A DNA stretch of 32,000 bases from an uncultured Actinomycetes bacterium. Its GTDB lineage: Bacteria > Actinomycetota > Actinomycetes > S36-B12 > CAIYMF01. Both the position numbers and the translations under genes were made by a program. The DNA lies in assembly GCA_963843975.1 (NCBI GenBank), contig CAWJMG010000003.1:930001-962000 (forward strand), written 5' to 3'. Below, piece after piece: positions 1 through 32,000 of the stretch. The notes beneath the pieces were generated by a model. That model searched no databases. It had not been told where the DNA came from and saw nothing but the letters and a program-made list of their open reading frames with translations. How positions within the stretch are numbered: position 1 is the first letter of the stretch; each line of letters opens with the position of its first letter.

Positions 1-1212
<1,212 letters not shown>

Positions 1213-1240
1213 GCGTGCAGTCTCTCAGTGGTCGGGTGAG

Positions 1241-2050
1241 TCAGCCACGTGTGTTCTTGACGGCGGGGTGCGCGCCCGCGGCCACGAGGTCGTGCACCGC
1301 GGTGCGCGGGTCGCCGCCGGTGACGAGGCTCTCCCCCACCAGCACGGCGTCGGCACCCGCGTGCGCGTAGGCGATGAGGTCGTGCGGGCCGCGGACGCCC
1401 GACTCGGCGATCCGCACGCACGAGGTCGGGATGCTCGGGGCGACGCGGGCGAAGGTCTCGCGGTCGACCTCGAGGGTCTTGAGGTTGCGGACGTTGACGC
1501 CGATGACGGTCGCACCGGCGTCGACGGCGCGCGCGACCTCCTCCTCGTCGTGCACCTCGACGAGCGGCGTGAGCCCGAGCGAGCGCGCCCGCTCGATGAG
1601 CGACACCAGCGCCTCCTGCTCGAGGGCCGCGACGATCAGCAGCGCGAGGTCGGCGCCGTACGCGCGGGCCTCCCACAGCTGGTAGCTCGAGACGATGAAG
1701 TCCTTGCGCAGCACAGGGATGTCGACGGCGGAACGGACCGCCGCGAGGTCGTCGAGCGAGCCGTCGAAGCGGCGCTGCTCGGTGAGCACGCTGATGATGT
1801 GCGCGCCGCCGGCCTCGTAGTCGCGCGCGAGGGCGGCGGGGTCGGTGATCGCGGCGAGCGCACCCTTGCTGGGGCTGGAGCGCTTGACCTCGGCGATCAC
1901 GGCGACGCCGTCCTGGCGCAGGACGGCCTCGGCGTCGAGCGCCGCGCGGCGACCGGCCGCCATCCGCTTGAGCTCGTCGAGGCTCGTGCGCTCCTGCCGC
2001 GCGGCGAGGTCCTCGCGCACGCCGGCCAGGATGTCGTCGAGCACTGTCAT
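1241..2050 (-). CDS. trpC: Indole-3-glycerol-phosphate synthase
   Basis: A 269-aa ORF containing [12 protein letters not shown]...IISVLTE...RKDFIV, typical of TrpC, directly upstream of trpB. Confidence 0.95.
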
Positions 2051-2099
2051 GCGGTGAGGCTATCCGCCCCTGGGCCGTGGCCCTACCGCCGGGTACGCC

Positions 2100-2549
2100 T
2101 CAGGCGACCGCTGCTGATCCCAGCCAGGCCAAGGCGGGGAGTGCGTCGACGTTGCGGACCACGGTGAAGGCCGTGAGGACGCCGACGAGAGACCAGAGCA
2201 CGGCCGGGCGCATCAGCAGGTCGGACGCCGCCTGCAGGGGGTGGGGGGTCTTGCCGTCGGGGTCACCGGTCCATGCGCGGCGCAGCCACGCGAACCACAG
2301 CAGGACGACGGGGAGCGCCAGCGCCACGACCATGAGGTTGTGGTCGGCGGCACCGAGGAGGTCGCCGCGGGCGAGCGCGTGGGTGGCGCGCAGGCCGCCG
2401 CAGAAGGGGCAGTCGAGGCCGGTGAGCGCCTTGGTCGGGCAGAGCAGGTAGTGGCCCGGCTCGTTCGGGTCGACGAGCCCGACGTACGCGAACCCGACCA
2501 GCGCAGCGGCCCCCACGAGCAGCGGGGTGCGGGCGGCGGCAGGGATCAC
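2100..2549 (-). CDS. DUF2752 domain membrane protein
   Basis: The tail of ORF 2100..4424 reads VIPAAART...CPTKALTGLDCPFCGGLRAT..., a CPxCG motif followed by TM helices. The GTG at 2549 overlaps the kinase stop as GTGA. Confidence 0.7.
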   Translation of the reverse strand: MIPAAARTPLLVGAAALVGFAYVGLVDPNEPGHYLLCPTKALTGLDCPFCGGLRATHALARGDLLGAADHNLMVVALALPVVLLWFAWLRRAWTGDPDGKTPHPLQAASDLLMRPAVLWSLVGVLTAFTVVRNVDALPALAWLGSAAVA

Positions 2550-3946
2550 GGCACCAGGGTAGGCACGGACGCCGGCAGCACGACGCCGATCCGCGCACCG
2601 CCCTCCGGCGCGGCGCCGGCGTACGCCCGACCACCGAGCCGCTCGGCGAGGCGTCCGACGAGCGCGAGGCCGATGCCGGTGCCGACCTTCCGGACGCCGC
2701 GGTAGCGCTCGTAGAGCGCGGCCGGCTCGAACGCGACGGCGACGTCCTCGGCGGTCAGACCCGGGCCTCCGTCGCGCACCTCGAGCAGCGCCGCACCCTG
2801 CTCCGCACGCAGTGCGAGCACGAGGGGGCGACCCTCGGGGGTGACGCGCAGGGCGTTCTCGCAGAGGTTGTCGACGATCTGCCGGACGCGCAGCGCGTCG
2901 GTGCGCGCGACCAGCGAGTCGACGATCTCGGCGCGGAAGAGGACGCCGACCTTCTCGCAGCGCGCGCCCCACACGGCCGCGGCGTCGCGCGCCACTGCTG
3001 CGAGGTCGGTCTCGACCAGCGACATGCGCAGGTCGGCGGCGCCGAGCCTCGCGAGGTCGAGCAGGTCGGCCACCAGCCGCTCGAGCCGCTGGGCCTCGGT
3101 GAGCATCAACGTGCCCGTGGCCGGCACCTGGTCGGCTCCGACGACGCCGTCGGCGAGGGCTTCGGCGTACCCGGTGATGCCGGTGAGCGGCGTGCGGAGC
3201 TCGTGGCTCACGGTGAGCAGGAAGTCGCGCTGGCGGCCTTCGCTCGTCGCGAGCGCGGCCGACAGGCGGTTGAGCGACTCCGAGACGCTGGCGACCTCCT
3301 CCGGGCCGTCGACGGGGAGGGCGACGTCGCGGGCGCCCGCGGACATCCGCTCGGCCGCGTCGGCCGCACGTCTCAGGGGCCGCACCAGGCGGCGGGCGGC
3401 GAGGAACCCGACGGCGATCGCGACGAGCAGGCCCACCAGGGCCGCGAGCAGAAGTCGGCGCAGCGCGATCGTTCCCTGCGACGCCGCGGAGGCGGAGTCC
3501 TGCACCAGGAACACCGAACGGCCCGAGGACGTGGACCGGCCCTCGACCAGCACCGTTCCGCCCGATCCCGTCGGCCGTACGTCGCTCACGGATCCCCCTG
3601 CCCGGGTGACGGCGAGGTCGGCCTCGGTGAGGGGCGGCGACGCAGCGCCGCGCGGCCGCACGATGTCGACGGCGATGCCCTGGGCCGCCAGCACCTGGCG
3701 CAGCCGGGCGCCGTTCATCATCTGGCCCATGACGCCGTCGTCCTGGCGGTCGATCACCTCCGCGAGCAGGTCGGCCTGGGTGCCGAGCTGCTGGCGGGCC
3801 TGGGTCTGCGCCGCGGACGTGATGAGCGGGTACGACACCAGGCCCGCGACGAGCACCGCGACGACGGCGACGAGCGCCGAGACCAGCGCGAGCTGCGCGC
3901 CGAGCGACGTGCGCTGGGCGCGGGCGGGCGCGGAGGTGGTGCTCAC
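2546..3946 (-). CDS. Sensor histidine kinase (two TM segments, HAMP, HisKA, HATPase_c)
   Basis: Contains the H-box [19 protein letters not shown], an N-box-like [11 protein letters not shown], and G-boxes DGGPGL and GTGIGLALV. The GTG at 3946 overlaps the regulator stop as GTGA. Length from 3946 to 2546 is 1401 nt, in frame. Confidence 0.85.
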
Positions 3947-4621
3947 GGTGCCTCGGCGCTGTAGCCGACGCCGCGCACGGTACGGATCGGGCTCGCGTCG
4001 CCGAGCTTGGCGCGGACCTGCGCGACGTGGACGTCGACCGTGCGGGTGCCGACGACGGCGGCGTACCCCCACACCTCGCTGAGCAGCTGCTCGCGCGAGA
4101 GCACGCGGCCCGGGCTGCGCATGAGGTGGACGAGCAGGTCGTACTCCGTGGCCGTGCAGCTCGACCTCGGCGCCGTCCACCCGCACCTTGTGCGCGTCGC
4201 GGTCGACCTCGACGCGACCGAGGGCGAGGCGCGGCATCGCAGTGGGGACGCCGCTGCGGCGCACCGCGGCCTTGACGCGGGCCACGACCTCGCGGGGTGA
4301 GAACGGCTTGGTGATGTAGTCGTCGGCGCCGAGCTCGAGCCCAAGGACGCGGTCGATCTCGTCGTCGCGCGCGGTGCAGAAGAGCACGGGGACCCAGTCG
4401 CCGTCCGCCCGCAGCTGCCGGCACACCTCGGTGCCGTCCATCTCCGGCAGTCCGACGTCGAGCACGATGGCGACGGGATGCAGGGAGCGGGCGGATGCGA
4501 GGCCGCCTCGGCCGTCGCGCTCGACGTGGACGCCGAAGCCCTCACGGGACAGGTAGAGGCGCAGGAGGTCGGCGATGGACGCCTCGTCCTCCACCACGAG
4601 CACGAGCCCCTGCGCTGCCAC
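3943..4621 (-). pseudogene. OmpR/PhoB-family response regulator interrupted by one extra base near 4156 (true pseudogene or sequence error)
   Basis: The receiver domain (VLVVEDE...DVGLPEMDG...ITKPF) is in the frame starting at 4621. The winged-helix domain ([31 protein letters not shown]...TVRGVGYS) is in the frame ending at 3943. Total length is 679 nt, which is 3n+1. Deleting one base after GAG CTG gives ...[16 protein letters not shown]... Confidence 0.8.
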
Positions 4622-4695
4622 CTGTCCAGGGTGTCAGAGCAGGGGCCCGCGACAGGTCAACGCAGTGTTCGAGTCTCGTCAGGACTCGCGGTGGG

Positions 4696-4917
4696 TCAGT
4701 GGTCGGCGGGGGCGGTGCCCTGGCCGTAGCCCATCATCGACATCACCTTGCCGACGACACCGCCGACGATGAACAGGCCGATGCCGCCGACCCAGAACAG
4801 CACCCAGTTGGCGGCGAGGACGCCGATCGCGCCGATGACGAAGGCGATCATGCAGATCGTGACGGCGGTCCACGCCGCGGGCGTGTTGCCGTGGCTGTTG
4901 AACGTGCGCTCGCTCAT
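4696..4917 (-). CDS. HGxxPAAW family small membrane protein
   Basis: A 73-aa protein, MSERTFNSHGNTPAAWTAV... followed by two TM helices. Its ATG at 4917 overlaps the upstream stop. Confidence 0.7.
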   Translation of the reverse strand: MSERTFNSHGNTPAAWTAVTICMIAFVIGAIGVLAANWVLFWVGGIGLFIVGGVVGKVMSMMGYGQGTAPADH

Positions 4918-5660
4918 GGGGTGTCCTCCGGTGCGTCGGTCGCGGCCATCATGCCAGCCGCGGGGCCGTCGAGGTCGGACCGGGTCGGGTCCGGCGTGGG
5001 GCCGTCGCCAGAGTCGAGGGTCGGGTCGAGGGTCGGGTCGACGCCCTGGTCGAGCTGGTCCCAGGCCGAGGCCGCCGCAGCCCCGGCCGAGACGCCCGTG
5101 GCGCCCGTGGCAGCGGCAGCCGCGTCGGTCTCCGGTGACCGCTCGTAGCGGCGTCCCATCACGGGCCAGCGGCTGCCCCGGAAGGCCGCGGCCAGACCGG
5201 CCACCACGAGCAGCGCGCCGCCCACCACGACCACGAGCCACCACGGCGTGATGCTCAGAGCGGGGTCGACGTCGATGCCCGCCTTCTCGGACACGAGCCG
5301 GACGACGTCGGCCCGGTTGCCGGCGCCGAGGCCGAACCAGAGCGCGCCGCCCGCGGCGAGCAGGCCTTCGCCCACGAGCAGGACGCCCGTGACCGCACGG
5401 CCGAAGCGTCGGGTGGCCACCAGTCCCGCGATGCCCGCGAGCGCGAGGATGGCTGCGGCCGAGCCGGCCGGCTGGATCTCGCGGCCCTTCAGCTCGAAGG
5501 TGAGCGACGGCAGGCCCTCCTGCCTCACCACCGCCGTCGCCCACACCTGCGAGAAGCCGAGGAACAGCAGCGCCGCGCCGATCGCGAGCAGGATCAGGGC
5601 CGTGCGGTAGCCGCGGCGGTCCGGCTCGGACTCCGTGACGTCAGTGCTCTGGTCGCTCAT
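4914..5660 (-). CDS. Trp biosynthesis-associated membrane protein
   Basis: A 248-aa polytopic membrane protein immediately downstream of trpE with an ATGA overlap at 5657-5660. This is the conserved actinobacterial position for that family. Confidence 0.7.
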   Translation of the reverse strand: MSDQSTDVTESEPDRRGYRTALILLAIGAALLFLGFSQVWATAVVRQEGLPSLTFELKGREIQPAGSAAAILALAGIAGLVATRRFGRAVTGVLLVGEGLLAAGGALWFGLGAGNRADVVRLVSEKAGIDVDPALSITPWWLVVVVGGALLVVAGLAAAFRGSRWPVMGRRYERSPETDAAAAATGATGVSAGAAAASAWDQLDQGVDPTLDPTLDSGDGPTPDPTRSDLDGPAAGMMAATDAPEDTP

Positions 5661-7237
5661 GCGGATCCGGCCGGGCGCATCGTGGCGGCCATCGCCACCG
5701 CGCGCAGCACCGCCGCGGCCTTGTTGCCGCACTCCTCGTGCTCGGTCGCCGGCACCGAGTCGGCCACCAGCCCTGCGCCCGCCTGCACGTACGCGGTGCC
5801 GTCCTTGATCACGGCCGTGCGGATCGCGATGGCGGTGTCGAGGTCGCCTGCGAAGTCCAGGTAGCCGACGCAGCCGGCGTAGACGCCGCGGCGCACCGGC
5901 TCGAGCTCGTCGATGATCTCCATCGCGCGCGGCTTCGGCGCGCCCGACAGCGTGCCGGCGGGGAACGTCGCCGCCAGCACGTCGTACGCCGTGCGGCCCT
6001 CGGCGAGCGTGCCGACCACGGTCGACACGATGTGCATGATGTGGCTGTAGCGCTCGATCTTCATGAACTCGACGACCTCGACCGATCCGGGCGCGCACAC
6101 GCGGCCGAGGTCGTTGCGGCCGAGGTCGACCAGCATGAGGTGCTCGGCGCGCTCCTTCTCGTCGGCGAGGAGCTCGTCGGCCAGCGCGTTGTCGGCCTCC
6201 GGCGTCGCGCCGCGCGGCCGCGAGCCCGCGATCGGGTGCAGCAGCGCGCGGCCGTCCTCGACCTTCACGAGCGCCTCCGGCGAGGAGCCCACGACGTCGA
6301 ACGCGACCTCGTCGGAGAGCGAGCCGTCCTCCGTCACGACGGGCACGCGCAGCAGGTACATGTACGGGCTCGGGTTCGTGACGCGCAGGACGCGGTAGAC
6401 GTCGAGCGAGGACGCCGGGCTCGGCGAGCTGAACCGCTGCGACAGCACGATCTGGAACGCGTCGCCTGCGCGGATGTACTCCTTGCACGCCTCGACGCCG
6501 GCCATGTACGTCTCGGGGGTCGTGCGCGAGGTGACGTCGGCGACCGCCGCCACGTCGTACGTCACCGCGGTGGCGGCCGAGTGGGTCGCGAGGTCGGACT
6601 GCATCGCGTCGAGCCGGCGTACGGCGTCGGCCCATGCGTCGTCGACGCGCTCGTCGGTGGCGTCGTAGTTGATGGCGTTGGCGATGAGCAGCACCGAGCC
6701 GTCGTGGTGGTCGAGCACCGCGAGGTCGGTGGCGAGCAGCATCGCGAGCTCGGGCACGCCGATCTCGTCGGGGTTGGAGTCGGGCAGCCGCTCCCAGCGA
6801 CGGACGACGTCGTACGACAGGTAGCCGACCATGCCGCCGGTGAGCGGCGGGAGGCCGGGCAGCCGCTCGGTGTGCAGTGCCGCGATGGTGTCGCGCAGGG
6901 CCTCGACCGGGTTGCCACCGGTCGGCAGGCCGACGGGTGCGTTGCCCAGCCACACGGCCTCGCCGTCGACCTCGGTGAGCATCGCGGCGCAGCGCACGCC
7001 CACGAACGAGTAGCGCGACCACGAGCGGCCGTGCTCGGCGGACTCGAGCAGGAACGTGCCCGCCCGCTCCCCCGTGAGCTTGCGGTAGAGGCCGGTCGGG
7101 GTCTCGCCGTCGGCGAGCAGGCGGCGCACCACCGGGATCACACGGCGGTCGCGCGCGAGGGCGCGGAAGGTCTCGAGGTCGGGCGCCGCGGAGCCCGCGA
7201 AGCCGGTCGGGTACGGCGTGGACGCGGTCGTCGTCAT
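5657..7237 (-). CDS. trpE: Anthranilate synthase component I
   Basis: A 526-aa protein containing LLESAE...SPYMY...GSSPE...[10 protein letters not shown]...[18 protein letters not shown]...[15 protein letters not shown]...RGVYAG. Confidence 0.95.
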
Positions 7238-7608
7238 GCGGAGGCCCCCACGAGCAGGTCGGCGTCGAAGCAGGTGCGGTCGCCGGTGTGGCACGCGGCG
7301 CCGACCTGGTCGACCTTCACGAGCACGGTGTCGCCGTCGCAGTCGAGCCGCACCTCGCGCACGTGCTGCACGTGCCCCGAGGTGTCGCCCTTGACCCAGA
7401 GCGACTGCCGCGACCGCGACCAGTACGTGGCCCGGCCGCTCGTCAGGGTGAGGCGCAGCGCCTCGGCGTCCATCCACGCGACCATGAGGACCTCGCCGGT
7501 GTCCCACTGCTGGGCGACGGCGGTCACGAGGCCGCGGTCGTCGAAGCTCACGCGGGCGATCGCGGCGTCGGTGTCGTCGAGCACGGCGTCGGCGGGGTCG
7601 TGGGTCAC
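7234..7608 (-). CDS. hisI: Phosphoribosyl-AMP cyclohydrolase
   Basis: Contains [26 protein letters not shown]...[24 protein letters not shown]...[17 protein letters not shown]. The GTG at 7608 is the chosen start; the longer ORF to 7878 has a Gly/Pro-rich, implausible N-terminus. The stop overlaps the trpE ATG. Confidence 0.85.
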
Positions 7609-7744
7609 GACGCCATTGTGCCGTGGCACGGACGGCGTACTGCCCTGGGTTAACGCGCTCGGCGTGCGAGGATCTCGCCGACGGCCGAGGGGCGGCCGGG
7701 GCGGCGCACCGATCCCGGTGCGCTCGGTGGTGGAGGGGGCTCCC

Positions 7745-8503
7745 ATGTCGGACGCGCAGGGTGACGCGCAGAACCCGTTCGCGCCGCCGGACTCCGCCCC
7801 CGGAGCACCTGTTCCGCCCGCTGCACCGTCCCCCGTCGGACCGTCCCCGTCGTTCCCGCCGCCGACGGGCGACCCCATAGGCGGCCCCGGCTGGGCCGCG
7901 AGCTCCCCTGCCGCCTACGGGTACTCGCCGTACGCCGTGCCCTCGACACCGCCGAAGCCCCGGCGGCGGGGCGTCGCGTGGGCGATCGGCGGCGGGATCG
8001 CCGCCGGCGTCCTGCTGCTCAGCGCGGTGGGCTACAGCGCCTACACGATGCTGGACGACGCGATCACCGAGGCGAGCAAGCGCAGCACCGAGCCGCACTC
8101 CAGCGGCGACCAGGTGTGGGTCAGCGAGCTGAAGCAGGGCGACTGCTACATCCTGGACGAGGGCGACCGGCGTGACCTCACCGCCGGCGAGGTCACGATC
8201 ATCGACTGCCAGTTCGCCCACGACGGCGAGGTTTACGGCGTCGGCACGCTCGACTTCACGAAGTACCCGGGCGCACGGGCGGTCAGCGACGCGGCCGAGA
8301 AGCTCTGCGCCGACCACGAGACGGTGCTCGACCCCGCGGTGTACGACGCGGACGGCCTCACCGGCTCGTGGTACTCGCCGCTCGAGGAGGACTGGGCCGT
8401 GGGCCCGCACTCGGTGGAGTGCGTGGTGGAGGCCGACGACGCGCTCGGCCTGCGGCGTTCGTGGATCGCGCGCGGCGCGAGCGCGTCGCCGGAGAAGGTG
8501 TAA
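7745..8503 (+). CDS. Pro-rich, membrane-anchored protein with a Cys-containing septum-formation-like C-terminal domain
   Basis: The ATG at 7745 is followed by a Pro-rich N-terminus, one TM segment ([19 protein letters not shown]), then GDCY...[15 protein letters not shown]...LCADH...VECVV. Confidence 0.5.
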
Positions 8504-8507
8504 GCGG

Positions 8508-9305
8508 CTAGCTGCGGCGCAGCCAGCGACCGCCCTCGCCGATGGTGAGGAGCAGGAGCACTGTCAGCGTGACGCCGATGCCGATCCACGTGCCGAAGCC
8601 GTAGCTCGTCGTGGCGCCCGAGGAGGCGCCTCCCACGATCTGCCAGAGCGAGGCCACGAGGCTGAGGGCAGACAGGACGACGAGCGTCCACGCACCCCAG
8701 CGGCGGCCCTGCACGGTGGCGATGCCGACCACGAGGTAGAGGGCGCCCATGGCCGCGAGCACCAGCGCGCCGATGAGGACTCCGGCGAGGAGGGCCGAGG
8801 CCATGTCATCGAGCCCCTGGACCTGCGGGCCGGCCGCGGCGACCGCCTCGTCGATCTGGGCCTTGGCACCGAAGTAGCCGAGCAGCGCGACGCCCGCCAT
8901 CAGCGCGACGATCGACCCGGTGATGATCGAGATGACGCCGGCGGCCAGCACGTTGCCGGGCCGCACGTCGACGGGGGCTGCCGCCGCGCGGCTGTGCGCG
9001 CGGGCGGCCATGGAGGCGGTGGGGTCCCACACGGCGGGGGCGTCGTCGTACCCGGCGGCGAGGCCGCCGTGCACGGGGACGGCGCCGTAGCCCGGGGCCG
9101 CGAGCGGGCCGGTGGGGCGCACCTCGTCGACTGGGAGGCCGAACTGGTTCACCGCGGGCGCCGCGGGCGGGGGTGCGAACTGCTGCTGAGCGGGGGCTGC
9201 GGGTGCAGCCGGCGCCGTGGTCATGCCGAAACGGTCTGTCGTCGCCCCGGCCTGCGGCGTCGGCCGCGGACCCGTGGCGAAGAAGTCGTACTCCGGTGCT
9301 GCCAT
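8508..9305 (-). CDS. Hypothetical polytopic membrane protein with a Pro/Ala-rich N-terminus
   Basis: The ATG at 9305 (MAAPEYDFF...) is followed by about four predicted TM helices in the C-terminal half. I recognised no family. Confidence 0.5.
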   Translation of the reverse strand: MAAPEYDFFATGPRPTPQAGATTDRFGMTTAPAAPAAPAQQQFAPPPAAPAVNQFGLPVDEVRPTGPLAAPGYGAVPVHGGLAAGYDDAPAVWDPTASMAARAHSRAAAAPVDVRPGNVLAAGVISIITGSIVALMAGVALLGYFGAKAQIDEAVAAAGPQVQGLDDMASALLAGVLIGALVLAAMGALYLVVGIATVQGRRWGAWTLVVLSALSLVASLWQIVGGASSGATTSYGFGTWIGIGVTLTVLLLLTIGEGGRWLRRS

Positions 9306-9462
9306 GACGTGCGTCCTCCCCTGGGCAGGATGTGGCTCCCGCTCCACAGTGGAGGTCGGCACCCCGGGCCCGGCCCTTGAGCCGGGCGGGGGCCGTCCGG
9401 GTGGCGCATAGGGTGGGCGGTCCGGGCTGCGCAGACGTGCGGCCCCTCGAGGAGGAGCGTCC

Positions 9463-10104
9463 GTGGCCCCGAGCAACGCCGTCGCCCGCGCCGAGCGGGC
9501 CGCCCTCGCCGGCCTCATGCTCGAGGTGGGCCCGGACGCACCGACGCTCTGCGGCACCTGGACCACCCGCGACCTCGCCGCCCACCTCGTGCTGCGCGAG
9601 CGGCGTCCCGAGGCCGCCGGCCTGGTCATCCCCGCGCTCAAGGGCCGGATGGGCCGCGTGCAGGACGGCATCGCGGAGCGTCCGTACGCCGACGTCGTGG
9701 CCGAGGTGCGCCAGGGCCCGCCGTTCTGGAACCCGATGGGCTTCGGACCGGTAGACGCACAGGCCAACACGGTCGAGTTCTTCGTCCACCACGAGGATGT
9801 ACGGCGCGGTGCGGAGCCTTGGGAGCCGCGGGCGCTCGACGCTGCCACGACCGCTGCGCTGTGGAAGGTCGTGCCGACGACCCTGAAGGCGATCGCGCAG
9901 CGCTCCCCCGTCGGCATCGACGTCGCTCCGTCCGACGGGCCTGCCGCGGGCACGACCATGACGCTCAAGGGCGGCACGCCCAAGGTGACGCTCGTCGGAC
10001 CGGTCGGGGAGATCCTGCTGGCGGTGTACGGCCGCGTCACCTCGGGCCTCGAGGTCGTGGGCGACTCCGCGGTGGCGGACGCGTTCCGATCGTTCCCGCG
10101 CTGA
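9463..10104 (+). CDS. TIGR03085-like / mycothiol-maleylpyruvate-isomerase N-terminal-domain protein
   Basis: A GTG start is preceded by GGAGGAG at 9451-9457. The sequence ERAALAGLMLEVGPDAPTLCGTWTTRDLAAHLVLRE is typical of the DinB/MDMPI-like N-terminal domain. Confidence 0.65.
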   Translation: MAPSNAVARAERAALAGLMLEVGPDAPTLCGTWTTRDLAAHLVLRERRPEAAGLVIPALKGRMGRVQDGIAERPYADVVAEVRQGPPFWNPMGFGPVDAQANTVEFFVHHEDVRRGAEPWEPRALDAATTAALWKVVPTTLKAIAQRSPVGIDVAPSDGPAAGTTMTLKGGTPKVTLVGPVGEILLAVYGRVTSGLEVVGDSAVADAFRSFPR

Positions 10105-10120
10105 ACCGGGGGATTGCTCG

Positions 10121-10891
10121 CTAGCGGACGGGGTGGCCAGCCGTTGCGATCGCGGCCTTGACCTCGCCGATGGTGAGGTCGCCGAAGTGGAAGACGCTCG
10201 CGGCCAGCACCGCATCGGCCCCGGCCTCGACGGCGGGCACGAAGTCCTCGACCTTGCCGGCGCCGCCGCTCGCGATGACGGGGACGGAGACGACCGCCCG
10301 GACGGCGCGCAGCAGCGGCAGGTCGTAGCCGTCCTTGGTGCCGTCGGCGTCCATCGAGTTGAGCAGGATCTCACCGGCACCGAGCTCTGCCGCCTGCACC
10401 GCCCACCCGACGGCGTCGACGCCGGTGGATCGGCGTCCGCCGTGGGTGGTGACCTCCCAGCCGGACTCGGTGGTGACACCCTCGGGGCCGCGGCGGGCGT
10501 CGACCGACAGCACGATGCACTGGGCACCGAACCGCTCGGCCGCCTCGCGCAGAAGCTCGGGCCGGGCGAGGGCTGCGGTGTTGACGCCGACCTTGTCGGC
10601 GCCCGCGCGCAGGAGGCGGTCGACGTCGTCGACGGTGCGCACTCCCCCGCCGACGGTCAGCGGGATGAAGACCTGCTCGGCCGTGCGCCGCACGACGTCG
10701 TACGTCGTGGCGCGGTCGCCGCTGCTCGCGGTGATGTCCAGGAAGACCAGCTCGTCGGCGCCCTGCGCGTCGTAGGCGCGGGCGAGCTCGACCGGGTCGC
10801 CGGCGTCGCGGAGGTCGACGAAGTTGACGCCCTTGACGACGCGTCCGGCGTCGACGTCGAGGCAGGGGATGACACGGACGGCAACGGGCAC
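10121..10891 (-). CDS. hisF: Imidazole glycerol phosphate synthase, cyclase subunit
   Basis: Contains [19 protein letters not shown]...[11 protein letters not shown]...PLTVGGGVR...GADKV..NTAA...[25 protein letters not shown]. The GTG at 10891 was chosen, giving 256 aa. Confidence 0.93.
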
Positions 10892-10955
10892 GTCGCACAG
10901 CCTAGGCGGGCGGTCTCGACAGGCCTCCACGGGTTCTCTGGCTTACGGTCGACCC

Positions 10956-11366
10956 ATGACCGAGCACCCCGGCGGAGAGCAGTCCCTCGCCGAGACGGAG
11001 CGTCTCGCGGCCAGCACCTATCTCGCGCTCACGACGTACAAGAAGGACGGCACCGCTGTCGTCACGCCCGTGTGGGCGTCGACGGACGGCACACGTCTGT
11101 ACGTGTGGACCCAGGCGGACGCCGGCAAGGTGAAGCGGGTGCGCAACCGCGGACACGTGCAGGTGGCGCCGTGCGACGCCCGCGGAGCCCTGCAGGGTGC
11201 GCCGGTCGATGCGAGCGCCCGAGTAGCCGACTCGCCCCAGGACCTCGCCAAGGTGACGGCCTTGCACAAGGCGAAGTACGGCGTGCAGTTCAGCCTCTTC
11301 AGCCTCGCCGGCAAGGTCTTCCGCCGCGGCCGCCCCTACGCCGCCCTCGAGATCACCGTCGTCTGA
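10956..11366 (+). CDS. PPOX-class (pyridoxamine 5'-phosphate oxidase-like), probably F420-dependent, small oxidoreductase
   Basis: A 136-aa protein. The sequence YLALTTYKKDGTAVVTPVW...LYVWTQADAGKVKRVRN..HVQVAPCDARG matches the PPOX-class split-barrel pattern. Confidence 0.65.
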   Translation: MTEHPGGEQSLAETERLAASTYLALTTYKKDGTAVVTPVWASTDGTRLYVWTQADAGKVKRVRNRGHVQVAPCDARGALQGAPVDASARVADSPQDLAKVTALHKAKYGVQFSLFSLAGKVFRRGRPYAALEITVV

Positions 11367-11409
11367 CCCAGCCCCTGCGGCGACGGGCAAGCACTCCGCG
11401 GACGAAGTC

Positions 11410-11459
11410 GATTCGGTAGTGGTAAGGCGCGCTCTGCGCCGCCTTTCCACTACCGAATC
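11410..11459. terminator. Long hairpin between convergent genes (candidate bidirectional terminator)
   Basis: GATTCGGTAGTGG (11410-11422) pairs with CCACTACCGAATC (11447-11459). AAGGCG/CGCCTT pairs further inside after one mismatch. It lies between the stops at 11366 (+) and 11497 (-). Confidence 0.6.
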
Positions 11460-11496
11460 CCAGCCCGGGACCGTTTCGGCCGCCGTGGTAGCCGAG

Positions 11497-12705
11497 TCAA
11501 GGTTCGGCGGGCACCGGCGGACGGCGGTCTCCGCCGGCCCAGCGGAGCGCGGCTCCGGCGACGAGCATGACCGCGATCGCGGCTGCGGCGTTCAGCGGCA
11601 GCCCGGCGTACTCGATCGTGCGGGTGGGGAAGCCGCCGAGGCCGGTCGCGGAGATGACGAGCGTCGAGATGCCGATCAGCAGCGTGGCGACGCACGCGAC
11701 CACGGCGGCGGCTCGCGGTGACGGACGACGGCTGCGCAGCGGCGCGTCCCACCAGACCAGGGGCGCGTGCTCGAGCGGCCAGAGCAGGCGGACGACCGCC
11801 CACACGCCCACGCCGTACGCCGCGATGAACACGACGCTGCCGAGCAGGTAGCCCCAGCCGGCGGGGACGGGGTAGCCGTCGGCGCCGATGGTCACCGGCC
11901 GGTCGAGGTGCAGCGCGTGCGCGAGGGTCGACACGGCGATGAGCACCGGGAGGTGCCAGAGGTAGAGCGTCATCGCGACGAGGTTGACGCCAGTGACGGG
12001 ACGCCAGATTCGAGGACGCTCGAGCAGACGCCGGAGGGGCGCGTCGAGCAGCGTGACCAGCGCAGCCAGCACGACCGAATGGATCGCGAGCACGATCGTC
12101 GGCGGGGCCATGTTGCTCACGGGCTCGCCGGGCATGCCGACCATCGAGACCGGGTACGGGCCGTAGCGGATGAGGACGGCGTTCGCGGTGAAGGCGAGCG
12201 CGACGGCCGCGACCAGCACCGGCCACGGGTAGGCGCCGAGCGAGCCGTGGGAGCGCAGTGCGCCGAGGTAGGCGGGCACGGCCCAGGCGAGGACGAAGTT
12301 GAGCAGCGCCACCGCCTCGGGGAGCCCGAGCGCGAACCGCGCGAGGTCGACGAGCCCGACCAGTCCGAGCAGCAGCAGGAGGCCGAGCACTCCCCCGAGC
12401 AGGCTCGTCCGACCGAACAGCGGCGCGAGCGCCGTCACGAGGAGGTACGCGCCGAGGAACCACAGCAGCTGCGTGGTCAGCATCATGAGCGGCTCGGCCG
12501 TCCTCGCCGGCGCGAGCAGCGTGACGACCGTGGCGATGACGGCCATGAGACCGAGGTAGATCCAGACCGGGCGCAGCAGACGCCGGCCACGACCCCAGAG
12601 CCACGACGCGTAGTCGCCGCCACGCGCGTGATGGCGTTCGTACGACAGGGCGTTCGCAGCGCCGCCCGCGAAGAAGAACAGCGGCATGATCTGCAGGATC
12701 CAGGT
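11497..12705 (-). pseudogene. Acyltransferase-3 family membrane protein, C-terminal 402 codons, separated from its N-terminus by the integrated element
   Basis: The reading frame is open upstream of the internal ATG at 12687 and reads ...EALTWILQIMPLFFFAGGAANALSY..., followed by about 9 TM helices. The missing first ~69 codons are at 22560-22766. Confidence 0.8.
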
Positions 12706-12713
12706 GAGCGCCT
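12702..12713. repeat. Left junction repeat (attL core) AGGTGAGCGCCT
   Basis: It matches 22556-22567 (AGGCGAGCGCCT) at 11 of 12 positions, and the 8-bp GAGCGCCT is identical. Confidence 0.75.
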
Positions 12714-12749
12714 CAATCCGTCCAGCGCAGTAGTCCCCCGCGTGTCGGC

Positions 12750-13034
12750 CTAGGCGCCGTCGGACTCCTCGGCGGCGGCCCTAGCGGTGGCACGCTCGGC
12801 GGCCCGCTCGCGAGCGCCCTCCCCGTAGTTGATTAGCGGCCGGAGAGCGGCCGACGCGGCGTCACGGAGTGTGTAGGCCGTCGCGAGGTCACCCCCTCCC
12901 ATCCCGTAGATGTAGCCGACAGTCCACCCCTCGGGGTCGGGCTCGAACGTGACGCCGAGGAGGTACTCCTCTCCGGCGGCCAGGAGGTCGGCTACGGCGG
13001 ACAGGGTCTCGGCGTCGTGCGGCTCGGCGGTCAT
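12750..13034 (-). CDS. Hypothetical acidic 94-aa protein (last gene of the leftward operon)
   Basis: Clean ATG ORF with high third-position GC. No recognisable motif. Confidence 0.55.
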   Translation of the reverse strand: MTAEPHDAETLSAVADLLAAGEEYLLGVTFEPDPEGWTVGYIYGMGGGDLATAYTLRDAASAALRPLINYGEGARERAAERATARAAAEESDGA

Positions 13035-13078
13035 GGCCGGAGTCTTGCACCCGGCTCCGACGACCGGGAAGACGCCGA

Positions 13079-13123
13079 GAGCCCCGCACCTCGACGCCGG
13101 GGGAAGCGTGAGGGGCGGGGCTC
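13079..13123 (-). terminator. Hairpin downstream of the 326-aa gene, sharing sequence with the hairpin at 21000-21035
   Basis: GAGCCCCGCaCCTC pairs with GAGGgGCGGGGCTC, with a loop of about 17 nt. On the minus strand it reads GGAGCCCCGCCCCTCAC. Confidence 0.4.
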
Positions 13124-13178
13124 CGGGGTGCTCGGCGGGGCGACGGGGGGGCGCACCCCACCGAGCGGTCTCGGGGGT

Positions 13179-14159
13179 CTAGATCACCTCGACCTCGCCG
13201 AGGTTGTCGAGGATCTCCGACCGGCTCCAGGCGTAGACGGTATCGGCGGCGGCGGCCTGGGCGGCGTCCTCGTCCACGGCCTCGACCTCGACGGAGTAGA
13301 CCGTCACCCGGTAGGACCGGGTCCGGCTCGCGGCGTCGCGGAAGTGGTCCTCCAGCCACCCCGGAAGGGCGGCGTAGGCCTTGCTCACGGCGTCCTCGTA
13401 CTCCGAGCACCACCCCTGACGCACGGCCTGCTCGCGGCACACCTCGCCGATAGCGGTCACGGCGGCCTGACCCTCCCGGTAGCGCGTCGAGGCGAGGCGG
13501 TCGAGGCGCTCGACCTCGGCGGCCTGACGCGCGCTCTCGTCCCTCGCGGCCTGGAGCGCGTCGAGGAGGACCACGAGGGCGGCCGAGGCGTGACCCTCGG
13601 CGCCGGTCAGGTCTCCGGAGCGCGCGGCGTCGACGGCCGCCGAGAGGATCCGCTCCGCCGCTCCGACGGTGTCGGCGTCGGCAGCCTCGACGGCGTCGAG
13701 AGCGGCGGCACGGGAGGACGCCGGGACGACCGGCGCGAGGGGCTCGGGCTCCTCGGCGACGGCCTCGACCGGCCACGCCTGGAGGACCTCCTCCGTCAGG
13801 TCGTGGGCGCCGTGCGCGCGGTGCTCGGCGTCCTCGTGGCCGGACAGGAGGGAGCACGAGTACCCGCGCGGGCTCGGCGCCTTGCACCGCGAGGCGTCGG
13901 GGATCTCGACGGCCTCCAGGCGCCGGGCGTAGCACGTCACGGCCTCGTCACGAGCCGTGAGCCGGACGCGGACGAGGGACTCGGAGGCCGTGGCCTCGGC
14001 GGACTCCAGGGCCTCCACGACGCCGACCTCCCCGACGGTCACGCCGGAGTAGGGCTCGATGAAGCGGACGCGCGCCTCGGGGACGAGGCGGGCGTCCCTG
14101 AGGTGCGGGAGAGCGGTCGAGGCGTCGGGCGCTGCGGGGGTGGAGAGAGTGGCGGTCAT
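13179..14159 (-). CDS. Hypothetical 326-aa protein
   Basis: The ATG at 14159 is preceded by TAAGGAGCCCTCTCACC, the motif copy at 14161-14173. The protein is Ala/Glu-rich and helical in the middle, with a Cys-containing C-terminal part (REQAVRQGWCSEYEDAV). I recognised no family. Confidence 0.6.
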   Translation of the reverse strand: MTATLSTPAAPDASTALPHLRDARLVPEARVRFIEPYSGVTVGEVGVVEALESAEATASESLVRVRLTARDEAVTCYARRLEAVEIPDASRCKAPSPRGYSCSLLSGHEDAEHRAHGAHDLTEEVLQAWPVEAVAEEPEPLAPVVPASSRAAALDAVEAADADTVGAAERILSAAVDAARSGDLTGAEGHASAALVVLLDALQAARDESARQAAEVERLDRLASTRYREGQAAVTAIGEVCREQAVRQGWCSEYEDAVSKAYAALPGWLEDHFRDAASRTRSYRVTVYSVEVEAVDEDAAQAAAADTVYAWSRSEILDNLGEVEVI

Positions 14160-14160
14160 G

Positions 14161-14173
14161 GTGAGAGGGCTCC
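14161..14173 (-). repeat. Start-associated motif copy GGAGCCCTCTCAC
   Basis: One nt upstream of the ATG at 14159. The TAA stop of the upstream gene abuts it. Confidence 0.7.
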
Positions 14174-14467
14174 TTAGCGGTTGGGGTTGGCGGTGCGGTT
14201 GCGGGCGTCGGCGTCGGACCACGAGGCCCGGCGCCGTAGGAGGACCGTCACGACGACGGCCCGGCGGCCGTCGGCGCTCTCGGCGACGACGACGGAGAGA
14301 GGGCCTCGGGTGAAGCGGCGGCGGCCCTCGTGCGGCTCGGACACGTCCGGGCGCCGGAGCGCCTCGGCGATCTCCTCGGGCTCCACGTCACGCTCGGCCA
14401 TGACGCGCCGGGCGTGGTGAGTGAGGGCGACGCCGTCGGGATAGCGGTCGGCCGCGTGCGTCGTCAC
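14174..14467 (-). CDS. DUF4258-like small protein (putative toxin-like fold)
   Basis: A 97-aa protein, ...VALTHHARRVMAERDVEPEEIAEAL..P...HEGRRRFTRGPLSVVV......VVVTVLL. This matches my recollection of the DUF4258 pattern (H-A-x-x-R-M-x-E-R ... VV ... TV). GTG at 14467 with GGAGG 7 nt upstream and a GTGA overlap. Confidence 0.5.
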   Translation of the reverse strand: MTTHAADRYPDGVALTHHARRVMAERDVEPEEIAEALRRPDVSEPHEGRRRFTRGPLSVVVAESADGRRAVVVTVLLRRRASWSDADARNRTANPNR

Positions 14468-14742
14468 GAGGTGGCCTCCGCCGTCACGGCCTCGGCGGCC
14501 TGGACGACGCGCCGGGCCTGACGCCGGGTCCTCCAGGACCCCACGAGCCGGACGGCCAGGAGGACGAGGACGACGCACGCGCGCCACGTCCACCGGAGCG
14601 CGCGCCACGTCAGGACGACGGCCCACCGGAGGAGGTGCCACGCGGCCACGGCCAGGAGGACCGGGAGCGCGAGGAGGACCCACGAGAGCGCGCCGACGAC
14701 GGGCGAGGACGAGGGAGCCGGGGCGCGGCGGTCGTCGCTCAT
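14464..14742 (-). CDS. Hypothetical small membrane protein (2 TM, Trp/Arg-rich)
   Basis: A 92-aa protein from the ATG at 14742, which overlaps the upstream stop as ATGA. Two hydrophobic helices. Confidence 0.5.
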   Translation of the reverse strand: MSDDRRAPAPSSSPVVGALSWVLLALPVLLAVAAWHLLRWAVVLTWRALRWTWRACVVLVLLAVRLVGSWRTRRQARRVVQAAEAVTAEATS

Positions 14743-14960
14743 CGGCCCTCGCCTCCGGCCACGATGCGGAGGCTCGCGGAGTGAGCGTCGGACACGGCCA
14801 CGGCGGCGGGCTCGCGGTCCAGGAGGTCGAGGGCGGCTCGGCGCCACGCGGCGGCCTCGCGGCGTGCGTCGTCCAGGCGGGCGGCGGCCAGGAGGACGCC
14901 GAGGAGGAGGCCGACGGTCGCGGCCACGAGGGCCAGGGCGGCGGCGGAGAGAGCGAACAT
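14739..14960 (-). CDS. Hypothetical small membrane protein (1 TM)
   Basis: A 73-aa protein, MFALSAAALALVAATVGLLLGVLLAAA.... The ATG at 14960 directly follows GGAGCCCTCTCA. Confidence 0.5.
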   Translation of the reverse strand: MFALSAAALALVAATVGLLLGVLLAAARLDDARREAAAWRRAALDLLDREPAAVAVSDAHSASLRIVAGGEGR

Positions 14961-14972
14961 TGAGAGGGCTCC
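14961..14972 (-). repeat. Start-associated motif copy GGAGCCCTCTCA
   Basis: Immediately 5' of the ATG at 14960. Confidence 0.7.
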
Positions 14973-14979
14973 TAGCGAT

Positions 14980-14991
14980 GTGAGAGGGCTC
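14980..14991 (-). repeat. Tandem second motif copy GAGCCCTCTCAC, followed by ATC rather than ATG
   Basis: The minus strand reads GAGCCCTCTCAC-ATC-GCTA-GGAGCCCTCTCA-ATG. Confidence 0.6.
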
Positions 14992-15060
14992 GGAAGTCCC
15001 GGCCGGGGAAGCGCGACGGGGGAGGCACGCTCCCCCGGCCGGGGGTCTAGCGGGGGCGGG

Positions 15061-15660
15061 TCAGGAGGCCTTGACGCACGACGCGGCCGGGGTCGAGAGG
15101 ACCGGGCCGGAGGTGTCGGTGGAGACCTGGACGGCATACCCGGTGAGGGCGAGGGTCGCGCCGTCGGCGAGAGCCGAGCCGGGGCGGCCGATCGTCACCT
15201 GCACCTGCTTCGGCGTCCCCACCTGGAGCGGGACGCCGCACGCCGAGCCGGGGGTGGAGGTCGAGGAGGTGGACTCGACCGACAGGCTCCAGCCGGTCTG
15301 CGGGCTCACGGGCGCGGCGACTCCGGCCACGGTTCCGTCGGCGCCGGTCGCCACGAGGGAGGCGGTGTAGGTGCAGGACTCGCCCGGGTAGATCCCGGAT
15401 CCGCCGGTCGAGGAGAGCACGCCGGAGTCCACGGTCAGGCTCGGGCACCCGGCCGGGCCGGAGGCGGGGCCGACGGTCGTCCACGAGGCGGAGAAGGATC
15501 CGCCCTTGACGGTGCCGGAGAAGTTGGCTCGGGCGAGGTACGCCGCGAGGGCGACTCCGGCGGCGGCCACGACGGCCACGACGGCCACGACGGGGACGCC
15601 GAGGACGCGGCGGCCGAGGATGCCGCGACGGTGGGTCGCGGAGGGGTAGGCGTGGGACAT
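15061..15660 (-). CDS. Predicted secreted or membrane-anchored Ser/Thr/Gly-rich beta-type protein with 4 Cys
   Basis: A 199-aa protein with a basic N-terminus, the hydrophobic anchor VLGVPVVAVVAVVAAAGVALAAYLA, then a low-complexity, beta-rich sequence. The ATG at 15660 directly follows GGAGCCGTCTCAC. Confidence 0.6.
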   Translation of the reverse strand: MSHAYPSATHRRGILGRRVLGVPVVAVVAVVAAAGVALAAYLARANFSGTVKGGSFSASWTTVGPASGPAGCPSLTVDSGVLSSTGGSGIYPGESCTYTASLVATGADGTVAGVAAPVSPQTGWSLSVESTSSTSTPGSACGVPLQVGTPKQVQVTIGRPGSALADGATLALTGYAVQVSTDTSGPVLSTPAASCVKAS

Positions 15661-15673
15661 GTGAGACGGCTCC
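15661..15673 (-). repeat. Start-associated motif variant GGAGCCGTCTCAC
   Basis: Immediately 5' of the ATG at 15660. Confidence 0.65.
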
Positions 15674-15901
15674 TAAACGGTCGAGGGCCTCGCGGCTCTC
15701 CGGCGCCACGGTGGCGCCGTGCTCGGAAAGGTAGCACCCGGCCTCTGACAGGCGCGCCAGGGCGTCCACAGGCGCGGCGTGACCGTTACGGCGGCCGGGT
15801 GCTCTCGACGGCCTCACGGGGCGCTCACGAGCCGCGAAAGGCCTACGTCCGGCGGCGTGTGACAGGGACGCCGACGGCTCCGGGGTGGGACCCTCGGCGG
15901 C
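15674..15901. promoter_or_regulatory. Divergent intergenic control region between the leftward operon and the XRE regulator
   Basis: About 240 bp between divergent starts. It contains a 19-bp palindrome CGGCGCCAC-G-GTGGCGCCG (15701-15719) and the direct 9-mers ACAGGCGCG at 15748 and 15768, 20 bp apart. Confidence 0.45.
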
Positions 15902-16186
15902 ATGGTGACCGCAGCAGAAACCGAGGGCCTAGACGCGCTCGTGTCGGACAACGTCCGAGCCGCACGGGCTCGGCTCCGGATCCGTCAGGCGGACCTAGCG
16001 GAGCGCCTCGGGTGGAGCCGGGCGAGCGTTGCGAGCCTGGAGGACCGGCGCCGACGGGTGACCCTCGCGGACGCGGTCGGCTTGTGCTCGGCGCTCGGGC
16101 TCACCTTGACCGAACTCCTCGACGGCCGGGAGGGCGCCGAGGCCCGGCGGGCTCTCGGCCTGGAGGCGTCCGGACGCAACGTCTAG
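15902..16186 (+). CDS. XRE/Cro-CI-type helix-turn-helix transcriptional regulator
   Basis: A 94-aa protein. LRIRQADLAERLGWSRASVASLEDRRRRVTLADAVGLCSALGLTLTELL is a typical HTH_3 signature. It is the only plus-strand gene in the element. Confidence 0.75.
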   Translation: MVTAAETEGLDALVSDNVRAARARLRIRQADLAERLGWSRASVASLEDRRRRVTLADAVGLCSALGLTLTELLDGREGAEARRALGLEASGRNV

Positions 16187-16190
16187 ACGG

Positions 16191-16243
16191 GTCAGGCCCC
16201 GTGCCGGGAGCCCTCTCACAGGATCGGCGGCACGGGGCCTGAC
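16191..16243. terminator. Perfect 16-bp stem hairpin between convergent genes, with the start-associated motif in its 21-nt loop
   Basis: GTCAGGCCCCGTGCCG (16191-16206) pairs with CGGCACGGGGCCTGAC (16228-16243). The loop is GGAGCCCTCTCACAGGATCGG. Confidence 0.65.
16207..16219 (+). repeat. Motif copy GGAGCCCTCTCAC on the plus strand, not followed by a start codon
   Basis: It sits in the loop of the 16191-16243 hairpin. Confidence 0.7.
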
Positions 16244-16253
16244 GGGTCGAACT

Positions 16254-16487
16254 CTAGTCGCGGTGCGGCTCGTGCTCTGCCAGGGCGTCGAGGGCCTCGG
16301 CCAGGGCTCGGAGGTCCTCGCGGATCTCCGGCTCGGGCTCGACGGCCACGGGCTCCTCGGCCACGGGCGCCGAGCCCCACCCGGAGTGGTCGGCCAGGGT
16401 TGCCGTGAACGCGGAGACCTCCTCCGGCGCACCCGGTTCGGGGGCGAACCGGCGCACCTCGCGCCTCACGAAGTGGTTCCCGCTCAC
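16254..16487 (-). CDS. Hypothetical acidic 77-aa protein
   Basis: GTG at 16487 with GGAGG upstream and a GTGA overlap with the preceding gene. Confidence 0.45.
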   Translation of the reverse strand: MSGNHFVRREVRRFAPEPGAPEEVSAFTATLADHSGWGSAPVAEEPVAVEPEPEIREDLRALAEALDALAEHEPHRD

Positions 16488-16840
16488 GCGGCCACCTCCA
16501 CGGGCTCGACGGAGACGACGCCGACAGGGAGCACCTCGGCCCGGTGTGACGCCTCGCGGATCCACGCGGCGGCCACGGAGGCCCGGAGGTCGGAGGCGGC
16601 CTCGGCGGCGCCGAGCGCGAGCGACGGCGGGAGCGCGCGGTTACTCGGGATCACGAGCAACGGAACGCACCGCGAGGCGATGAGACGACGCGCGGCCTCG
16701 TGGTCTCCGTCCACCTCGCCGGACTCCAGGAGGACGACGAGGGCTCTCCCGTACAGGCGCCGGGTCGAGGTCCGGTAGGCGGTGGCGCCGGGCGTCACTT
16801 GGTGCAGGGCCGTCGCGGCGCCGTACCGGGTGGCGCTCAC
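16484..16840 (-). CDS. Hypothetical 118-aa protein
   Basis: The GTG at 16840 overlaps the upstream stop as GTGA. Sequence ...LYGRALVVLLESGEVDGDHEAARRLIASRCVPLLVIP...; no family assigned. Confidence 0.45.
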   Translation of the reverse strand: MSATRYGAATALHQVTPGATAYRTSTRRLYGRALVVLLESGEVDGDHEAARRLIASRCVPLLVIPSNRALPPSLALGAAEAASDLRASVAAAWIREASHRAEVLPVGVVSVEPVEVAA

Positions 16841-17646
16841 GAGGCGGCGCCGGTCCACTCGACGCGCGGGGCCGTCGCGGCCTTGTGAGCGGCGGCGGCC
16901 TTGTCGGCGGCGCGGTAGTGCTCGACCGCCGAGCCCGCGAGGGTGTCGAGGTCGGCCGGGAGAGGGAGCCGGTCGGCGAGGCGCTCGGTGCGGACCATCT
17001 GGGCGCTGAAGTCGTGCGGTCGCCGGGTGAGGCGGTCGCCGAGCATCTGCGGCACGAGGGCCTCGGCGTACCCGGCGGCACGGAGCGCGACGCCGTCGAG
17101 GGAGGACAGGCTCCGGAAGGCGTCGCGCGCGGCCTCCACGGAGGCCTCGGCCTCGGCGATGCGGCCTCGGGCCTCCGTCGAGGTCCTGACGGCCTCGACG
17201 TGCAGGGCCTCGCGGGTCGCCGGGTCGAGGCAGGCGACTCCGGCGGCGCGGTCCACGTCGGCGGCGGTGTGCCGGGCCTCGGCCACGGCGGCGTGGATCC
17301 GCGCCCACAGGCCGAGGAGCCGGGCGCCGAGCGCGTCGGCGTCGGGGGCCTTCACCTTCACCGGGCCGGAGGTCGTCGCCTCGGCGGCGGCCCTCCACGC
17401 GCCGAGCGCGGCGGCGTGGTCGGTCAGGGCGTCGAGTGCCTCGGAGCGCGTGTCCTCGACGCGGTCCGAGACCGCCGCGTGAGCCGCGAGCGCGTCGGCG
17501 ACCGGCGCCGAGACGGCGGCGAGGTGGGCGAGGAGCCCGGGGTCAGTCTTCGGCTCGGCGGTGGCGGTGAGGATGCCCGGTCCGCCGCTCCACGTCTGCG
17601 GGACGAGGAGGGAGTGGCCGGAAGCGGAGGTGTAGAGGTTCGTCAT
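16837..17646 (-). CDS. Hypothetical 269-aa Ala-rich helical protein
   Basis: The ATG at 17646 is preceded by the degenerate motif GGAGGGCGCTCACG (17647-17660). No family recognised. Confidence 0.55.
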   Translation of the reverse strand: MTNLYTSASGHSLLVPQTWSGGPGILTATAEPKTDPGLLAHLAAVSAPVADALAAHAAVSDRVEDTRSEALDALTDHAAALGAWRAAAEATTSGPVKVKAPDADALGARLLGLWARIHAAVAEARHTAADVDRAAGVACLDPATREALHVEAVRTSTEARGRIAEAEASVEAARDAFRSLSSLDGVALRAAGYAEALVPQMLGDRLTRRPHDFSAQMVRTERLADRLPLPADLDTLAGSAVEHYRAADKAAAAHKAATAPRVEWTGAAS

Positions 17647-18067
17647 CGTGAGCGCCCTCCTAGGGCGCGAGGCCTCGGCCGCCGGGGCGGAGTCGAGGGT
17701 CCGGCCGTCGCGCCAATCGCGACGTTCACCGGGGGTGCGGACGGGGGTCCGCGAGTGTCGGGGGATCGGCGGATTGCCTACTCTCCCAACGGTTTACGGG
17801 GTTCGTGCCAATCGGCCGGCCAGGGAGGCCAGGGCCGAAAGTCCTTGTGCCGCAAGGACTCTGAGCATTCGCCGAAAGTCCGTGTGCGCGTTGCGGTCTC
17901 GCGGTTCGGGGCTCGCGAGGCGGTCGATGGGCTCGGGTCGTCTCGCATTGTGGGATGACTGCGTTAACTAAAGGCCGTCTGACCTGCGGAAACGTCTGTA
18001 AGGCGATTTTGCGGGCGGGGTGGGGTGAGTGGACCGGGACGGGGGTCTCGGGCCTCTACGGGCCGTT

Positions 18068-18277
18068 CTAGGCCGTTCTAGAGGGTGCCTCCTGACGCCG
18101 TCGGAAGGCTCTCGCCTCCTTCGGCGTCACGGTGCCGCCGACGGTCGTCGGCTCCTCGACGCCGACCCGTGAGGCCTCGGCCAGGAGCCGGAGCGCCGCG
18201 AGGGCCTCGACCCGGACGGCCTCGGGGGTCTCGACGCCGAGCGGAGGCCACGGGTCGCGCGTCACCTCGGCCGCCAT
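18068..18277 (-). CDS. Hypothetical 69-aa protein
   Basis: ATG at 18277, overlapping the upstream ORF end by 16 nt. The stop lies inside a tandem GGCCGTTCTA x2 repeat. Confidence 0.4.
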   Translation of the reverse strand: MAAEVTRDPWPPLGVETPEAVRVEALAALRLLAEASRVGVEEPTTVGGTVTPKEARAFRRRQEAPSRTA

Positions 18278-18732
18278 GACAGGTGGTCGGGCTCGACGCA
18301 ACGGGGCTCGGCGCACACGACGCGGATCGGGCCGACGCGCTCGGACGACAGGGCCTCGATCACGAGGCGCCGCACCTCGGCCGCGCGGCTCGGCGACGGC
18401 CACGCCGAGCACCCCGTGGCGGGGTCGTGCTCGGCGAGGCCGACGACGGCGGAGAGGACCTCGGCCGGGTCGCCGGTCGCGAGGGCTCGGCCGAGGGCGT
18501 AGCCGGTCACCTTCGGTCGGCTCGGCTCGGAGGCCTGGACCCGCCGGGTCCGCTCGCGCTGACAGGCGAGGCAGCACCGCGCCCGGCCGCCGGGCTTGCT
18601 CCGGTTGCGGACGAGGAGCGAGAGCCGCGACTCACCGCACGAGGCGCACGCCCGCGAGGCCTCGACGCGCTCGGGCTCGGGGACCTGACGGAGGAGGACG
18701 ACGGCGAGCCGGTCGAGGGTCGTCGTGGTCAT
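18262..18732 (-). CDS. Zinc-ribbon protein with an HNH-associated-like C-terminus
   Basis: A 156-aa protein with CASCG...CCLAC (four Cys) and a C-terminal VVCAEPRCVEPDHLSW. The latter resembles the C-x-x-x-C-V-N-P-x-H-L motif of phage HNH/AP2-type DNA-binding proteins. ATGA overlap at 18729-18732. Confidence 0.45.
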   Translation of the reverse strand: MTTTTLDRLAVVLLRQVPEPERVEASRACASCGESRLSLLVRNRSKPGGRARCCLACQRERTRRVQASEPSRPKVTGYALGRALATGDPAEVLSAVVGLAEHDPATGCSAWPSPSRAAEVRRLVIEALSSERVGPIRVVCAEPRCVEPDHLSWRPR

Positions 18733-19148
18733 CGGCGGCACCCGCCGTGGAGAGGCTGGAGGACGCCGCGCCGAGCCGCGACGGGGCGACCGCACGAGGT
18801 GCAGGGCTCGACCTCGCCGAGGCGAGCGCGGGCGGCGGCCTCCTCGGTCATCCGAGCCATGAGGGCGGCGTAGCGGAGCGGCGCGGCCTCCTCGGCCCGG
18901 AGGTACTCCAGGTCGGGGGTTGCACGCCTCGCACGCTCGGCGGCCACGAGGACGGCCACGCCGGACTCCTCGGCCACGTCGAGGCCGTCGGTCTGCGCGC
19001 GGTCGAGGGCATCGACGGTCAGCCACCTACGGCCCCGGGTCCGCTCGGCGTCGGCACGGAGCGCCGGGACGCACGGCCAACCGGCCAGGGACTCCAGGCC
19101 CTTGCTGTCGTTCACGGTGAGGCCGGGGTCACGGGTGGAGGCGGTCAC
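18729..19148 (-). CDS. Hypothetical 139-aa protein with a C-terminal CxxC...C motif
   Basis: The GTG at 19148 overlaps the upstream stop as GTGA. The C-terminus reads EVEPCTSCGRPVAARRGVLQPLHGGC. Confidence 0.45.
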   Translation of the reverse strand: MTASTRDPGLTVNDSKGLESLAGWPCVPALRADAERTRGRRWLTVDALDRAQTDGLDVAEESGVAVLVAAERARRATPDLEYLRAEEAAPLRYAALMARMTEEAAARARLGEVEPCTSCGRPVAARRGVLQPLHGGCRR

Positions 19149-19990
19149 GGCGCGGGCTCCTCGGCGGGCTGGGGACGGGCGGCGCGCTCGCGGCGGAGGG
19201 CGTCGATACGAGAGAGGTCGGCGGCACGGGTGGCGGCCTCCTCGACGGTCAGGGGCTCGGGCCTCGGCACGGTGAACACGACGCCGACGGCGCCGCGACG
19301 GGAGAGCCGGGCGGCCTCCTCCAGGAGCCGGAAGAAGTCGCCTTGCGAGAGGCGCGCACCCTTCCGGACGCCGGAGCGGAACGCGGCGGTGAGGTACTGC
19401 CTCCAGGCCTCGGCGCGGGTGTAGGTGCCGTGGGGGAGGTGGGCGATGAACGTGCGCGCGTGGTCCTCGGCCAGGGTGCGAGCCGCGAGCGTCGAGGCAC
19501 GAGGGCCGAGGGCCGGGGTCGAGCGCCACGCGGTCAGGAGCCCGGCGGTCGAGACCGGGTCACCCTGGGAACGGAGGAGGAGCGACAGGGCCTCGTCGGC
19601 GGCGGTCGCGGACCACGAGCCCCACCCCCGCGACCGCGCCTCGGCGACGGCCCGCGTGCGGGCGAGCGCCGATGCGTACTCGACCGGCTCGGGGTCCGGC
19701 TCGGGGAGCGCGAGGACGAGCGACCGCGCGAGGGTCTCGGCGGCCGGAGCGCCGTGGTCGTCGCGGGGCTGGAGAGTCAGGACGCCGGAGGCATCGGGGG
19801 CGGCCAGGAACCGGCGTAGGTCGGCGTCCTCGGCCACGCGCCACTCGGCGGCGTGCAGGAGGACGGCCAGGACGCGGCCGACGGCCAGGGGCGACAGGAC
19901 CTCGGACGGAGGAGCCATAGGGCCGTCGAGGTGGGCGACGCCGAGCGCGAGGCGGCGGCCGTCGAGGAGGGCGGGGAGGTTGGCGAACAT
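19145..19990 (-). CDS. Hypothetical 281-aa protein (first gene after the AT-rich island; a replication or DNA-binding role is only a guess)
   Basis: ATG at 19990 (MFANLPALLDG...). The longer track ORF to 20188 has an implausible N-terminus. No family recognised. Confidence 0.5.
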   Translation of the reverse strand: MFANLPALLDGRRLALGVAHLDGPMAPPSEVLSPLAVGRVLAVLLHAAEWRVAEDADLRRFLAAPDASGVLTLQPRDDHGAPAAETLARSLVLALPEPDPEPVEYASALARTRAVAEARSRGWGSWSATAADEALSLLLRSQGDPVSTAGLLTAWRSTPALGPRASTLAARTLAEDHARTFIAHLPHGTYTRAEAWRQYLTAAFRSGVRKGARLSQGDFFRLLEEAARLSRRGAVGVVFTVPRPEPLTVEEAATRAADLSRIDALRRERAARPQPAEEPAP

Positions 19991-20600
19991 GGGGGCGGGT
20001 CTCGCTTTCGGTTGGCGGGTGGAGGTCGAGCGGATCGAGCGGCGGCGGGTCGAGGGGTGGGCGACGGCTCCGAGTAGGACCCGCCTCGGAGCCGTCGCGC
20101 CGGTACGGCCTGAGACCCGCCAAGGCAACGGCCGTACGTCTGTCCCCGCACCGCTCGACGCGGTCGAGCCGGAGGCGCTCGCGCCCACCCCTGCCTCCTG
20201 AAGTCAGGAGCGGGCGTTACCTAGGCGAGCGTCGAGCGGTGCGGGGGTCTAGGGGCTCGGCGCCGGGGCGGCCGAGCGGGTGTCTCACTCCGCAGATAGG
20301 CGAACTCGTGCGCGATCCGCAGCGCGCGGCGCCGGAGCGCCGAGCGTCGGCCGAGGAGGACAGGGCAGGAGGGCGCCAGGAGCCCCCGACCTGCTCACGG
20401 TTCGCCGGGTGAATCTCGGTGGCCGGGCGCCGGGAGCGGCCTGGAGGTGGTCGAGGGCTTGTGCGCTTGTGAACCCTCAGACTCGTACGCACCCTGCCGG
20501 GCTATGCCGCTTCGGAAGGGGACGGGAGCGCGGAGGGGTCCCTCCCCACCCCTCCCGGCGGAAACGCGCGGGGGTTTCGGCGGTTTAGGGCTCGCGAGGC

Positions 20601-20771
20601 GTGATAGTGACGGATTAGCGAGATAGTGACAGATAGGACGAAGTGCCGTTAGTACCTTCTATTTCCTATTCCTGTTAGAGGCTCTCTAAAAACAAACCTA
20701 GAGAGGGAATAGTAAATAGCGGTAGATAGCCTCACTTCGTCCTATCTGTCACTTAGGGCTGAATCTGTCAC
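20601..20771. promoter_or_regulatory. AT-rich island with a 21-bp perfect inverted repeat and four GTGAC(A/G)GAT 9-mers (candidate origin or operator cluster)
   Basis: AGTGACAGATAGGACGAAGTG (20625-20645) is the reverse complement of CACTTCGTCCTATCTGTCACT (20733-20753). GATAGTGAC occurs at 20603 and 20622, and ATCTGTCAC at 20744 and 20763. The 87-bp spacer is strongly AT-rich in a GC-rich context. Confidence 0.55.
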
Positions 20772-20999
20772 CACCCCTCGACCGGCCTCCGCCCGGCGGC
20801 ACCGCCGACGGCCTCCAGGCGCCACCGTCGGCGCTCCCGCGCCACCCTCGGCGGCCTCCTGACGCCGTATCAGGGCTCCAGGAGCCCCGCTCCCGGCCGA
20901 ACGGCCGCACCCCCGTATGTCCGGACCCCCGGCCATTCCGTGCCGCCTACGGGCCTCCTGGGGCCTCGGGGCCTGGAGCCGTGCTCACGCCGGACGCCG

Positions 21000-21035
21000 A
21001 GGAGCCCCGCTCCTCGTGAGAGGGGCGGGGCTCCT
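21000..21035 (-). terminator. Stem-loop 15 nt downstream of the integrase stop
   Basis: AGGAGCCCCGC(t)CCTC pairs with GAGG(g)GCGGGGCTCCT around a 4-nt loop. The minus-strand RNA would be AGGAGCCCCGCCCCUC-UCAC-GAGGAGCGGGGCUCCU. There is no U-tract. Confidence 0.5.
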
Positions 21036-21049
21036 GGTGCTCGGGCCGG

Positions 21050-22504
21050 TCAGGCGGCGGCCTCGTGCTCGACGGCCGCCGGGTCCAGGCGCCATGCGTC
21101 GAGGATCCGGCCGAGGTCGAAGGTCCGGCGGCCTCGGACGCCGGGGCCGAGCGCCAGGGCGCCGACGGTCCGGGCGAGCGCGTCGCGGCGGTCCTCCAGC
21201 GTCCCGGCCTCCCACACGTCCCCGTACGTCCGGCCGGTCTCCCGGAGGACGGTCATCGCGAGCGCCGGGAGAGCCGCGAGGCGCTCGGCCTCGTCCTCGG
21301 CGGCGTCGAGAGCCGCGAGGGCCTCGGCGCGCTCGGAGCGCGGCGCCACGGCCAGGGCGGCGCGTGCCGCGTCCACGCGGTCCTCGGCCTGGGCGAGGCG
21401 CTCGGAGGCCTCGTCGGAGAGCCGCACGGAGACGGTCTCGGGCAGGCTCCCCCACCCGGCGAGCCACGCGGCCGAGACGGCGGCCTCGACGGCCTCGGCG
21501 GAGGCAGCGACGGGACGCGCGCAACGCTGACCGGCGCCGTCCGACGGGCAGCGGTAGAAGGACGGCGCGTCGTGCTTGCTGGAGACCGCGAGGCGCGAGC
21601 CGCACGAGTGGCAGACGAGGACGCCGGAGAGCAGACGGGCCGGGCGGCGGTTGCTCGTGCTCGTGCGGCGCTCGGGCGCCGAGAGGATCCGGCGCACCTC
21701 GCGGAGCGTCGAGGCGTCGAGGACCTCGGCCGCGCCGTCTCCCTTGACGAGAGTGTTTCGGAGGCTCGTCCGGCTCCAGGCGGCGGCACGACGCGGGGCG
21801 TGGCCGTGGTCGTTGAGGTAGCGCACGACGCGCACGACGGGCTCTCCAGCGACGACGCGGGCGGCGGCGAGGCGGAGCGTCGCGGCCTCGGCCTCGTCCA
21901 CCTCCAGGACCTTTCCGGCGCCGTCGGGGTTGGGGACGGCGCGGAGGCCGTAGGCAATGACTCCGCCGTTCCAACGGCCCTCAGCGCGGAGGCGCTCGTG
22001 GGAGGCGATGTTGCGGGCTTTCGTCGCCTCGCGCTCGGCCTCGGCCATGCCTCCGAGGACGCCGACCATGAGCGGCCACGCCGAGACGTCGCCGGAGTCG
22101 AGATTGTCCGAGTAGGACAGGAACCGGACCGGCTCGGAGACCGCCGTGCCGTCGGCGTCAATGCCCTTCACCGTGTCGAGGAACCGGGCGAGTCCGGCGG
22201 TGCCGCCACGGCTCACGCGGTCCAGGCGCCACGCGAGGAGATGCGTCGCGCGACCCTCGCGGGCGTCGGCGAGCCACGCGAGGAGGCCGGGCCGGTTGCG
22301 GAGGGCGCCGGACTCTCCGTCGTCGGTCCAGATGGAGACCACCTCCAGGCCGTGACGCTCGGCGAGGGCGCGGAGGTCGGCCTCTTGTGCCTGGAGGCCG
22401 GTCGAGTCGGCCCCGGAGGCCTTGCTCTTGCGGAGGTACAGGGAGGCGGTGGCGGTCATGGTCGAGGAGGGGGCCAGCGTGCGTGAGGTTGCTCGGGTGG
22501 TCAT
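21050..22504 (-). CDS. Large serine recombinase (integrase)
   Basis: A 484-aa protein. The N-terminal resolvase-type catalytic domain reads ASLYLRKSK...DDGESGALRNRPGL...LLAWRLDRVSRG. The recombinase domain contains GRWNGGVIAYG. The zinc ribbon reads VCHSCGSRL...YRCP...QRC, followed by an Ala/Glu-rich coiled-coil tail. The ATG at 22504 directly follows GGAGCCCTCTCAC. Confidence 0.9.
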   Translation of the reverse strand: MTTRATSRTLAPSSTMTATASLYLRKSKASGADSTGLQAQEADLRALAERHGLEVVSIWTDDGESGALRNRPGLLAWLADAREGRATHLLAWRLDRVSRGGTAGLARFLDTVKGIDADGTAVSEPVRFLSYSDNLDSGDVSAWPLMVGVLGGMAEAEREATKARNIASHERLRAEGRWNGGVIAYGLRAVPNPDGAGKVLEVDEAEAATLRLAAARVVAGEPVVRVVRYLNDHGHAPRRAAAWSRTSLRNTLVKGDGAAEVLDASTLREVRRILSAPERRTSTSNRRPARLLSGVLVCHSCGSRLAVSSKHDAPSFYRCPSDGAGQRCARPVAASAEAVEAAVSAAWLAGWGSLPETVSVRLSDEASERLAQAEDRVDAARAALAVAPRSERAEALAALDAAEDEAERLAALPALAMTVLRETGRTYGDVWEAGTLEDRRDALARTVGALALGPGVRGRRTFDLGRILDAWRLDPAAVEHEAAA

Positions 22505-22517
22505 GTGAGAGGGCTCC
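22505..22517 (-). repeat. Start-associated motif copy GGAGCCCTCTCAC
   Basis: Immediately 5' of the integrase ATG. Confidence 0.7.
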
Positions 22518-22535
22518 GTTTCGGCGAGCGGTGAA

Positions 22536-22766
22536 CTACTGCTCTCCGAAGATAGAGGCGAGCGCCTGCGTCCACGGGAACGCCGCGAGCAGGTTGCCGA
22601 GCACGGGTACGCCGTCCGGCCAGGCCACCACGGCCATGATCACGTGGCCGACCACGACGACGAGCAGCGCCGCCGCGCGAGCGCCGTCCACGACGCGGTC
22701 ACGGTCGGGCGGCGTCTCGGCCGCAGCCCGAGCCGTCGGCACCGCCGCGAACACCCGGATGCTCAC
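22536..22766 (-). pseudogene. Acyltransferase-3 N-terminal fragment (69 native codons plus 7 element-derived codons and a stop)
   Basis: GTG at 22766, reading ...DGARAAALLVVVVGHVIMAVVAWPDGVPVLGNLLAAFPWTQAL, then ASIFGEQ-stop. The native part ends at 22560. Confidence 0.75.
22556..22567. repeat. Right junction repeat (attR core) AGGCGAGCGCCT
   Basis: Matches 12702-12713 at 11 of 12 positions. Confidence 0.75.
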
Positions 22767-22854
22767 GCCCTCAGCGTGGCACGGGGTGTGCCACGAAGGG
22801 GTCTTTCGTCGCTACGAGCGCAGCGAAGCTGACCCTATCGGGGCGCGGCGACAC

Positions 22855-23589
22855 TCAGGCGCTGTGGCGCTCGGTGAAGTCGAGGATGCGCGTCCACGCG
22901 TCGGAGCAGGCCTCGGCGTGGTCGGCGAAGGTGCGGTCGAAGAAGGAGTGCGGCGCACCGGCGTACACGTGCCGTTCGGCGTCGACGCCCCGGGCCGTGA
23001 GACCGGCGATGAGGTCGTCGAAGCTCTCGGGCGCGATGCTCTGATCGGCGCCGGCGAGCAGCATGAGGATCGGCGCCTGCACCTGGTCGGCGACGGGGCC
23101 GACGTTGTCGACGCTGCCGTAGAAGCCGATCGCGCCCGCGAGGCCAGGCTGGTCGGCGGCCTGGCGGTAGGAGTTGCGGCCGCCGAAGCAGAAGCCGACC
23201 GTGAAGACCGACTCGGCACCGTCGGCGCGGAGCTTGTCGAGGCAGGCGGCGACGTCAGCTGCGATCCCCGGCTGGGTGGTCTGCGGGATGTGCGTCTGCC
23301 AGTCGAAGCCCTCGGCGCGGTCGTCGGTGTCCGCCGTACGGCCGAACCAGTCGAACGCGACGGCGTGGAAGCCCGCCTCGGCGAAGCGCTCCGCGAGGTG
23401 CTTGTAGTAGTGGTGCAGGCCGCGGATGTCGGGGAGGATCACGATCCCCTTCGTCGACGGCGCGGCCGGGTGCGCCTCGTAGGCCATGAAGCTGTTGCCG
23501 TCTGCGGCGGTGAGGCGCAGGTCGCCGCGGGCGCCGACCTCGCCCTGGCGCGGCGGTGCGGGCGGGCGGGACTCGTCGCTGTGGCACAT
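22855..23589 (-). CDS. Dienelactone hydrolase family protein
   Basis: Contains GIVILPDIRGLHHYYKHLAERFAEAGFHAVAFDWFGR...VGFCFGG...APHSFFD. The ATG at 23589 is preferred over the longer ORF. Confidence 0.8.
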   Translation of the reverse strand: MCHSDESRPPAPPRQGEVGARGDLRLTAADGNSFMAYEAHPAAPSTKGIVILPDIRGLHHYYKHLAERFAEAGFHAVAFDWFGRTADTDDRAEGFDWQTHIPQTTQPGIAADVAACLDKLRADGAESVFTVGFCFGGRNSYRQAADQPGLAGAIGFYGSVDNVGPVADQVQAPILMLLAGADQSIAPESFDDLIAGLTARGVDAERHVYAGAPHSFFDRTFADHAEACSDAWTRILDFTERHSA

Positions 23590-23666
23590 GGCTCGGACCC
23601 TACGTCGGCGTCGTACGCCATGCACCCAGGACAGGGGCGATCGACGAGCGGCCCTTCACGCGCGGA

Positions 23667-24446
23667 TCAGGGCATGACTCCGGGGATGCCGCCGTCGAGG
23701 CGGAACTCGCTGCGCTCGATGCGCGGGGAAATCGCGGCGATGGCCTCGGGCAGGGTGAACGCGCCCGCGTAGAGGGCCTTGCCGACGATCGCACCCTCGA
23801 CGCCGAGCGGCACGAGCTCGGCGATGGCGTGCAGGTCGGCGAGGGAGGACACACCGCCGGAGGCCACGACCGGGCGGTCCGTGCGCTCGCAGACCTCGCG
23901 CAGCAGCTCGAGGTTGGGGCCGGTCAGCGTGCCGTCCTTGCGGACGTCCGTAACGACGTAGCGGGCGCATCCCTCGGAGTCCAGGCGCGCGAGCACCTCC
24001 CAGAGGTCGCCGCCGTCCTCGGTCCAGCCGCGGGCGGCGAGCGTGGTGCCGCGGACGTCGAGGCCCACGGCGACGCGGTCGCCGAACTCCGCGATGGCCT
24101 GCGCGCACCACTCGGGGTTCTCGAGGGCGGCGGTGCCGATGTTGACGCGGGTGCAGCCGGTCGCGAGAGCGGCGCGCAGCGACTCGTCGTCGCGGATGCC
24201 TCCGCTCATCTCGACCTTGATGTCCATGCGGCCGACGACCTCGGCGAGCAGCGCGGCGTTGGAGCCGCGGCCGAACGCGGCGTCGAGGTCGACGAGGTGG
24301 ATCCACTCGGCGCCCTGCTCCTGCCAGGCGAGCGCGGCCTCGAGCGGGTCGCCGTACGACGTCTCGCTGCCGGCCTCCCCCTGCACGAGTCGGACGGCCT
24401 GACCGTCCGCGACATCGACGGCGGGGAGCAGTTCGAGGTGGGTCAT
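23667..24446 (-). CDS. hisA: ProFAR isomerase; the actinobacterial PriA type may also carry TrpF activity
   Basis: Contains [20 protein letters not shown]...[11 protein letters not shown]...SGGIRD...[11 protein letters not shown]...[15 protein letters not shown]...[10 protein letters not shown]. No trpF is visible in the trp part of this window. Confidence 0.92.
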
Positions 24447-24513
24447 GCCCCCACCCTAACGAGCGCCGAAGCGGACCCTTCCTGCCCGTGCGCGCGACGT
24501 CGCCGCGCAGCGC

Positions 24514-24876
24514 CTACACCGAGCGGTCGTAGAGAAGGACACGCAGGACCGGGAGGAACAGCAGGCTGAACAGGAGGATCCAGAGCCGGGCGGACCACTC
24601 CGGCACGAACCACCACGCCACGGCCTGTGCCGCCAGGAGGATCACGAGCAGCACGAGGAATCGGCGGCGGCGACGAGGGGCCAGCGGGTCGTTCGGCGGG
24701 AACCGGCGTCGCCACCAGCGCCCGAGCCGCGTGCGCGCCTTGCCGACGGGCTCGGTCACCGTGCCCGCGACGGCTGCACGCTGCTCGGCTCGCGCGCGGC
24801 TGCGTTCGCGCTTCTCGCGCTCGGCTGCTGCTGCGGCCTCGCGCTCGGCGCGTCGGCGGGCGCGGTCCTTGCTCAT
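24514..24876 (-). CDS. Hypothetical membrane protein with an Arg/Glu-rich N-terminus
   Basis: A 120-aa ORF between hisH and hisA, with a charged N-terminal half and two TM helices at the C-terminus. Confidence 0.5.
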   Translation of the reverse strand: MSKDRARRRAEREAAAAAEREKRERSRARAEQRAAVAGTVTEPVGKARTRLGRWWRRRFPPNDPLAPRRRRRFLVLLVILLAAQAVAWWFVPEWSARLWILLFSLLFLPVLRVLLYDRSV

Positions 24877-24886
24877 GCCGTCCCCG

Positions 24887-25525
24887 TCACGAGCCGAGCG
24901 TCGCGACCCAGTTGGCCAGCACCCGCGCGCCGGCGTCGCCCGACTTCTCCGGGTGGAACTGCGTCGCGGCGAGCGGGCCGTTCTCCACCGCGGCGACGAA
25001 CGGCTCGCCGTGCGTCGCCCAGGTCACGAGCGGTGCCCGGAGCTTGTCGTTGGTCGGCTCGAGCTCCCAGCGGCGCACGCCGTACGAGTGGACGAAGTAG
25101 AAGCGCTCGTCCTCGACGCCGTCGAAGAGCACCGAGCCGGGCGCGACGTCGACGGTGTTCCAGCCCATGTGCGGCAGCACAGGCGCCTGCAGCTCCTCGA
25201 CGACGCCGGGCCACTCCCCCAGGCCCTCGGTGTCGACGCCGTGCTCGACGCCGTGCTCGAAGAGCACCTGCATGCCGACGCAGATGCCGAGCACCGGGCG
25301 GCCGCCCGCGAGGCGGCGGCCGACGATCTCGTGGCCCTTCACCGCGCGGATGCCGGCCATGCACGCCGCGAACGCACCGACGCCGGGCACGACGAGCCCG
25401 TCGCACTCGAGCGCGGCCTCGCGGTCGGCCGTGACGGTGACATCGGCGCCGGCGCGCAGCAGCGCGCGCTCGGCGGACAGGATGTTGCCCGACCCGTAGT
25501 CGAGGACGACGACCTTCGCGCTCAT
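24887..25525 (-). CDS. hisH: Imidazole glycerol phosphate synthase, glutamine amidotransferase subunit
   Basis: Contains [10 protein letters not shown]...LVVPGVGAF...[13 protein letters not shown]...VHSY...QFHPEKSG, the class I GATase triad. Confidence 0.93.
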
Positions 25526-25529
25526 CGCG

Positions 25530-25670
25530 TCATCCCTGCTTCGGCAGCCACGCCATGGCGGCCGCGAACGACAGCACGGCGGCGCTCGCCAGCACCATCG
25601 CCGGCAGCCAGCGGCGGTTGCGCGCGAAGGAGTACACGCCGCCGATCAGGATCCCGGCGAGCACGAGCAT
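25530..25670 (-). CDS. Possible 46-aa small membrane protein in the hisB-hisH gap
   Basis: My own translation gives [46 protein letters not shown]. An alternative GTG lies at 25682. It is too short for the ORF track. Confidence 0.3.
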
Positions 25671-25686
25671 GGCGACCCACACAGGA

Positions 25687-26275
25687 CTACAGCGATCCCT
25701 TCGTGCTCGGCACTCCGACCACGCGTGGGTCGATCTCGACGGCCGTGCGCAGCGCGCGCGCGAAGGCCTTGAACTGGGTCTCGACGACGTGGTGCGCGTT
25801 GCGGCCGGCGAGCACGTTGACGTGCAGCGTGATCCGCGACTCGGCGACGATCGACTCGAAGATGTGCTTGGTCAGCGTGGTGTCGTACGAGCCGATGCAG
25901 CTCGACGATCTCCGGCTCGTTGTGCACGAGGTAGGGACGGCCCGACAGGTCGACCGCCACCTGCACCAGCGCCTCGTCGAGCGGCACGAGCGCGTCGCCG
26001 TAGCGGCGGATGCCGGCCTTGTCGCCGAGCGCCTCGCGCAGCGCCTGCCCGAGGGCGAGCGAGGTGTCCTCGACGGTGTGGTGCGCGTCCACCTCGAGAT
26101 CGCCCTGGGTGCGCACGACGAGGTCGAAGCCGCCGTGCTTGCCGATCTGGGCGAGCATGTGGTCGAAGAACGGCACGCCCGTCTCGACGTCGGCGGTGCC
26201 GCTGCCGTCGATCTCGAGCTCGACGAGGACGTCGCTCTCCTTCGTCGTGCGCTGCACCCGCGCGGACCTGCTCAT
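25687..26275 (-). pseudogene. hisB: Imidazoleglycerol-phosphate dehydratase interrupted by one extra base at about 25897 (true frameshift or sequence error)
   Basis: The N-terminal part ([16 protein letters not shown]...[20 protein letters not shown]...[13 protein letters not shown]...[18 protein letters not shown]) is in the frame starting at 26275. The conserved C-terminus ([50 protein letters not shown]...GVPSTKGSL-stop at 25687) is in the +1 frame. Length is 589 nt, which is 3n+1. Confidence 0.85.
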
Positions 26276-27360
26276 GCCGTGACCTCCTCCAGCGCGGCGC
26301 GGAACGCCGCGTTCTCCTCGGGCGTGCCGACGCTCACCCGCAAGTACGACTCGGGACCGGTCTCCCGGATCAGGACGCCGCGCTCGAGCAGCCCCTGCCA
26401 GACCGCGTGCCGGTCCGCGAAGTGCCCGAACAGCACGAAGTTCGCGTCGCTGTCGGGGACGGCGTGGCCGCGGGAACGCAGCCACGCGACGAGGGCGTCG
26501 CGCTCGGCGCGCAGCAGCGCGACCTGCTCCTGCAGCTCGCCGGCGTGCGCGAGCGCCGTGCGCGCGACAGCCTGCGTGACGGCCGACAGGTGGTACGGCA
26601 GGCGCACGAGCTGCACCGCCTGCACGACGGCGGGCGAGGCCGCGAGATAGCCGAGGCGTGCGCCCGCGAGCCCGAACGCCTTGCTCATCGTGCGTGTCAC
26701 GACGAGGCGCGGGTGGTCGGCGAGCAGCTCGAGCGAGCTGGGCGTGCCGCTGCGGCGGAACTCGGCGTACGCCTCGTCGACCACGACCATGCCGGGCGCC
26801 GCGTCGAGCACCGCGCGCACGACGTCGAGGTCGAGCGGGGTGCCGGTGGGGTTGTTGGGCGAGGCGAGCAGCACGATGTCGGGCTCGTGCGCCTCGATCG
26901 CGAACACCGCCGCGACAGGGTCGACGCGGAACTCGGCGTCGCGCGGGATCGTGACGTAGCGGGTGAAGGTGTCGCGGCAGTACTCGGGATACATCGAGTA
27001 CGTCGGCGAGAAGCCGAGCGCGGTGCGGCCAGGACCGCCGAACGCCAGCATCAGCTGGTGCATGACCTCGTTGCTGCCGTTCGCCGGCCACAGCTGCTCG
27101 CCGGTCAGGGCGACGCCGCTCTCACGACCGAGGTACGCCGCGAGGTCCGCACGCAGCGCCACGGCGTCGCGGTCTGGGTAGCGGTTGAGCCCGCGCGTGG
27201 CGTCGGCGACGGCGGACGCGACGTCGGCGACGAGGGAGTCGGACGGCGCGAACGGATTCTCGTTCACGTTGAGGCGCGCTGCGACGTCGAGCTGCGGGGC
27301 GCCGTACGGCACCTGACCTCGCAGGTCGTCACGCACCGGGAGGTCGTCGAGGTGGGTCAT
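26272..27360 (-). CDS. hisC: Histidinol-phosphate aminotransferase
   Basis: A 362-aa protein containing LNVNENP...NGSNE...SPNNPTG...DEAY..F...[15 protein letters not shown] (PLP lysine). Confidence 0.93.
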
Positions 27361-27361
27361 C

Positions 27362-28666
27362 TCAGCCGCCGCTCGGACGGTTGACGCGCACCTCGACGGC
27401 CGCCGCGTGGCCGGGGAGGTCCTCGGCGTTCGCGAGCGCGATCACGTGGTGGGCGACGTCGCGAAGCGCCTGGGCGTCGTAGTCGATGACGTGGATGCCG
27501 CGCAGGAACGTCTGCACCGACAGGCCGGACGAGTGGCAGGCGCAGCCGCCGGTGGGCAGCACGTGGTTGGAGCCGGCGGCGTAGTCGCCGAGCGACACGG
27601 GCGCGTGCGACCCGACGAAGATCGCGCCGGCGTTGCGCACCCGCAGGGCGACGGCGCGGGCGTCGCGCGTGTGGATCTCGAGGTGCTCGGCGGCGTACGC
27701 GTCGACGACGGCGAGGCCTGCGTCGAGGTCGTCGACCAGCACGATGCCGCTCTGCGAGCCGGCGAGCGCCTCGGCGATGCGCTCGCTGTGCTTGGTGGCC
27801 GGCACCTGGATCGCGAGCTCGGCCTCGACGGCGTCGGCCAGCTCGGCGCTCGTGGTGACGAGGACGCTCGCGGCGATGACGTCGTGCTCGGCCTGGCTGA
27901 TGAGGTCGGCGGCGACGTACGCGGCGTCGGCCGTGTCGTCGGCGAGCACGGCGATCTCGGTGGGACCGGCCTCGGAGTCGATGCCGATGCGGCCCTTGAG
28001 CAGGCGCTTGGCCGCGGTGACGTAGATGTTGCCGGGGCCCGTGACCATGTACACGGGTGCGACGTCCTCGGTGCCGTAGGCGAACATCGCGACCGCCTGG
28101 GCGCCGCCGGCGGCGTACACCTCGTGCACGTCGAGCAGGGCGCAGGCGGCGAGGATCGTGGGGTGCGGCAGCCCGCCGAAGTCCTTCTGCGGCGGGCTCG
28201 CCACGGCGAAGGATGCGACGCCCGCGACCTGGGCGGGCACGACGTTCATCACGACCGAGCTCGGGTAGACCGCGCGGCCGCCGGGCACGTAGAGGCCGAC
28301 CCGCTCGACCGGCAGCCACCGCTCGGTGACCGAGCCGCCGAGGACGACCTGGGTGGTGGTGTCCGTGCGCCGCTGGTCCTCGTGCACCAGGCGCGCTCGC
28401 CGGATCGACTCCTCGAGGGCAGCACGGACCGCCGGATCGAGGTTGGCGAGGGCGGAGTCGAGCGCCTCCTGCGGCACGCGCAGGCTCGGCGGGCGGACGC
28501 CGTCGAGCTTCTCGCCCCACTCGAGCACCGCCTCGGTGCCGCGCTGGCGGACGTCCTCGACGATGGGCCGGACGGTGTGCAGCACGCTCTCGACGTCGAC
28601 GGCTGCACGGGGCAGCACGTCACGAGGGTCGACGGACGAGCCCCGGAGGTCGATGCGGCGGATCAC
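27362..28666 (-). CDS. hisD: Histidinol dehydrogenase
   Basis: The GTG at 28666 gives 434 aa, containing [15 protein letters not shown]...[13 protein letters not shown]...[12 protein letters not shown]...GPTEI...SQAEHD...[15 protein letters not shown]. The longer ORF to 29965 is an artefact. Confidence 0.93.
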
Positions 28667-28801
28667 GCCGGCCAGTCTACGGAGAGCCGCCTCCCGCACC
28701 CACCCGAGTACTGCCCGGCGTCCGCACCCTGAGACGTGGCCGTTCGCGGCTCGCGGAGGGGCGGGGATGCGCCCCGGACGGCGGTGGGCCACGCTGGGGC
28801 C

Positions 28802-29497
28802 GTGACGGGCAGGCGGGTCGGCGACCGAGCAGTGATCCCGCTGTTCCCGCTCGGCACAGTGCTGGTGCCCGGGCTGGTGCTCCCGCTGCACGTGTTCGAG
28901 CCGCGCTACCGCCAGCTGCTGACCGATCTCGCCGCGAAGCCCGAGCACGAGCGCGGCTTCGGGGTCGTCGCGATCCGCGAGGGCGGCGAGGTCGGCGAGC
29001 AGGGCGTGAAGGCCCTGCACGAGGTCGGCACCCTCGCCCTCCTGCAGTCCGTCGCCGGGTGGCCGGACGGCCGGTCGGACATCACGACCAGCGGCGACGC
29101 GCGCTTCCGCGTGGTGCGGCTGGTCGACGAGGGGACGCCGTACACCTGCGCCGAGGTGGAGTGGCTCGCCGAGGGCGACGGCGACGGAGACACCCCTGCC
29201 CTCGCACAGGCTGTGAGCGCACGGTTCGACGAGTACCGCGCGGCGGTGGCGGGTGCCGGGGCGGTGGAGGCCGCGCAGATGCTGGCGCTGAGCTCGGAGC
29301 CGCGGATGCTGTCGTACCTCGTGGCCGTGGCCATGGTGCTCGACATCCGCGACCGCCAGATGCTGCTCGAGACGGCGACGACCACCGACCGTCTGCGCGC
29401 CGAGCTGTCGCTGCTCGGACGCGAGAACGTGCTCATGCGCGAGCTGCCGTCGCTGCCGGCCATCGACCTGGCCCGCACATCCAGCGGCGTGAACTGA
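28802..29497 (+). CDS. LON substrate-binding (Lon N-terminal) domain protein
   Basis: [29 protein letters not shown] is the hallmark of the family. GTG at 28802 was chosen. Confidence 0.7.
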
Positions 29498-29509
29498 CAC
29501 CCTGACCTG

Positions 29510-29869
29510 ATGAGCCCCCTCGAGGACGAGCACGCGAGGCTCGCCCTCGACGCGGCCGACCAGGCCGAGGTCGTGCTCGCTCTGTTCGAGGAGGCGTCCC
29601 CGGGCGACCACCGGCCCGCCGACGCCATCGAGGCGGCGAGGGCGTGGGCCCGCGGCGAGATCACCATCGACGCCGCACGCGATGCGGCGTACGGCGCCCA
29701 CACCGCGGCGCGGGAGGCGCACACCGCCGAGGCCGTGGCCGCCGCCCGCGCGGCGGGCCACGCCGCAGCCACCGCGGAGAACGCAGGGCACGCGCCGCAC
29801 GCCCGGCAGTACGCCGACCGCGCGACGGCCGAGCGCACGCGACGCGACGGGAACCTGTCGTCGCCGTGA
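29510..29869 (+). CDS. Hypothetical Ala-rich helical protein
   Basis: A 119-aa ORF with an ATG start. The repeated AAR/HA motifs are possibly Imm-5-like, which I cannot verify. Confidence 0.45.
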
Positions 29870-29894
29870 CGGCGGAGTCCGCGATGATGCGGGC

Positions 29895-30386
29895 GTGAGC
29901 ACGAAGCCCTCCCCCGGCGGCACCCCGGCCACCGTCGCCCTGACCGCGGCCGGCGTCGCGTTCACGGCCCACGCCTACGACCACGACCCGGCTGCTCCGT
30001 CGTACGGGCTCGAGGCAGCCGACGTGCTCGGGCTGCCGGCCGAGCAGGTGTTCAAGACGCTGCTGGCCGACGTCGACGGGTCGCTCGTCGTGGCGATCGT
30101 GCCGGTCGCGGGCAAGCTCCACCTCAAGGCGCTCGCGGCGGCGGTCGGTGGCAAGAAGGCCGCCATGGCCGACCCGCACCTCGCGGAGCGCACCACCGGC
30201 TACGTCGTCGGCGGCATCAGCCCGCTCGGGCAGAAGAAGGCGCTCCCGACCGTGCTCGACGAGACGGCGATCCTCTACGACACGGTCTACGTGAGCGGCG
30301 GGCGCCGCGGGTTCGATCTCGGCCTCGACCCGGACGACCTGATCGCCCTGACCGCCGCGATCATCGCCGACATCGCCCGCGACTGA
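29895..30386 (+). CDS. ybaK: YbaK/EbsC-type Cys-tRNA(Pro) deacylase
   Basis: Contains [22 protein letters not shown]...EQVFKTLL......VAIVPV..KL.LKALA...GK.A.MA.....[15 protein letters not shown]. Confidence 0.8.
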
Positions 30387-30984
30387 CCGCGACTCCCGCG
30401 GCCCAGCCCGGCGCTCGCCCGTGCCCTGGAGGATGCAGCTCGGCGGCCGGGACGCCGGCGCTCACCAGCAGCCAAGCGACGAGTGAGTTCGAGTTCCACA
30501 TCTCCCCCGTCCGCTGCTCGTCTCGTCCCCAGACGCACGTCGGGAACGAGGGAGCCAGCTCGAGGATGCGCGCTGCGACGACGGGGTCGTCGCTCACCCG
30601 CTGGACGCCGCCGACGGCGTACGCGCGGTCCGGGATGACGCCGTCGCGCCAGCAGTGCACCTCGTAGCGGAAGTACCTCGACCGCCCGAGCTGGCGCAGA
30701 CCGACCGGGCCCGAGGCCACGGCACCGGCCGGCGTGTGGCCGGAGCCCCAGGCGGGCGTCATCTCCACGACGAAGCGATCGTCGCCTGCGACGACCTCCA
30801 GCGCCGCGTGGAAGAGCTCGGCGCGTGGCCGATGCTCACGCCAGGCGACGAACGCCTCGTAGGCCACGCCGTTCCAGTGCACGACAGGGATCCGCGAACC
30901 TGCACCGAGCGGGATCCAGAGGAGATCGACGCCGGACGCCGCCCGATGGGCCACGGTCTCGCCTCCCGTCACGATCCGGACCAC
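30361..30984 (-). CDS. Hypothetical conserved-looking protein (start uncertain: 30984, 30972 or 30954)
   Basis: Sequence ...DLLWIPLGAGSRIPVVHWNGVAYEAF.... The GTG at 30972 forms a GTGA overlap with an upstream-frame stop. The GTG at 30954 has GGGAGG upstream. The 3' end overlaps ybaK convergently by 26 nt. Confidence 0.5.
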   Translation of the reverse strand: MVRIVTGGETVAHRAASGVDLLWIPLGAGSRIPVVHWNGVAYEAFVAWREHRPRAELFHAALEVVAGDDRFVVEMTPAWGSGHTPAGAVASGPVGLRQLGRSRYFRYEVHCWRDGVIPDRAYAVGGVQRVSDDPVVAARILELAPSFPTCVWGRDEQRTGEMWNSNSLVAWLLVSAGVPAAELHPPGHGRAPGWAAGVAVSRGRCRR

Positions 30985-31285
30985 GCGTGCCTCTCGTCGA
31001 TGCGCGCCAGCCGACGTTGGAGTGCTCTGGCACGTCGGCGAGGCGAGTCAAGCCTCGAGCTTCCCGGGCTCGGGCCTCGATCTCGAGACGGTCGAGCGCG
31101 GCGTCGACGGCGTCCATCTCGTACGCGTGCTTCCTCGAGGCCTCGAACTGCACCTCGCGGATGGCTTTCGCCGACAGCCCGCGGGCGTTGGCCAGGAACA
31201 CGTCCACCTGGGCGGCGTTGTAGCCGCGGCCCTTCGCCTTCGGGAACGCGCCCCCGGCGCGCACACCGGGCGGCAGCGCGGACAT
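30836..31285 (-). CDS. DivIVA-domain protein; the 3' part is doubtful (possible frameshift near 31002-31008)
   Basis: The N-terminus FPKAKGRGYNAAQVDVFLANAR is the DivIVA-domain repeat signature. The C-terminal ~50 aa are Arg-rich and overlap the next same-strand gene by about 150 nt. Confidence 0.5.
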   Translation of the reverse strand: MSALPPGVRAGGAFPKAKGRGYNAAQVDVFLANARGLSAKAIREVQFEASRKHAYEMDAVDAALDRLEIEARAREARGLTRLADVPEHSNVGWRASTRGTRGPDRDGRRDRGPSGGVRRRSPLDPARCRFADPCRALERRGLRGVRRLA

Positions 31286-31390
31286 CGGCCCTTGCGGCAG
31301 CAGCGGGGCCGCGTCGCCCTGCAGGGCGGCGAGCTTCTCCGGTGATGTCCTCGGCCTTGGGCCGCGGCCACCACGAGGTGAAGTCGGGGA

Positions 31391-32000
31391 TCAGAGGCCT
31401 CCGATGATCGGCGCGAGGATCACCTTGACGATCATCGCGACGGGGTAGACGAGCGCGTAGCCCAGGTTGACCCGCGGATCGGCTCCTGTCACGTCGTTCG
31501 CATAGGCGAGCACCGCGGGCTGCGTCTGGGTGCCGGCCATGACGCCGGCCAGCGTCGGGCCGTACGCCGCGGAGAGGCGGCGGGACACGAGCAGCCCGAC
31601 GGCGACGAGGACCGTCACGACCGCACCGGTCGCCAGGAGTCGCGGGCCGATGTCGCTGGCGAGCGCGTCGGCGAGCGCAGCGCCGGCGTTCGACCCGGCG
31701 TACGCCAGGAACATGAGCATGCCGAGCTGGGTGAGCGTGGCCGAGACCGAGTGCGGCAGCGACCACAGCACCGGGCCGGTGCGCTGCAGACGGCCGACGA
31801 CGAGGCCGACCAGGAGCGGGCCGCCCGCGATGCCGAGCGACACCACGGCACCGCCGGGAAGGGGCACGTGGATGAGCCCGACGAGCAGGCCGATGCCCAG
31901 GCCGAGGAACAGGCCGACCGGGTTGATGTCGGTGGCGCCGCGCTCGGAGTCGCCGAGGTGCTTCGCGACCTTGGTGATCGCCTCGGTCGGGCCGACGACG
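31391..32000 (-). CDS. YidE/YbjL-type (aspartate:alanine exchanger family) transporter; C-terminal part only, since the 5' end is outside the window
   Basis: The frame is open to the window edge: ...VVGPTEAITKVAKHLGDSERGATDINPVGLFLGLGIGLLVGLIHVPLPGGAVVSLGIAGGPLLVGL.... Confidence 0.75.
   Translation of the reverse strand, partial: VVGPTEAITKVAKHLGDSERGATDINPVGLFLGLGIGLLVGLIHVPLPGGAVVSLGIAGGPLLVGLVVGRLQRTGPVLWSLPHSVSATLTQLGMLMFLAYAGSNAGAALADALASDIGPRLLATGAVVTVLVAVGLLVSRRLSAAYGPTLAGVMAGTQTQPAVLAYANDVTGADPRVNLGYALVYPVAMIVKVILAPIIGGL

Follow-up and report, generated by a model that had tools for sequence, protein, structure and literature searches.

A 9.85-kb element that splits an acyltransferase-3 gene in an uncultured actinobacterium was probably inserted by its own large serine integrase

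Results

A chromosomal acyltransferase-3 (AT3) gene has very probably received a 9,854-bp (~9.85-kb) mobile element through conservative site-specific recombination, catalysed by the element's own large serine integrase (LSI). Excising the 9,854 bp between two copies of AGG(T/C)GAGCGCCT restores a 471-aa AT3 open reading frame (join 22561|12706, 1416 nt), which matches Pfam Acyl_transf_3 (PF01757) across the junction (residues 26-363, E 9e-19). A preliminary description of this window (the whole 32,000-nucleotide stretch analysed) had placed an element inside an acyltransferase gene and held that its removal gives one in-frame ORF, and both the rebuilt ORF and the uninterrupted junction of a related genome bear this out. 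The gene is present as two fragments:

22536..22766, minus strand: AT3 5' fragment, 69 native codons plus 7 element-derived codons and a stop
11497..12687, minus strand: AT3 3' fragment, 396 aa from the first available ATG, annotated as a separate protein (P0161)

The edges of these fragments were reproduced as first described. The minus-strand ORF 22766..22536 reads ...AFPWTQAL, followed by seven foreign codons (ASIFGEQ) and a stop, and upstream of the ATG at 12687 the frame stays open and continues the acyltransferase (...EALTWILQIMPLFFFAGG). The insertion point is codon 69 of 471, and the first ATG of the 3' fragment falls at residue 76 of the uninterrupted protein. The R-X10-H motif of TMH1 (R30...H41), as read from the sequence, sits on the 5' fragment, and this motif is essential in OafA (PMC7448272). 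As TMH1 and its motif are cut off from the remaining 396 residues, the AT3 enzyme has probably been inactivated. Both fragments are ~88-92% identical to the orthologue, in frame and without decay. The host is a high-GC actinobacterium, and the gene that was hit encodes a membrane acyltransferase.

The decisive evidence beyond chance is the empty site of a related genome, which has exactly the predicted sequence. This genome (L001, GCA_038316965.1) encodes an AT3 protein that is 93% identical, from an uninterrupted gene in the same his/trp synteny, in agreement with the his/trp neighbourhood proposed earlier. Its sequence at this place, TTCCCGTGGACGCAGGCGCTCACCTGGATCCTGCAG, is identical to the joined attB as predicted, for which the preliminary description had suggested looking in relatives. 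The two sequences are collinear on both sides of the insertion, and the two alignment blocks overlap by the 12-bp repeat only. The contrary expectation, that relatives always have two separate genes here, does not hold, as 120 of the 120 listed AT3 homologues are uninterrupted single proteins (431-537 aa). An independently assembled Logan contig (L003) is 100% identical over the attL junction and 7.4 kb of the element. There are two apparent single-base frameshifts in host genes of the assembly, and small errors inside element ORFs are therefore possible. The element and its cargo proteins were found in one genome only, all as singleton clusters, so that mobility is read from a single insertion event.

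The attachment sites at the two junctions, in gene sense, are as follows:

22534..22581, minus strand: attL (upstream junction), consisting of B arm, core and P' arm
12688..12735, minus strand: attR (downstream junction), consisting of P arm, core and B' arm

The plus-strand copies of the repeat are AGGTGAGCGCCT (12702-12713) and AGGCGAGCGCCT (22556-22567). They agree in 11 of their 12 letters and share an unbroken run of 8 bp (GAGCGCCT), as had been reported; the shared core is at 22560-22567 in attL and 12706-12713 in attR. As a match of 11/12 between two random 40-nt segments of the window has p ~0.018, the repeat alone is only modest evidence. The rebuilt attP is more informative. It is an imperfect inverted repeat, symmetric at 19 of 27-28 positions (22/32), close to the 19 of 27 counted in the preliminary description and far above background: a scan of offsets within +/-8 nt gave one sharp maximum (19, compared to <=11 elsewhere), and a score as high occurs at only 0.025% (2.5e-4) of window positions. 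Its symmetry centre falls at C|T, within the 8-bp core common to both junctions. This AG/CT dinucleotide is not palindromic, and crossover probably took place at 22561-22562, which reads AG on the plus strand and CT in gene sense. The inner symmetry claimed for the rebuilt attB stood in part. The palindrome GGAnnCAGGnGAGCnCCTGnnTCC is present, but the symmetry taken alone is insignificant (8/14 and 11/20, with an equal score at another offset and a background p of ~0.05). This attB sits in the most conserved, nearly invariant coding stretch of AT3 (PWTQALTW-LQIMPLFF). The attP junction 24-mer was not found in JGI metagenomes or IMG/VR.

The integrase gene lies inside the right junction and is followed by two structured non-coding features:

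21050..22504, minus strand: int, intact large serine integrase of 484 aa
20989..21046, minus strand: GC-rich hairpin (27-nt arms, 4-nt loop) directly after the int stop, probably the int terminator
20600..20775, no strand assigned: AT-rich imperfect palindrome, ~43% GC

The ATG of int is at 22504, 56 bp from the core, where a serine recombinase gene had been noted at about 55 bp, and on the same strand as the truncated host fragment, 31 bp past its stop. The protein has Resolvase and Zn_ribbon_recom domains and matches phrog_95 ('integrase') at 2e-69; its Recombinase-domain match was weak and below the Pfam threshold. The catalytic Ser27 is conserved, and this residue, the DR..R motif and the four zinc-ribbon cysteines (C298, C301, C319 and C328) are invariant. 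Thus the earlier interpretation of two half-sites used by a serine integrase is supported by the empty site, the attP symmetry and a genuine LSI. No recombination directionality factor was identified.

Both arms of the palindrome contain tandem GTGACAG repeats in mirror arrangement, with a small T-rich hairpin at the centre, and the whole forms part of a ~1-kb non-coding stretch. In related loci of the integrase clade an AT-rich palindrome (105-176 bp, with GTGAC(G/A) repeats) is conserved just downstream of int.

The preliminary description left the cargo uncharacterised. In the ~14 genes that it comprises, nothing is recognisable beyond an XRE regulator and a DUF4258 domain, and it is neither a recognisable prophage nor a conjugative element. 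In order from int, the genes are:

19145..19990, minus strand: g281, first gene past the ~1-kb non-coding stretch
18729..19148, minus strand: g139, C-terminal CxxC...C motif, no family match
18262..18732, minus strand: g156, CxxC...CxxC zinc ribbon and HNH-like C-terminal remnant
18068..18277, minus strand: g69, small protein with no family match (gene call on contig L003)
16837..17646, minus strand: g269, Ala-rich protein with no family match
16484..16840, minus strand: g118, no family match, start overlapping the g269 stop (translationally coupled)
16254..16487, minus strand: ORF of ~77 aa with no family match, continuing the operon
15902..16186, plus strand: XRE-family helix-turn-helix regulator, the sole plus-strand gene
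15061..15660, minus strand: g199, Ser/Thr/Gly-rich, N-terminal membrane anchor or signal sequence
14739..14960, minus strand: 73-aa protein with one transmembrane helix, start preceded by GGAGCCCTCTCA
14464..14742, minus strand: 92-aa membrane protein
14174..14467, minus strand: DUF4258-domain protein of ~97 aa (PF14076, 1.4e-7)
13179..14159, minus strand: g347, 326 aa from the ATG at 14159, no family match
12750..13034, minus strand: g94, small protein with no family match, last gene before attP in the circular form

Searches of Pfam, PHROG, PADLOC and NCBIfam gave no cargo matches except the HTH regulator and DUF4258, and the cargo contained no Walker A motif and no phage structural, conjugation, replication or NTPase signature. 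Plasmid records gave one weak match only (g94, to a hypothetical protein on a Streptomyces plasmid), and g156 had only weak PHROG matches (E 0.01-0.09). A hairpin with 21-nt arms (16186-16248) follows the XRE regulator. The g281 protein belongs to an orphan family with four relatives among 1.84 billion representatives. Its structural model (pLDDT 75) combines an alpha/beta region at the N terminus with a winged-helix-like region at the C terminus, from which we tentatively suggest that it may bind DNA; its fold matches were insignificant (best E 0.045-0.39).

Relatives of the integrase are located in phages and in other small elements. A metagenome-assembled Motilibacteraceae genome (L004) has a 56%-identical integrase within a 10,220-bp element that likewise splits an ORF, here of an alpha/beta-hydrolase, with a GCCC core and an attP symmetric at 18/24. 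In contig L091 (integrase 50% identical) the gene order is hth, g199, ..., DUF4258, g347, ~196 bp, int, the permuted order to be expected if the element were excised as a circle. The g347 homologue is directly upstream of attP-int there, the flank beside attP is conserved, and the XRE regulator and DUF4258 protein are 70% and 49% identical to their homologues. In L096 int is followed by a gap and then a g281 homologue, and g139 homologues adjoin g281 homologues in both L094 and L096.

Discussion

The circular element would have carried an attP of ~56 bp, ~55 bp upstream of int, with two imperfectly inverted 28-bp arms, and this site shares with the host attB only the 8-bp core (AGGCGCTC in gene sense). 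By analogy with characterised LSIs, an integrase tetramer would make staggered cuts at the central CT/AG, followed by half-site rotation and religation. This would yield the two hybrid junctions seen here, with no target duplication, and would leave int directly downstream of the host gene's promoter. The element may still be active, and no circular form or excision product was seen.

Could the element instead be what is left of a decayed temperate actinophage, which lost its structural and lysis genes through an internal deletion and kept the att sites, int, a repressor and some early genes? The integrase clade does occur in phage contigs (L005, with DNA polymerase A; L092, with a dNMP kinase; and L007-L009, IMG/VR contigs of 24-49 kb). 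The closest integrases of isolated phages are those of Streptomyces phages Dubu and Samy (34-35% identity), and phage early regions typically encode such proteins as the XRE regulator and the HNH-like zinc-ribbon protein of the cargo. However, apart from the HTH regulator, no cargo gene matched the 50,697 phage records or PHROG at E<0.01, and there is no damage to the coding signal, the att arms or int. A similar size and layout also recurs with different cargo (L004, 10.2 kb; L096), which points to a stable size class and not to random decay. We therefore regard a phage remnant as unlikely.

A phage satellite resembling the phage-inducible chromosomal islands (PICIs), excised upon induction by a helper phage, replicated from the AT-rich palindrome via g281 and packaged in helper capsids, is less probable still. 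The size (9.85 kb), a long non-coding region with an AT-rich palindrome after int, an operon headed by a possible winged-helix protein with a divergent XRE regulator, and the lack of the element's own capsid or transfer genes would all suit such a satellite. Against this, no primase, helicase, terminase small subunit, capsid-remodelling homologue or NTPase was found, and the fold matches of g281 are insignificant. The palindrome adjoins int in full-size phage contigs too, and is therefore part of the int cassette and not specific to satellites.

The third alternative is a host-domesticated intervening element whose regulated excision rebuilds the acyltransferase and so switches on surface acylation. 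The LSI element lies inside an ORF whose halves are undecayed, int is positioned for transcription from the promoter of the host gene, and the surface glycans that AT3 enzymes modify are relevant to resistance against phages and antimicrobials (PMC9558356). There are precedents in B. subtilis, where SP-beta (SprA) splits spsM and skin (SpoIVCA) splits sigK (PMC5499854, PMC5025042); as in those systems, an LSI element divides a functional gene that precise excision would restore. However, those are regulated systems in Firmicutes, whereas here, in an actinobacterium, nothing indicates that excision is regulated, that the insertion is fixed or that the host controls it. Neither a SprB-like directionality factor nor a developmental regulator was recognised in the element. 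The insertion is in one genome only, with the gene intact in the closest relative and all other orthologues, and so there is no sign of the vertical inheritance or fixation typical of domesticated elements. This makes domestication very improbable. Finally, an assembly artefact (chimeric join) or chance repeat, which might be suspected because the genome seems to be a long-read assembly in one contig, with at least two apparent frameshifts, and because the 12-bp repeat alone has a p of ~0.02, is effectively refuted by the identical attL junction in the Logan contig, the position of both junctions at the same codon of one gene with an integrase alongside, the symmetry of the reconstructed attP and the circularly permuted gene order of L091.

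Among known systems, the LSI of the element resembles the actinophage integrases (phiC31, Bxb1, phiBT1, TG1, R4 and phiJoe). These share the same domains (a catalytic resolvase domain with the nucleophilic Ser, a recombinase domain and a zinc ribbon), a ~50-bp attP next to int, with imperfectly inverted arms flanking a central dinucleotide that is not palindromic, a ~40-bp attB inside a conserved ORF with a short core common to attP, and precise hybrid junctions. In contrast, the integrase here is at most 35% identical to any in the 50,697 phage records, the AT3 target and att sequences are new, and the 9.85-kb carrier has no virion genes and is not a phage.

Actinomycete integrative and conjugative elements (AICEs) such as pSAM2 (~11 kb) are similar in size range, host phylum and site-specific integration. 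They use tyrosine (rarely serine) integrases at tRNA genes, and carry a Rep protein and an FtsK-like TraB, whereas the present element lacks any NTPase and has no Rep or Tra matches. Other parallels are the SCO2603-type elements of Streptomyces, described with phiJoe. They too are small, non-phage and bounded by LSI att sites within an ORF, with cargo that differs from strain to strain and integrases that have relatives in true phages (PMC5311408). They differ in integrase lineage and target, and the present clade carries the conserved palindrome after int. In the SCO2603 elements the insertion lies close to the 3' end of the target ORF, whose function may be spared, whereas here it is at codon 69 of 471, with loss of an essential motif. 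The inference itself, in which an integrase and its attB/attP are derived from occupied and empty sites, is that of Durrant et al., and thousands of predicted LSR-attachment-site pairs have already been catalogued in this way (PMC10083194).

The type of event is ordinary, but the cargo is made up almost entirely of genes without a recognised family. The element has no recognisable replication, conjugation or encapsidation machinery. Most probably it belongs to a class of small non-autonomous integrative elements that includes L004 and L096, and its spread would depend on int, a directionality factor and perhaps a helper.

An acyltransferase-3 gene split by a 9,854-bp insertion

The preliminary description held that a mobile element interrupts an acyltransferase-3 (AT3) gene in this 74% G+C window, and the reading frames agree with it. 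The minus-strand ORF that starts at 22766 ends ...NLLAAFPWTQAL and then runs through seven foreign codons (ASIFGEQ) to a stop at 22536, while ~10 kb away an open frame continues 5' of the ATG at 12687, with the sequence ...EALTWILQIMPLFFFAGG. Joining 22561 to 12706 restored one ORF of 471 aa, in which the Pfam Acyl_transf_3 domain (PF01757, residues 26-363, E 9e-19) spans the junction. The repeats described at the two junctions were also found (plus strand: AGGTGAGCGCCT at 12702-12713 and AGGCGAGCGCCT at 22556-22567), with 11 of 12 positions matching and 8 bp identical in a row. Taken alone this repeat is suggestive, because two 40-nt segments drawn at random from the window match at 11/12 with p ~0.018.

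An empty site, proposed earlier as the check on this reading, was found in a related genome, L001 (GCA_038316965.1, contig JBBQAY010000012), which encodes the closest relative of the joined AT3 protein among the matches listed (93% identical). Its uninterrupted junction, TTCCCGTGGACGCAGGCGCTCACCTGGATCCTGCAG, is identical to what deletion of the element predicts; the restored attB is CCGTGGACGCAGGCGCTCACCTGGATCCTG. By blastn, both window 2026-12713 and 22556-32000 were collinear with L001, and the two blocks share only the 12-bp repeat there; the insertion of 9,854 bp in the window is therefore clean. The his/trp setting noted at the outset is common to both genomes, L001 having the same order hisD-C-B-H-A, dienelactone hydrolase, acyltransferase, PNPOx, hisF, hisI and trpE. 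The joined protein has hundreds of full-length relatives, and each of the 120 among the matches listed is a single protein of 431-537 aa. A Logan contig from an independent assembly (L003) is 100% identical to the window across the upstream junction and over 7.4 kb of the element.

Comparison with L001 also revealed smaller differences in the flanks. The hisB gene (about 25896-25902) and a response-regulator gene (about 4155-4161) each have one extra base that shifts the frame. Both bases lie in the context GTCGAGCTGCA, and other TGCAGCTCG copies (26531, 30434) are without a frameshift; either both genes are true pseudogenes, or the long-read genome has assembly errors specific to this context. 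A cupin-domain gene directly 3' of the acyltransferase in L001 (11420-12120) is missing from the window (11387-11496), as is an Imm5-like gene adjoining the tRNA_edit gene (L001 2765-3124; window about 29495-29895). These two are small strain-to-strain indels flanking the his/trp cluster.

Attachment sites

The junction sequence predicted for the circular form, attP, is GGACGGATTGAGGCGCTCGCCTCTATCTTCGG (56-bp attP, GGGACTACTGCGCTGGACGGATTGAGGCGCTCGCCTCTATCTTCGGAGAGCAGTAGTT; 40-bp attB, TTCCCGTGGACGCAGGCGCTCACCTGGATCCTGCAGATCA). Rebuilt in gene sense as GGGACTACTGCGCTGGACGGATTGAGGCGC/TCGCCTCTATCTTCGGAGAGCAGTAGTTCACC, attP is symmetric at 19/28 (22/32) positions, close to the arm symmetry first aligned by hand, and only 0.025% of window positions (2.5e-4) score that high. 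A scan of all centres within +/-8 nt gave one sharp maximum (19, versus <=11 elsewhere), with the centre between the C and T of the core shared with attB. The inner symmetry proposed for attB was upheld in part: the palindrome GGAcgCAGGcGC/TCaCCTGgaTCC is present and has the same centre as attP, but it is not significant alone.

The shared core is 8 bp, and insertion was precise, without target duplication beyond it. The one mismatch in the junction repeat (A in attB and the downstream junction attR, G in the upstream junction attL) falls outside this core, as expected if it is an attP-arm base. Large serine integrases use a non-palindromic central dinucleotide within the shared core, and here the central dinucleotide, CT in gene sense and AG on the plus strand, is non-palindromic; it is probably the actual crossover point. 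The attB peptide, PWTQALTW.LQ.MPLFF, is the most conserved stretch of the AT3 protein, with mostly 93-100% conservation across 72 orthologues. In the JGI metagenomes and IMG/VR, neither the attP junction 24-mer nor an excised form of the element was found. Support for the integration event, and for its mechanism, is strong.

Gene content of the element

GC-frame analysis and the gene calls of L003 gave about 14 genes, all but one of them on the minus strand.

Features of the element (window coordinates)
22504..21050, minus strand: int, large serine integrase gene (484 aa)
20989-21046: GC-rich hairpin after int, then about 1 kb without coding signal
20600-20775, core 20624-20754: AT-rich imperfect palindrome, about 43% G+C versus 74% for the genome
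15902-16186, plus strand: XRE regulator, divergent, between modules A and B
22506-22517, 15662-15673, 14981-14992, 14961-14972 and 14162-14173, minus strand, and 16207-16218, plus strand: copies of GGAGCCCTCTCA

Module A consists, in order, of g281, g139, g156, g69, g269, g118 and a 77-aa ORF, and module B of the membrane-anchored g199, two small membrane proteins, a DUF4258 protein, g347 and g94. The 12-nt leader GGAGCCCTCTCA has six matches at <=1 mismatch (three exact), all within the element, versus 0.23 expected. It lies directly before the starts of int, g347, a 73-aa membrane-protein gene (14739-14960) and g199 (one mismatch), and one copy is in the loop of a hairpin after the XRE gene. 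This leader, which looks like a shared translation-initiation or regulatory box, is common to int and module B genes and thus ties int to module B.

The cargo, about 8 kb of genes, is essentially without relatives among billions of proteins. Family matches were confined to the HTH regulator and DUF4258; NCBIfam gave no match, and apart from the HTH regulator no cargo protein matched a PHROG at E<0.01 (at E up to 1, there were weak HNH/zinc-ribbon hints for g156 only). By tblastn the cargo matched none of 50,697 phage records, and 72,556 plasmid records yielded a single weak match, to g94. The four proteins looked up exactly (g281, g269, g199 and g94) are each the sole member of their own 90%-identity cluster. 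No loci were found by a g281-family alignment search of the JGI metagenomes and IMG/VR, nor were g347, g199 or g269 found in IMG/VR. For g281, which has four relatives among 1.84 billion representative proteins, a model built with five sequences had a pLDDT of 75; its weak fold matches were winged-helix domains and primase-helicase proteins, and none of its structural neighbours was significant.

Two stretches inside the element, 20000-20600 and 17650-18070, are without coding signal in the GC-frame plot. In the former there is a perfect inverted repeat of 18 nt (20144-20161 / 20229-20246), and its fold is modestly more stable than those of shuffled sequences (z -2.9). Comparable gene-free gaps of 0.6-1.3 kb follow int in the related loci L004, L006, L089 and L096.

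The integrase

The integrase gene reported near the right junction is indeed there, with its ATG 56 bp from the core. Its product has a catalytic domain (PF00239 Resolvase, residues 22-178, E 2.5e-20) in which S27, R25 and D95-R96..R99 are invariant or almost invariant across an alignment with 14-15 relatives, and among its PDB matches are the catalytic domains of the TP901-1 integrase and of TnpX. The Recombinase domain PF07508 matched at residues 205-252 (E 0.003), at 18.2 bits and under the 21.1-bit cut-off, and is on record for several homologues. A Zn_ribbon_recom domain (PF13408, residues 291-347, E 2e-7) has C298, C301, C319 and C328 invariant in the alignment. A C-terminal coiled-coil is suggested solely by the Ala/Glu/Arg-rich helical C-terminus.

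The protein matched PHROG 95 'integrase' (E 2e-69). Close relatives are few (29 matches, the top one 56% identical), and the nearest integrases from isolated phages, those of Streptomyces phages Dubu and Samy, are 34-35% identical. No recombination directionality factor was recognisable by homology in the element; some small ORF, for example g94, g69 or g139, may possibly encode one.

A conserved palindrome next to int

The AT-rich palindrome at 20600-20775 folds into one hairpin of 176 nt (-84.8 kcal/mol; z of -10.5 for both strands), with pairs of GTGACAG repeats mirrored between the arms and a small hairpin rich in T at the centre. Counting that of the window, such palindromes range in size from 105 to 176 nt; those in related loci have GTGACGnAA repeats about 10 bp apart. 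In L004, L005, L007, L008, L009, L015 and L096 the palindrome lies 50-450 bp 3' of the int stop, and in L094 it is upstream of a g281 homologue.

Palindromes in related loci (locus coordinates)
L004: 11630-11734
L005: 11396-11502
L007: 11512-11625
L008: 1732-1843
L009: 1779-1891
L015: 11597-11704
L096: 1779-1905
L094: 466-593

A covariance model built from seven palindromes, in which 22 of 29 pairs covary, returned L007 and L009 as new matches in 1.39 Mb of integrase-flanking DNA. Rfam gave no family at gathering score for the palindrome, just noise miRNA matches. The palindrome occurs in both phage contigs and small elements, and the integrase clade is the only protein common to its loci. It may serve as an operator array, as a terminator or insulator of int, or as a hairpin origin. 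As a conserved cis element adjoining int, it merits follow-up.

Related integrase loci

A 10,220-bp element (9870-20105 of L004, = L014) with an integrase 56% identical to that of the window was found in a metagenome-assembled Motilibacteraceae genome, bin843. It splits a proline-iminopeptidase-like alpha/beta-hydrolase gene (...VYHTMNGP/SEFHVIGS...), and its att sites have a GCCC core and an attP symmetric at 18/24 positions. Its cargo comprises uncharacterised genes and, as a type II restriction-modification pair, a methyltransferase (Eco57I-like) and a restriction enzyme (BsuBI/PstI-type); here an integrase cassette of the same type thus carries a restriction-modification system.

In L091 (integrase 50% identical), homologues of hth (70%), g199 (45%), DUF4258 (49%) and g347 (29%) were found in the order hth, g199, ..., DUF4258, g347, 196 bp, int; this is how the gene order of the window element should read, circularly permuted, once the element is excised. 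The flank GGCGnCTAGGnCGnCACGCGGGGGA, right next to the attP position, is conserved. L096 has an integrase (30% identity), a gap, and then homologues of g281 and g139. The window cargo showed no homology, by profile or BLASTP, to the genes at the same positions in L004 and L096.

Clade members were also present in phage-like contigs, namely L005 (DNA polymerase A), L092 (dNMP kinase) and the IMG/VR contigs L007-L009; the integrase lineage is therefore phage-associated. The same lineage also serves small, modular, non-phage elements, and a prophage remnant is a possible but unlikely origin for the window element. Small non-phage integrase elements have been described elsewhere, such as the SCO2603 elements related to phiJoe (PMC5311408).

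What the element is

The element is most likely a small non-autonomous integrative element. More tentatively, and rather improbably, the window element, L004 and L096 may constitute an undescribed class of ~10-kb actinobacterial elements with a shared attP-int-GTGAC-palindrome cassette, orphan cargo and no recognisable genes for replication, transfer or packaging. The palindrome would then be a new cis-acting site, be it an origin, a site for packaging or transfer, or a control element tied to the integrase, for exploiting helper phages with the same cassette.

Phage-inducible chromosomal islands (PICIs) have an integrase, a master repressor, a primase or replicase with an adjacent origin, and genes that hijack helper packaging. 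The window element has int and an XRE regulator, and g281, which may be a winged-helix protein, could pair with the palindrome as initiator and origin. However, searches found no homologue of a primase, a helicase or a packaging protein, and the fold matches of g281 fell short of significance. We consider a PICI-like satellite unlikely. It is very improbable that the element is a domesticated, excision-regulated switch like skin or SP-beta (PMC5499854, PMC5025042).

Other candidates were rejected. The element is not a tailed temperate prophage because 9.85 kb is too small, and no terminase, portal, capsid, tail or lysis genes were found with PHROG or by tblastn of phage records. Nor is it an actinomycete integrative and conjugative element: Pfam and NCBIfam matched neither an FtsK/SpoIIIE-like TraB nor a Rep, and no Walker A motif occurs in any of six frames. 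Among 10 cargo proteins PADLOC matched none of the known defence-system proteins expected of an anti-phage defence island, and no tRNA gene is present, so it is not a tRNA-targeting island.

Significance and consequences for the host gene

Orthogonal integrases are wanted as genome-engineering tools. It is established that large serine integrases can insert within genes, that small elements may carry only an integrase or a variable cargo, and that att sites can be deduced from empty sites; thousands of pairs of these integrases and att sites have been predicted computationally (PMC10083194). Here the target gene and the att sites are new, the cargo is orphan, and one conserved cis element adjoins int. 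The integrase, attP and attB form a complete, sequence-defined triplet on which an assay could be built directly, with a divergent integrase that is <=35% identical to any from an isolated phage.

AT3 proteins have an R/K-X10-H motif in TMH1 and RXXR in TMH3, and the Arg and His of the former are essential in OafA, a model AT3 enzyme (PMC7448272). In the split protein, R30-X10-H41 (TMH1) is in the 5' fragment, and an RXXR-like GRGRRLLR can be read in the 3' fragment. Judged from its sequence, the split enzyme is almost certainly inactive, because R30-X10-H41 lies in a 69-residue piece and the 3' piece can begin no earlier than residue 76. Both fragments are still in frame and about 88-92% identical to the orthologue, so the insertion is recent or reversible. 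Because int begins 31 bp 3' of the truncated AT3 fragment's stop, on the same strand, the host AT3 promoter could drive it. A surface-modification (AT3) gene has almost certainly been knocked out by a potentially reversible insertion, and its loss could change the cell envelope and phage susceptibility of this uncultured-type, high-GC actinobacterium.

Follow-up and report, generated by a model that had tools for sequence, protein, structure and literature searches.

A 9,854-bp serine-integrase element with a winged-helix gene and a low-GC palindrome, probably a hitch-hiker on phage

A complete integrative mobile element of 9,854 bp lies at 12706-22567 of the window, the 32-kb stretch of uncultured actinomycete DNA analysed here, and was placed in a host acyltransferase gene by its large serine integrase. 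It encodes no NTPase, and we recognised in it no enzyme of replication and no protein for virions, packaging, lysis or conjugation. The element is probably a phage hitch-hiker, because its P14 gene and palindrome tie it to a family in which two other members carry a lone phage capsid gene. Our best model, to which we give a probability of about 45%, is that the element depends on a helper; P14 and the palindrome would be initiator and origin, or a recognition site.

Results

The limits of the element were set by synteny with four related Longivirga-like genomes (L004-L007), which is lost at window 12713/22556. In all four, the Acyl_transf_3 gene is uninterrupted (471-501 aa) and attB is empty. 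An 8-bp core is present at both junctions of the element.

11497-12687, minus strand: C-terminal piece of the Acyl_transf_3 gene of the host, which the element interrupts (PF01757, E = 2e-12, profile positions 48-318)
12706-12713: left junction core GAGCGCCT, the crossover region, common to attB and the right junction; synteny with L004-L007 resumes at 12713
20989-21046: GC-rich hairpin directly after the int stop codon, a likely terminator (inverted-repeat scan)
21050-22504, minus strand: large serine integrase, 484 aa (Resolvase 2.5e-20, Zn_ribbon_recom 2e-7, Recombinase 3e-3)
22536-22766, minus strand: N-terminal piece of the interrupted Acyl_transf_3 gene (PF01757 profile positions 4-35)
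22560-22567: right junction core GAGCGCCT, the identical 8-mer

The attP site was rebuilt from the left and right ends and has inverted arms, ACTACTGC...GCAGTAGT. The integrase matches phrog_95 (2e-69, PHROGs) and has ~35% identity to Streptomyces phage integrases; no directionality factor for it was recognised in the element. A preliminary description of this DNA had placed the element at 12750-22504, which holds as the span of the genes but not as the limits of the element, given the synteny break and the 8-bp core. It had also proposed a search for homologous islands at the same attB in related genomes; in L004-L007 this attB is empty and the gene intact.

Frame analysis by GC3 gives 15 genes, namely int, 13 genes of 69-326 aa and one XRE gene on the plus strand, the same count and size range as described before. 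Every ORF is open, with GC3 of 0.81-0.96, and a second gene call, made independently on a public contig of identical sequence, agrees for 7 of the 7 genes covered (484, 281, 139, 156, 69, 269 and 118 aa). The genes and signals between the left junction and P14 are as follows.

12750-13034, minus strand: P1, 94 aa; sole homologue a hypothetical protein of a Streptomyces linear plasmid
13179-14159, minus strand: P2, 326 aa; no homologue in searches that included Pfam, PHROGs, NCBIfam and PADLOC
14174-14467, minus strand: P3, 97 aa, DUF4258 domain (PF14076, E = 4e-8)
14464-14742, minus strand: P4, 92 aa, predicted membrane protein (hydrophobic stretches by eye; coding signal; no family match)
14739-14960, minus strand: P5, about 73 aa, predicted to cross the membrane once (by eye)
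15061-15660, minus strand: P6, 199 aa, N-terminal signal/anchor and Ser/Thr/Gly-rich beta-type body (by eye)
15902-16186, plus strand: XRE-family HTH regulator (HTH_31/HTH_3, about 1e-8)
16186-16248: hairpin between XRE and P8, which converge; arms of 21 nt with 90% complementarity; likely bidirectional terminator (inverted-repeat scan)
16254-16487, minus strand: P8, about 77 aa, acidic (coding signal)
16484-16840, minus strand: P9, 118 aa, no family match; also in the independent gene call
16837-17646, minus strand: P10, 269 aa, elongated and all-helical (AF2 single-sequence model, pLDDT 61, long helices)
17647-18067: non-coding stretch of lower GC that lies upstream of the P10 operon and contains the short direct repeats GCCGAAAGTCC (twice) and GGCCGTTCTA (twice)
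18068-18277, minus strand: P11, 69 aa, no family match; also in the independent gene call
18262-18732, minus strand: P12, 156 aa, CxxC...CxxC zinc-ribbon-like N-terminus (motif reading)
18729-19148, minus strand: P13, 139 aa, N-terminal ~70 aa kept in two other loci of the family (L009 and L011)

The XRE gene is divergent from the operon that begins with P6 and ends with P1, and is the single divergent regulator of the preliminary description. This membrane-protein operon is not kept in the sibling elements described below. P1 and P2 share one frame, with a stop codon and 144 nt between them. A scan for T-tract terminators found none.

The recognisable genes are 3 of the 15, coding for the large serine integrase, the XRE regulator and the DUF4258 protein; Pfam, PHROGs, NCBIfam and PADLOC gave no families beyond Resolvase/Recombinase/Zn_ribbon_recom, XRE HTH and DUF4258. 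The 13 proteins other than int and the XRE regulator, joined end to end as one query for two of the searches among the phage, plasmid and PDB sets, had no match in 50,697 phage records and nothing but one trivial match in 72,556 plasmids (tblastn), and zero matches to PDB sequences. The Walker-A motif GxxxxGK[ST] is absent from all six frames of the element, and terminase, TraB/FtsK and helicases are therefore excluded. An HUH motif was not found in the element either. Its DNA has no similarity to phage cos or pac regions, IMG/VR viral contigs include no relative of the element, and it is a singleton across all databases searched. It contains no capsid homologue and no pseudogene traces of a capsid or other sibling gene.

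These searches agree with the earlier reading that virion, terminase, lysis, conjugation and relaxase genes are missing; the capsid or terminase genes and the TraB/Rep/relaxase set that had been listed as counter-evidence were not detected by profile. At 9,854 bp, and with no particle or DNA-moving genes, the element is indeed too small for an autonomous tailed phage. Furthermore, the Rep and Tra genes that define actinomycete integrative conjugative elements (AICEs) are missing, with no such family match and no P-loop.

The features common to the family to which the element belongs lie between P13 and int.

19145-19990, minus strand: P14, 281 aa, family-defining; N-terminal alpha/beta domain, helical middle and C-terminal winged helix (model)
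19991-21049: 1.06-kb non-coding region from int to P14; no coding signal, no called gene
20603-20775: low-GC imperfect palindrome, candidate origin or recognition site; 48-nt arms at 20625-20672 and 20706-20753
20607 (+), 20626 (+), 20746 (-), 20765 (-): GTGAC(A/G)G sites flanking the palindrome, 2+2 inverted, 19-bp spacing

The palindrome is the strongest dyad symmetry of the whole window, and its ssDNA fold has z = -11.06 (z = -7.1 in the sibling L012). The GC content is 49% at 20590-20790, compared with 74% for the window, and four GTGAC(A/G)G sites occur in about 170 bp, where 0.27 are expected. The AT-rich, iteron-like island noticed previously is thus real. A GTGACAG motif also occurs at 15859, where it precedes the XRE gene by 37 bp. 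There is no DnaA box.

P14 has no NTPase or nuclease motif and no Pfam match, RepA_N included. The structure check proposed for all the proteins was run for P14 and P10. The P14 model (pLDDT 78, with the winged helix at the C-terminus) gave no significant match (best Foldseek E = 0.08-0.3; no PDB match), and the weak fold matches are mostly primase/helicase-associated and winged-helix or HTH proteins. The winged helix resembles actinophage HTH proteins (Pas1, probability 0.94; Aminay HTH protein, probability 0.92). The P10 model matched only generic helical bundles. Capsid, portal and terminase were rejected as identities of P10, since its predicted fold differs.

An exhaustive HMMER search found four relatives of P14 among 1.84e9 representative proteins, and a profile search added one more, giving a family of six proteins. 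Flanking DNA is readable for four of the five relatives; three are in small actinobacterial integrative elements and one is on a 2.4-kb fragment. Of the three sibling elements, L011 has a serine integrase and lies on a 7.6-kb contig, L012 is an island with a tyrosine integrase adjoining tRNA-Pro, and L013, of approximately 10 kb, has a serine integrase and sits in dprA; the last two are fully bounded at about 9-10 kb. In the conserved module, the P14-like winged-helix gene comes after a long, imperfect palindrome of low GC. The palindrome is upstream of every P14-like gene with readable DNA; it is the top dyad symmetry in four of five loci, and is tied for first in L013. Its sequence diverges across the five loci, and the dyad symmetry is kept. 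In the window's subfamily P13 follows P14, and the P13-like N-terminal ~70 aa are found directly downstream of the P14-like genes of L009 and L011 (45-50% identity, E = 1e-12). In the siblings a small Zn-ribbon ORF precedes the palindrome. The P14-palindrome elements look like an undescribed, tiny family.

Two siblings carry a phage capsid gene. L012 at 8291-9163 and L013 at 5179-6147 match phrog_283, major head protein (1.6e-26 and 1e-31, PHROGs), and the L013 protein aligns across 99% of its length with Arthrobacter siphophage major capsid proteins at 51% identity. No other virion genes were found in L012 and L013, which fall in a more distant P14 subfamily (27-30% identity). A lone capsid gene in a small integrative element is a satellite-like arrangement. 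Because these elements of P14 relatives carry it, the proposal that the island resembles phage-inducible chromosomal islands (PICIs) and other satellites is partly, though indirectly, supported for the family; for the window's element, which lacks the capsid homologue, it remains a candidate reading. That proposal had rested on absence of evidence alone.

Discussion

What would move such an element? We suggest that it cannot move or copy alone, and that it would be a helper-dependent 'hitcher'. Int would excise it, and P14 would then bind the GTGAC(A/G)G repeats around the AT-rich centre of the palindrome. P14 might act as an initiator-only replication protein that recruits the host or helper replisome, by analogy with the RepA_N protein of Vibrio PLE; the word 'initiator' is a guess from anatomy, because the P14 model has no significant structural match. 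Alternatively, the P14-site pair may mark the element DNA for the packaging machinery of the helper. The helper would most likely be a temperate or lytic actinophage, because two siblings keep a single major-capsid homologue, as SaPIbov5 does. The P6-P1 operon would be variable cargo under XRE control, consisting of a putative secreted protein, two predicted membrane proteins, the DUF4258 protein and two orphans. The palindrome itself might just as well serve as an operator, as an oriT or clt site, or to terminate transcription.

Movement by conjugation is a less probable but live alternative. The palindrome and 7-mers of an integrative mobilisable element would then be a clt- or oriT-like site for a foreign TraB-type translocase or relaxase from a co-resident plasmid or AICE, with P14 as an accessory DNA binder. 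For dsDNA conjugation of the TraB/clt type in actinomycetes, a translocase and a short cis repeat locus suffice, and the element has clustered repeats, small membrane proteins that by eye recall Spd proteins, and no phage homology. AICEs are in the same size class, and some have serine recombinases and protein-coding gene targets (PMC3218068). However, no Tra, Rep, Spd or Nudix family match was obtained, and the siblings hold a phage capsid gene and no conjugation genes. Furthermore, a P14-like gene accompanies the palindrome in every case, which a site for a foreign TraB would not require.

Less likely again is a regulatory switch, in which P14 represses or activates through the palindrome as its operator, or the two form a module for anti-termination or sensing, with no episomal replication, and the element is inherited vertically or via generalised transduction. 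The resemblance of the winged helix to actinophage HTH proteins fits a switch, as do the operator-like 2+2 inverted sites, the same heptamer upstream of the XRE gene, and the lack of both a DnaA box and a replication enzyme. However, a low-GC palindrome of 130-170 bp far exceeds operator size, its symmetry, kept despite the diverged sequence, better fits an unwinding or cruciform element, and P14 has two domains beyond the winged helix.

A decayed remnant, the alternative named in the preliminary description, is improbable and not obvious from the DNA. On this reading, internal deletion in a larger prophage or AICE would have removed the structural or transfer genes and left an immobile element; the phage-like integrase and the singleton status are compatible with this, and the split between P1 and P2 could signal decay. 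However, the element has two intact junctions and a full-length int, its attP could be rebuilt, all 15 ORFs code well, and no pseudogene traces are seen. Independent relatives with other integrases and targets are of similar size, share the core order and likewise have no structural module. Finally, it is very improbable that the element is a very small virus without a tail (membrane-bound or pleomorphic) in integrated form, or is transferred in vesicles, with P6, P5 and P4 as particle proteins: this would suit 15 genes in about 10 kb, all orphan proteins, and an operon with a signal-peptide protein and two small membrane proteins (by eye), but any kind of packaging or morphogenesis ATPase is absent, that operon is not conserved in the siblings, and IMG/VR has no relatives.

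The helper-dependent element that we favour can be compared with known systems. PLE has an initiator-only RepA, without helicase or primase activity, which acts on semi-palindromic repeats of a long non-coding region containing the origin and needs helper machinery, and it integrates by a large serine recombinase (PMC7145576). The window's element has the same kind of integrase, P14 and the palindrome recall, by analogy, the initiator and non-coding origin, and both have nearly no homology to other satellites. However, PLEs are about 18 kb, are found in Vibrio only and have 15 family markers (PMC10085698); none of these was found in the element, and P14 is without a RepA_N match.

With PICIs and SaPIs the element shares its size class, an integrase at one end, an HTH regulator beside a divergent operon, and an AT-rich, repeat-flanked candidate origin. 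By contrast, its integrase is a serine recombinase where theirs is a tyrosine recombinase, and primase-replicase, capsid-morphogenesis gene and small terminase, three of the five core components in PMC10085698, were undetected. The siblings L012 and L013 are like cos-type SaPIbov5, whose Ccm, which remodels helper capsids, is a capsid-protein homologue of the same kind (PMC8569155).

P4-like satellites, too, measure about 10 kb, and they have about 11 genes. They rely on the helper for every virion function, lack a terminase and are packaged via a cis site. They differ in host phylum, and the window's element has a serine recombinase and no alpha primase-helicase, psu-delta-sid, epsilon or AlpA homologue (PHROGs). 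The element is classified as neither PICI, cfPICI, P4-like nor PLE, because it has no capsid homologue, primase-replicase or small terminase; of the components of known satellite families, it has the integrase and possibly the regulator. The Streptomyces satellites MulchRoom and MiniFlayer are likewise actinobacterial and lack key replication genes, but they are 15-17 kb and carry terS, terL, portal, major capsid, scaffold and adaptor (PMC10690885), none of which the element has, and there is no sequence similarity.

AICEs such as pSAM2 (10.9 kb) are similar in actinobacterial phylum, size of about 10 kb and site-specific integration, and also in small membrane proteins (PMC2440964, PMC3218068). 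The element differs in having no FtsK/SpoIIIE Tra, no RepSA, RepAM or Prim-Pol Rep, and no P-loop anywhere.

Some minor likenesses to the siblings were also seen. P12 recalls, by eye, the small Zn-ribbon ORFs before the sibling palindromes, with alignment z-scores that are not significant. The order P10, P9, P8 is shared with L011, where similarity is weak: P10 has z = 3.6 against a syntenic 327-aa protein, and P8 is weakly similar to a syntenic 41-aa ORF (z = 4.5), both ending in PHRD.

Integration site and gene layout

The ORFs flanking the element are two pieces of one gene, as seen from their Pfam matches to Acyl_transf_3:

22536-22766, N-terminal piece, Pfam profile positions 4-35
11497-12687, C-terminal piece, Pfam profile positions 48-318

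In clusters at 90% identity, the adjoining dienelactone-hydrolase protein is grouped with proteins of Longivirga aurantiaca and of 'Ca. Nanopelagicales' MAGs. Four such genomes (Longivirga aurantiaca and three related MAGs) have the acyltransferase gene unbroken, at 471-501 aa; the host of the element is itself Longivirga-like, an actinobacterium but no Streptomyces. Since the gene is split here and intact in the relatives, the host has probably lost this acyltransferase function. Synteny with the related genomes in blastn ends at 22556 and restarts at 12713, and two copies of the 8-mer GAGCGCCT mark the junctions, at 12706-12713 and 22560-22567, with a single copy in attB. The synteny breaks and the shared core thus define an element of 9,854 bp with both junctions intact. 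When the element ends are joined, the resulting attP has inverted arms, ACTACTGC…GCAGTAGT, around the core, which is the expected look of a large serine integrase site. The integrase (int) contains Resolvase (2.5e-20), Recombinase (3e-3) and Zn_ribbon_recom (2e-7) domains and matches phrog_95 (2e-69). Both hallmarks of a large-serine-integrase element are therefore present, the integrase domains on the one hand and, on the other, discrete attL and attR that have a short core in common, an attB that is empty in relatives, and an inverted-arm attP. The element is discrete and intact, and was integrated by a site-specific serine integrase. The split gene, which encodes a membrane acyltransferase, sits in a his/trp neighbourhood.

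The GC content across the window is 70-78%, and genes were called from third-position GC (GC3) for this reason. This gave 15 genes at 12750-22504:

21050-22504, minus strand, int, serine integrase, 484 aa
19990-18068, minus strand, operon P14-P13-P12-P11
17646-16254, minus strand, operon P10-P9-P8
15902-16186, plus strand, XRE, HTH regulator, the sole plus-strand gene
15660-12750, minus strand, operon P6-P5-P4-P3-P2-P1

An identical public contig, called independently, has the same calls for all seven element genes that it covers. The count of 15 ORFs in the preliminary description, and its size range of 69-326 aa for the ORFs other than int and XRE, agree with the present calls. P2 and P1 (12750-14222) share one reading frame, interrupted by a single stop codon at 13179-13181 and by 144 nt that contain no start codon; they may be separate genes, a pair joined by read-through, or one gene that was split recently.

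Searches for recognisable functions

What do these genes encode? Pfam, PHROGs, NCBIfam and PADLOC gave assignments to just three proteins, namely the serine integrase, XRE (an HTH protein) and P3 (DUF4258), with the Pfam search run again at E ≤ 10. The 13 unassigned proteins (P1-P6 and P8-P14), concatenated, had no tblastn match in 50,697 phage records. The search of 72,556 plasmids gave one match, between P1 and a hypothetical protein of a Streptomyces linear plasmid, and no PDB chain matches the unassigned proteins. This P1 homologue is the only one found (45% identity; NZ_CP108519.1, 8959-9297), and its gene lies near the end of the 90-kb plasmid, among integrase genes and DUF6233 genes. 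Each of the eight proteins looked up (int, XRE, P1, P2, P6, P10, P12 and P14) stands alone in its 90%-identity cluster in a collection of about 15 billion proteins. Word-index homologue searches with P14 and P2 returned the queries alone, and 8-mer and degenerate-pattern scans of GTDB genomes, JGI metagenomes and IMG/VR returned nothing. Nucleotide searches found 81 nt of int in phages and nothing in plasmids; blastn of the non-coding region against phages was also empty.

The absence of recognisable virion, terminase, lysis, conjugation or relaxase genes, first noted by eye, is upheld by Pfam, PHROGs, NCBIfam, PADLOC, tblastn, PDB and motif searches, and sensitive profiles detected no capsid or terminase gene and no TraB, Rep or relaxase. 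Furthermore, the Walker-A motif is absent from all six frames of the element, as is the HUH motif. Without a Walker A there can be no large terminase, FtsK/TraB translocase or coupling protein, and no Zot-type ATPase, SF3 or DnaB helicase, whatever the sensitivity of the profiles. The element has no NTPase and no known transfer, packaging or replication enzyme.

Some weaker candidates were set aside. The sole Rfam match, a sub-threshold sRNA at 13128-13197, was dismissed, and a by-eye reading of the P12 C-terminus (…VVCAEPRCVEPDHL) as a degenerate HNH_3 was dropped, as it is unsupported by Pfam at E ≤ 10. Scans found no sigma-70 consensus promoters or T-tract terminators, which is uninformative at 74% GC, and no DnaA box.

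The P14 family and its palindrome

For P14, the 281-aa protein encoded nearest to int, an exhaustive HMMER search yielded four relatives at 30-45% identity among 1.84 billion representative proteins, and a profile search added a fifth. The loci are as follows:

L011, 7.6-kb contig: serine integrase, 73-aa Zn-ribbon ORF, gap, P14-like, P13-like, three ORFs, reversed membrane-protein genes
L013, ~10-kb serine-integrase element inside dprA
L012 (Isoptericola sp. b490, GCA_030586475.1), ~9-kb island that adjoins tRNA-Pro and carries an HTH_17 gene beside its tyrosine integrase
L009 and L010, 2.4-kb fragments: P14-like and P13-like genes
A 4.7-kb contig of ERR15459707 known from its gene sizes, 279/110/–/264/129, which echo P14/P13/–/P10/P9

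P14 is the only protein common to all these loci. P13 is shared with L009 and L011 (E ~1e-12), and P10, P9 and P8 have weak similarity to the syntenic L011 genes (z = 3.6, 2.8 and 4.5, respectively).

In every locus with readable DNA (five of five), the P14-like gene has a long, low-GC imperfect palindrome upstream of it:

Window, 20625-20753, 48-nt arms
L009, 467-592, 44-nt arms
L011, 1759-1925, 71-nt arms
L012, 9682-9845, 77-nt arms
L013, 6562-6689, 29-nt arms

The palindrome regions have 49-67% GC, compared with 68-74% for their loci. In an ungapped dyad-symmetry scan the palindrome took first rank in four loci and shared it in the fifth, L013, and that of the window is the top dyad symmetry over all 32 kb. 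Folding as ssDNA gave z = -11.1 for the window palindrome and z = -7.1 for that of L012. The sequence of the arms varies by locus while their complementarity is kept, and (A/T)AGTGAC(A/G)G is common to the outer ends. In the window, GTGAC(A/G)G sites occur at 20607 and 20626 (direct) and at 20746 and 20765 (inverted), with 0.27 expected by chance; the pairs, each with 19 bp spacing, stand on both sides of the AT-rich centre. No coding signal was found in the 1.06 kb from int to P14. The "iteron-like island" of the preliminary description is real, and holds the palindrome and four repeat sites.

A P14-like protein, with a long low-GC imperfect palindrome before it, in an integrase-bounded island of ~8-10 kb is a family signature that is both solid and new, and the element of the window bears it. 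The family has six known members, and its biology is entirely inferred. The winged-helix protein and its palindrome are the conserved module of the family, and the cargo is variable.

Three copies of GTGACAG lie in the palindrome region and one more at 15859-15865, 37 bp before the start codon of XRE, and the two regions may share an operator. Of the five copies that the 32 kb contain, four are within the element, with an overall count not above chance. A perfect 18-nt inverted repeat (CCCCGCACCGCTCGACGC; 20144-20161 and 20229-20246, 67-nt spacer) is in the GC-rich part of the non-coding leader that separates the palindrome from P14. Another lower-GC non-coding gap, at 17647-18067 upstream of the P10 operon, has no sequence kinship to the palindrome; it has short direct repeats, GCCGAAAGTCC twice near 17834/17871 and GGCCGTTCTA twice at 18060-18080, as well as a small hairpin (17838-17862).

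Capsid genes in sibling elements

In L012 and L013, a major capsid gene is located directly upstream of a Zn-ribbon ORF, the palindrome and the P14-like gene. The capsid genes match phrog_283 (1.6e-26 and 1e-31, respectively), and the L013 capsid shares 51% identity, across 99% of its length, with the capsids of ~43-kb Arthrobacter siphophages, with matches in 414 phage records. Portal, terminase, protease, tail and lysis genes are all absent from both elements. The integrase types differ and the proteins are only 34-46% identical, yet the order of capsid, Zn-ribbon ORF, palindrome and P14-like gene is kept, so these elements are functional and not random wreckage. The element of the window lacks a capsid gene of this kind: in the window, tblastn found no capsid remnant, and hhalign of the capsid pair with P2 and P10 gave a probability of < 0.2%. 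P10 was modelled (AF2, single sequence) as an elongated helical bundle at low confidence, matching generic helical bundles only. SaPIbov5 remodels the capsids of its helper by means of Ccm, a lone capsid-protein homologue on a small island (PMC8569155).

Structure of P14

An AF2 model of P14 from a six-sequence alignment (pLDDT 78) has a beta-beta-alpha-beta-beta-beta-alpha N-terminal domain, a helical middle, and then a C-terminal winged helix and a long helix. Foldseek against PDB and BFVD gave nothing significant (best E = 0.08-0.3). The weak matches come mostly from two groups, primase/helicase-associated proteins (AsfvPrimPol, D5-type, COG3378 and SF3 helicase proteins) and winged-helix/HTH proteins, including two actinophage proteins at probability > 0.9. 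We take these matches as no more than a hint. We found no catalytic motif in P14 worth defending. The DAD motif at residues 55-57 was rejected as AEP primase motif I, since D55 alone of its residues is invariant and an N-terminal domain of this size is too small. P14 is also unlikely to be a serine-integrase directionality factor, since the L012 island has a P14-like gene beside a tyrosine integrase and HTH_17 (Xis).

Comparison with known element classes

The element was compared with known families by criteria drawn from PMC10085698 and PMC3218068. As in PICIs, an integrase is present, here of the serine type. PICI integrases are usually of the tyrosine type. In PICIs, a regulation module (an alpA, merR or stl homologue) is beside int. 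A possible counterpart in the window is the XRE HTH regulator, which lies 5 kb from int. The primase-replicase has no Pfam, PHROGs or NCBIfam match and no Walker A in six frames, the capsid-morphogenesis gene was not found in the element by PHROGs or hhalign, which a novel analogue could escape, and the small terminase was not found by profiles or phage tblastn. Of the PICI components, the integrase is shared, XRE is a possible regulator, and primase-replicase, capsid morphogenesis and terS are missing. No member of the cfPICI set (major capsid, portal, protease, head-tail connectors, terminases, HNH) is in the element, and the P4-like set (psu-delta-sid, alpA, epsilon, alpha primase-helicase) has no PHROGs or Pfam match and no P-loop. 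For AICEs, Pfam, NCBIfam and the Walker-A scan found no FtsK/SpoIIIE-domain Tra, and no Rep (RepSA, RepAM or Prim-Pol type) was found by NCBIfam, by Pfam RepAM/DUF3631, Prim-Pol and Rep_1/2/3 or by the HUH scan; the preliminary description had also seen neither Tra nor Rep. Profiles, nucleotide search and tblastn found no capsid, portal, terminase, tail or lysis gene of a tailed prophage, intact or cryptic. An inovirus-like prophage is not indicated either, there being no Zot/pI-type ATPase or rolling-circle Rep (no Walker A, HUH or Pfam match).

The closest working analogue of the mechanism proposed below is the Vibrio PLE, which has a large serine recombinase, and an initiator-only RepA acting on semi-palindromic repeats that lie in a long non-coding region, and which replicates only with its helper phage present (PMC7145576). 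Pfam found neither the RepA_N initiator of PLEs nor any other PLE marker in the proteins of the element. The element works most like an initiator-only satellite and is a member of none of PICI, cfPICI, P4-like, PLE or AICE. We rate it as a small integrative hitcher or satellite, of a proposed, undescribed P14-palindrome family. The Rhodococcus 'atypical replicative element' (PMC12169178) is a 75-80-kb region and is unrelated.

Proposed mechanism and significance

Most probably this mobile element is intact but non-autonomous and comes from a family not yet described, and we infer that it depends on a helper. We suggest that P14 would bind the repeats beside the AT-rich palindrome centre and recruit a foreign replisome, with which replication would start; alternatively, bound P14 would mark the element DNA for the packaging machinery of the helper. 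We give this model, with P14 and its repeats as initiator or packaging mark of a helper-dependent element, a probability of about 0.45. That the helper is a phage is a tentative proposal, held at somewhat less than even odds. More speculative, and on the whole doubtful, is the full scheme of a new NTPase-free actinobacterial satellite family, in which the novel winged-helix protein P14 and the AT-rich palindrome of 130-170 bp would together serve helper-dependent replication, packaging or both, the L012/L013 branch would remodel the capsids of its helper with a major-capsid homologue stolen from a phage, and the window/L011 branch would use other proteins, e.g. the helical P10.

The palindrome could instead be a clt- or oriT-like site for conjugative mobilisation, a less likely reading. 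Less likely again, P14 and its operator may be a purely regulatory switch. A decayed remnant is improbable, as the ends and genes are intact and independent relatives are similarly small. A self-sufficient tiny non-tailed virus, in an element without any NTPase, is very improbable indeed.

Actinobacteria are still almost uncharted territory for phage satellites and other hitchers. Satellite detection tools rest on known marker genes, and these are wholly absent from the present element. More than 99.9% of SatelliteFinder PICIs are in Proteobacteria and Firmicutes (PMC10085698). If helper-dependent replicon or packaging signal is what P14 and the palindrome are, they would be a marker for a new satellite family and a minimal design without ATPase, primase or terminase. 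The capsid-bearing siblings would be tractable, since candidate helpers, siphophages of the Arthrobacter type, are suggested by the capsid gene. Even when each protein of an element is a singleton in 15 billion sequences, an exhaustive profile search together with a conserved non-coding structure can give the element a place.

Additional features of the sibling loci

A small CxxC…CxxC Arg-rich Zn-ribbon ORF directly precedes the palindrome in all four siblings, at L009 301-468, L011 1473-1694, L012 9335-9577 and L013 6237-6458. The comparable motif in the window is at the N-terminus of P12 (18262-18732), where it is fused, a by-eye likeness without statistical support. The L013 element splits dprA, with DNA_processg_A Pfam fragments at 2135-2587 and 12582-13355 flanking the insert, so that a competence gene is hit and a host gene disrupted, as with the element of the window. 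At L013 14704-17567, just after a comM-like Mg-chelatase gene, there is another large serine recombinase, of 510 aa and different from the first, along with small ORFs; this region, 1.5 kb past the first element, may be another element in tandem. Beside the P14-like gene of L013, a gene at 8193-8672 matches DUF4145 (Pfam 4e-5) and phrog_1305, 'DNA binding protein' (7e-11). DUF4145 occurs in restriction and abortive-infection contexts, and this gene may be defence cargo.

Follow-up and report, generated by a model that had tools for sequence, protein, structure and literature searches.

In T4, one factor, such as the RegA repressor or the RegB endoribonuclease, targets the initiation regions of numerous mRNAs of the phage itself, and RegB does so by cutting GGAG in the Shine-Dalgarno (SD) sequences of early genes. 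The stoperators of L5 and Cluster A phages are 13-bp asymmetric repressor sites that lie in short intergenic spaces and face along transcription; Brown and colleagues reportedly found in 1997 that the L5 operator and stoperators have one consensus. The motif described here resembles another type of repeat, the start-associated sequence (SAS) of some mycobacteriophages. The SAS consensus is GGGATAGGAGCCC in Cluster K mycobacteriophages (Pope et al. 2011, PMC3203893) and GGGAAAGGACCCC in Microbacterium Cluster EF phages (Jacobs-Sera et al. 2020, PMC7302621). The Cluster EF case shows unrelated actinobacterial mobile elements giving rise to SAS-type motifs of differing sequence.

The window, which is the whole 32,000-nucleotide stretch analysed here, contains a 9.85-kb mobile island (12713-22559, minus strand) that sits in an acyltransferase gene. 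Its bounds are precise by Blast against an empty site and by inspection of the junctions, the reference being Longivirga aurantiaca, in which the Acyl_transf_3 gene is intact. A 7-bp common core, GGCGCTC, flanks the island on its attL side (22566-22560) and on its attR side (12712-12706), and in the reconstructed attP the two arms make up an inverted repeat, though an imperfect one. Nearly all island genes are on the minus strand. They include a large serine integrase gene (21050-22504, its start also called by an independent gene caller), o15660 (ATG at 15660; 199 aa, with a signal/TM-like N-terminus as judged by eye from the translation), a 73-aa ORF (ATG at 14960), the gene of a 97-aa DUF4258 protein (14174-14467; Pfam E = 4e-8), and o14159, a 326-aa ORFan (ATG at 14159). 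The only plus-strand gene (15902-16186) encodes a 94-aa XRE-family HTH protein that matches Pfam HTH_31/HTH_3 and PHROGs repressor families and is a candidate repressor of the island. No recognisable phage genes are present in the island, and neither a RegA nor a RegB homologue was detected among its proteins. Relatives were found for the integrase and for no other island gene, and two of its proteins remain ORFans against a set of 5.8 billion.

The same 13 bases, ribosome-binding site included, lie directly before four or five island genes, the integrase gene among them. The motif, GGAGCCCTCTCAC, is present in three exact and three one-mismatch copies, all six within the island. One exact copy (22505-22517, minus strand) runs directly into the integrase ATG at 22504, and another (14161-14173, minus strand) has the DUF4258 gene's TAA stop on one side and, past a single C, the ATG of o14159 on the other. 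The one-mismatch copy GGAGCCGTCTCAC (15661-15673, minus strand) is followed directly by the ATG of o15660, and position 13 of GGAGCCCTCTCA (14960-14972, minus strand) is the A of the 73-aa ORF's ATG. The 3' end of these four copies is thus 0-1 nt before the ATG or shares its A, and a degenerate fifth copy, GGAGGGCGCTCAC (17648-17660, minus strand), is placed alike, being followed by G-ATG (17646); its altered bases let the SD pair into a 7-bp hairpin, GCGCCCU-AGG-AGGGCGC (17668-17652). The two remaining copies lie away from starts. The third one-mismatch copy, CGAGCCCTCTCAC (14980-14992, minus strand), stands in tandem with that at 14960 and is followed by ATC, its core intact and its SD G and start codon G both changed. 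The third exact copy (16207-16219, plus strand) occupies a hairpin loop, 21 nt past the end of the HTH gene, for which it is sense. All sequences quoted in the first-pass annotation, including its degenerate, tandem and opposite-strand copies, are present where it placed them. It had called the spacer invariant, which is not strictly so, as GGAG is followed by CCCT, CCGT or GGCG and then by CTCA(C); the conservation past the SD core that it described is borne out, with bases beyond GGAG kept.

Six matches with at most one mismatch were found where 0.20 were expected, and none of 100 shuffles gave at least six. At up to two mismatches there is no match outside 14161-22517 in the whole window, including 22 kb of flanks; 12.7 kb of related empty-site chromosome also carry no copy. 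With three mismatches allowed the motif is not enriched, at 19 matches for 24.5 expected. In this window of 73% G+C, more than 25 other 13-mers occur at least three times because they are codon-repeat words, and the shuffles therefore overstate how much the raw copy number means. It is the start-codon register that carries statistical strength: the 3' end is 0-2 nt from a start codon in four of five sense-strand copies, with P of about 1.6e-9 across the island as a whole, or about 7e-7 if only the 2,138 non-coding bases of the island are allowed as positions for copies. This register is held even where 55-240 nt of non-coding DNA are on offer. The first-pass observation of a start-linked, island-restricted motif is thus confirmed for the window and the empty-site chromosome, and its interpretation is partly supported: as it proposed, we infer element-specific translational control or a protein or RNA binding site, with a reading at the DNA level also possible.

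The Cluster K precedent that it named proved right, since the SAS consensus includes GGAGCC (PMC3203893). Like the island motif, the Cluster K SAS is a 13-nt asymmetric repeat at gene starts that includes the SD core, is conserved past what 16S pairing explains, is linked to ATG, points nearly always in one direction with a single reverse copy off any start, and is rare or absent in host DNA. Both share (TA)GGAGCCC at equal distance from the start, the GGAGCCC-to-start interval being 6-7 nt in the island and 3-8 nt for the SAS of Anaya. However, the island motif falls outside the operational SAS definition of at most two mismatches to the consensus, because its extra conserved block (TCTCAC) is 3' of the SD and fills the spacer, whereas that of Cluster K (GGGATA) is 5'. 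The Cluster K spacers are variable. A 100-nt upstream alignment of the five starts contains no ESAS-like element. The island has five start copies in 9.85 kb, against 11-19 in the 60 kb of a Cluster K phage, and its host belongs to another actinobacterial order. The Cluster EF SAS shares with the Cluster K SAS and the island motif a length of 13 nt, an internal SD, adjoining starts, a preference for ATG and one prevailing direction with a lone reverse copy, and with the island motif a C run after the SD core, but it differs from the island motif in sequence, in having its conserved part 5' of the SD, in its linked upstream ESAS and in belonging to lytic phages.

At roughly 40% probability, we favor the reading that the motif is an SAS-like translation-initiation cassette common to island genes and read on RNA by one partner. 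Every start-linked copy places (U)A(A)GGAG at -13/-14, followed by a fixed 9-10-nt C/U-rich spacer and AUG, in a region predicted to be unstructured. The bases past GGAG would be constant at unrelated genes because one common partner, a protein or RNA encoded by the island or by a helper, reads the same 13 nt on each mRNA. The integrase and the o15660-o14159 genes would then be switched jointly at the level of translation, and the copies away from starts (the 14980 tandem and the 16207 and 21016 hairpins) may serve as extra binding or titration sites.

The host context argues for this cassette. Clear SD sequences are rare in the flanks, where TANNNT hexamers are rare and seven of ten lie 6-7 nt before ATG or GTG and mark leaderless genes. 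Because these neighboring host genes are mostly leaderless or SD-poor and do not use the motif, a source in the host's preferred ribosome-binding context was rejected. On the minus strand, the -10-like hexamer TATCTT (22549-22554), in the P' arm and about 45 nt before the integrase ATG, would place the integrase motif in a short 5' UTR, and TACCTT (15728-15733), about 68 nt before the o15660 ATG, likewise leaves the motif in a predicted 5' UTR; these are both of the copies with an upstream -10-like hexamer. Predicted folding of the ribosome-binding regions is no stronger than that of shuffles (z of +0.1 to +1.2 for four, -1.1 for o15660), and the SD:anti-SD duplexes come to between -6.8 and -8.3 kcal/mol in the four close copies and to -10.9 kcal/mol in the degenerate one. 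The register, orientation, sharp limits of similarity and SAS precedent also count for the cassette. Counted against it are that two island proteins are ORFans, that the islands adjoining the closest integrases (at most 56% identity) have no such motif, and that no RNA-binding protein was recognised in the island. GGAGCC reaches a 4.5-fold higher density inside the island than outside it in the flanks, and the motif therefore owes something to the word usage of the island as a whole.

Each of the six copies is in the sense orientation for a gene whose transcription reaches or crosses it, an orientation that a repressor acting by transcription direction would also explain. Stoperator-type sites are a possible, though doubtful, alternative, in which asymmetric 13-bp sites within transcription units would be occupied by the XRE repressor, or by some other DNA-binding protein, and elongation would be blocked while the island is integrated, the overlap with the SD being incidental. 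As with L5 and Cluster A stoperators, each site is an asymmetric 13-mer in a short intergenic space, oriented along transcription, and the element has an XRE HTH gene; L5 stoperators also served as the 13-bp contrast case in Pope et al. 2011 (PMC3203893). The island sites lie downstream of -10-like hexamers, and the non-start copies (14980, 16207 and 21016) keep the CCCTCTCAC core and lack an SD or start codon. This core is one base off CTGTCAC/GTGACAG repeats that cluster at -10-like hexamers (20632, 20746, 20765), and one of them is part of a palindrome ahead of the HTH gene (15859-15867). However, these promoter-linked repeats always have G at the motif's C position, and no motif copy overlaps a -10-like hexamer, unlike the L5 operator and stoperators with their one consensus. 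Furthermore, a roadblock needs no fixed 0-1 nt ATG register, which stoperators lack, and the SD is part of the motif.

It is unlikely that the motif is simply a strong ribosome-binding site and spacer, copied within the island by duplication or gene-boundary recombination too recently to have diverged. The 14980/14960 tandem does resemble a duplication scar, and o19148 has GGAGCCC without the remaining motif. Among the other genomes and viral contigs examined, none has several motif copies, and no relatives turned up that could show selection on the motif. The two minus-strand terminator-like hairpins illustrate that the island has undergone duplication of short non-coding segments. The one past the integrase gene (21001-21034), GGAGCCCCGC-C-CCUC[UCAC]GAGG-A-GCGGGGCUCC, carries the full CCCTCTCAC at 21016-21024, its CCUC pairing with GAGG so that the loop is UCAC only; its paralogue past o14159 (13079-13124) has only CCCTCAC (stem CCCTC plus AC), a weak relative of the motif. 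The "expanded variants" of the first-pass annotation (21016-21034 and 13108-13124) exist but were over-read, being the 5' arms of these hairpins. Against simple copying, similarity in the upstream alignment is limited to the motif and the 2-5 nt before it, with no larger duplicated segment; an exact copy lies on the other strand, in a hairpin loop away from starts; mismatches spare GGAG and CTCA; and the two changes in the tandem copy are exactly the SD and the start codon.

We give little credence to cleavage of the motif by an island ribonuclease, by which the DUF4258 protein would cut at or beside GGAG in its conserved context. The DUF4258 gene is directly upstream of an exact copy, and DUF4258 has been placed among the BECR-fold ribonuclease toxins, with RegB listed as a RelE-like BECR member (PMC11980606; bioRxiv 10.64898/2026.08.28.747851). 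However, the link is positional only, no antitoxin was recognised, sequence search found no solved relative, and many island toxin genes are without any such link. RegB recognises GGAG in SD sequences, and the targets of RegA and RegB are only loosely conserved, unlike the island motif.

The hairpin that holds the opposite-strand copy (16191-16243; 16 G+C-rich bp, 21-nt loop) lies between the converging o16487 and HTH genes, with a dG of about -45.7 kcal/mol on either strand (z = -5.8 and -4.9). A putative minus-strand RNA that terminates at this hairpin (16243-16191), or begins just ahead of it, would expose GUGAGAGGGCUCC, anti-SD plus 9 nt, and could pair with four motif-bearing ribosome-binding sites and silence them jointly; the need for every target to match this single RNA would keep the spacer conserved. 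We consider this improbable. The loop contains an exact 13/13 reverse complement of the motif, its apical GUGAG (CUCAC in the plus-strand RNA) is free at zero energy cost, and once the opening cost is added to the duplex energy the four good copies come out at a net -11.6 to -15.8 kcal/mol. The -10-like TAGAGT (16251-16256, minus strand), of the rare type that marks transcription starts here, precedes the hairpin's first base by 7 nt and overlaps the TAG stop of o16487. However, the hairpin is plausible as a bidirectional terminator anyway, the loop copy is also sense for the HTH transcript, a 13-bp helix in a closed 21-nt loop would be strained, and cofolding gives no gain, though it cannot model such pairing. 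In K1-like subcluster phages the lone reverse SAS is likewise in a hairpin loop, within a conserved, promoter-preceded intergenic RNA with covarying stems. Nevertheless, Marshawn, Amgine and Unicorn have a loop that is not anti-SAS, and in Yuna a deletion has removed it, yet all four still have 17-20 SAS copies; the known Cluster K system therefore needs no such partner.

The island lies in DNA of 72-77% G+C, and no tRNA genes were found in the window. Chromosomal proteins of the window share 90%-identity clusters with Longivirga aurantiaca and 'Nanopelagicales' MAG proteins, and a Longivirga aurantiaca locus has the same neighbourhood with its Acyl_transf_3 gene intact. When the window is compared with this empty-site locus by blast, the break falls between window positions 22556 and 12713. 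The junctions carry a 7-bp common core, GGCGCTC, at 22566-22560 and 12712-12706 in minus-strand reading, with a counterpart at 7072-7083 of the Longivirga aurantiaca locus, and the core is situated within the Acyl_transf_3 gene. Given this break and the common core, we place the island at 12713-22559, a length of approximately 9.85 kb. The arms of the reconstructed attP form an imperfect inverted repeat. Searches of Pfam, PHROGs, PADLOC and NCBIfam recognised only three island proteins: a large serine recombinase (21050-22504, minus strand; Pfam Resolvase and Zn_ribbon_recom, PHROG integrase), an XRE helix-turn-helix (HTH) protein encoded by the sole plus-strand gene of the island (15902-16186), and a DUF4258 protein (14174-14467, minus strand). 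The same four collections gave no family match for about 11 other island ORFs. No antitoxin was recognised for the DUF4258 gene; two ORFs upstream of it (14960-14739 and 14742-14464) encode small hydrophobic proteins.

The first-pass annotation had described a 13-nt motif that recurs at translation starts. Exact copies of this motif, GGAGCCCTCTCAC, are found on the minus strand at 14161-14173, where a single C separates the copy from an ATG, and at 22505-22517, where the copy abuts the ATG of the integrase gene. A third exact copy, on the plus strand at 16207-16219, lies away from any start in the loop of a hairpin. Copies with one mismatch, all on the minus strand, are found at 14960, where the last base is shared with the ATG; at 15661, where the copy abuts the ATG; and at 14980, a tandem, non-start copy that reads CGAGCCCTCTCAC-ATC (14992-14977). 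The tandem copy keeps the 9-mer core that follows GGAG, CCCTCTCAC, and its two differences remove the Shine-Dalgarno (SD) G and the start-codon G. Thus five copies lie on the minus strand and one on the plus strand (16207), and all are sense with respect to local transcription. A degenerate minus-strand copy, GGAGGGCGCTCAC-G-ATG (17660-17644), stands in the same register as the close copies, and its altered bases draw the SD into the paired structure GCGCCCU-AGG-AGGGCGC.

These six matches at no more than one mismatch compare with an expectation of 0.20, and 100 shuffles never yielded as many. The signal vanishes at the three-mismatch level. More than 25 other 13-mers recur at least three times in this codon-biased DNA, and the number of copies is therefore not decisive by itself; what is decisive for non-randomness is the position of the copies relative to starts. 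Four of the five sense copies lie 0-2 nt from one of 14 starts (P ~1.6e-9), and the same register test with copies confined to the 2,138 non-coding bases gives P ~7e-7. The shuffles and the register test confirm that the motif is real and start-linked. Its proposed confinement to the element is borne out within the window, where the 22-kb flanks hold no match at two or fewer mismatches. No copy was found in 12.7 kb of Longivirga aurantiaca.

The register of the motif is fixed, with GGAG at -13/-14 and the 3' end either 0-1 nt before the ATG or overlapping it by one base. When the 100 nt preceding the five starts are aligned, the similarity extends from 2-5 nt upstream of GGAG (YTA or TAA) to the ATG, from which we conclude that no larger duplicated segment underlies the copies. 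After each untranslated gap, the motif gives the first gene an SD that is suitably spaced and lies in an open context. The motif regions stay open in the predicted folds (z = +0.1 to +1.2 at four starts and z = -1.1 for the ORF that starts at 15660), except at the degenerate copy, where the SD is paired. All five motif starts use ATG, compared to 6 of 10 other island starts, numbers too few for significance. A plain ribosome-binding site that has simply been copied is an unlikely explanation in view of the sharp boundaries of the similarity and of the exact copy in a hairpin loop. The core CCCTCTCAC is not complementary to the 3' end of standard actinobacterial 16S rRNA, which may not be identical to that of the host.

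A generic promoter and terminator consensus scan of the window returned nothing, and this method is unsuited to DNA of this G+C content. We therefore used the hexamer TANNNT as the local -10 signal and validated it on the flanks. TANNNT is rare, with 19 occurrences of TA(G/C)NNT on both strands of the 32 kb. Seven of the 10 hexamers in the flanks are followed, after 6-7 nt, by the starting ATG or GTG of a high-GC3 ORF (for example, 2062-2057, 10904-10899, 10944-10949, 23602-23597, 24458-24453 and 28679-28674), and the same arrangement is seen in Longivirga. Given this placement, the sampled host genes appear to be largely leaderless or to have a weak SD, and many host genes in the window look leaderless. 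We rejected the possibility that the motif is the ribosome-binding context of the host, since genes in the flanks and in Longivirga show TANNNT or a weak SD and never the motif. Word usage in the island differs generally from that of the flanks: GGAGCC occurs at 3.65 per kb versus 0.81 per kb, and CCCTCTC occurs nine times versus none. This usage fits a foreign origin, and the GGAGCC part of the motif thus owes something to composition.

Only nine TANNNT hexamers are present in the island. TATCTT at 22554-22549 (minus strand) lies about 45 nt before the integrase ATG, inside the P' arm, and a second minus-strand hexamer at 15733-15728 lies about 68 nt before the ATG at 15660. Four lie in an A+T-richer inverted-repeat region at 20625-20753, one is at 17779 (plus strand), one is inside a coding sequence, and the last, TAGAGT at 16256-16251 (minus strand), precedes the start of a hairpin at 16243 by exactly 7 nt. 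Given this placement, the motif copies fall within predicted 5' UTRs, and none coincides with a -10 element. A role for the motif as the -10 promoter of leaderless mRNAs was rejected, since TAGGAG lacks the final T and its spacing is 8-11 nt. We also rejected a role as part of attP or as an integrase site; the attP inverted repeat stops 12 nt before the copy at 22517 and differs in sequence. TATCTT is preceded by a TGGACG box at a distance of 18 nt in the reconstructed attP but of only about 14 nt in attL (22540-22580, 12713-12740); it may be, speculatively, that the integrase promoter is better spaced in the excised circle.

The annotation had also proposed that conservation extends beyond SD pairing and had named the start-associated sequences (SAS) of Cluster K mycobacteriophages as precedent. 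The Cluster K SAS is a 13-bp sequence, GGGATAGGAGCCC, present in 11-19 copies 3-7 bp before starts (Pope et al. 2011, PMC3203893). According to the same report, 80 of 93 sites precede an ATG, copies point in one direction with a single reverse copy in K1 phages, conservation exceeds that expected from 16S pairing, the sequence is near absent from host genomes, and no function was assigned. A second SAS, GGGAAAGGACCCC, is found in Microbacterium Cluster EF phages (PMC7302621). Papers from 2024 and 2025 still leave the role of SAS undefined and read the extended SAS (ESAS), an element found upstream of some SAS, as a SigA-like promoter plus an imperfect inverted repeat. Like the SAS, the island motif lies upstream of starts at the ribosome-binding position, includes an SD core, is conserved past the bases that pair with 16S rRNA, and shares (TA)GGAGCCC at an equal distance from the start. 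It likewise has one orientation with a lone reverse copy off starts, as we re-found in Mycobacterium phage Anaya, a rescan of which gave 16 forward SAS and one reverse with variable spacers of 3-8 nt. The two differ, however, in that the motif falls outside the operational definition of an SAS, two or fewer mismatches to GGGATAGGAGCCC (Pope 2011; reused in PMC12699233), its copies having at least three. A scan of the window at this threshold gave one match (17526, plus strand), within coding sequence and on the wrong strand, and the counts are those of chance. The island motif also lacks an ESAS, the upstream alignment being conserved in the motif only, and its extra conserved block is on the 3' side, where it fills the spacer. 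Thus, conservation beyond SD pairing and the likeness to SAS stand, while identity with the SAS by sequence does not. We consider the motif to be clearly non-random and SAS-like, a new variant, known from a single instance, in a small non-phage island with the integrase gene among its targets.

That nine non-SD bases are identical at unrelated genes would call for a common reader. Given the fixed register, the position in the 5' UTR and the SAS precedent, we rank a reader of the motif at the RNA level first, with a probability of roughly 0.4. The main rival, which we consider possible yet doubtful, is that the copies are DNA sites for a repressor, similar to stoperators. Such sites are asymmetric, 13-14 bp long, intergenic and oriented with transcription, as are the motif copies. 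The core is also one base from the CTGTCAC/GTGACAG repeats that sit with -10-like hexamers at 20632-20765, and one such repeat forms part of the palindrome GGCGT-CCCTGTCAC-ACGCC upstream of the HTH gene. However, these repeats always have G where the motif has C, and none of the nine island TANNNT hexamers carries a motif copy, so the overlap seen in the L5-type operator consensus is missing. If this rival were true, it would extend stoperator-like silencing beyond Cluster A mycobacteriophages. At 15854-15881 on the minus strand, 25-50 nt upstream of the point where the HTH gene begins on the opposite strand, GGAGCCGTC is followed by this same palindrome. With short inverted repeats on either side of a motif-like core, the site is a possible operator for the XRE protein. 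A very improbable alternative is a RegB-like nuclease reading, in which the DUF4258 protein would be the nuclease; its sole basis is that the DUF4258 gene, of a BECR-fold ribonuclease toxin family, adjoins the exact copy at 14161-14173.

The plus-strand copy occupies the 21-nt loop of a hairpin at 16243-16191 that has a 16-bp stem and lies between two converging genes, the ORF that starts at 16487 and the HTH gene. For both strands, the predicted folding energy is approximately -45.7 kcal/mol, with z scores of -5.8 and -4.9. An Rfam search gave one sub-threshold match and no known RNA family. This hairpin bears on a further explanation, which we regard as unlikely, in which the loop of the minus-strand hairpin acts as an antisense RNA that pairs with the ribosome-binding sites in the motif. 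The loop is complementary to the motif at 13 of 13 positions, its apical GUGAG is free, and the -10-like TAGAGT is positioned so that an RNA could begin at the hairpin base. Since cofold cannot model such pairing, loop-target energies were estimated as opening energy plus duplex, which gave a net of -11.6 to -15.8 kcal/mol. The reverse SAS of Anaya also lies in a hairpin loop, within a 385-nt intergenic region conserved in 182 Cluster K phages. This region has an invariant TTGRCG-17-TAGACT promoter, and its hairpin shows compensatory changes in 6 of 16 pairs. However, among the phages sampled, only K1-like phages have the anti-SAS sequence in the loop. The loop is a different one in Marshawn, Amgine and Unicorn and is lost in Yuna, although each of these four phages retains 17-20 SAS with the same consensus, indicating that SAS do not generally need an anti-SAS RNA. 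Thus, when tested as a general partner of SAS, such an RNA was not supported, since the loop does not track SAS presence in Cluster K.

A specific form of the antisense explanation, similarly improbable, is a private anti-SD switch. The RNA of the 16243-16191 hairpin (minus strand), possibly started by TAGAGT at 16256-16251, would display GUGAGAGGGCUCC, which combines the anti-SD CUCC with nine island-specific bases, and would block translation of the integrase gene and three others together; the invariant spacer would serve as an address label that spares host mRNAs, and K1-type phages would be a second instance. In Anaya, the region at 39740-39960 of the retrieved locus (approximately 59740-59960 of the record; two Cluster K alignments, A2 and A3) has covarying hairpins, and its K1-like loop, CCUCCUAUCCC, is the SAS complement and mimics the 16S anti-SD. 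Nothing is annotated in this intergenic region in most records, and literature searches gave no account that treats it as an RNA gene.

Expanded variants of the motif had been proposed in two further hairpins. The hairpin after the integrase gene does contain the full 9-mer CCCTCTCAC, with CCUC paired to GAGG and only UCAC apical. The two hairpins are paralogous, though, and the one after the ORF that starts at 14159 contains only CCCTCAC; we regard it as a weak motif relative. The earlier interpretation is supported in part.

Since 2011, SAS have been recorded in two clusters of actinophages without an assigned function. The island case differs from these in being small (9.85 kb, five start-linked copies), in lying outside phages proper and in having the integrase among its targets. 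Its extra bases fall in the spacer between SD and AUG, so the 30S subunit would run directly into any factor bound there, and the exact copy on the opposite strand, within its hairpin loop, offers an explicit candidate partner. In a largely leaderless host, SD-dependent control would be easy to tell from host translation. What reads an SAS is therefore testable in this island, which is experimentally tractable.

A scan of 185,579 species genomes for the motif followed by ATG gave 112 matches, all single copies, and the 80 listed span many phyla; in no case were island proteins encoded. Three viral scans likewise gave single-copy matches only, and we rejected membership of a widespread family given these isolated copies. 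The only other double match, in Tsuneonella suprasediminis (positions 2250-2520 of the retrieved locus), was rejected as an unrelated short repeat (…GGAGCCCTCTCACCATGGATTGCTTCACTCC…); it adjoins 'gtcattgcgaggagccgcag' palindromic repeats. Megablast of the island against phages gave only an 81-base integrase match. Word searches found no homologues of the ORFs that start at 14159 and 19990, and a full HMMER search with the former gave weak C-terminal matches only, one of which, when retrieved, lay on a 1.3-kb contig. The closest integrases are 56%, 50% and 44% identical, and the islands next to them share the integrase only and have ordinary, variable ribosome-binding sites with no conserved spacer. 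The collections searched contained no relative of the island, so a comparison cannot reveal purifying selection on the motif; the motif is so far unique among the genomes and viral contigs scanned.

Several other features of the island were observed. The 20600-20780 stretch, the sole A+T-richer part, has a 48-nt inverted repeat (20625-20672/20706-20753, 79% complementary), three GTGACAG/CTGTCAC repeats and four of the nine island TANNNT hexamers, on both strands; we consider it likely to be an origin or the principal divergent promoter/operator region. A related island has many GTGACGG/CCGTCAC repeats (11640-12110 of its locus) at the equivalent site after its integrase gene. The best inverted pair in the island consists of 29-nt segments at 15679-15707 and 18184-18212 (90% complementary), one just upstream of the motif copy at 15661 and the other inside a small ORF (18277-18068); this complementarity may be chance in codon-repeat DNA. 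For the ORF that starts at 19990, an AlphaFold model without an alignment was unusable (pLDDT 42). The start itself is uncertain, the candidates being ATG at 19990 without an SD and GTG at 20188 with AGGAGG. Upstream of this ORF, at 20061-20098 on the minus strand, lies a perfect 11-nt inverted repeat, GCGACGGCTCC-N16-GGAGCCGTCGC.

Follow-up and report, generated by a model that had tools for sequence, protein, structure and literature searches.

A composite palindrome shared by an actinobacterial serine-integrase island and Cluster AZ-type temperate actinophages: a putative protein-binding origin-like or control site

Phage P4 carries short octamer iterons at two separate loci in its genome, ori and crr. 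PICI origins consist of two sets of short repeats that flank an AT-rich, putative melting region (PMC6092414). In P4 alpha, and in ORF904 of pRN1, a C-terminal winged-helix domain that follows the helicase binds DNA, and has been proposed to recognize the origin (PMC2777425). The locus described here is an imperfect palindrome in which two sets of a short word, GTGACRGAT, face outward on either side of a low-GC core. It occurs in the window (the whole stretch of DNA analysed, 32,000 nucleotides), which is a his/trp biosynthesis region. The comparisons below show that it is the single copy, in an integrated island, of a conserved composite cis-element common to Cluster AZ-type temperate actinophages, an element not described in the literature that we searched. 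Most likely it is a protein-binding site, origin-like or for control; the origin reading itself is plausible but unproven. The features are collected in Table 1.

Table 1. Features of the palindrome and of the island that contains it, numbered from the first nucleotide of the window
Feature	Position	Strand	Remarks
Imperfect palindrome, whole	20595..20780	.	186 bp; outward GTGACRGAT word sets on both sides of the low-GC core
Repeat word 1, GTGACGGAT	20607..20615	+	
Repeat word 2, GTGACAGAT	20626..20634	+	Within left arm of 21-bp inverted repeat (20625-20645)
Repeat word 3, GTGACAGAT	20744..20752	-	Within right arm of 21-bp inverted repeat (20733-20753)
Repeat word 4, GTGACAGAT	20763..20771	-	19 bp from word 3
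Low-GC core	20646..20732	.	87 bp, 40% GC; inner palindrome inside
Promoter-like bipartite motif, TGAGCAGGTCGGGGGCTCCTGGCGCCCTCC	20368..20397	-	In gene sense, 209 bp after the palindrome and 377 bp before the 281-aa ORF
281-aa ORF	19145..19990	-	First gene after the palindrome; residues ~176-239 homologous to AZ-type phage primase/helicase C-terminal domain
Large serine recombinase (integrase)	21050..22504	-	Right end of island; stop codon 278 bp from the palindrome
Xre-type HTH regulator	15902..16186	+	70% identical to L009 counterpart; own divergent switch region 15661-15901
Integrated element with palindrome	12714..22555	.	9.84 kb; 12-bp cores 12702-13 and 22556-67; in host Acyl_transf_3 gene
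attL	about 12702-12758		With attR rebuilds attP
attR	22511..22567	.	With attL rebuilds serine-integrase attP dyad

The palindrome and its words are far beyond chance. GTGACRGAT occurs four times in the window, twice on each strand, always at the palindrome and nowhere else; 0.33 matches are expected by chance, and four or more were found in 0 of 100 shuffles. The words are spaced 19 bp apart on each side, and all pairs share one symmetry centre, at 20689. Two of them lie in arms that match perfectly: the left arm reads AGTGACAGATAGGACGAAGTG, and the right arm is its exact reverse complement. Allowing for mismatches, the outer dyad extends to arms of up to 48 nt with 79% complementarity. GC content falls from ~74% across the window to that of the core, which reads TATTCCCTCTCT...CAGGAATAGGAAATAG on the gene-sense (minus) strand, a motif common to the phage copies. 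Within it, CTCTCTA (20682-88) and TAGAGAG (20699-705) form an inner palindrome centred on 20693.5, 4.5 bp off the outer centre. As a single strand of 186 nt, 20595-20780 folds with a dG of -93 kcal/mol (z = -11.8), and the opposite strand about equally well. The initial annotation of this DNA had already reported the AT-rich stretch in GC-rich surroundings, the perfect 21-bp inverted repeat, the four 9-mers (two direct on the left and two inverted on the right) and the second, imperfect palindrome in the spacer, and all of these were recovered. The left-hand spans given there, 20603-20615 and 20622-20634, include an extra ATAG belonging to a longer, 17-nt repeat. One detail needed correction: the non-coding stretch, put at 860 bp, measures about 1,059 bp (19991-21049) by codon-position GC. 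This non-coding gap contains neither a T-tract or intrinsic terminator nor a DnaA box, and a consensus scan found no sigma-70-type promoter there, whether in the core or close to it. Known RNA families and tRNAs can be ruled out: no Rfam covariance model matched at its gathering score, and no tRNA or tmRNA was found in the window.

The boundaries of the island follow from comparison with unoccupied sites. In four genomes of the same genus, position 12713 is joined directly to 22556, with a 12-bp overlap, and the intervening DNA is therefore an insertion inside the Acyl_transf_3 gene. This gene is split by the insertion, and so the '76-aa ORF' at 22536-22766 is its severed 5' part. The attP rebuilt from the two ends is a 54-bp imperfect dyad typical of serine integrases, ACTACTGC...GAGGCGAGCGCCTC...GCAGTAGT, the outer halves of which are ACTACTGC and GCAGTAGT; it lies upstream of int and contains no GTGACRGAT. 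A metagenomic contig with a related integrase (L009) carries four of the island genes in a circularly permuted order that exactly matches the rebuilt attP. From the mapped att sites and this gene order it follows that the palindrome is internal to the element, 278 bp beyond the int stop codon, and is not attP. Among the island ORFs there is no recognizable helicase, primase or Rep: we found no Walker A motif, no HUH motif, and no match to a replication family in Pfam, NCBIfam or PHROG. Relaxase, ParAB and FtsK-like genes are likewise missing near the palindrome, in the island and in the phages described below. The island has the phage-like trait of a start-associated motif, GGAGCCCTCTCAC, at its start codons (e.g. 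22504 and 15660), which resembles the 'start associated sequences' of Cluster K mycobacteriophages and Cluster EF Microbacterium phages (PMC7302621). Another inverted repeat, perfect over 18 bp (CCCCGCACCGCTCGACGC; 20144-20161 and 20229-20246, with a 67-nt spacer), is located in the GC-rich non-coding leader that runs from the TGAGCA motif to the 281-aa ORF.

The DNA of the window palindrome has no similarity to phage and plasmid records, and a scan of genome contigs with an integrase pattern returned no relatives; relatives were found instead via proteins, and via the phage copies used in turn as queries. Homologs of the integrase with 43-56% identity have a similar structure downstream of int. 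In L006 its arms are 43-50 nt long and start within a few bases of the int stop codon; in L005 they are 36 nt, and additional GTGACG words are present; in L009 the palindrome is cut by the contig end. This last contig (at 5950-6008) and L008 (at its contig end), both metagenomic and both with close integrase homologs, end at the palindrome or shortly before it; assembly may break off at such a structure, which could leave the element under-represented in assemblies. A scan of 30 loci revealed the architecture in many actinophage contigs, whose integrases share 25-36% identity with that of the window. Two more distant phages, L036 (4529-4622) and L039 (4396-4491), have the same architecture with GTGTAG in place of GTGACG on both arms, a natural specificity switch that could help identify the binding protein. 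A further, related island of ~10.9 kb, in Micromonospora aurantiaca (L017, 9975-20858), has a serine integrase 43% identical to that of the window and interrupts a DUF4192 gene. Among its products are a 310-aa member of the 281-aa family (15490-16422, minus strand) and HTH_3, DUF2637 and HTH_36 proteins, and its post-int gap contains an 18-nt inverted repeat that includes GTGAC, without the full palindrome.

With phage copies as queries, the element was recovered from the Cluster AZ Arthrobacter phages Berrie, Cassia, Asa16, KeAlii, Janeemi, Crewmate and others, and also from Arthrobacter phage Soondubu and the Microbacterium phages Barnstormer and UtzChips. In all, the palindrome architecture is present in about 20 phage instances, metagenomic actinophages included and several of them close kin, and some of these copies contain the identical word GTGACGGAT. 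The palindrome often occurs twice per genome, as in Cluster AZ phages and in one viral contig (L077/L116). The two copies of Berrie are near-identical, with the half-site pattern ++-+-- in each. One heads the early DNA-metabolism block and precedes its Cas4 exonuclease gene; the other comes directly after the serine integrase gene and heads the block that follows. The phage consensus begins with (GTGACGRA)n GTGACGG-N7-CGTCAC, continues through a ~45-bp low-GC core with CTCTCTC on the sense strand to RTGACG-N7-CGTCAC TTCGTCAC, and, after a spacer of 10-60 bp, ends with TGAGCA-N13-GGCC-GACTCCT, a Shine-Dalgarno sequence and a start codon. IMG/VR, scanned with a 14-base pattern, yielded six further palindromic instances, of which two belong to a single viral genome; the pattern matched viral contigs mostly by chance, and only 6 of 80 loci were palindromic. 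When 14 instances and the six from IMG/VR are compared side by side, the layout is the same: inverted GTGAC(G/A)G sets around a low-GC core that is CT-rich on the gene-sense strand. PHROG and Pfam searches with the genes that follow the phage palindromes were uninformative.

Two of the relatives combine the palindrome with homologs of the 281-aa ORF. L074 has the same synteny as the window: serine integrase, small ORF, palindrome, five tandem motifs, and a 339-aa homolog of the 281-aa ORF. Its palindrome has GTGACG twice in direct orientation, TCTCTCTC as its core and CGTCAC twice as the inverted word, and its tandem motifs (1955-2200) are five copies of GTGAGCA-N12/13-CTGGCC-CTCC. In L072/73 the palindrome is followed after 10 bp by TGAGCA-N17-GGACTCCT, and then by a 274-aa homolog. 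The window itself holds one good copy of the motif, which in its general form, TGAGCA-N17-CTCCT, comes after the palindrome in the phages, L074 and L072. It is a single copy by a loose pattern for which 0.16 chance hits are expected per 32 kb, and it lies farther from the palindrome than the 10-60 bp seen in phages. In window and phages, the palindrome heads a co-directional gene block. The motif TGAGCA-N12/13-(C)YGGCC-(GA)CTCC(T) precedes several Cluster AZ blocks (L060, L061 and L062: Berrie, Cassia), such as those of the RDF gene and of Berrie gene 61. Since it is found before blocks without a palindrome as well, it has the behaviour of a promoter type, and it may be the type used by a phage sigma-like protein, Berrie gp46, which gives weak matches to Sigma70_r2 and r4. 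Homologs of gp46 are conserved in AZ phages, and there is none in the island.

If the palindrome is bound by protein, the 281-aa protein is a candidate. By sequence it defines a very rare family: only four remote relatives were found among 1.84 billion representatives. Pfam finds nothing in this family, and a sequence search of the PDB with it found nothing significant. Profile comparison with hhalign matched it to the C-terminus of AZ-type phage primase/helicases, with 86% probability and E = 4.8e-6 over 64 columns against a three-phage profile, and with E = 1.3e-4 against a seven-phage profile. Thirty column-shuffled control profiles scored at most 15.8 versus 41.8 for the real one, and none of 20 other proteins, from the island and from phages, gave a match. 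The family's structure model has a pLDDT of 75 and no significant Foldseek match; its weak, non-significant hits are mostly winged-helix domains and phage primase/helicases. When the profile of seven AZ-type primase C-termini was run against the PDB, the P4 alpha chain was not retrieved, and the sole match, at E = 4.2, was the C-terminal region of another 'DNA primase'. The AZ domain is thus not tied by sequence to the solved P4 alpha domain (PDB 1ka8, PF03288). The AZ-type primase is encoded in all four phage records that are complete enough to judge, and no AZ-type primase/helicase is present in the host genome. A basic wing in the domain, F-G-[IV]-R-[RK]-x-R, is kept in five of five phages with the GTGACG word and lost in both phages with GTGTAG. 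This fits co-variation of repeat word and domain wing, in a comparison that is confounded by phylogeny. In L005 the palindrome is kept and the first ORF is without the primase/helicase C-terminal domain. The Xre-type regulator is a possible alternative binder, its own switch region notwithstanding. A host factor is unlikely: GTGACR-N7-YGTCAC has one site in the host genome versus about 0.8 expected, and so shows no host transcription-factor regulon on this dyad.

How, then, might the palindrome function? Tentatively, and at somewhat less than an even chance, we rank first the reading that it is a double-stranded DNA platform for the primase/helicase-type C-terminal domain, and acts as a probably helper-dependent origin. 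The inverted sets and the meltable core fit the PICI layout, and two copies per phage are compatible with it, which is why an origin heads the ranking. By this reading the palindrome would work as double-stranded DNA, with both flanks bound by a winged-helix-type domain: the primase/helicase C-terminus in the phages and, as the corresponding candidate, the stand-alone 281-aa protein in the islands. The bound flanks would then position helicase on either side of an easily melted core, by analogy with P4 alpha and with PICI Pri-Rep origins. Helicase, primase and polymerase are missing from the island, and no phage of this kind is present in the host, so replication would need a helper; speculatively, the island would replicate only with these three proteins from a helper phage of this lineage, in the manner of a satellite. 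The origin proposed in the initial annotation gains from the retention of the repeats in islands and from the adjacent primase/helicase-like domain, and loses from the lack of Rep, helicase and primase and from the two copies per AZ genome, which sit at block heads before a promoter-like motif. Loss of the repeats from homologous islands had been named as the observation that would tell against it; L074, L072/73 and L005 keep inverted GTGACG sets around a low-GC core, and the origin reading stands in that respect. The reading is also weakened by L005, whose first ORF is without the domain, by the host genome, which has no AZ-type primase/helicase, by the missing sequence match to P4 alpha, and by the length of the domain homology, 64 columns; the constant position of the phage copies, just upstream of the promoter-like motif, suits an operator equally well. 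Since the phage copies occur twice per genome, at block heads and before this motif, a control region, which the initial annotation had listed as an alternative, is nearly as likely. In such a region, which we rate a little below the origin, the GTGACR words would be operators that switch the adjacent promoter or promoters of the downstream block on and off, in the hands of the phages' immunity repressor, of the sigma-like gp46, or of the island's 281-aa or Xre protein regulating itself. All phage copies head co-directional blocks; in most of them TGAGCA-N13-GGCCGACTCCT, a motif found before other blocks as well, comes 10-60 bp later; and the downstream motif is kept in the window and, in five tandem copies, in L074. 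The arms of the phage copies contain a classic 19-bp operator-like dyad, GTGACGG-N7-CGTCAC, and in a prophage, with attP upstream of int, the two copies would head both long transcription units. Cluster AZ and EH phages form immune lysogens for which repressor and operator have not been reported (PMC8758107; bioRxiv 10.1101/2025.05.26.655371). Against operators, the 6-9-nt word is constant across phages and islands whose integrases are 25-56% identical, although immunity operators normally diversify; symmetry over the full 100-190 bp would be unneeded; the island has no gp46 homolog; the scan detected no sigma-70-type promoter; and in the window 209 bp separate the palindrome from the motif, and about 600 bp separate it from the gene. 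The two functions can coexist, as in the autoregulated rep genes of iteron plasmids. A more specific proposal, which we consider unlikely, is that the island is an actinobacterial satellite or defence island of Cluster AZ-like phages. With its copy of the helper's palindrome and its stand-alone DNA-binding domain, it would either capture the helper's replisome to amplify itself or block helper replication at the helper's two palindromes.

The remaining readings are less probable than these. A single-stranded hairpin, acting as RNA (a terminator, RNase III site or antisense RNA) or as DNA (initiation of the sso type), is improbable in spite of its great stability (z of -10 to -12). Compensatory changes do keep the inner stem, which is CTCAAGA/TCTTGAG in relatives and CTCTCTA/TAGAGAG in the window, and in nearly every instance it is the same strand that has the pyrimidine-rich loop. 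Hairpin stability, however, does not explain why a fixed word recurs in tandem at 8-19 bp phasing; no Rfam match or T-tract terminator accompanies the structure; and the phages are double-stranded DNA phages with their own primase. Mismatches in the gene-sense stem are A.C in 26 cases versus G.T in 11, which favours the antisense strand and disfavours a sense-strand RNA hairpin such as a 3' structure of the int mRNA; the antisense fold is the more stable in 10 of 14 instances. The 14 instances are related to each other, and the mismatch bias is therefore only suggestive of a DNA-level element or, at most, an antisense or single-stranded DNA hairpin. As a sense-strand transcript, the structured ncRNA of the initial annotation is disfavoured. 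Another kind of DNA-handling locus, for packaging (pac/cos-like), partition (parS-like) or transfer (clt/oriT-like), is slightly less probable again. Extrachromosomal mycobacteriophages have parS loci that are arrays of 8-bp direct repeats (PMC7157519). The same genome, moreover, has at least 15 (G)TGACGG words at ~11-bp spacing between the TrwC relaxase and HTH_17 genes of a different integrative element, an oriT-like position. Yet this relaxase-linked array consists of direct repeats only, and has neither palindrome nor low-GC core, and the palindrome has no gene for relaxase, ParAB or FtsK-like protein nearby. Nothing was found to support a packaging site, another of the earlier suggestions; the Microbacterium relatives of Clusters EB and EH are reported to have defined cohesive ends, hence cos-type packaging (PMC7302621), and both Berrie palindromes are inside the linear record, away from its ends. 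Very improbable, finally, are three further accounts of the locus: a site for the serine recombinase (an attP, or a segment that it inverts), a MITE, and a palindrome arisen by chance. The palindrome does adjoin a serine recombinase gene, and perfect 21-bp inverted repeats do surround an 87-bp segment. The mapping of attL and attR, however, which puts crossover at 12702-13 and 22556-67, rules out attP and an invertible segment; the half-sites of the rebuilt attP, upstream of int, are different; the L009 gene order is permuted as that attP predicts; and the palindrome is intact within the integrated element. The spacer is itself palindromic, so inversion would change little, and phage copy A is about 15 kb from int. 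The 4.19-Mb source genome has one copy of the palindrome, and 62 genomes of its family have none; the palindrome is therefore not a MITE.

The (G)TGACGG array merits description in its own right. It is situated on another contig of the same genome (G000:C1, about 1125150-1125400; L071, about 12150-12400; L068, 1300-1560), with words about 10-13 bp apart, in the divergent gap between a TrwC relaxase/helicase gene (9764-12142 of L071, minus strand) and an HTH_17 excisionase-family gene (12534-13046, plus strand). An ORF with a tyrosine-integrase domain comes after the relaxase gene. The array resembles the oriT region of a second integrative element, mobilisable or conjugative, in which the same heptamer is used. 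In pSAM2, Xis and Int bind GTCACGCAG repeats, a parallel that we have not used as evidence.

The palindrome links the AZ/EH phages to ~10-kb serine-integrase islands that have no structural or replication genes, and that keep a phage cis-element together with a detached DNA-binding domain of the primase/helicase type. For Cluster AZ and EH phages, which form immune lysogens and for which neither repressor nor origins are known, this conserved and readily recognized element provides two exact places per genome for testing both. Helper dependence of the island, if borne out, would mean that satellites can exploit or block a helper by a new route; should the element turn out to be no more than an operator, an uncharacterised immunity system would gain the operator that it lacks.

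Among described systems, the origins of PICIs and SaPIs resemble the locus in having two sets of short repeats around an AT-rich region, in a small integrated element, with a primase/helicase-related gene adjacent (PMC6092414). They differ in that the neighbouring gene here encodes a homolog of the C-terminal domain only, without the primase or helicase of a pri-rep gene; the two repeat sets, mutually inverted, make up a single long palindrome; the integrase belongs to the large serine recombinases; and the element is also present in the presumed helper phages. P4 alpha offers an initiator built of primase, helicase and a C-terminal winged-helix DNA-binding domain (PMC2777425), and the two palindromes per genome in Berrie and in one viral contig recall the pairing of ori with crr. 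Unlike P4, the AZ primase C-terminus has no sequence match to the solved domain of alpha, the words are different, and the island's domain is on a separate, 281-aa protein. Operator and promoter regions of temperate phages, such as the stoperators of Cluster A mycobacteriophages, compare in that here, too, short repeated words stand at operon heads in a temperate actinophage lineage (PMC8758107); the present word differs from them in its conservation across very divergent phages, its full-length dyad and its lack of a detectable sigma-70-type promoter. The locus also resembles the intergenic repeats of Cluster AZ and EH actinophages, with which it shares words (including GTGACGGAT), inverted sets, a CT-rich, low-GC core, a position after the integrase gene and TGAGCA...CTCCT. 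Here too there are differences. The window has two words per side at 19-bp spacing, compared with 8-10 bp in the phages, no internal GTGACGG-N7-CGTCAC dyad, a core of 87 bp rather than about 45 bp, and a next gene that is ~600 bp away.
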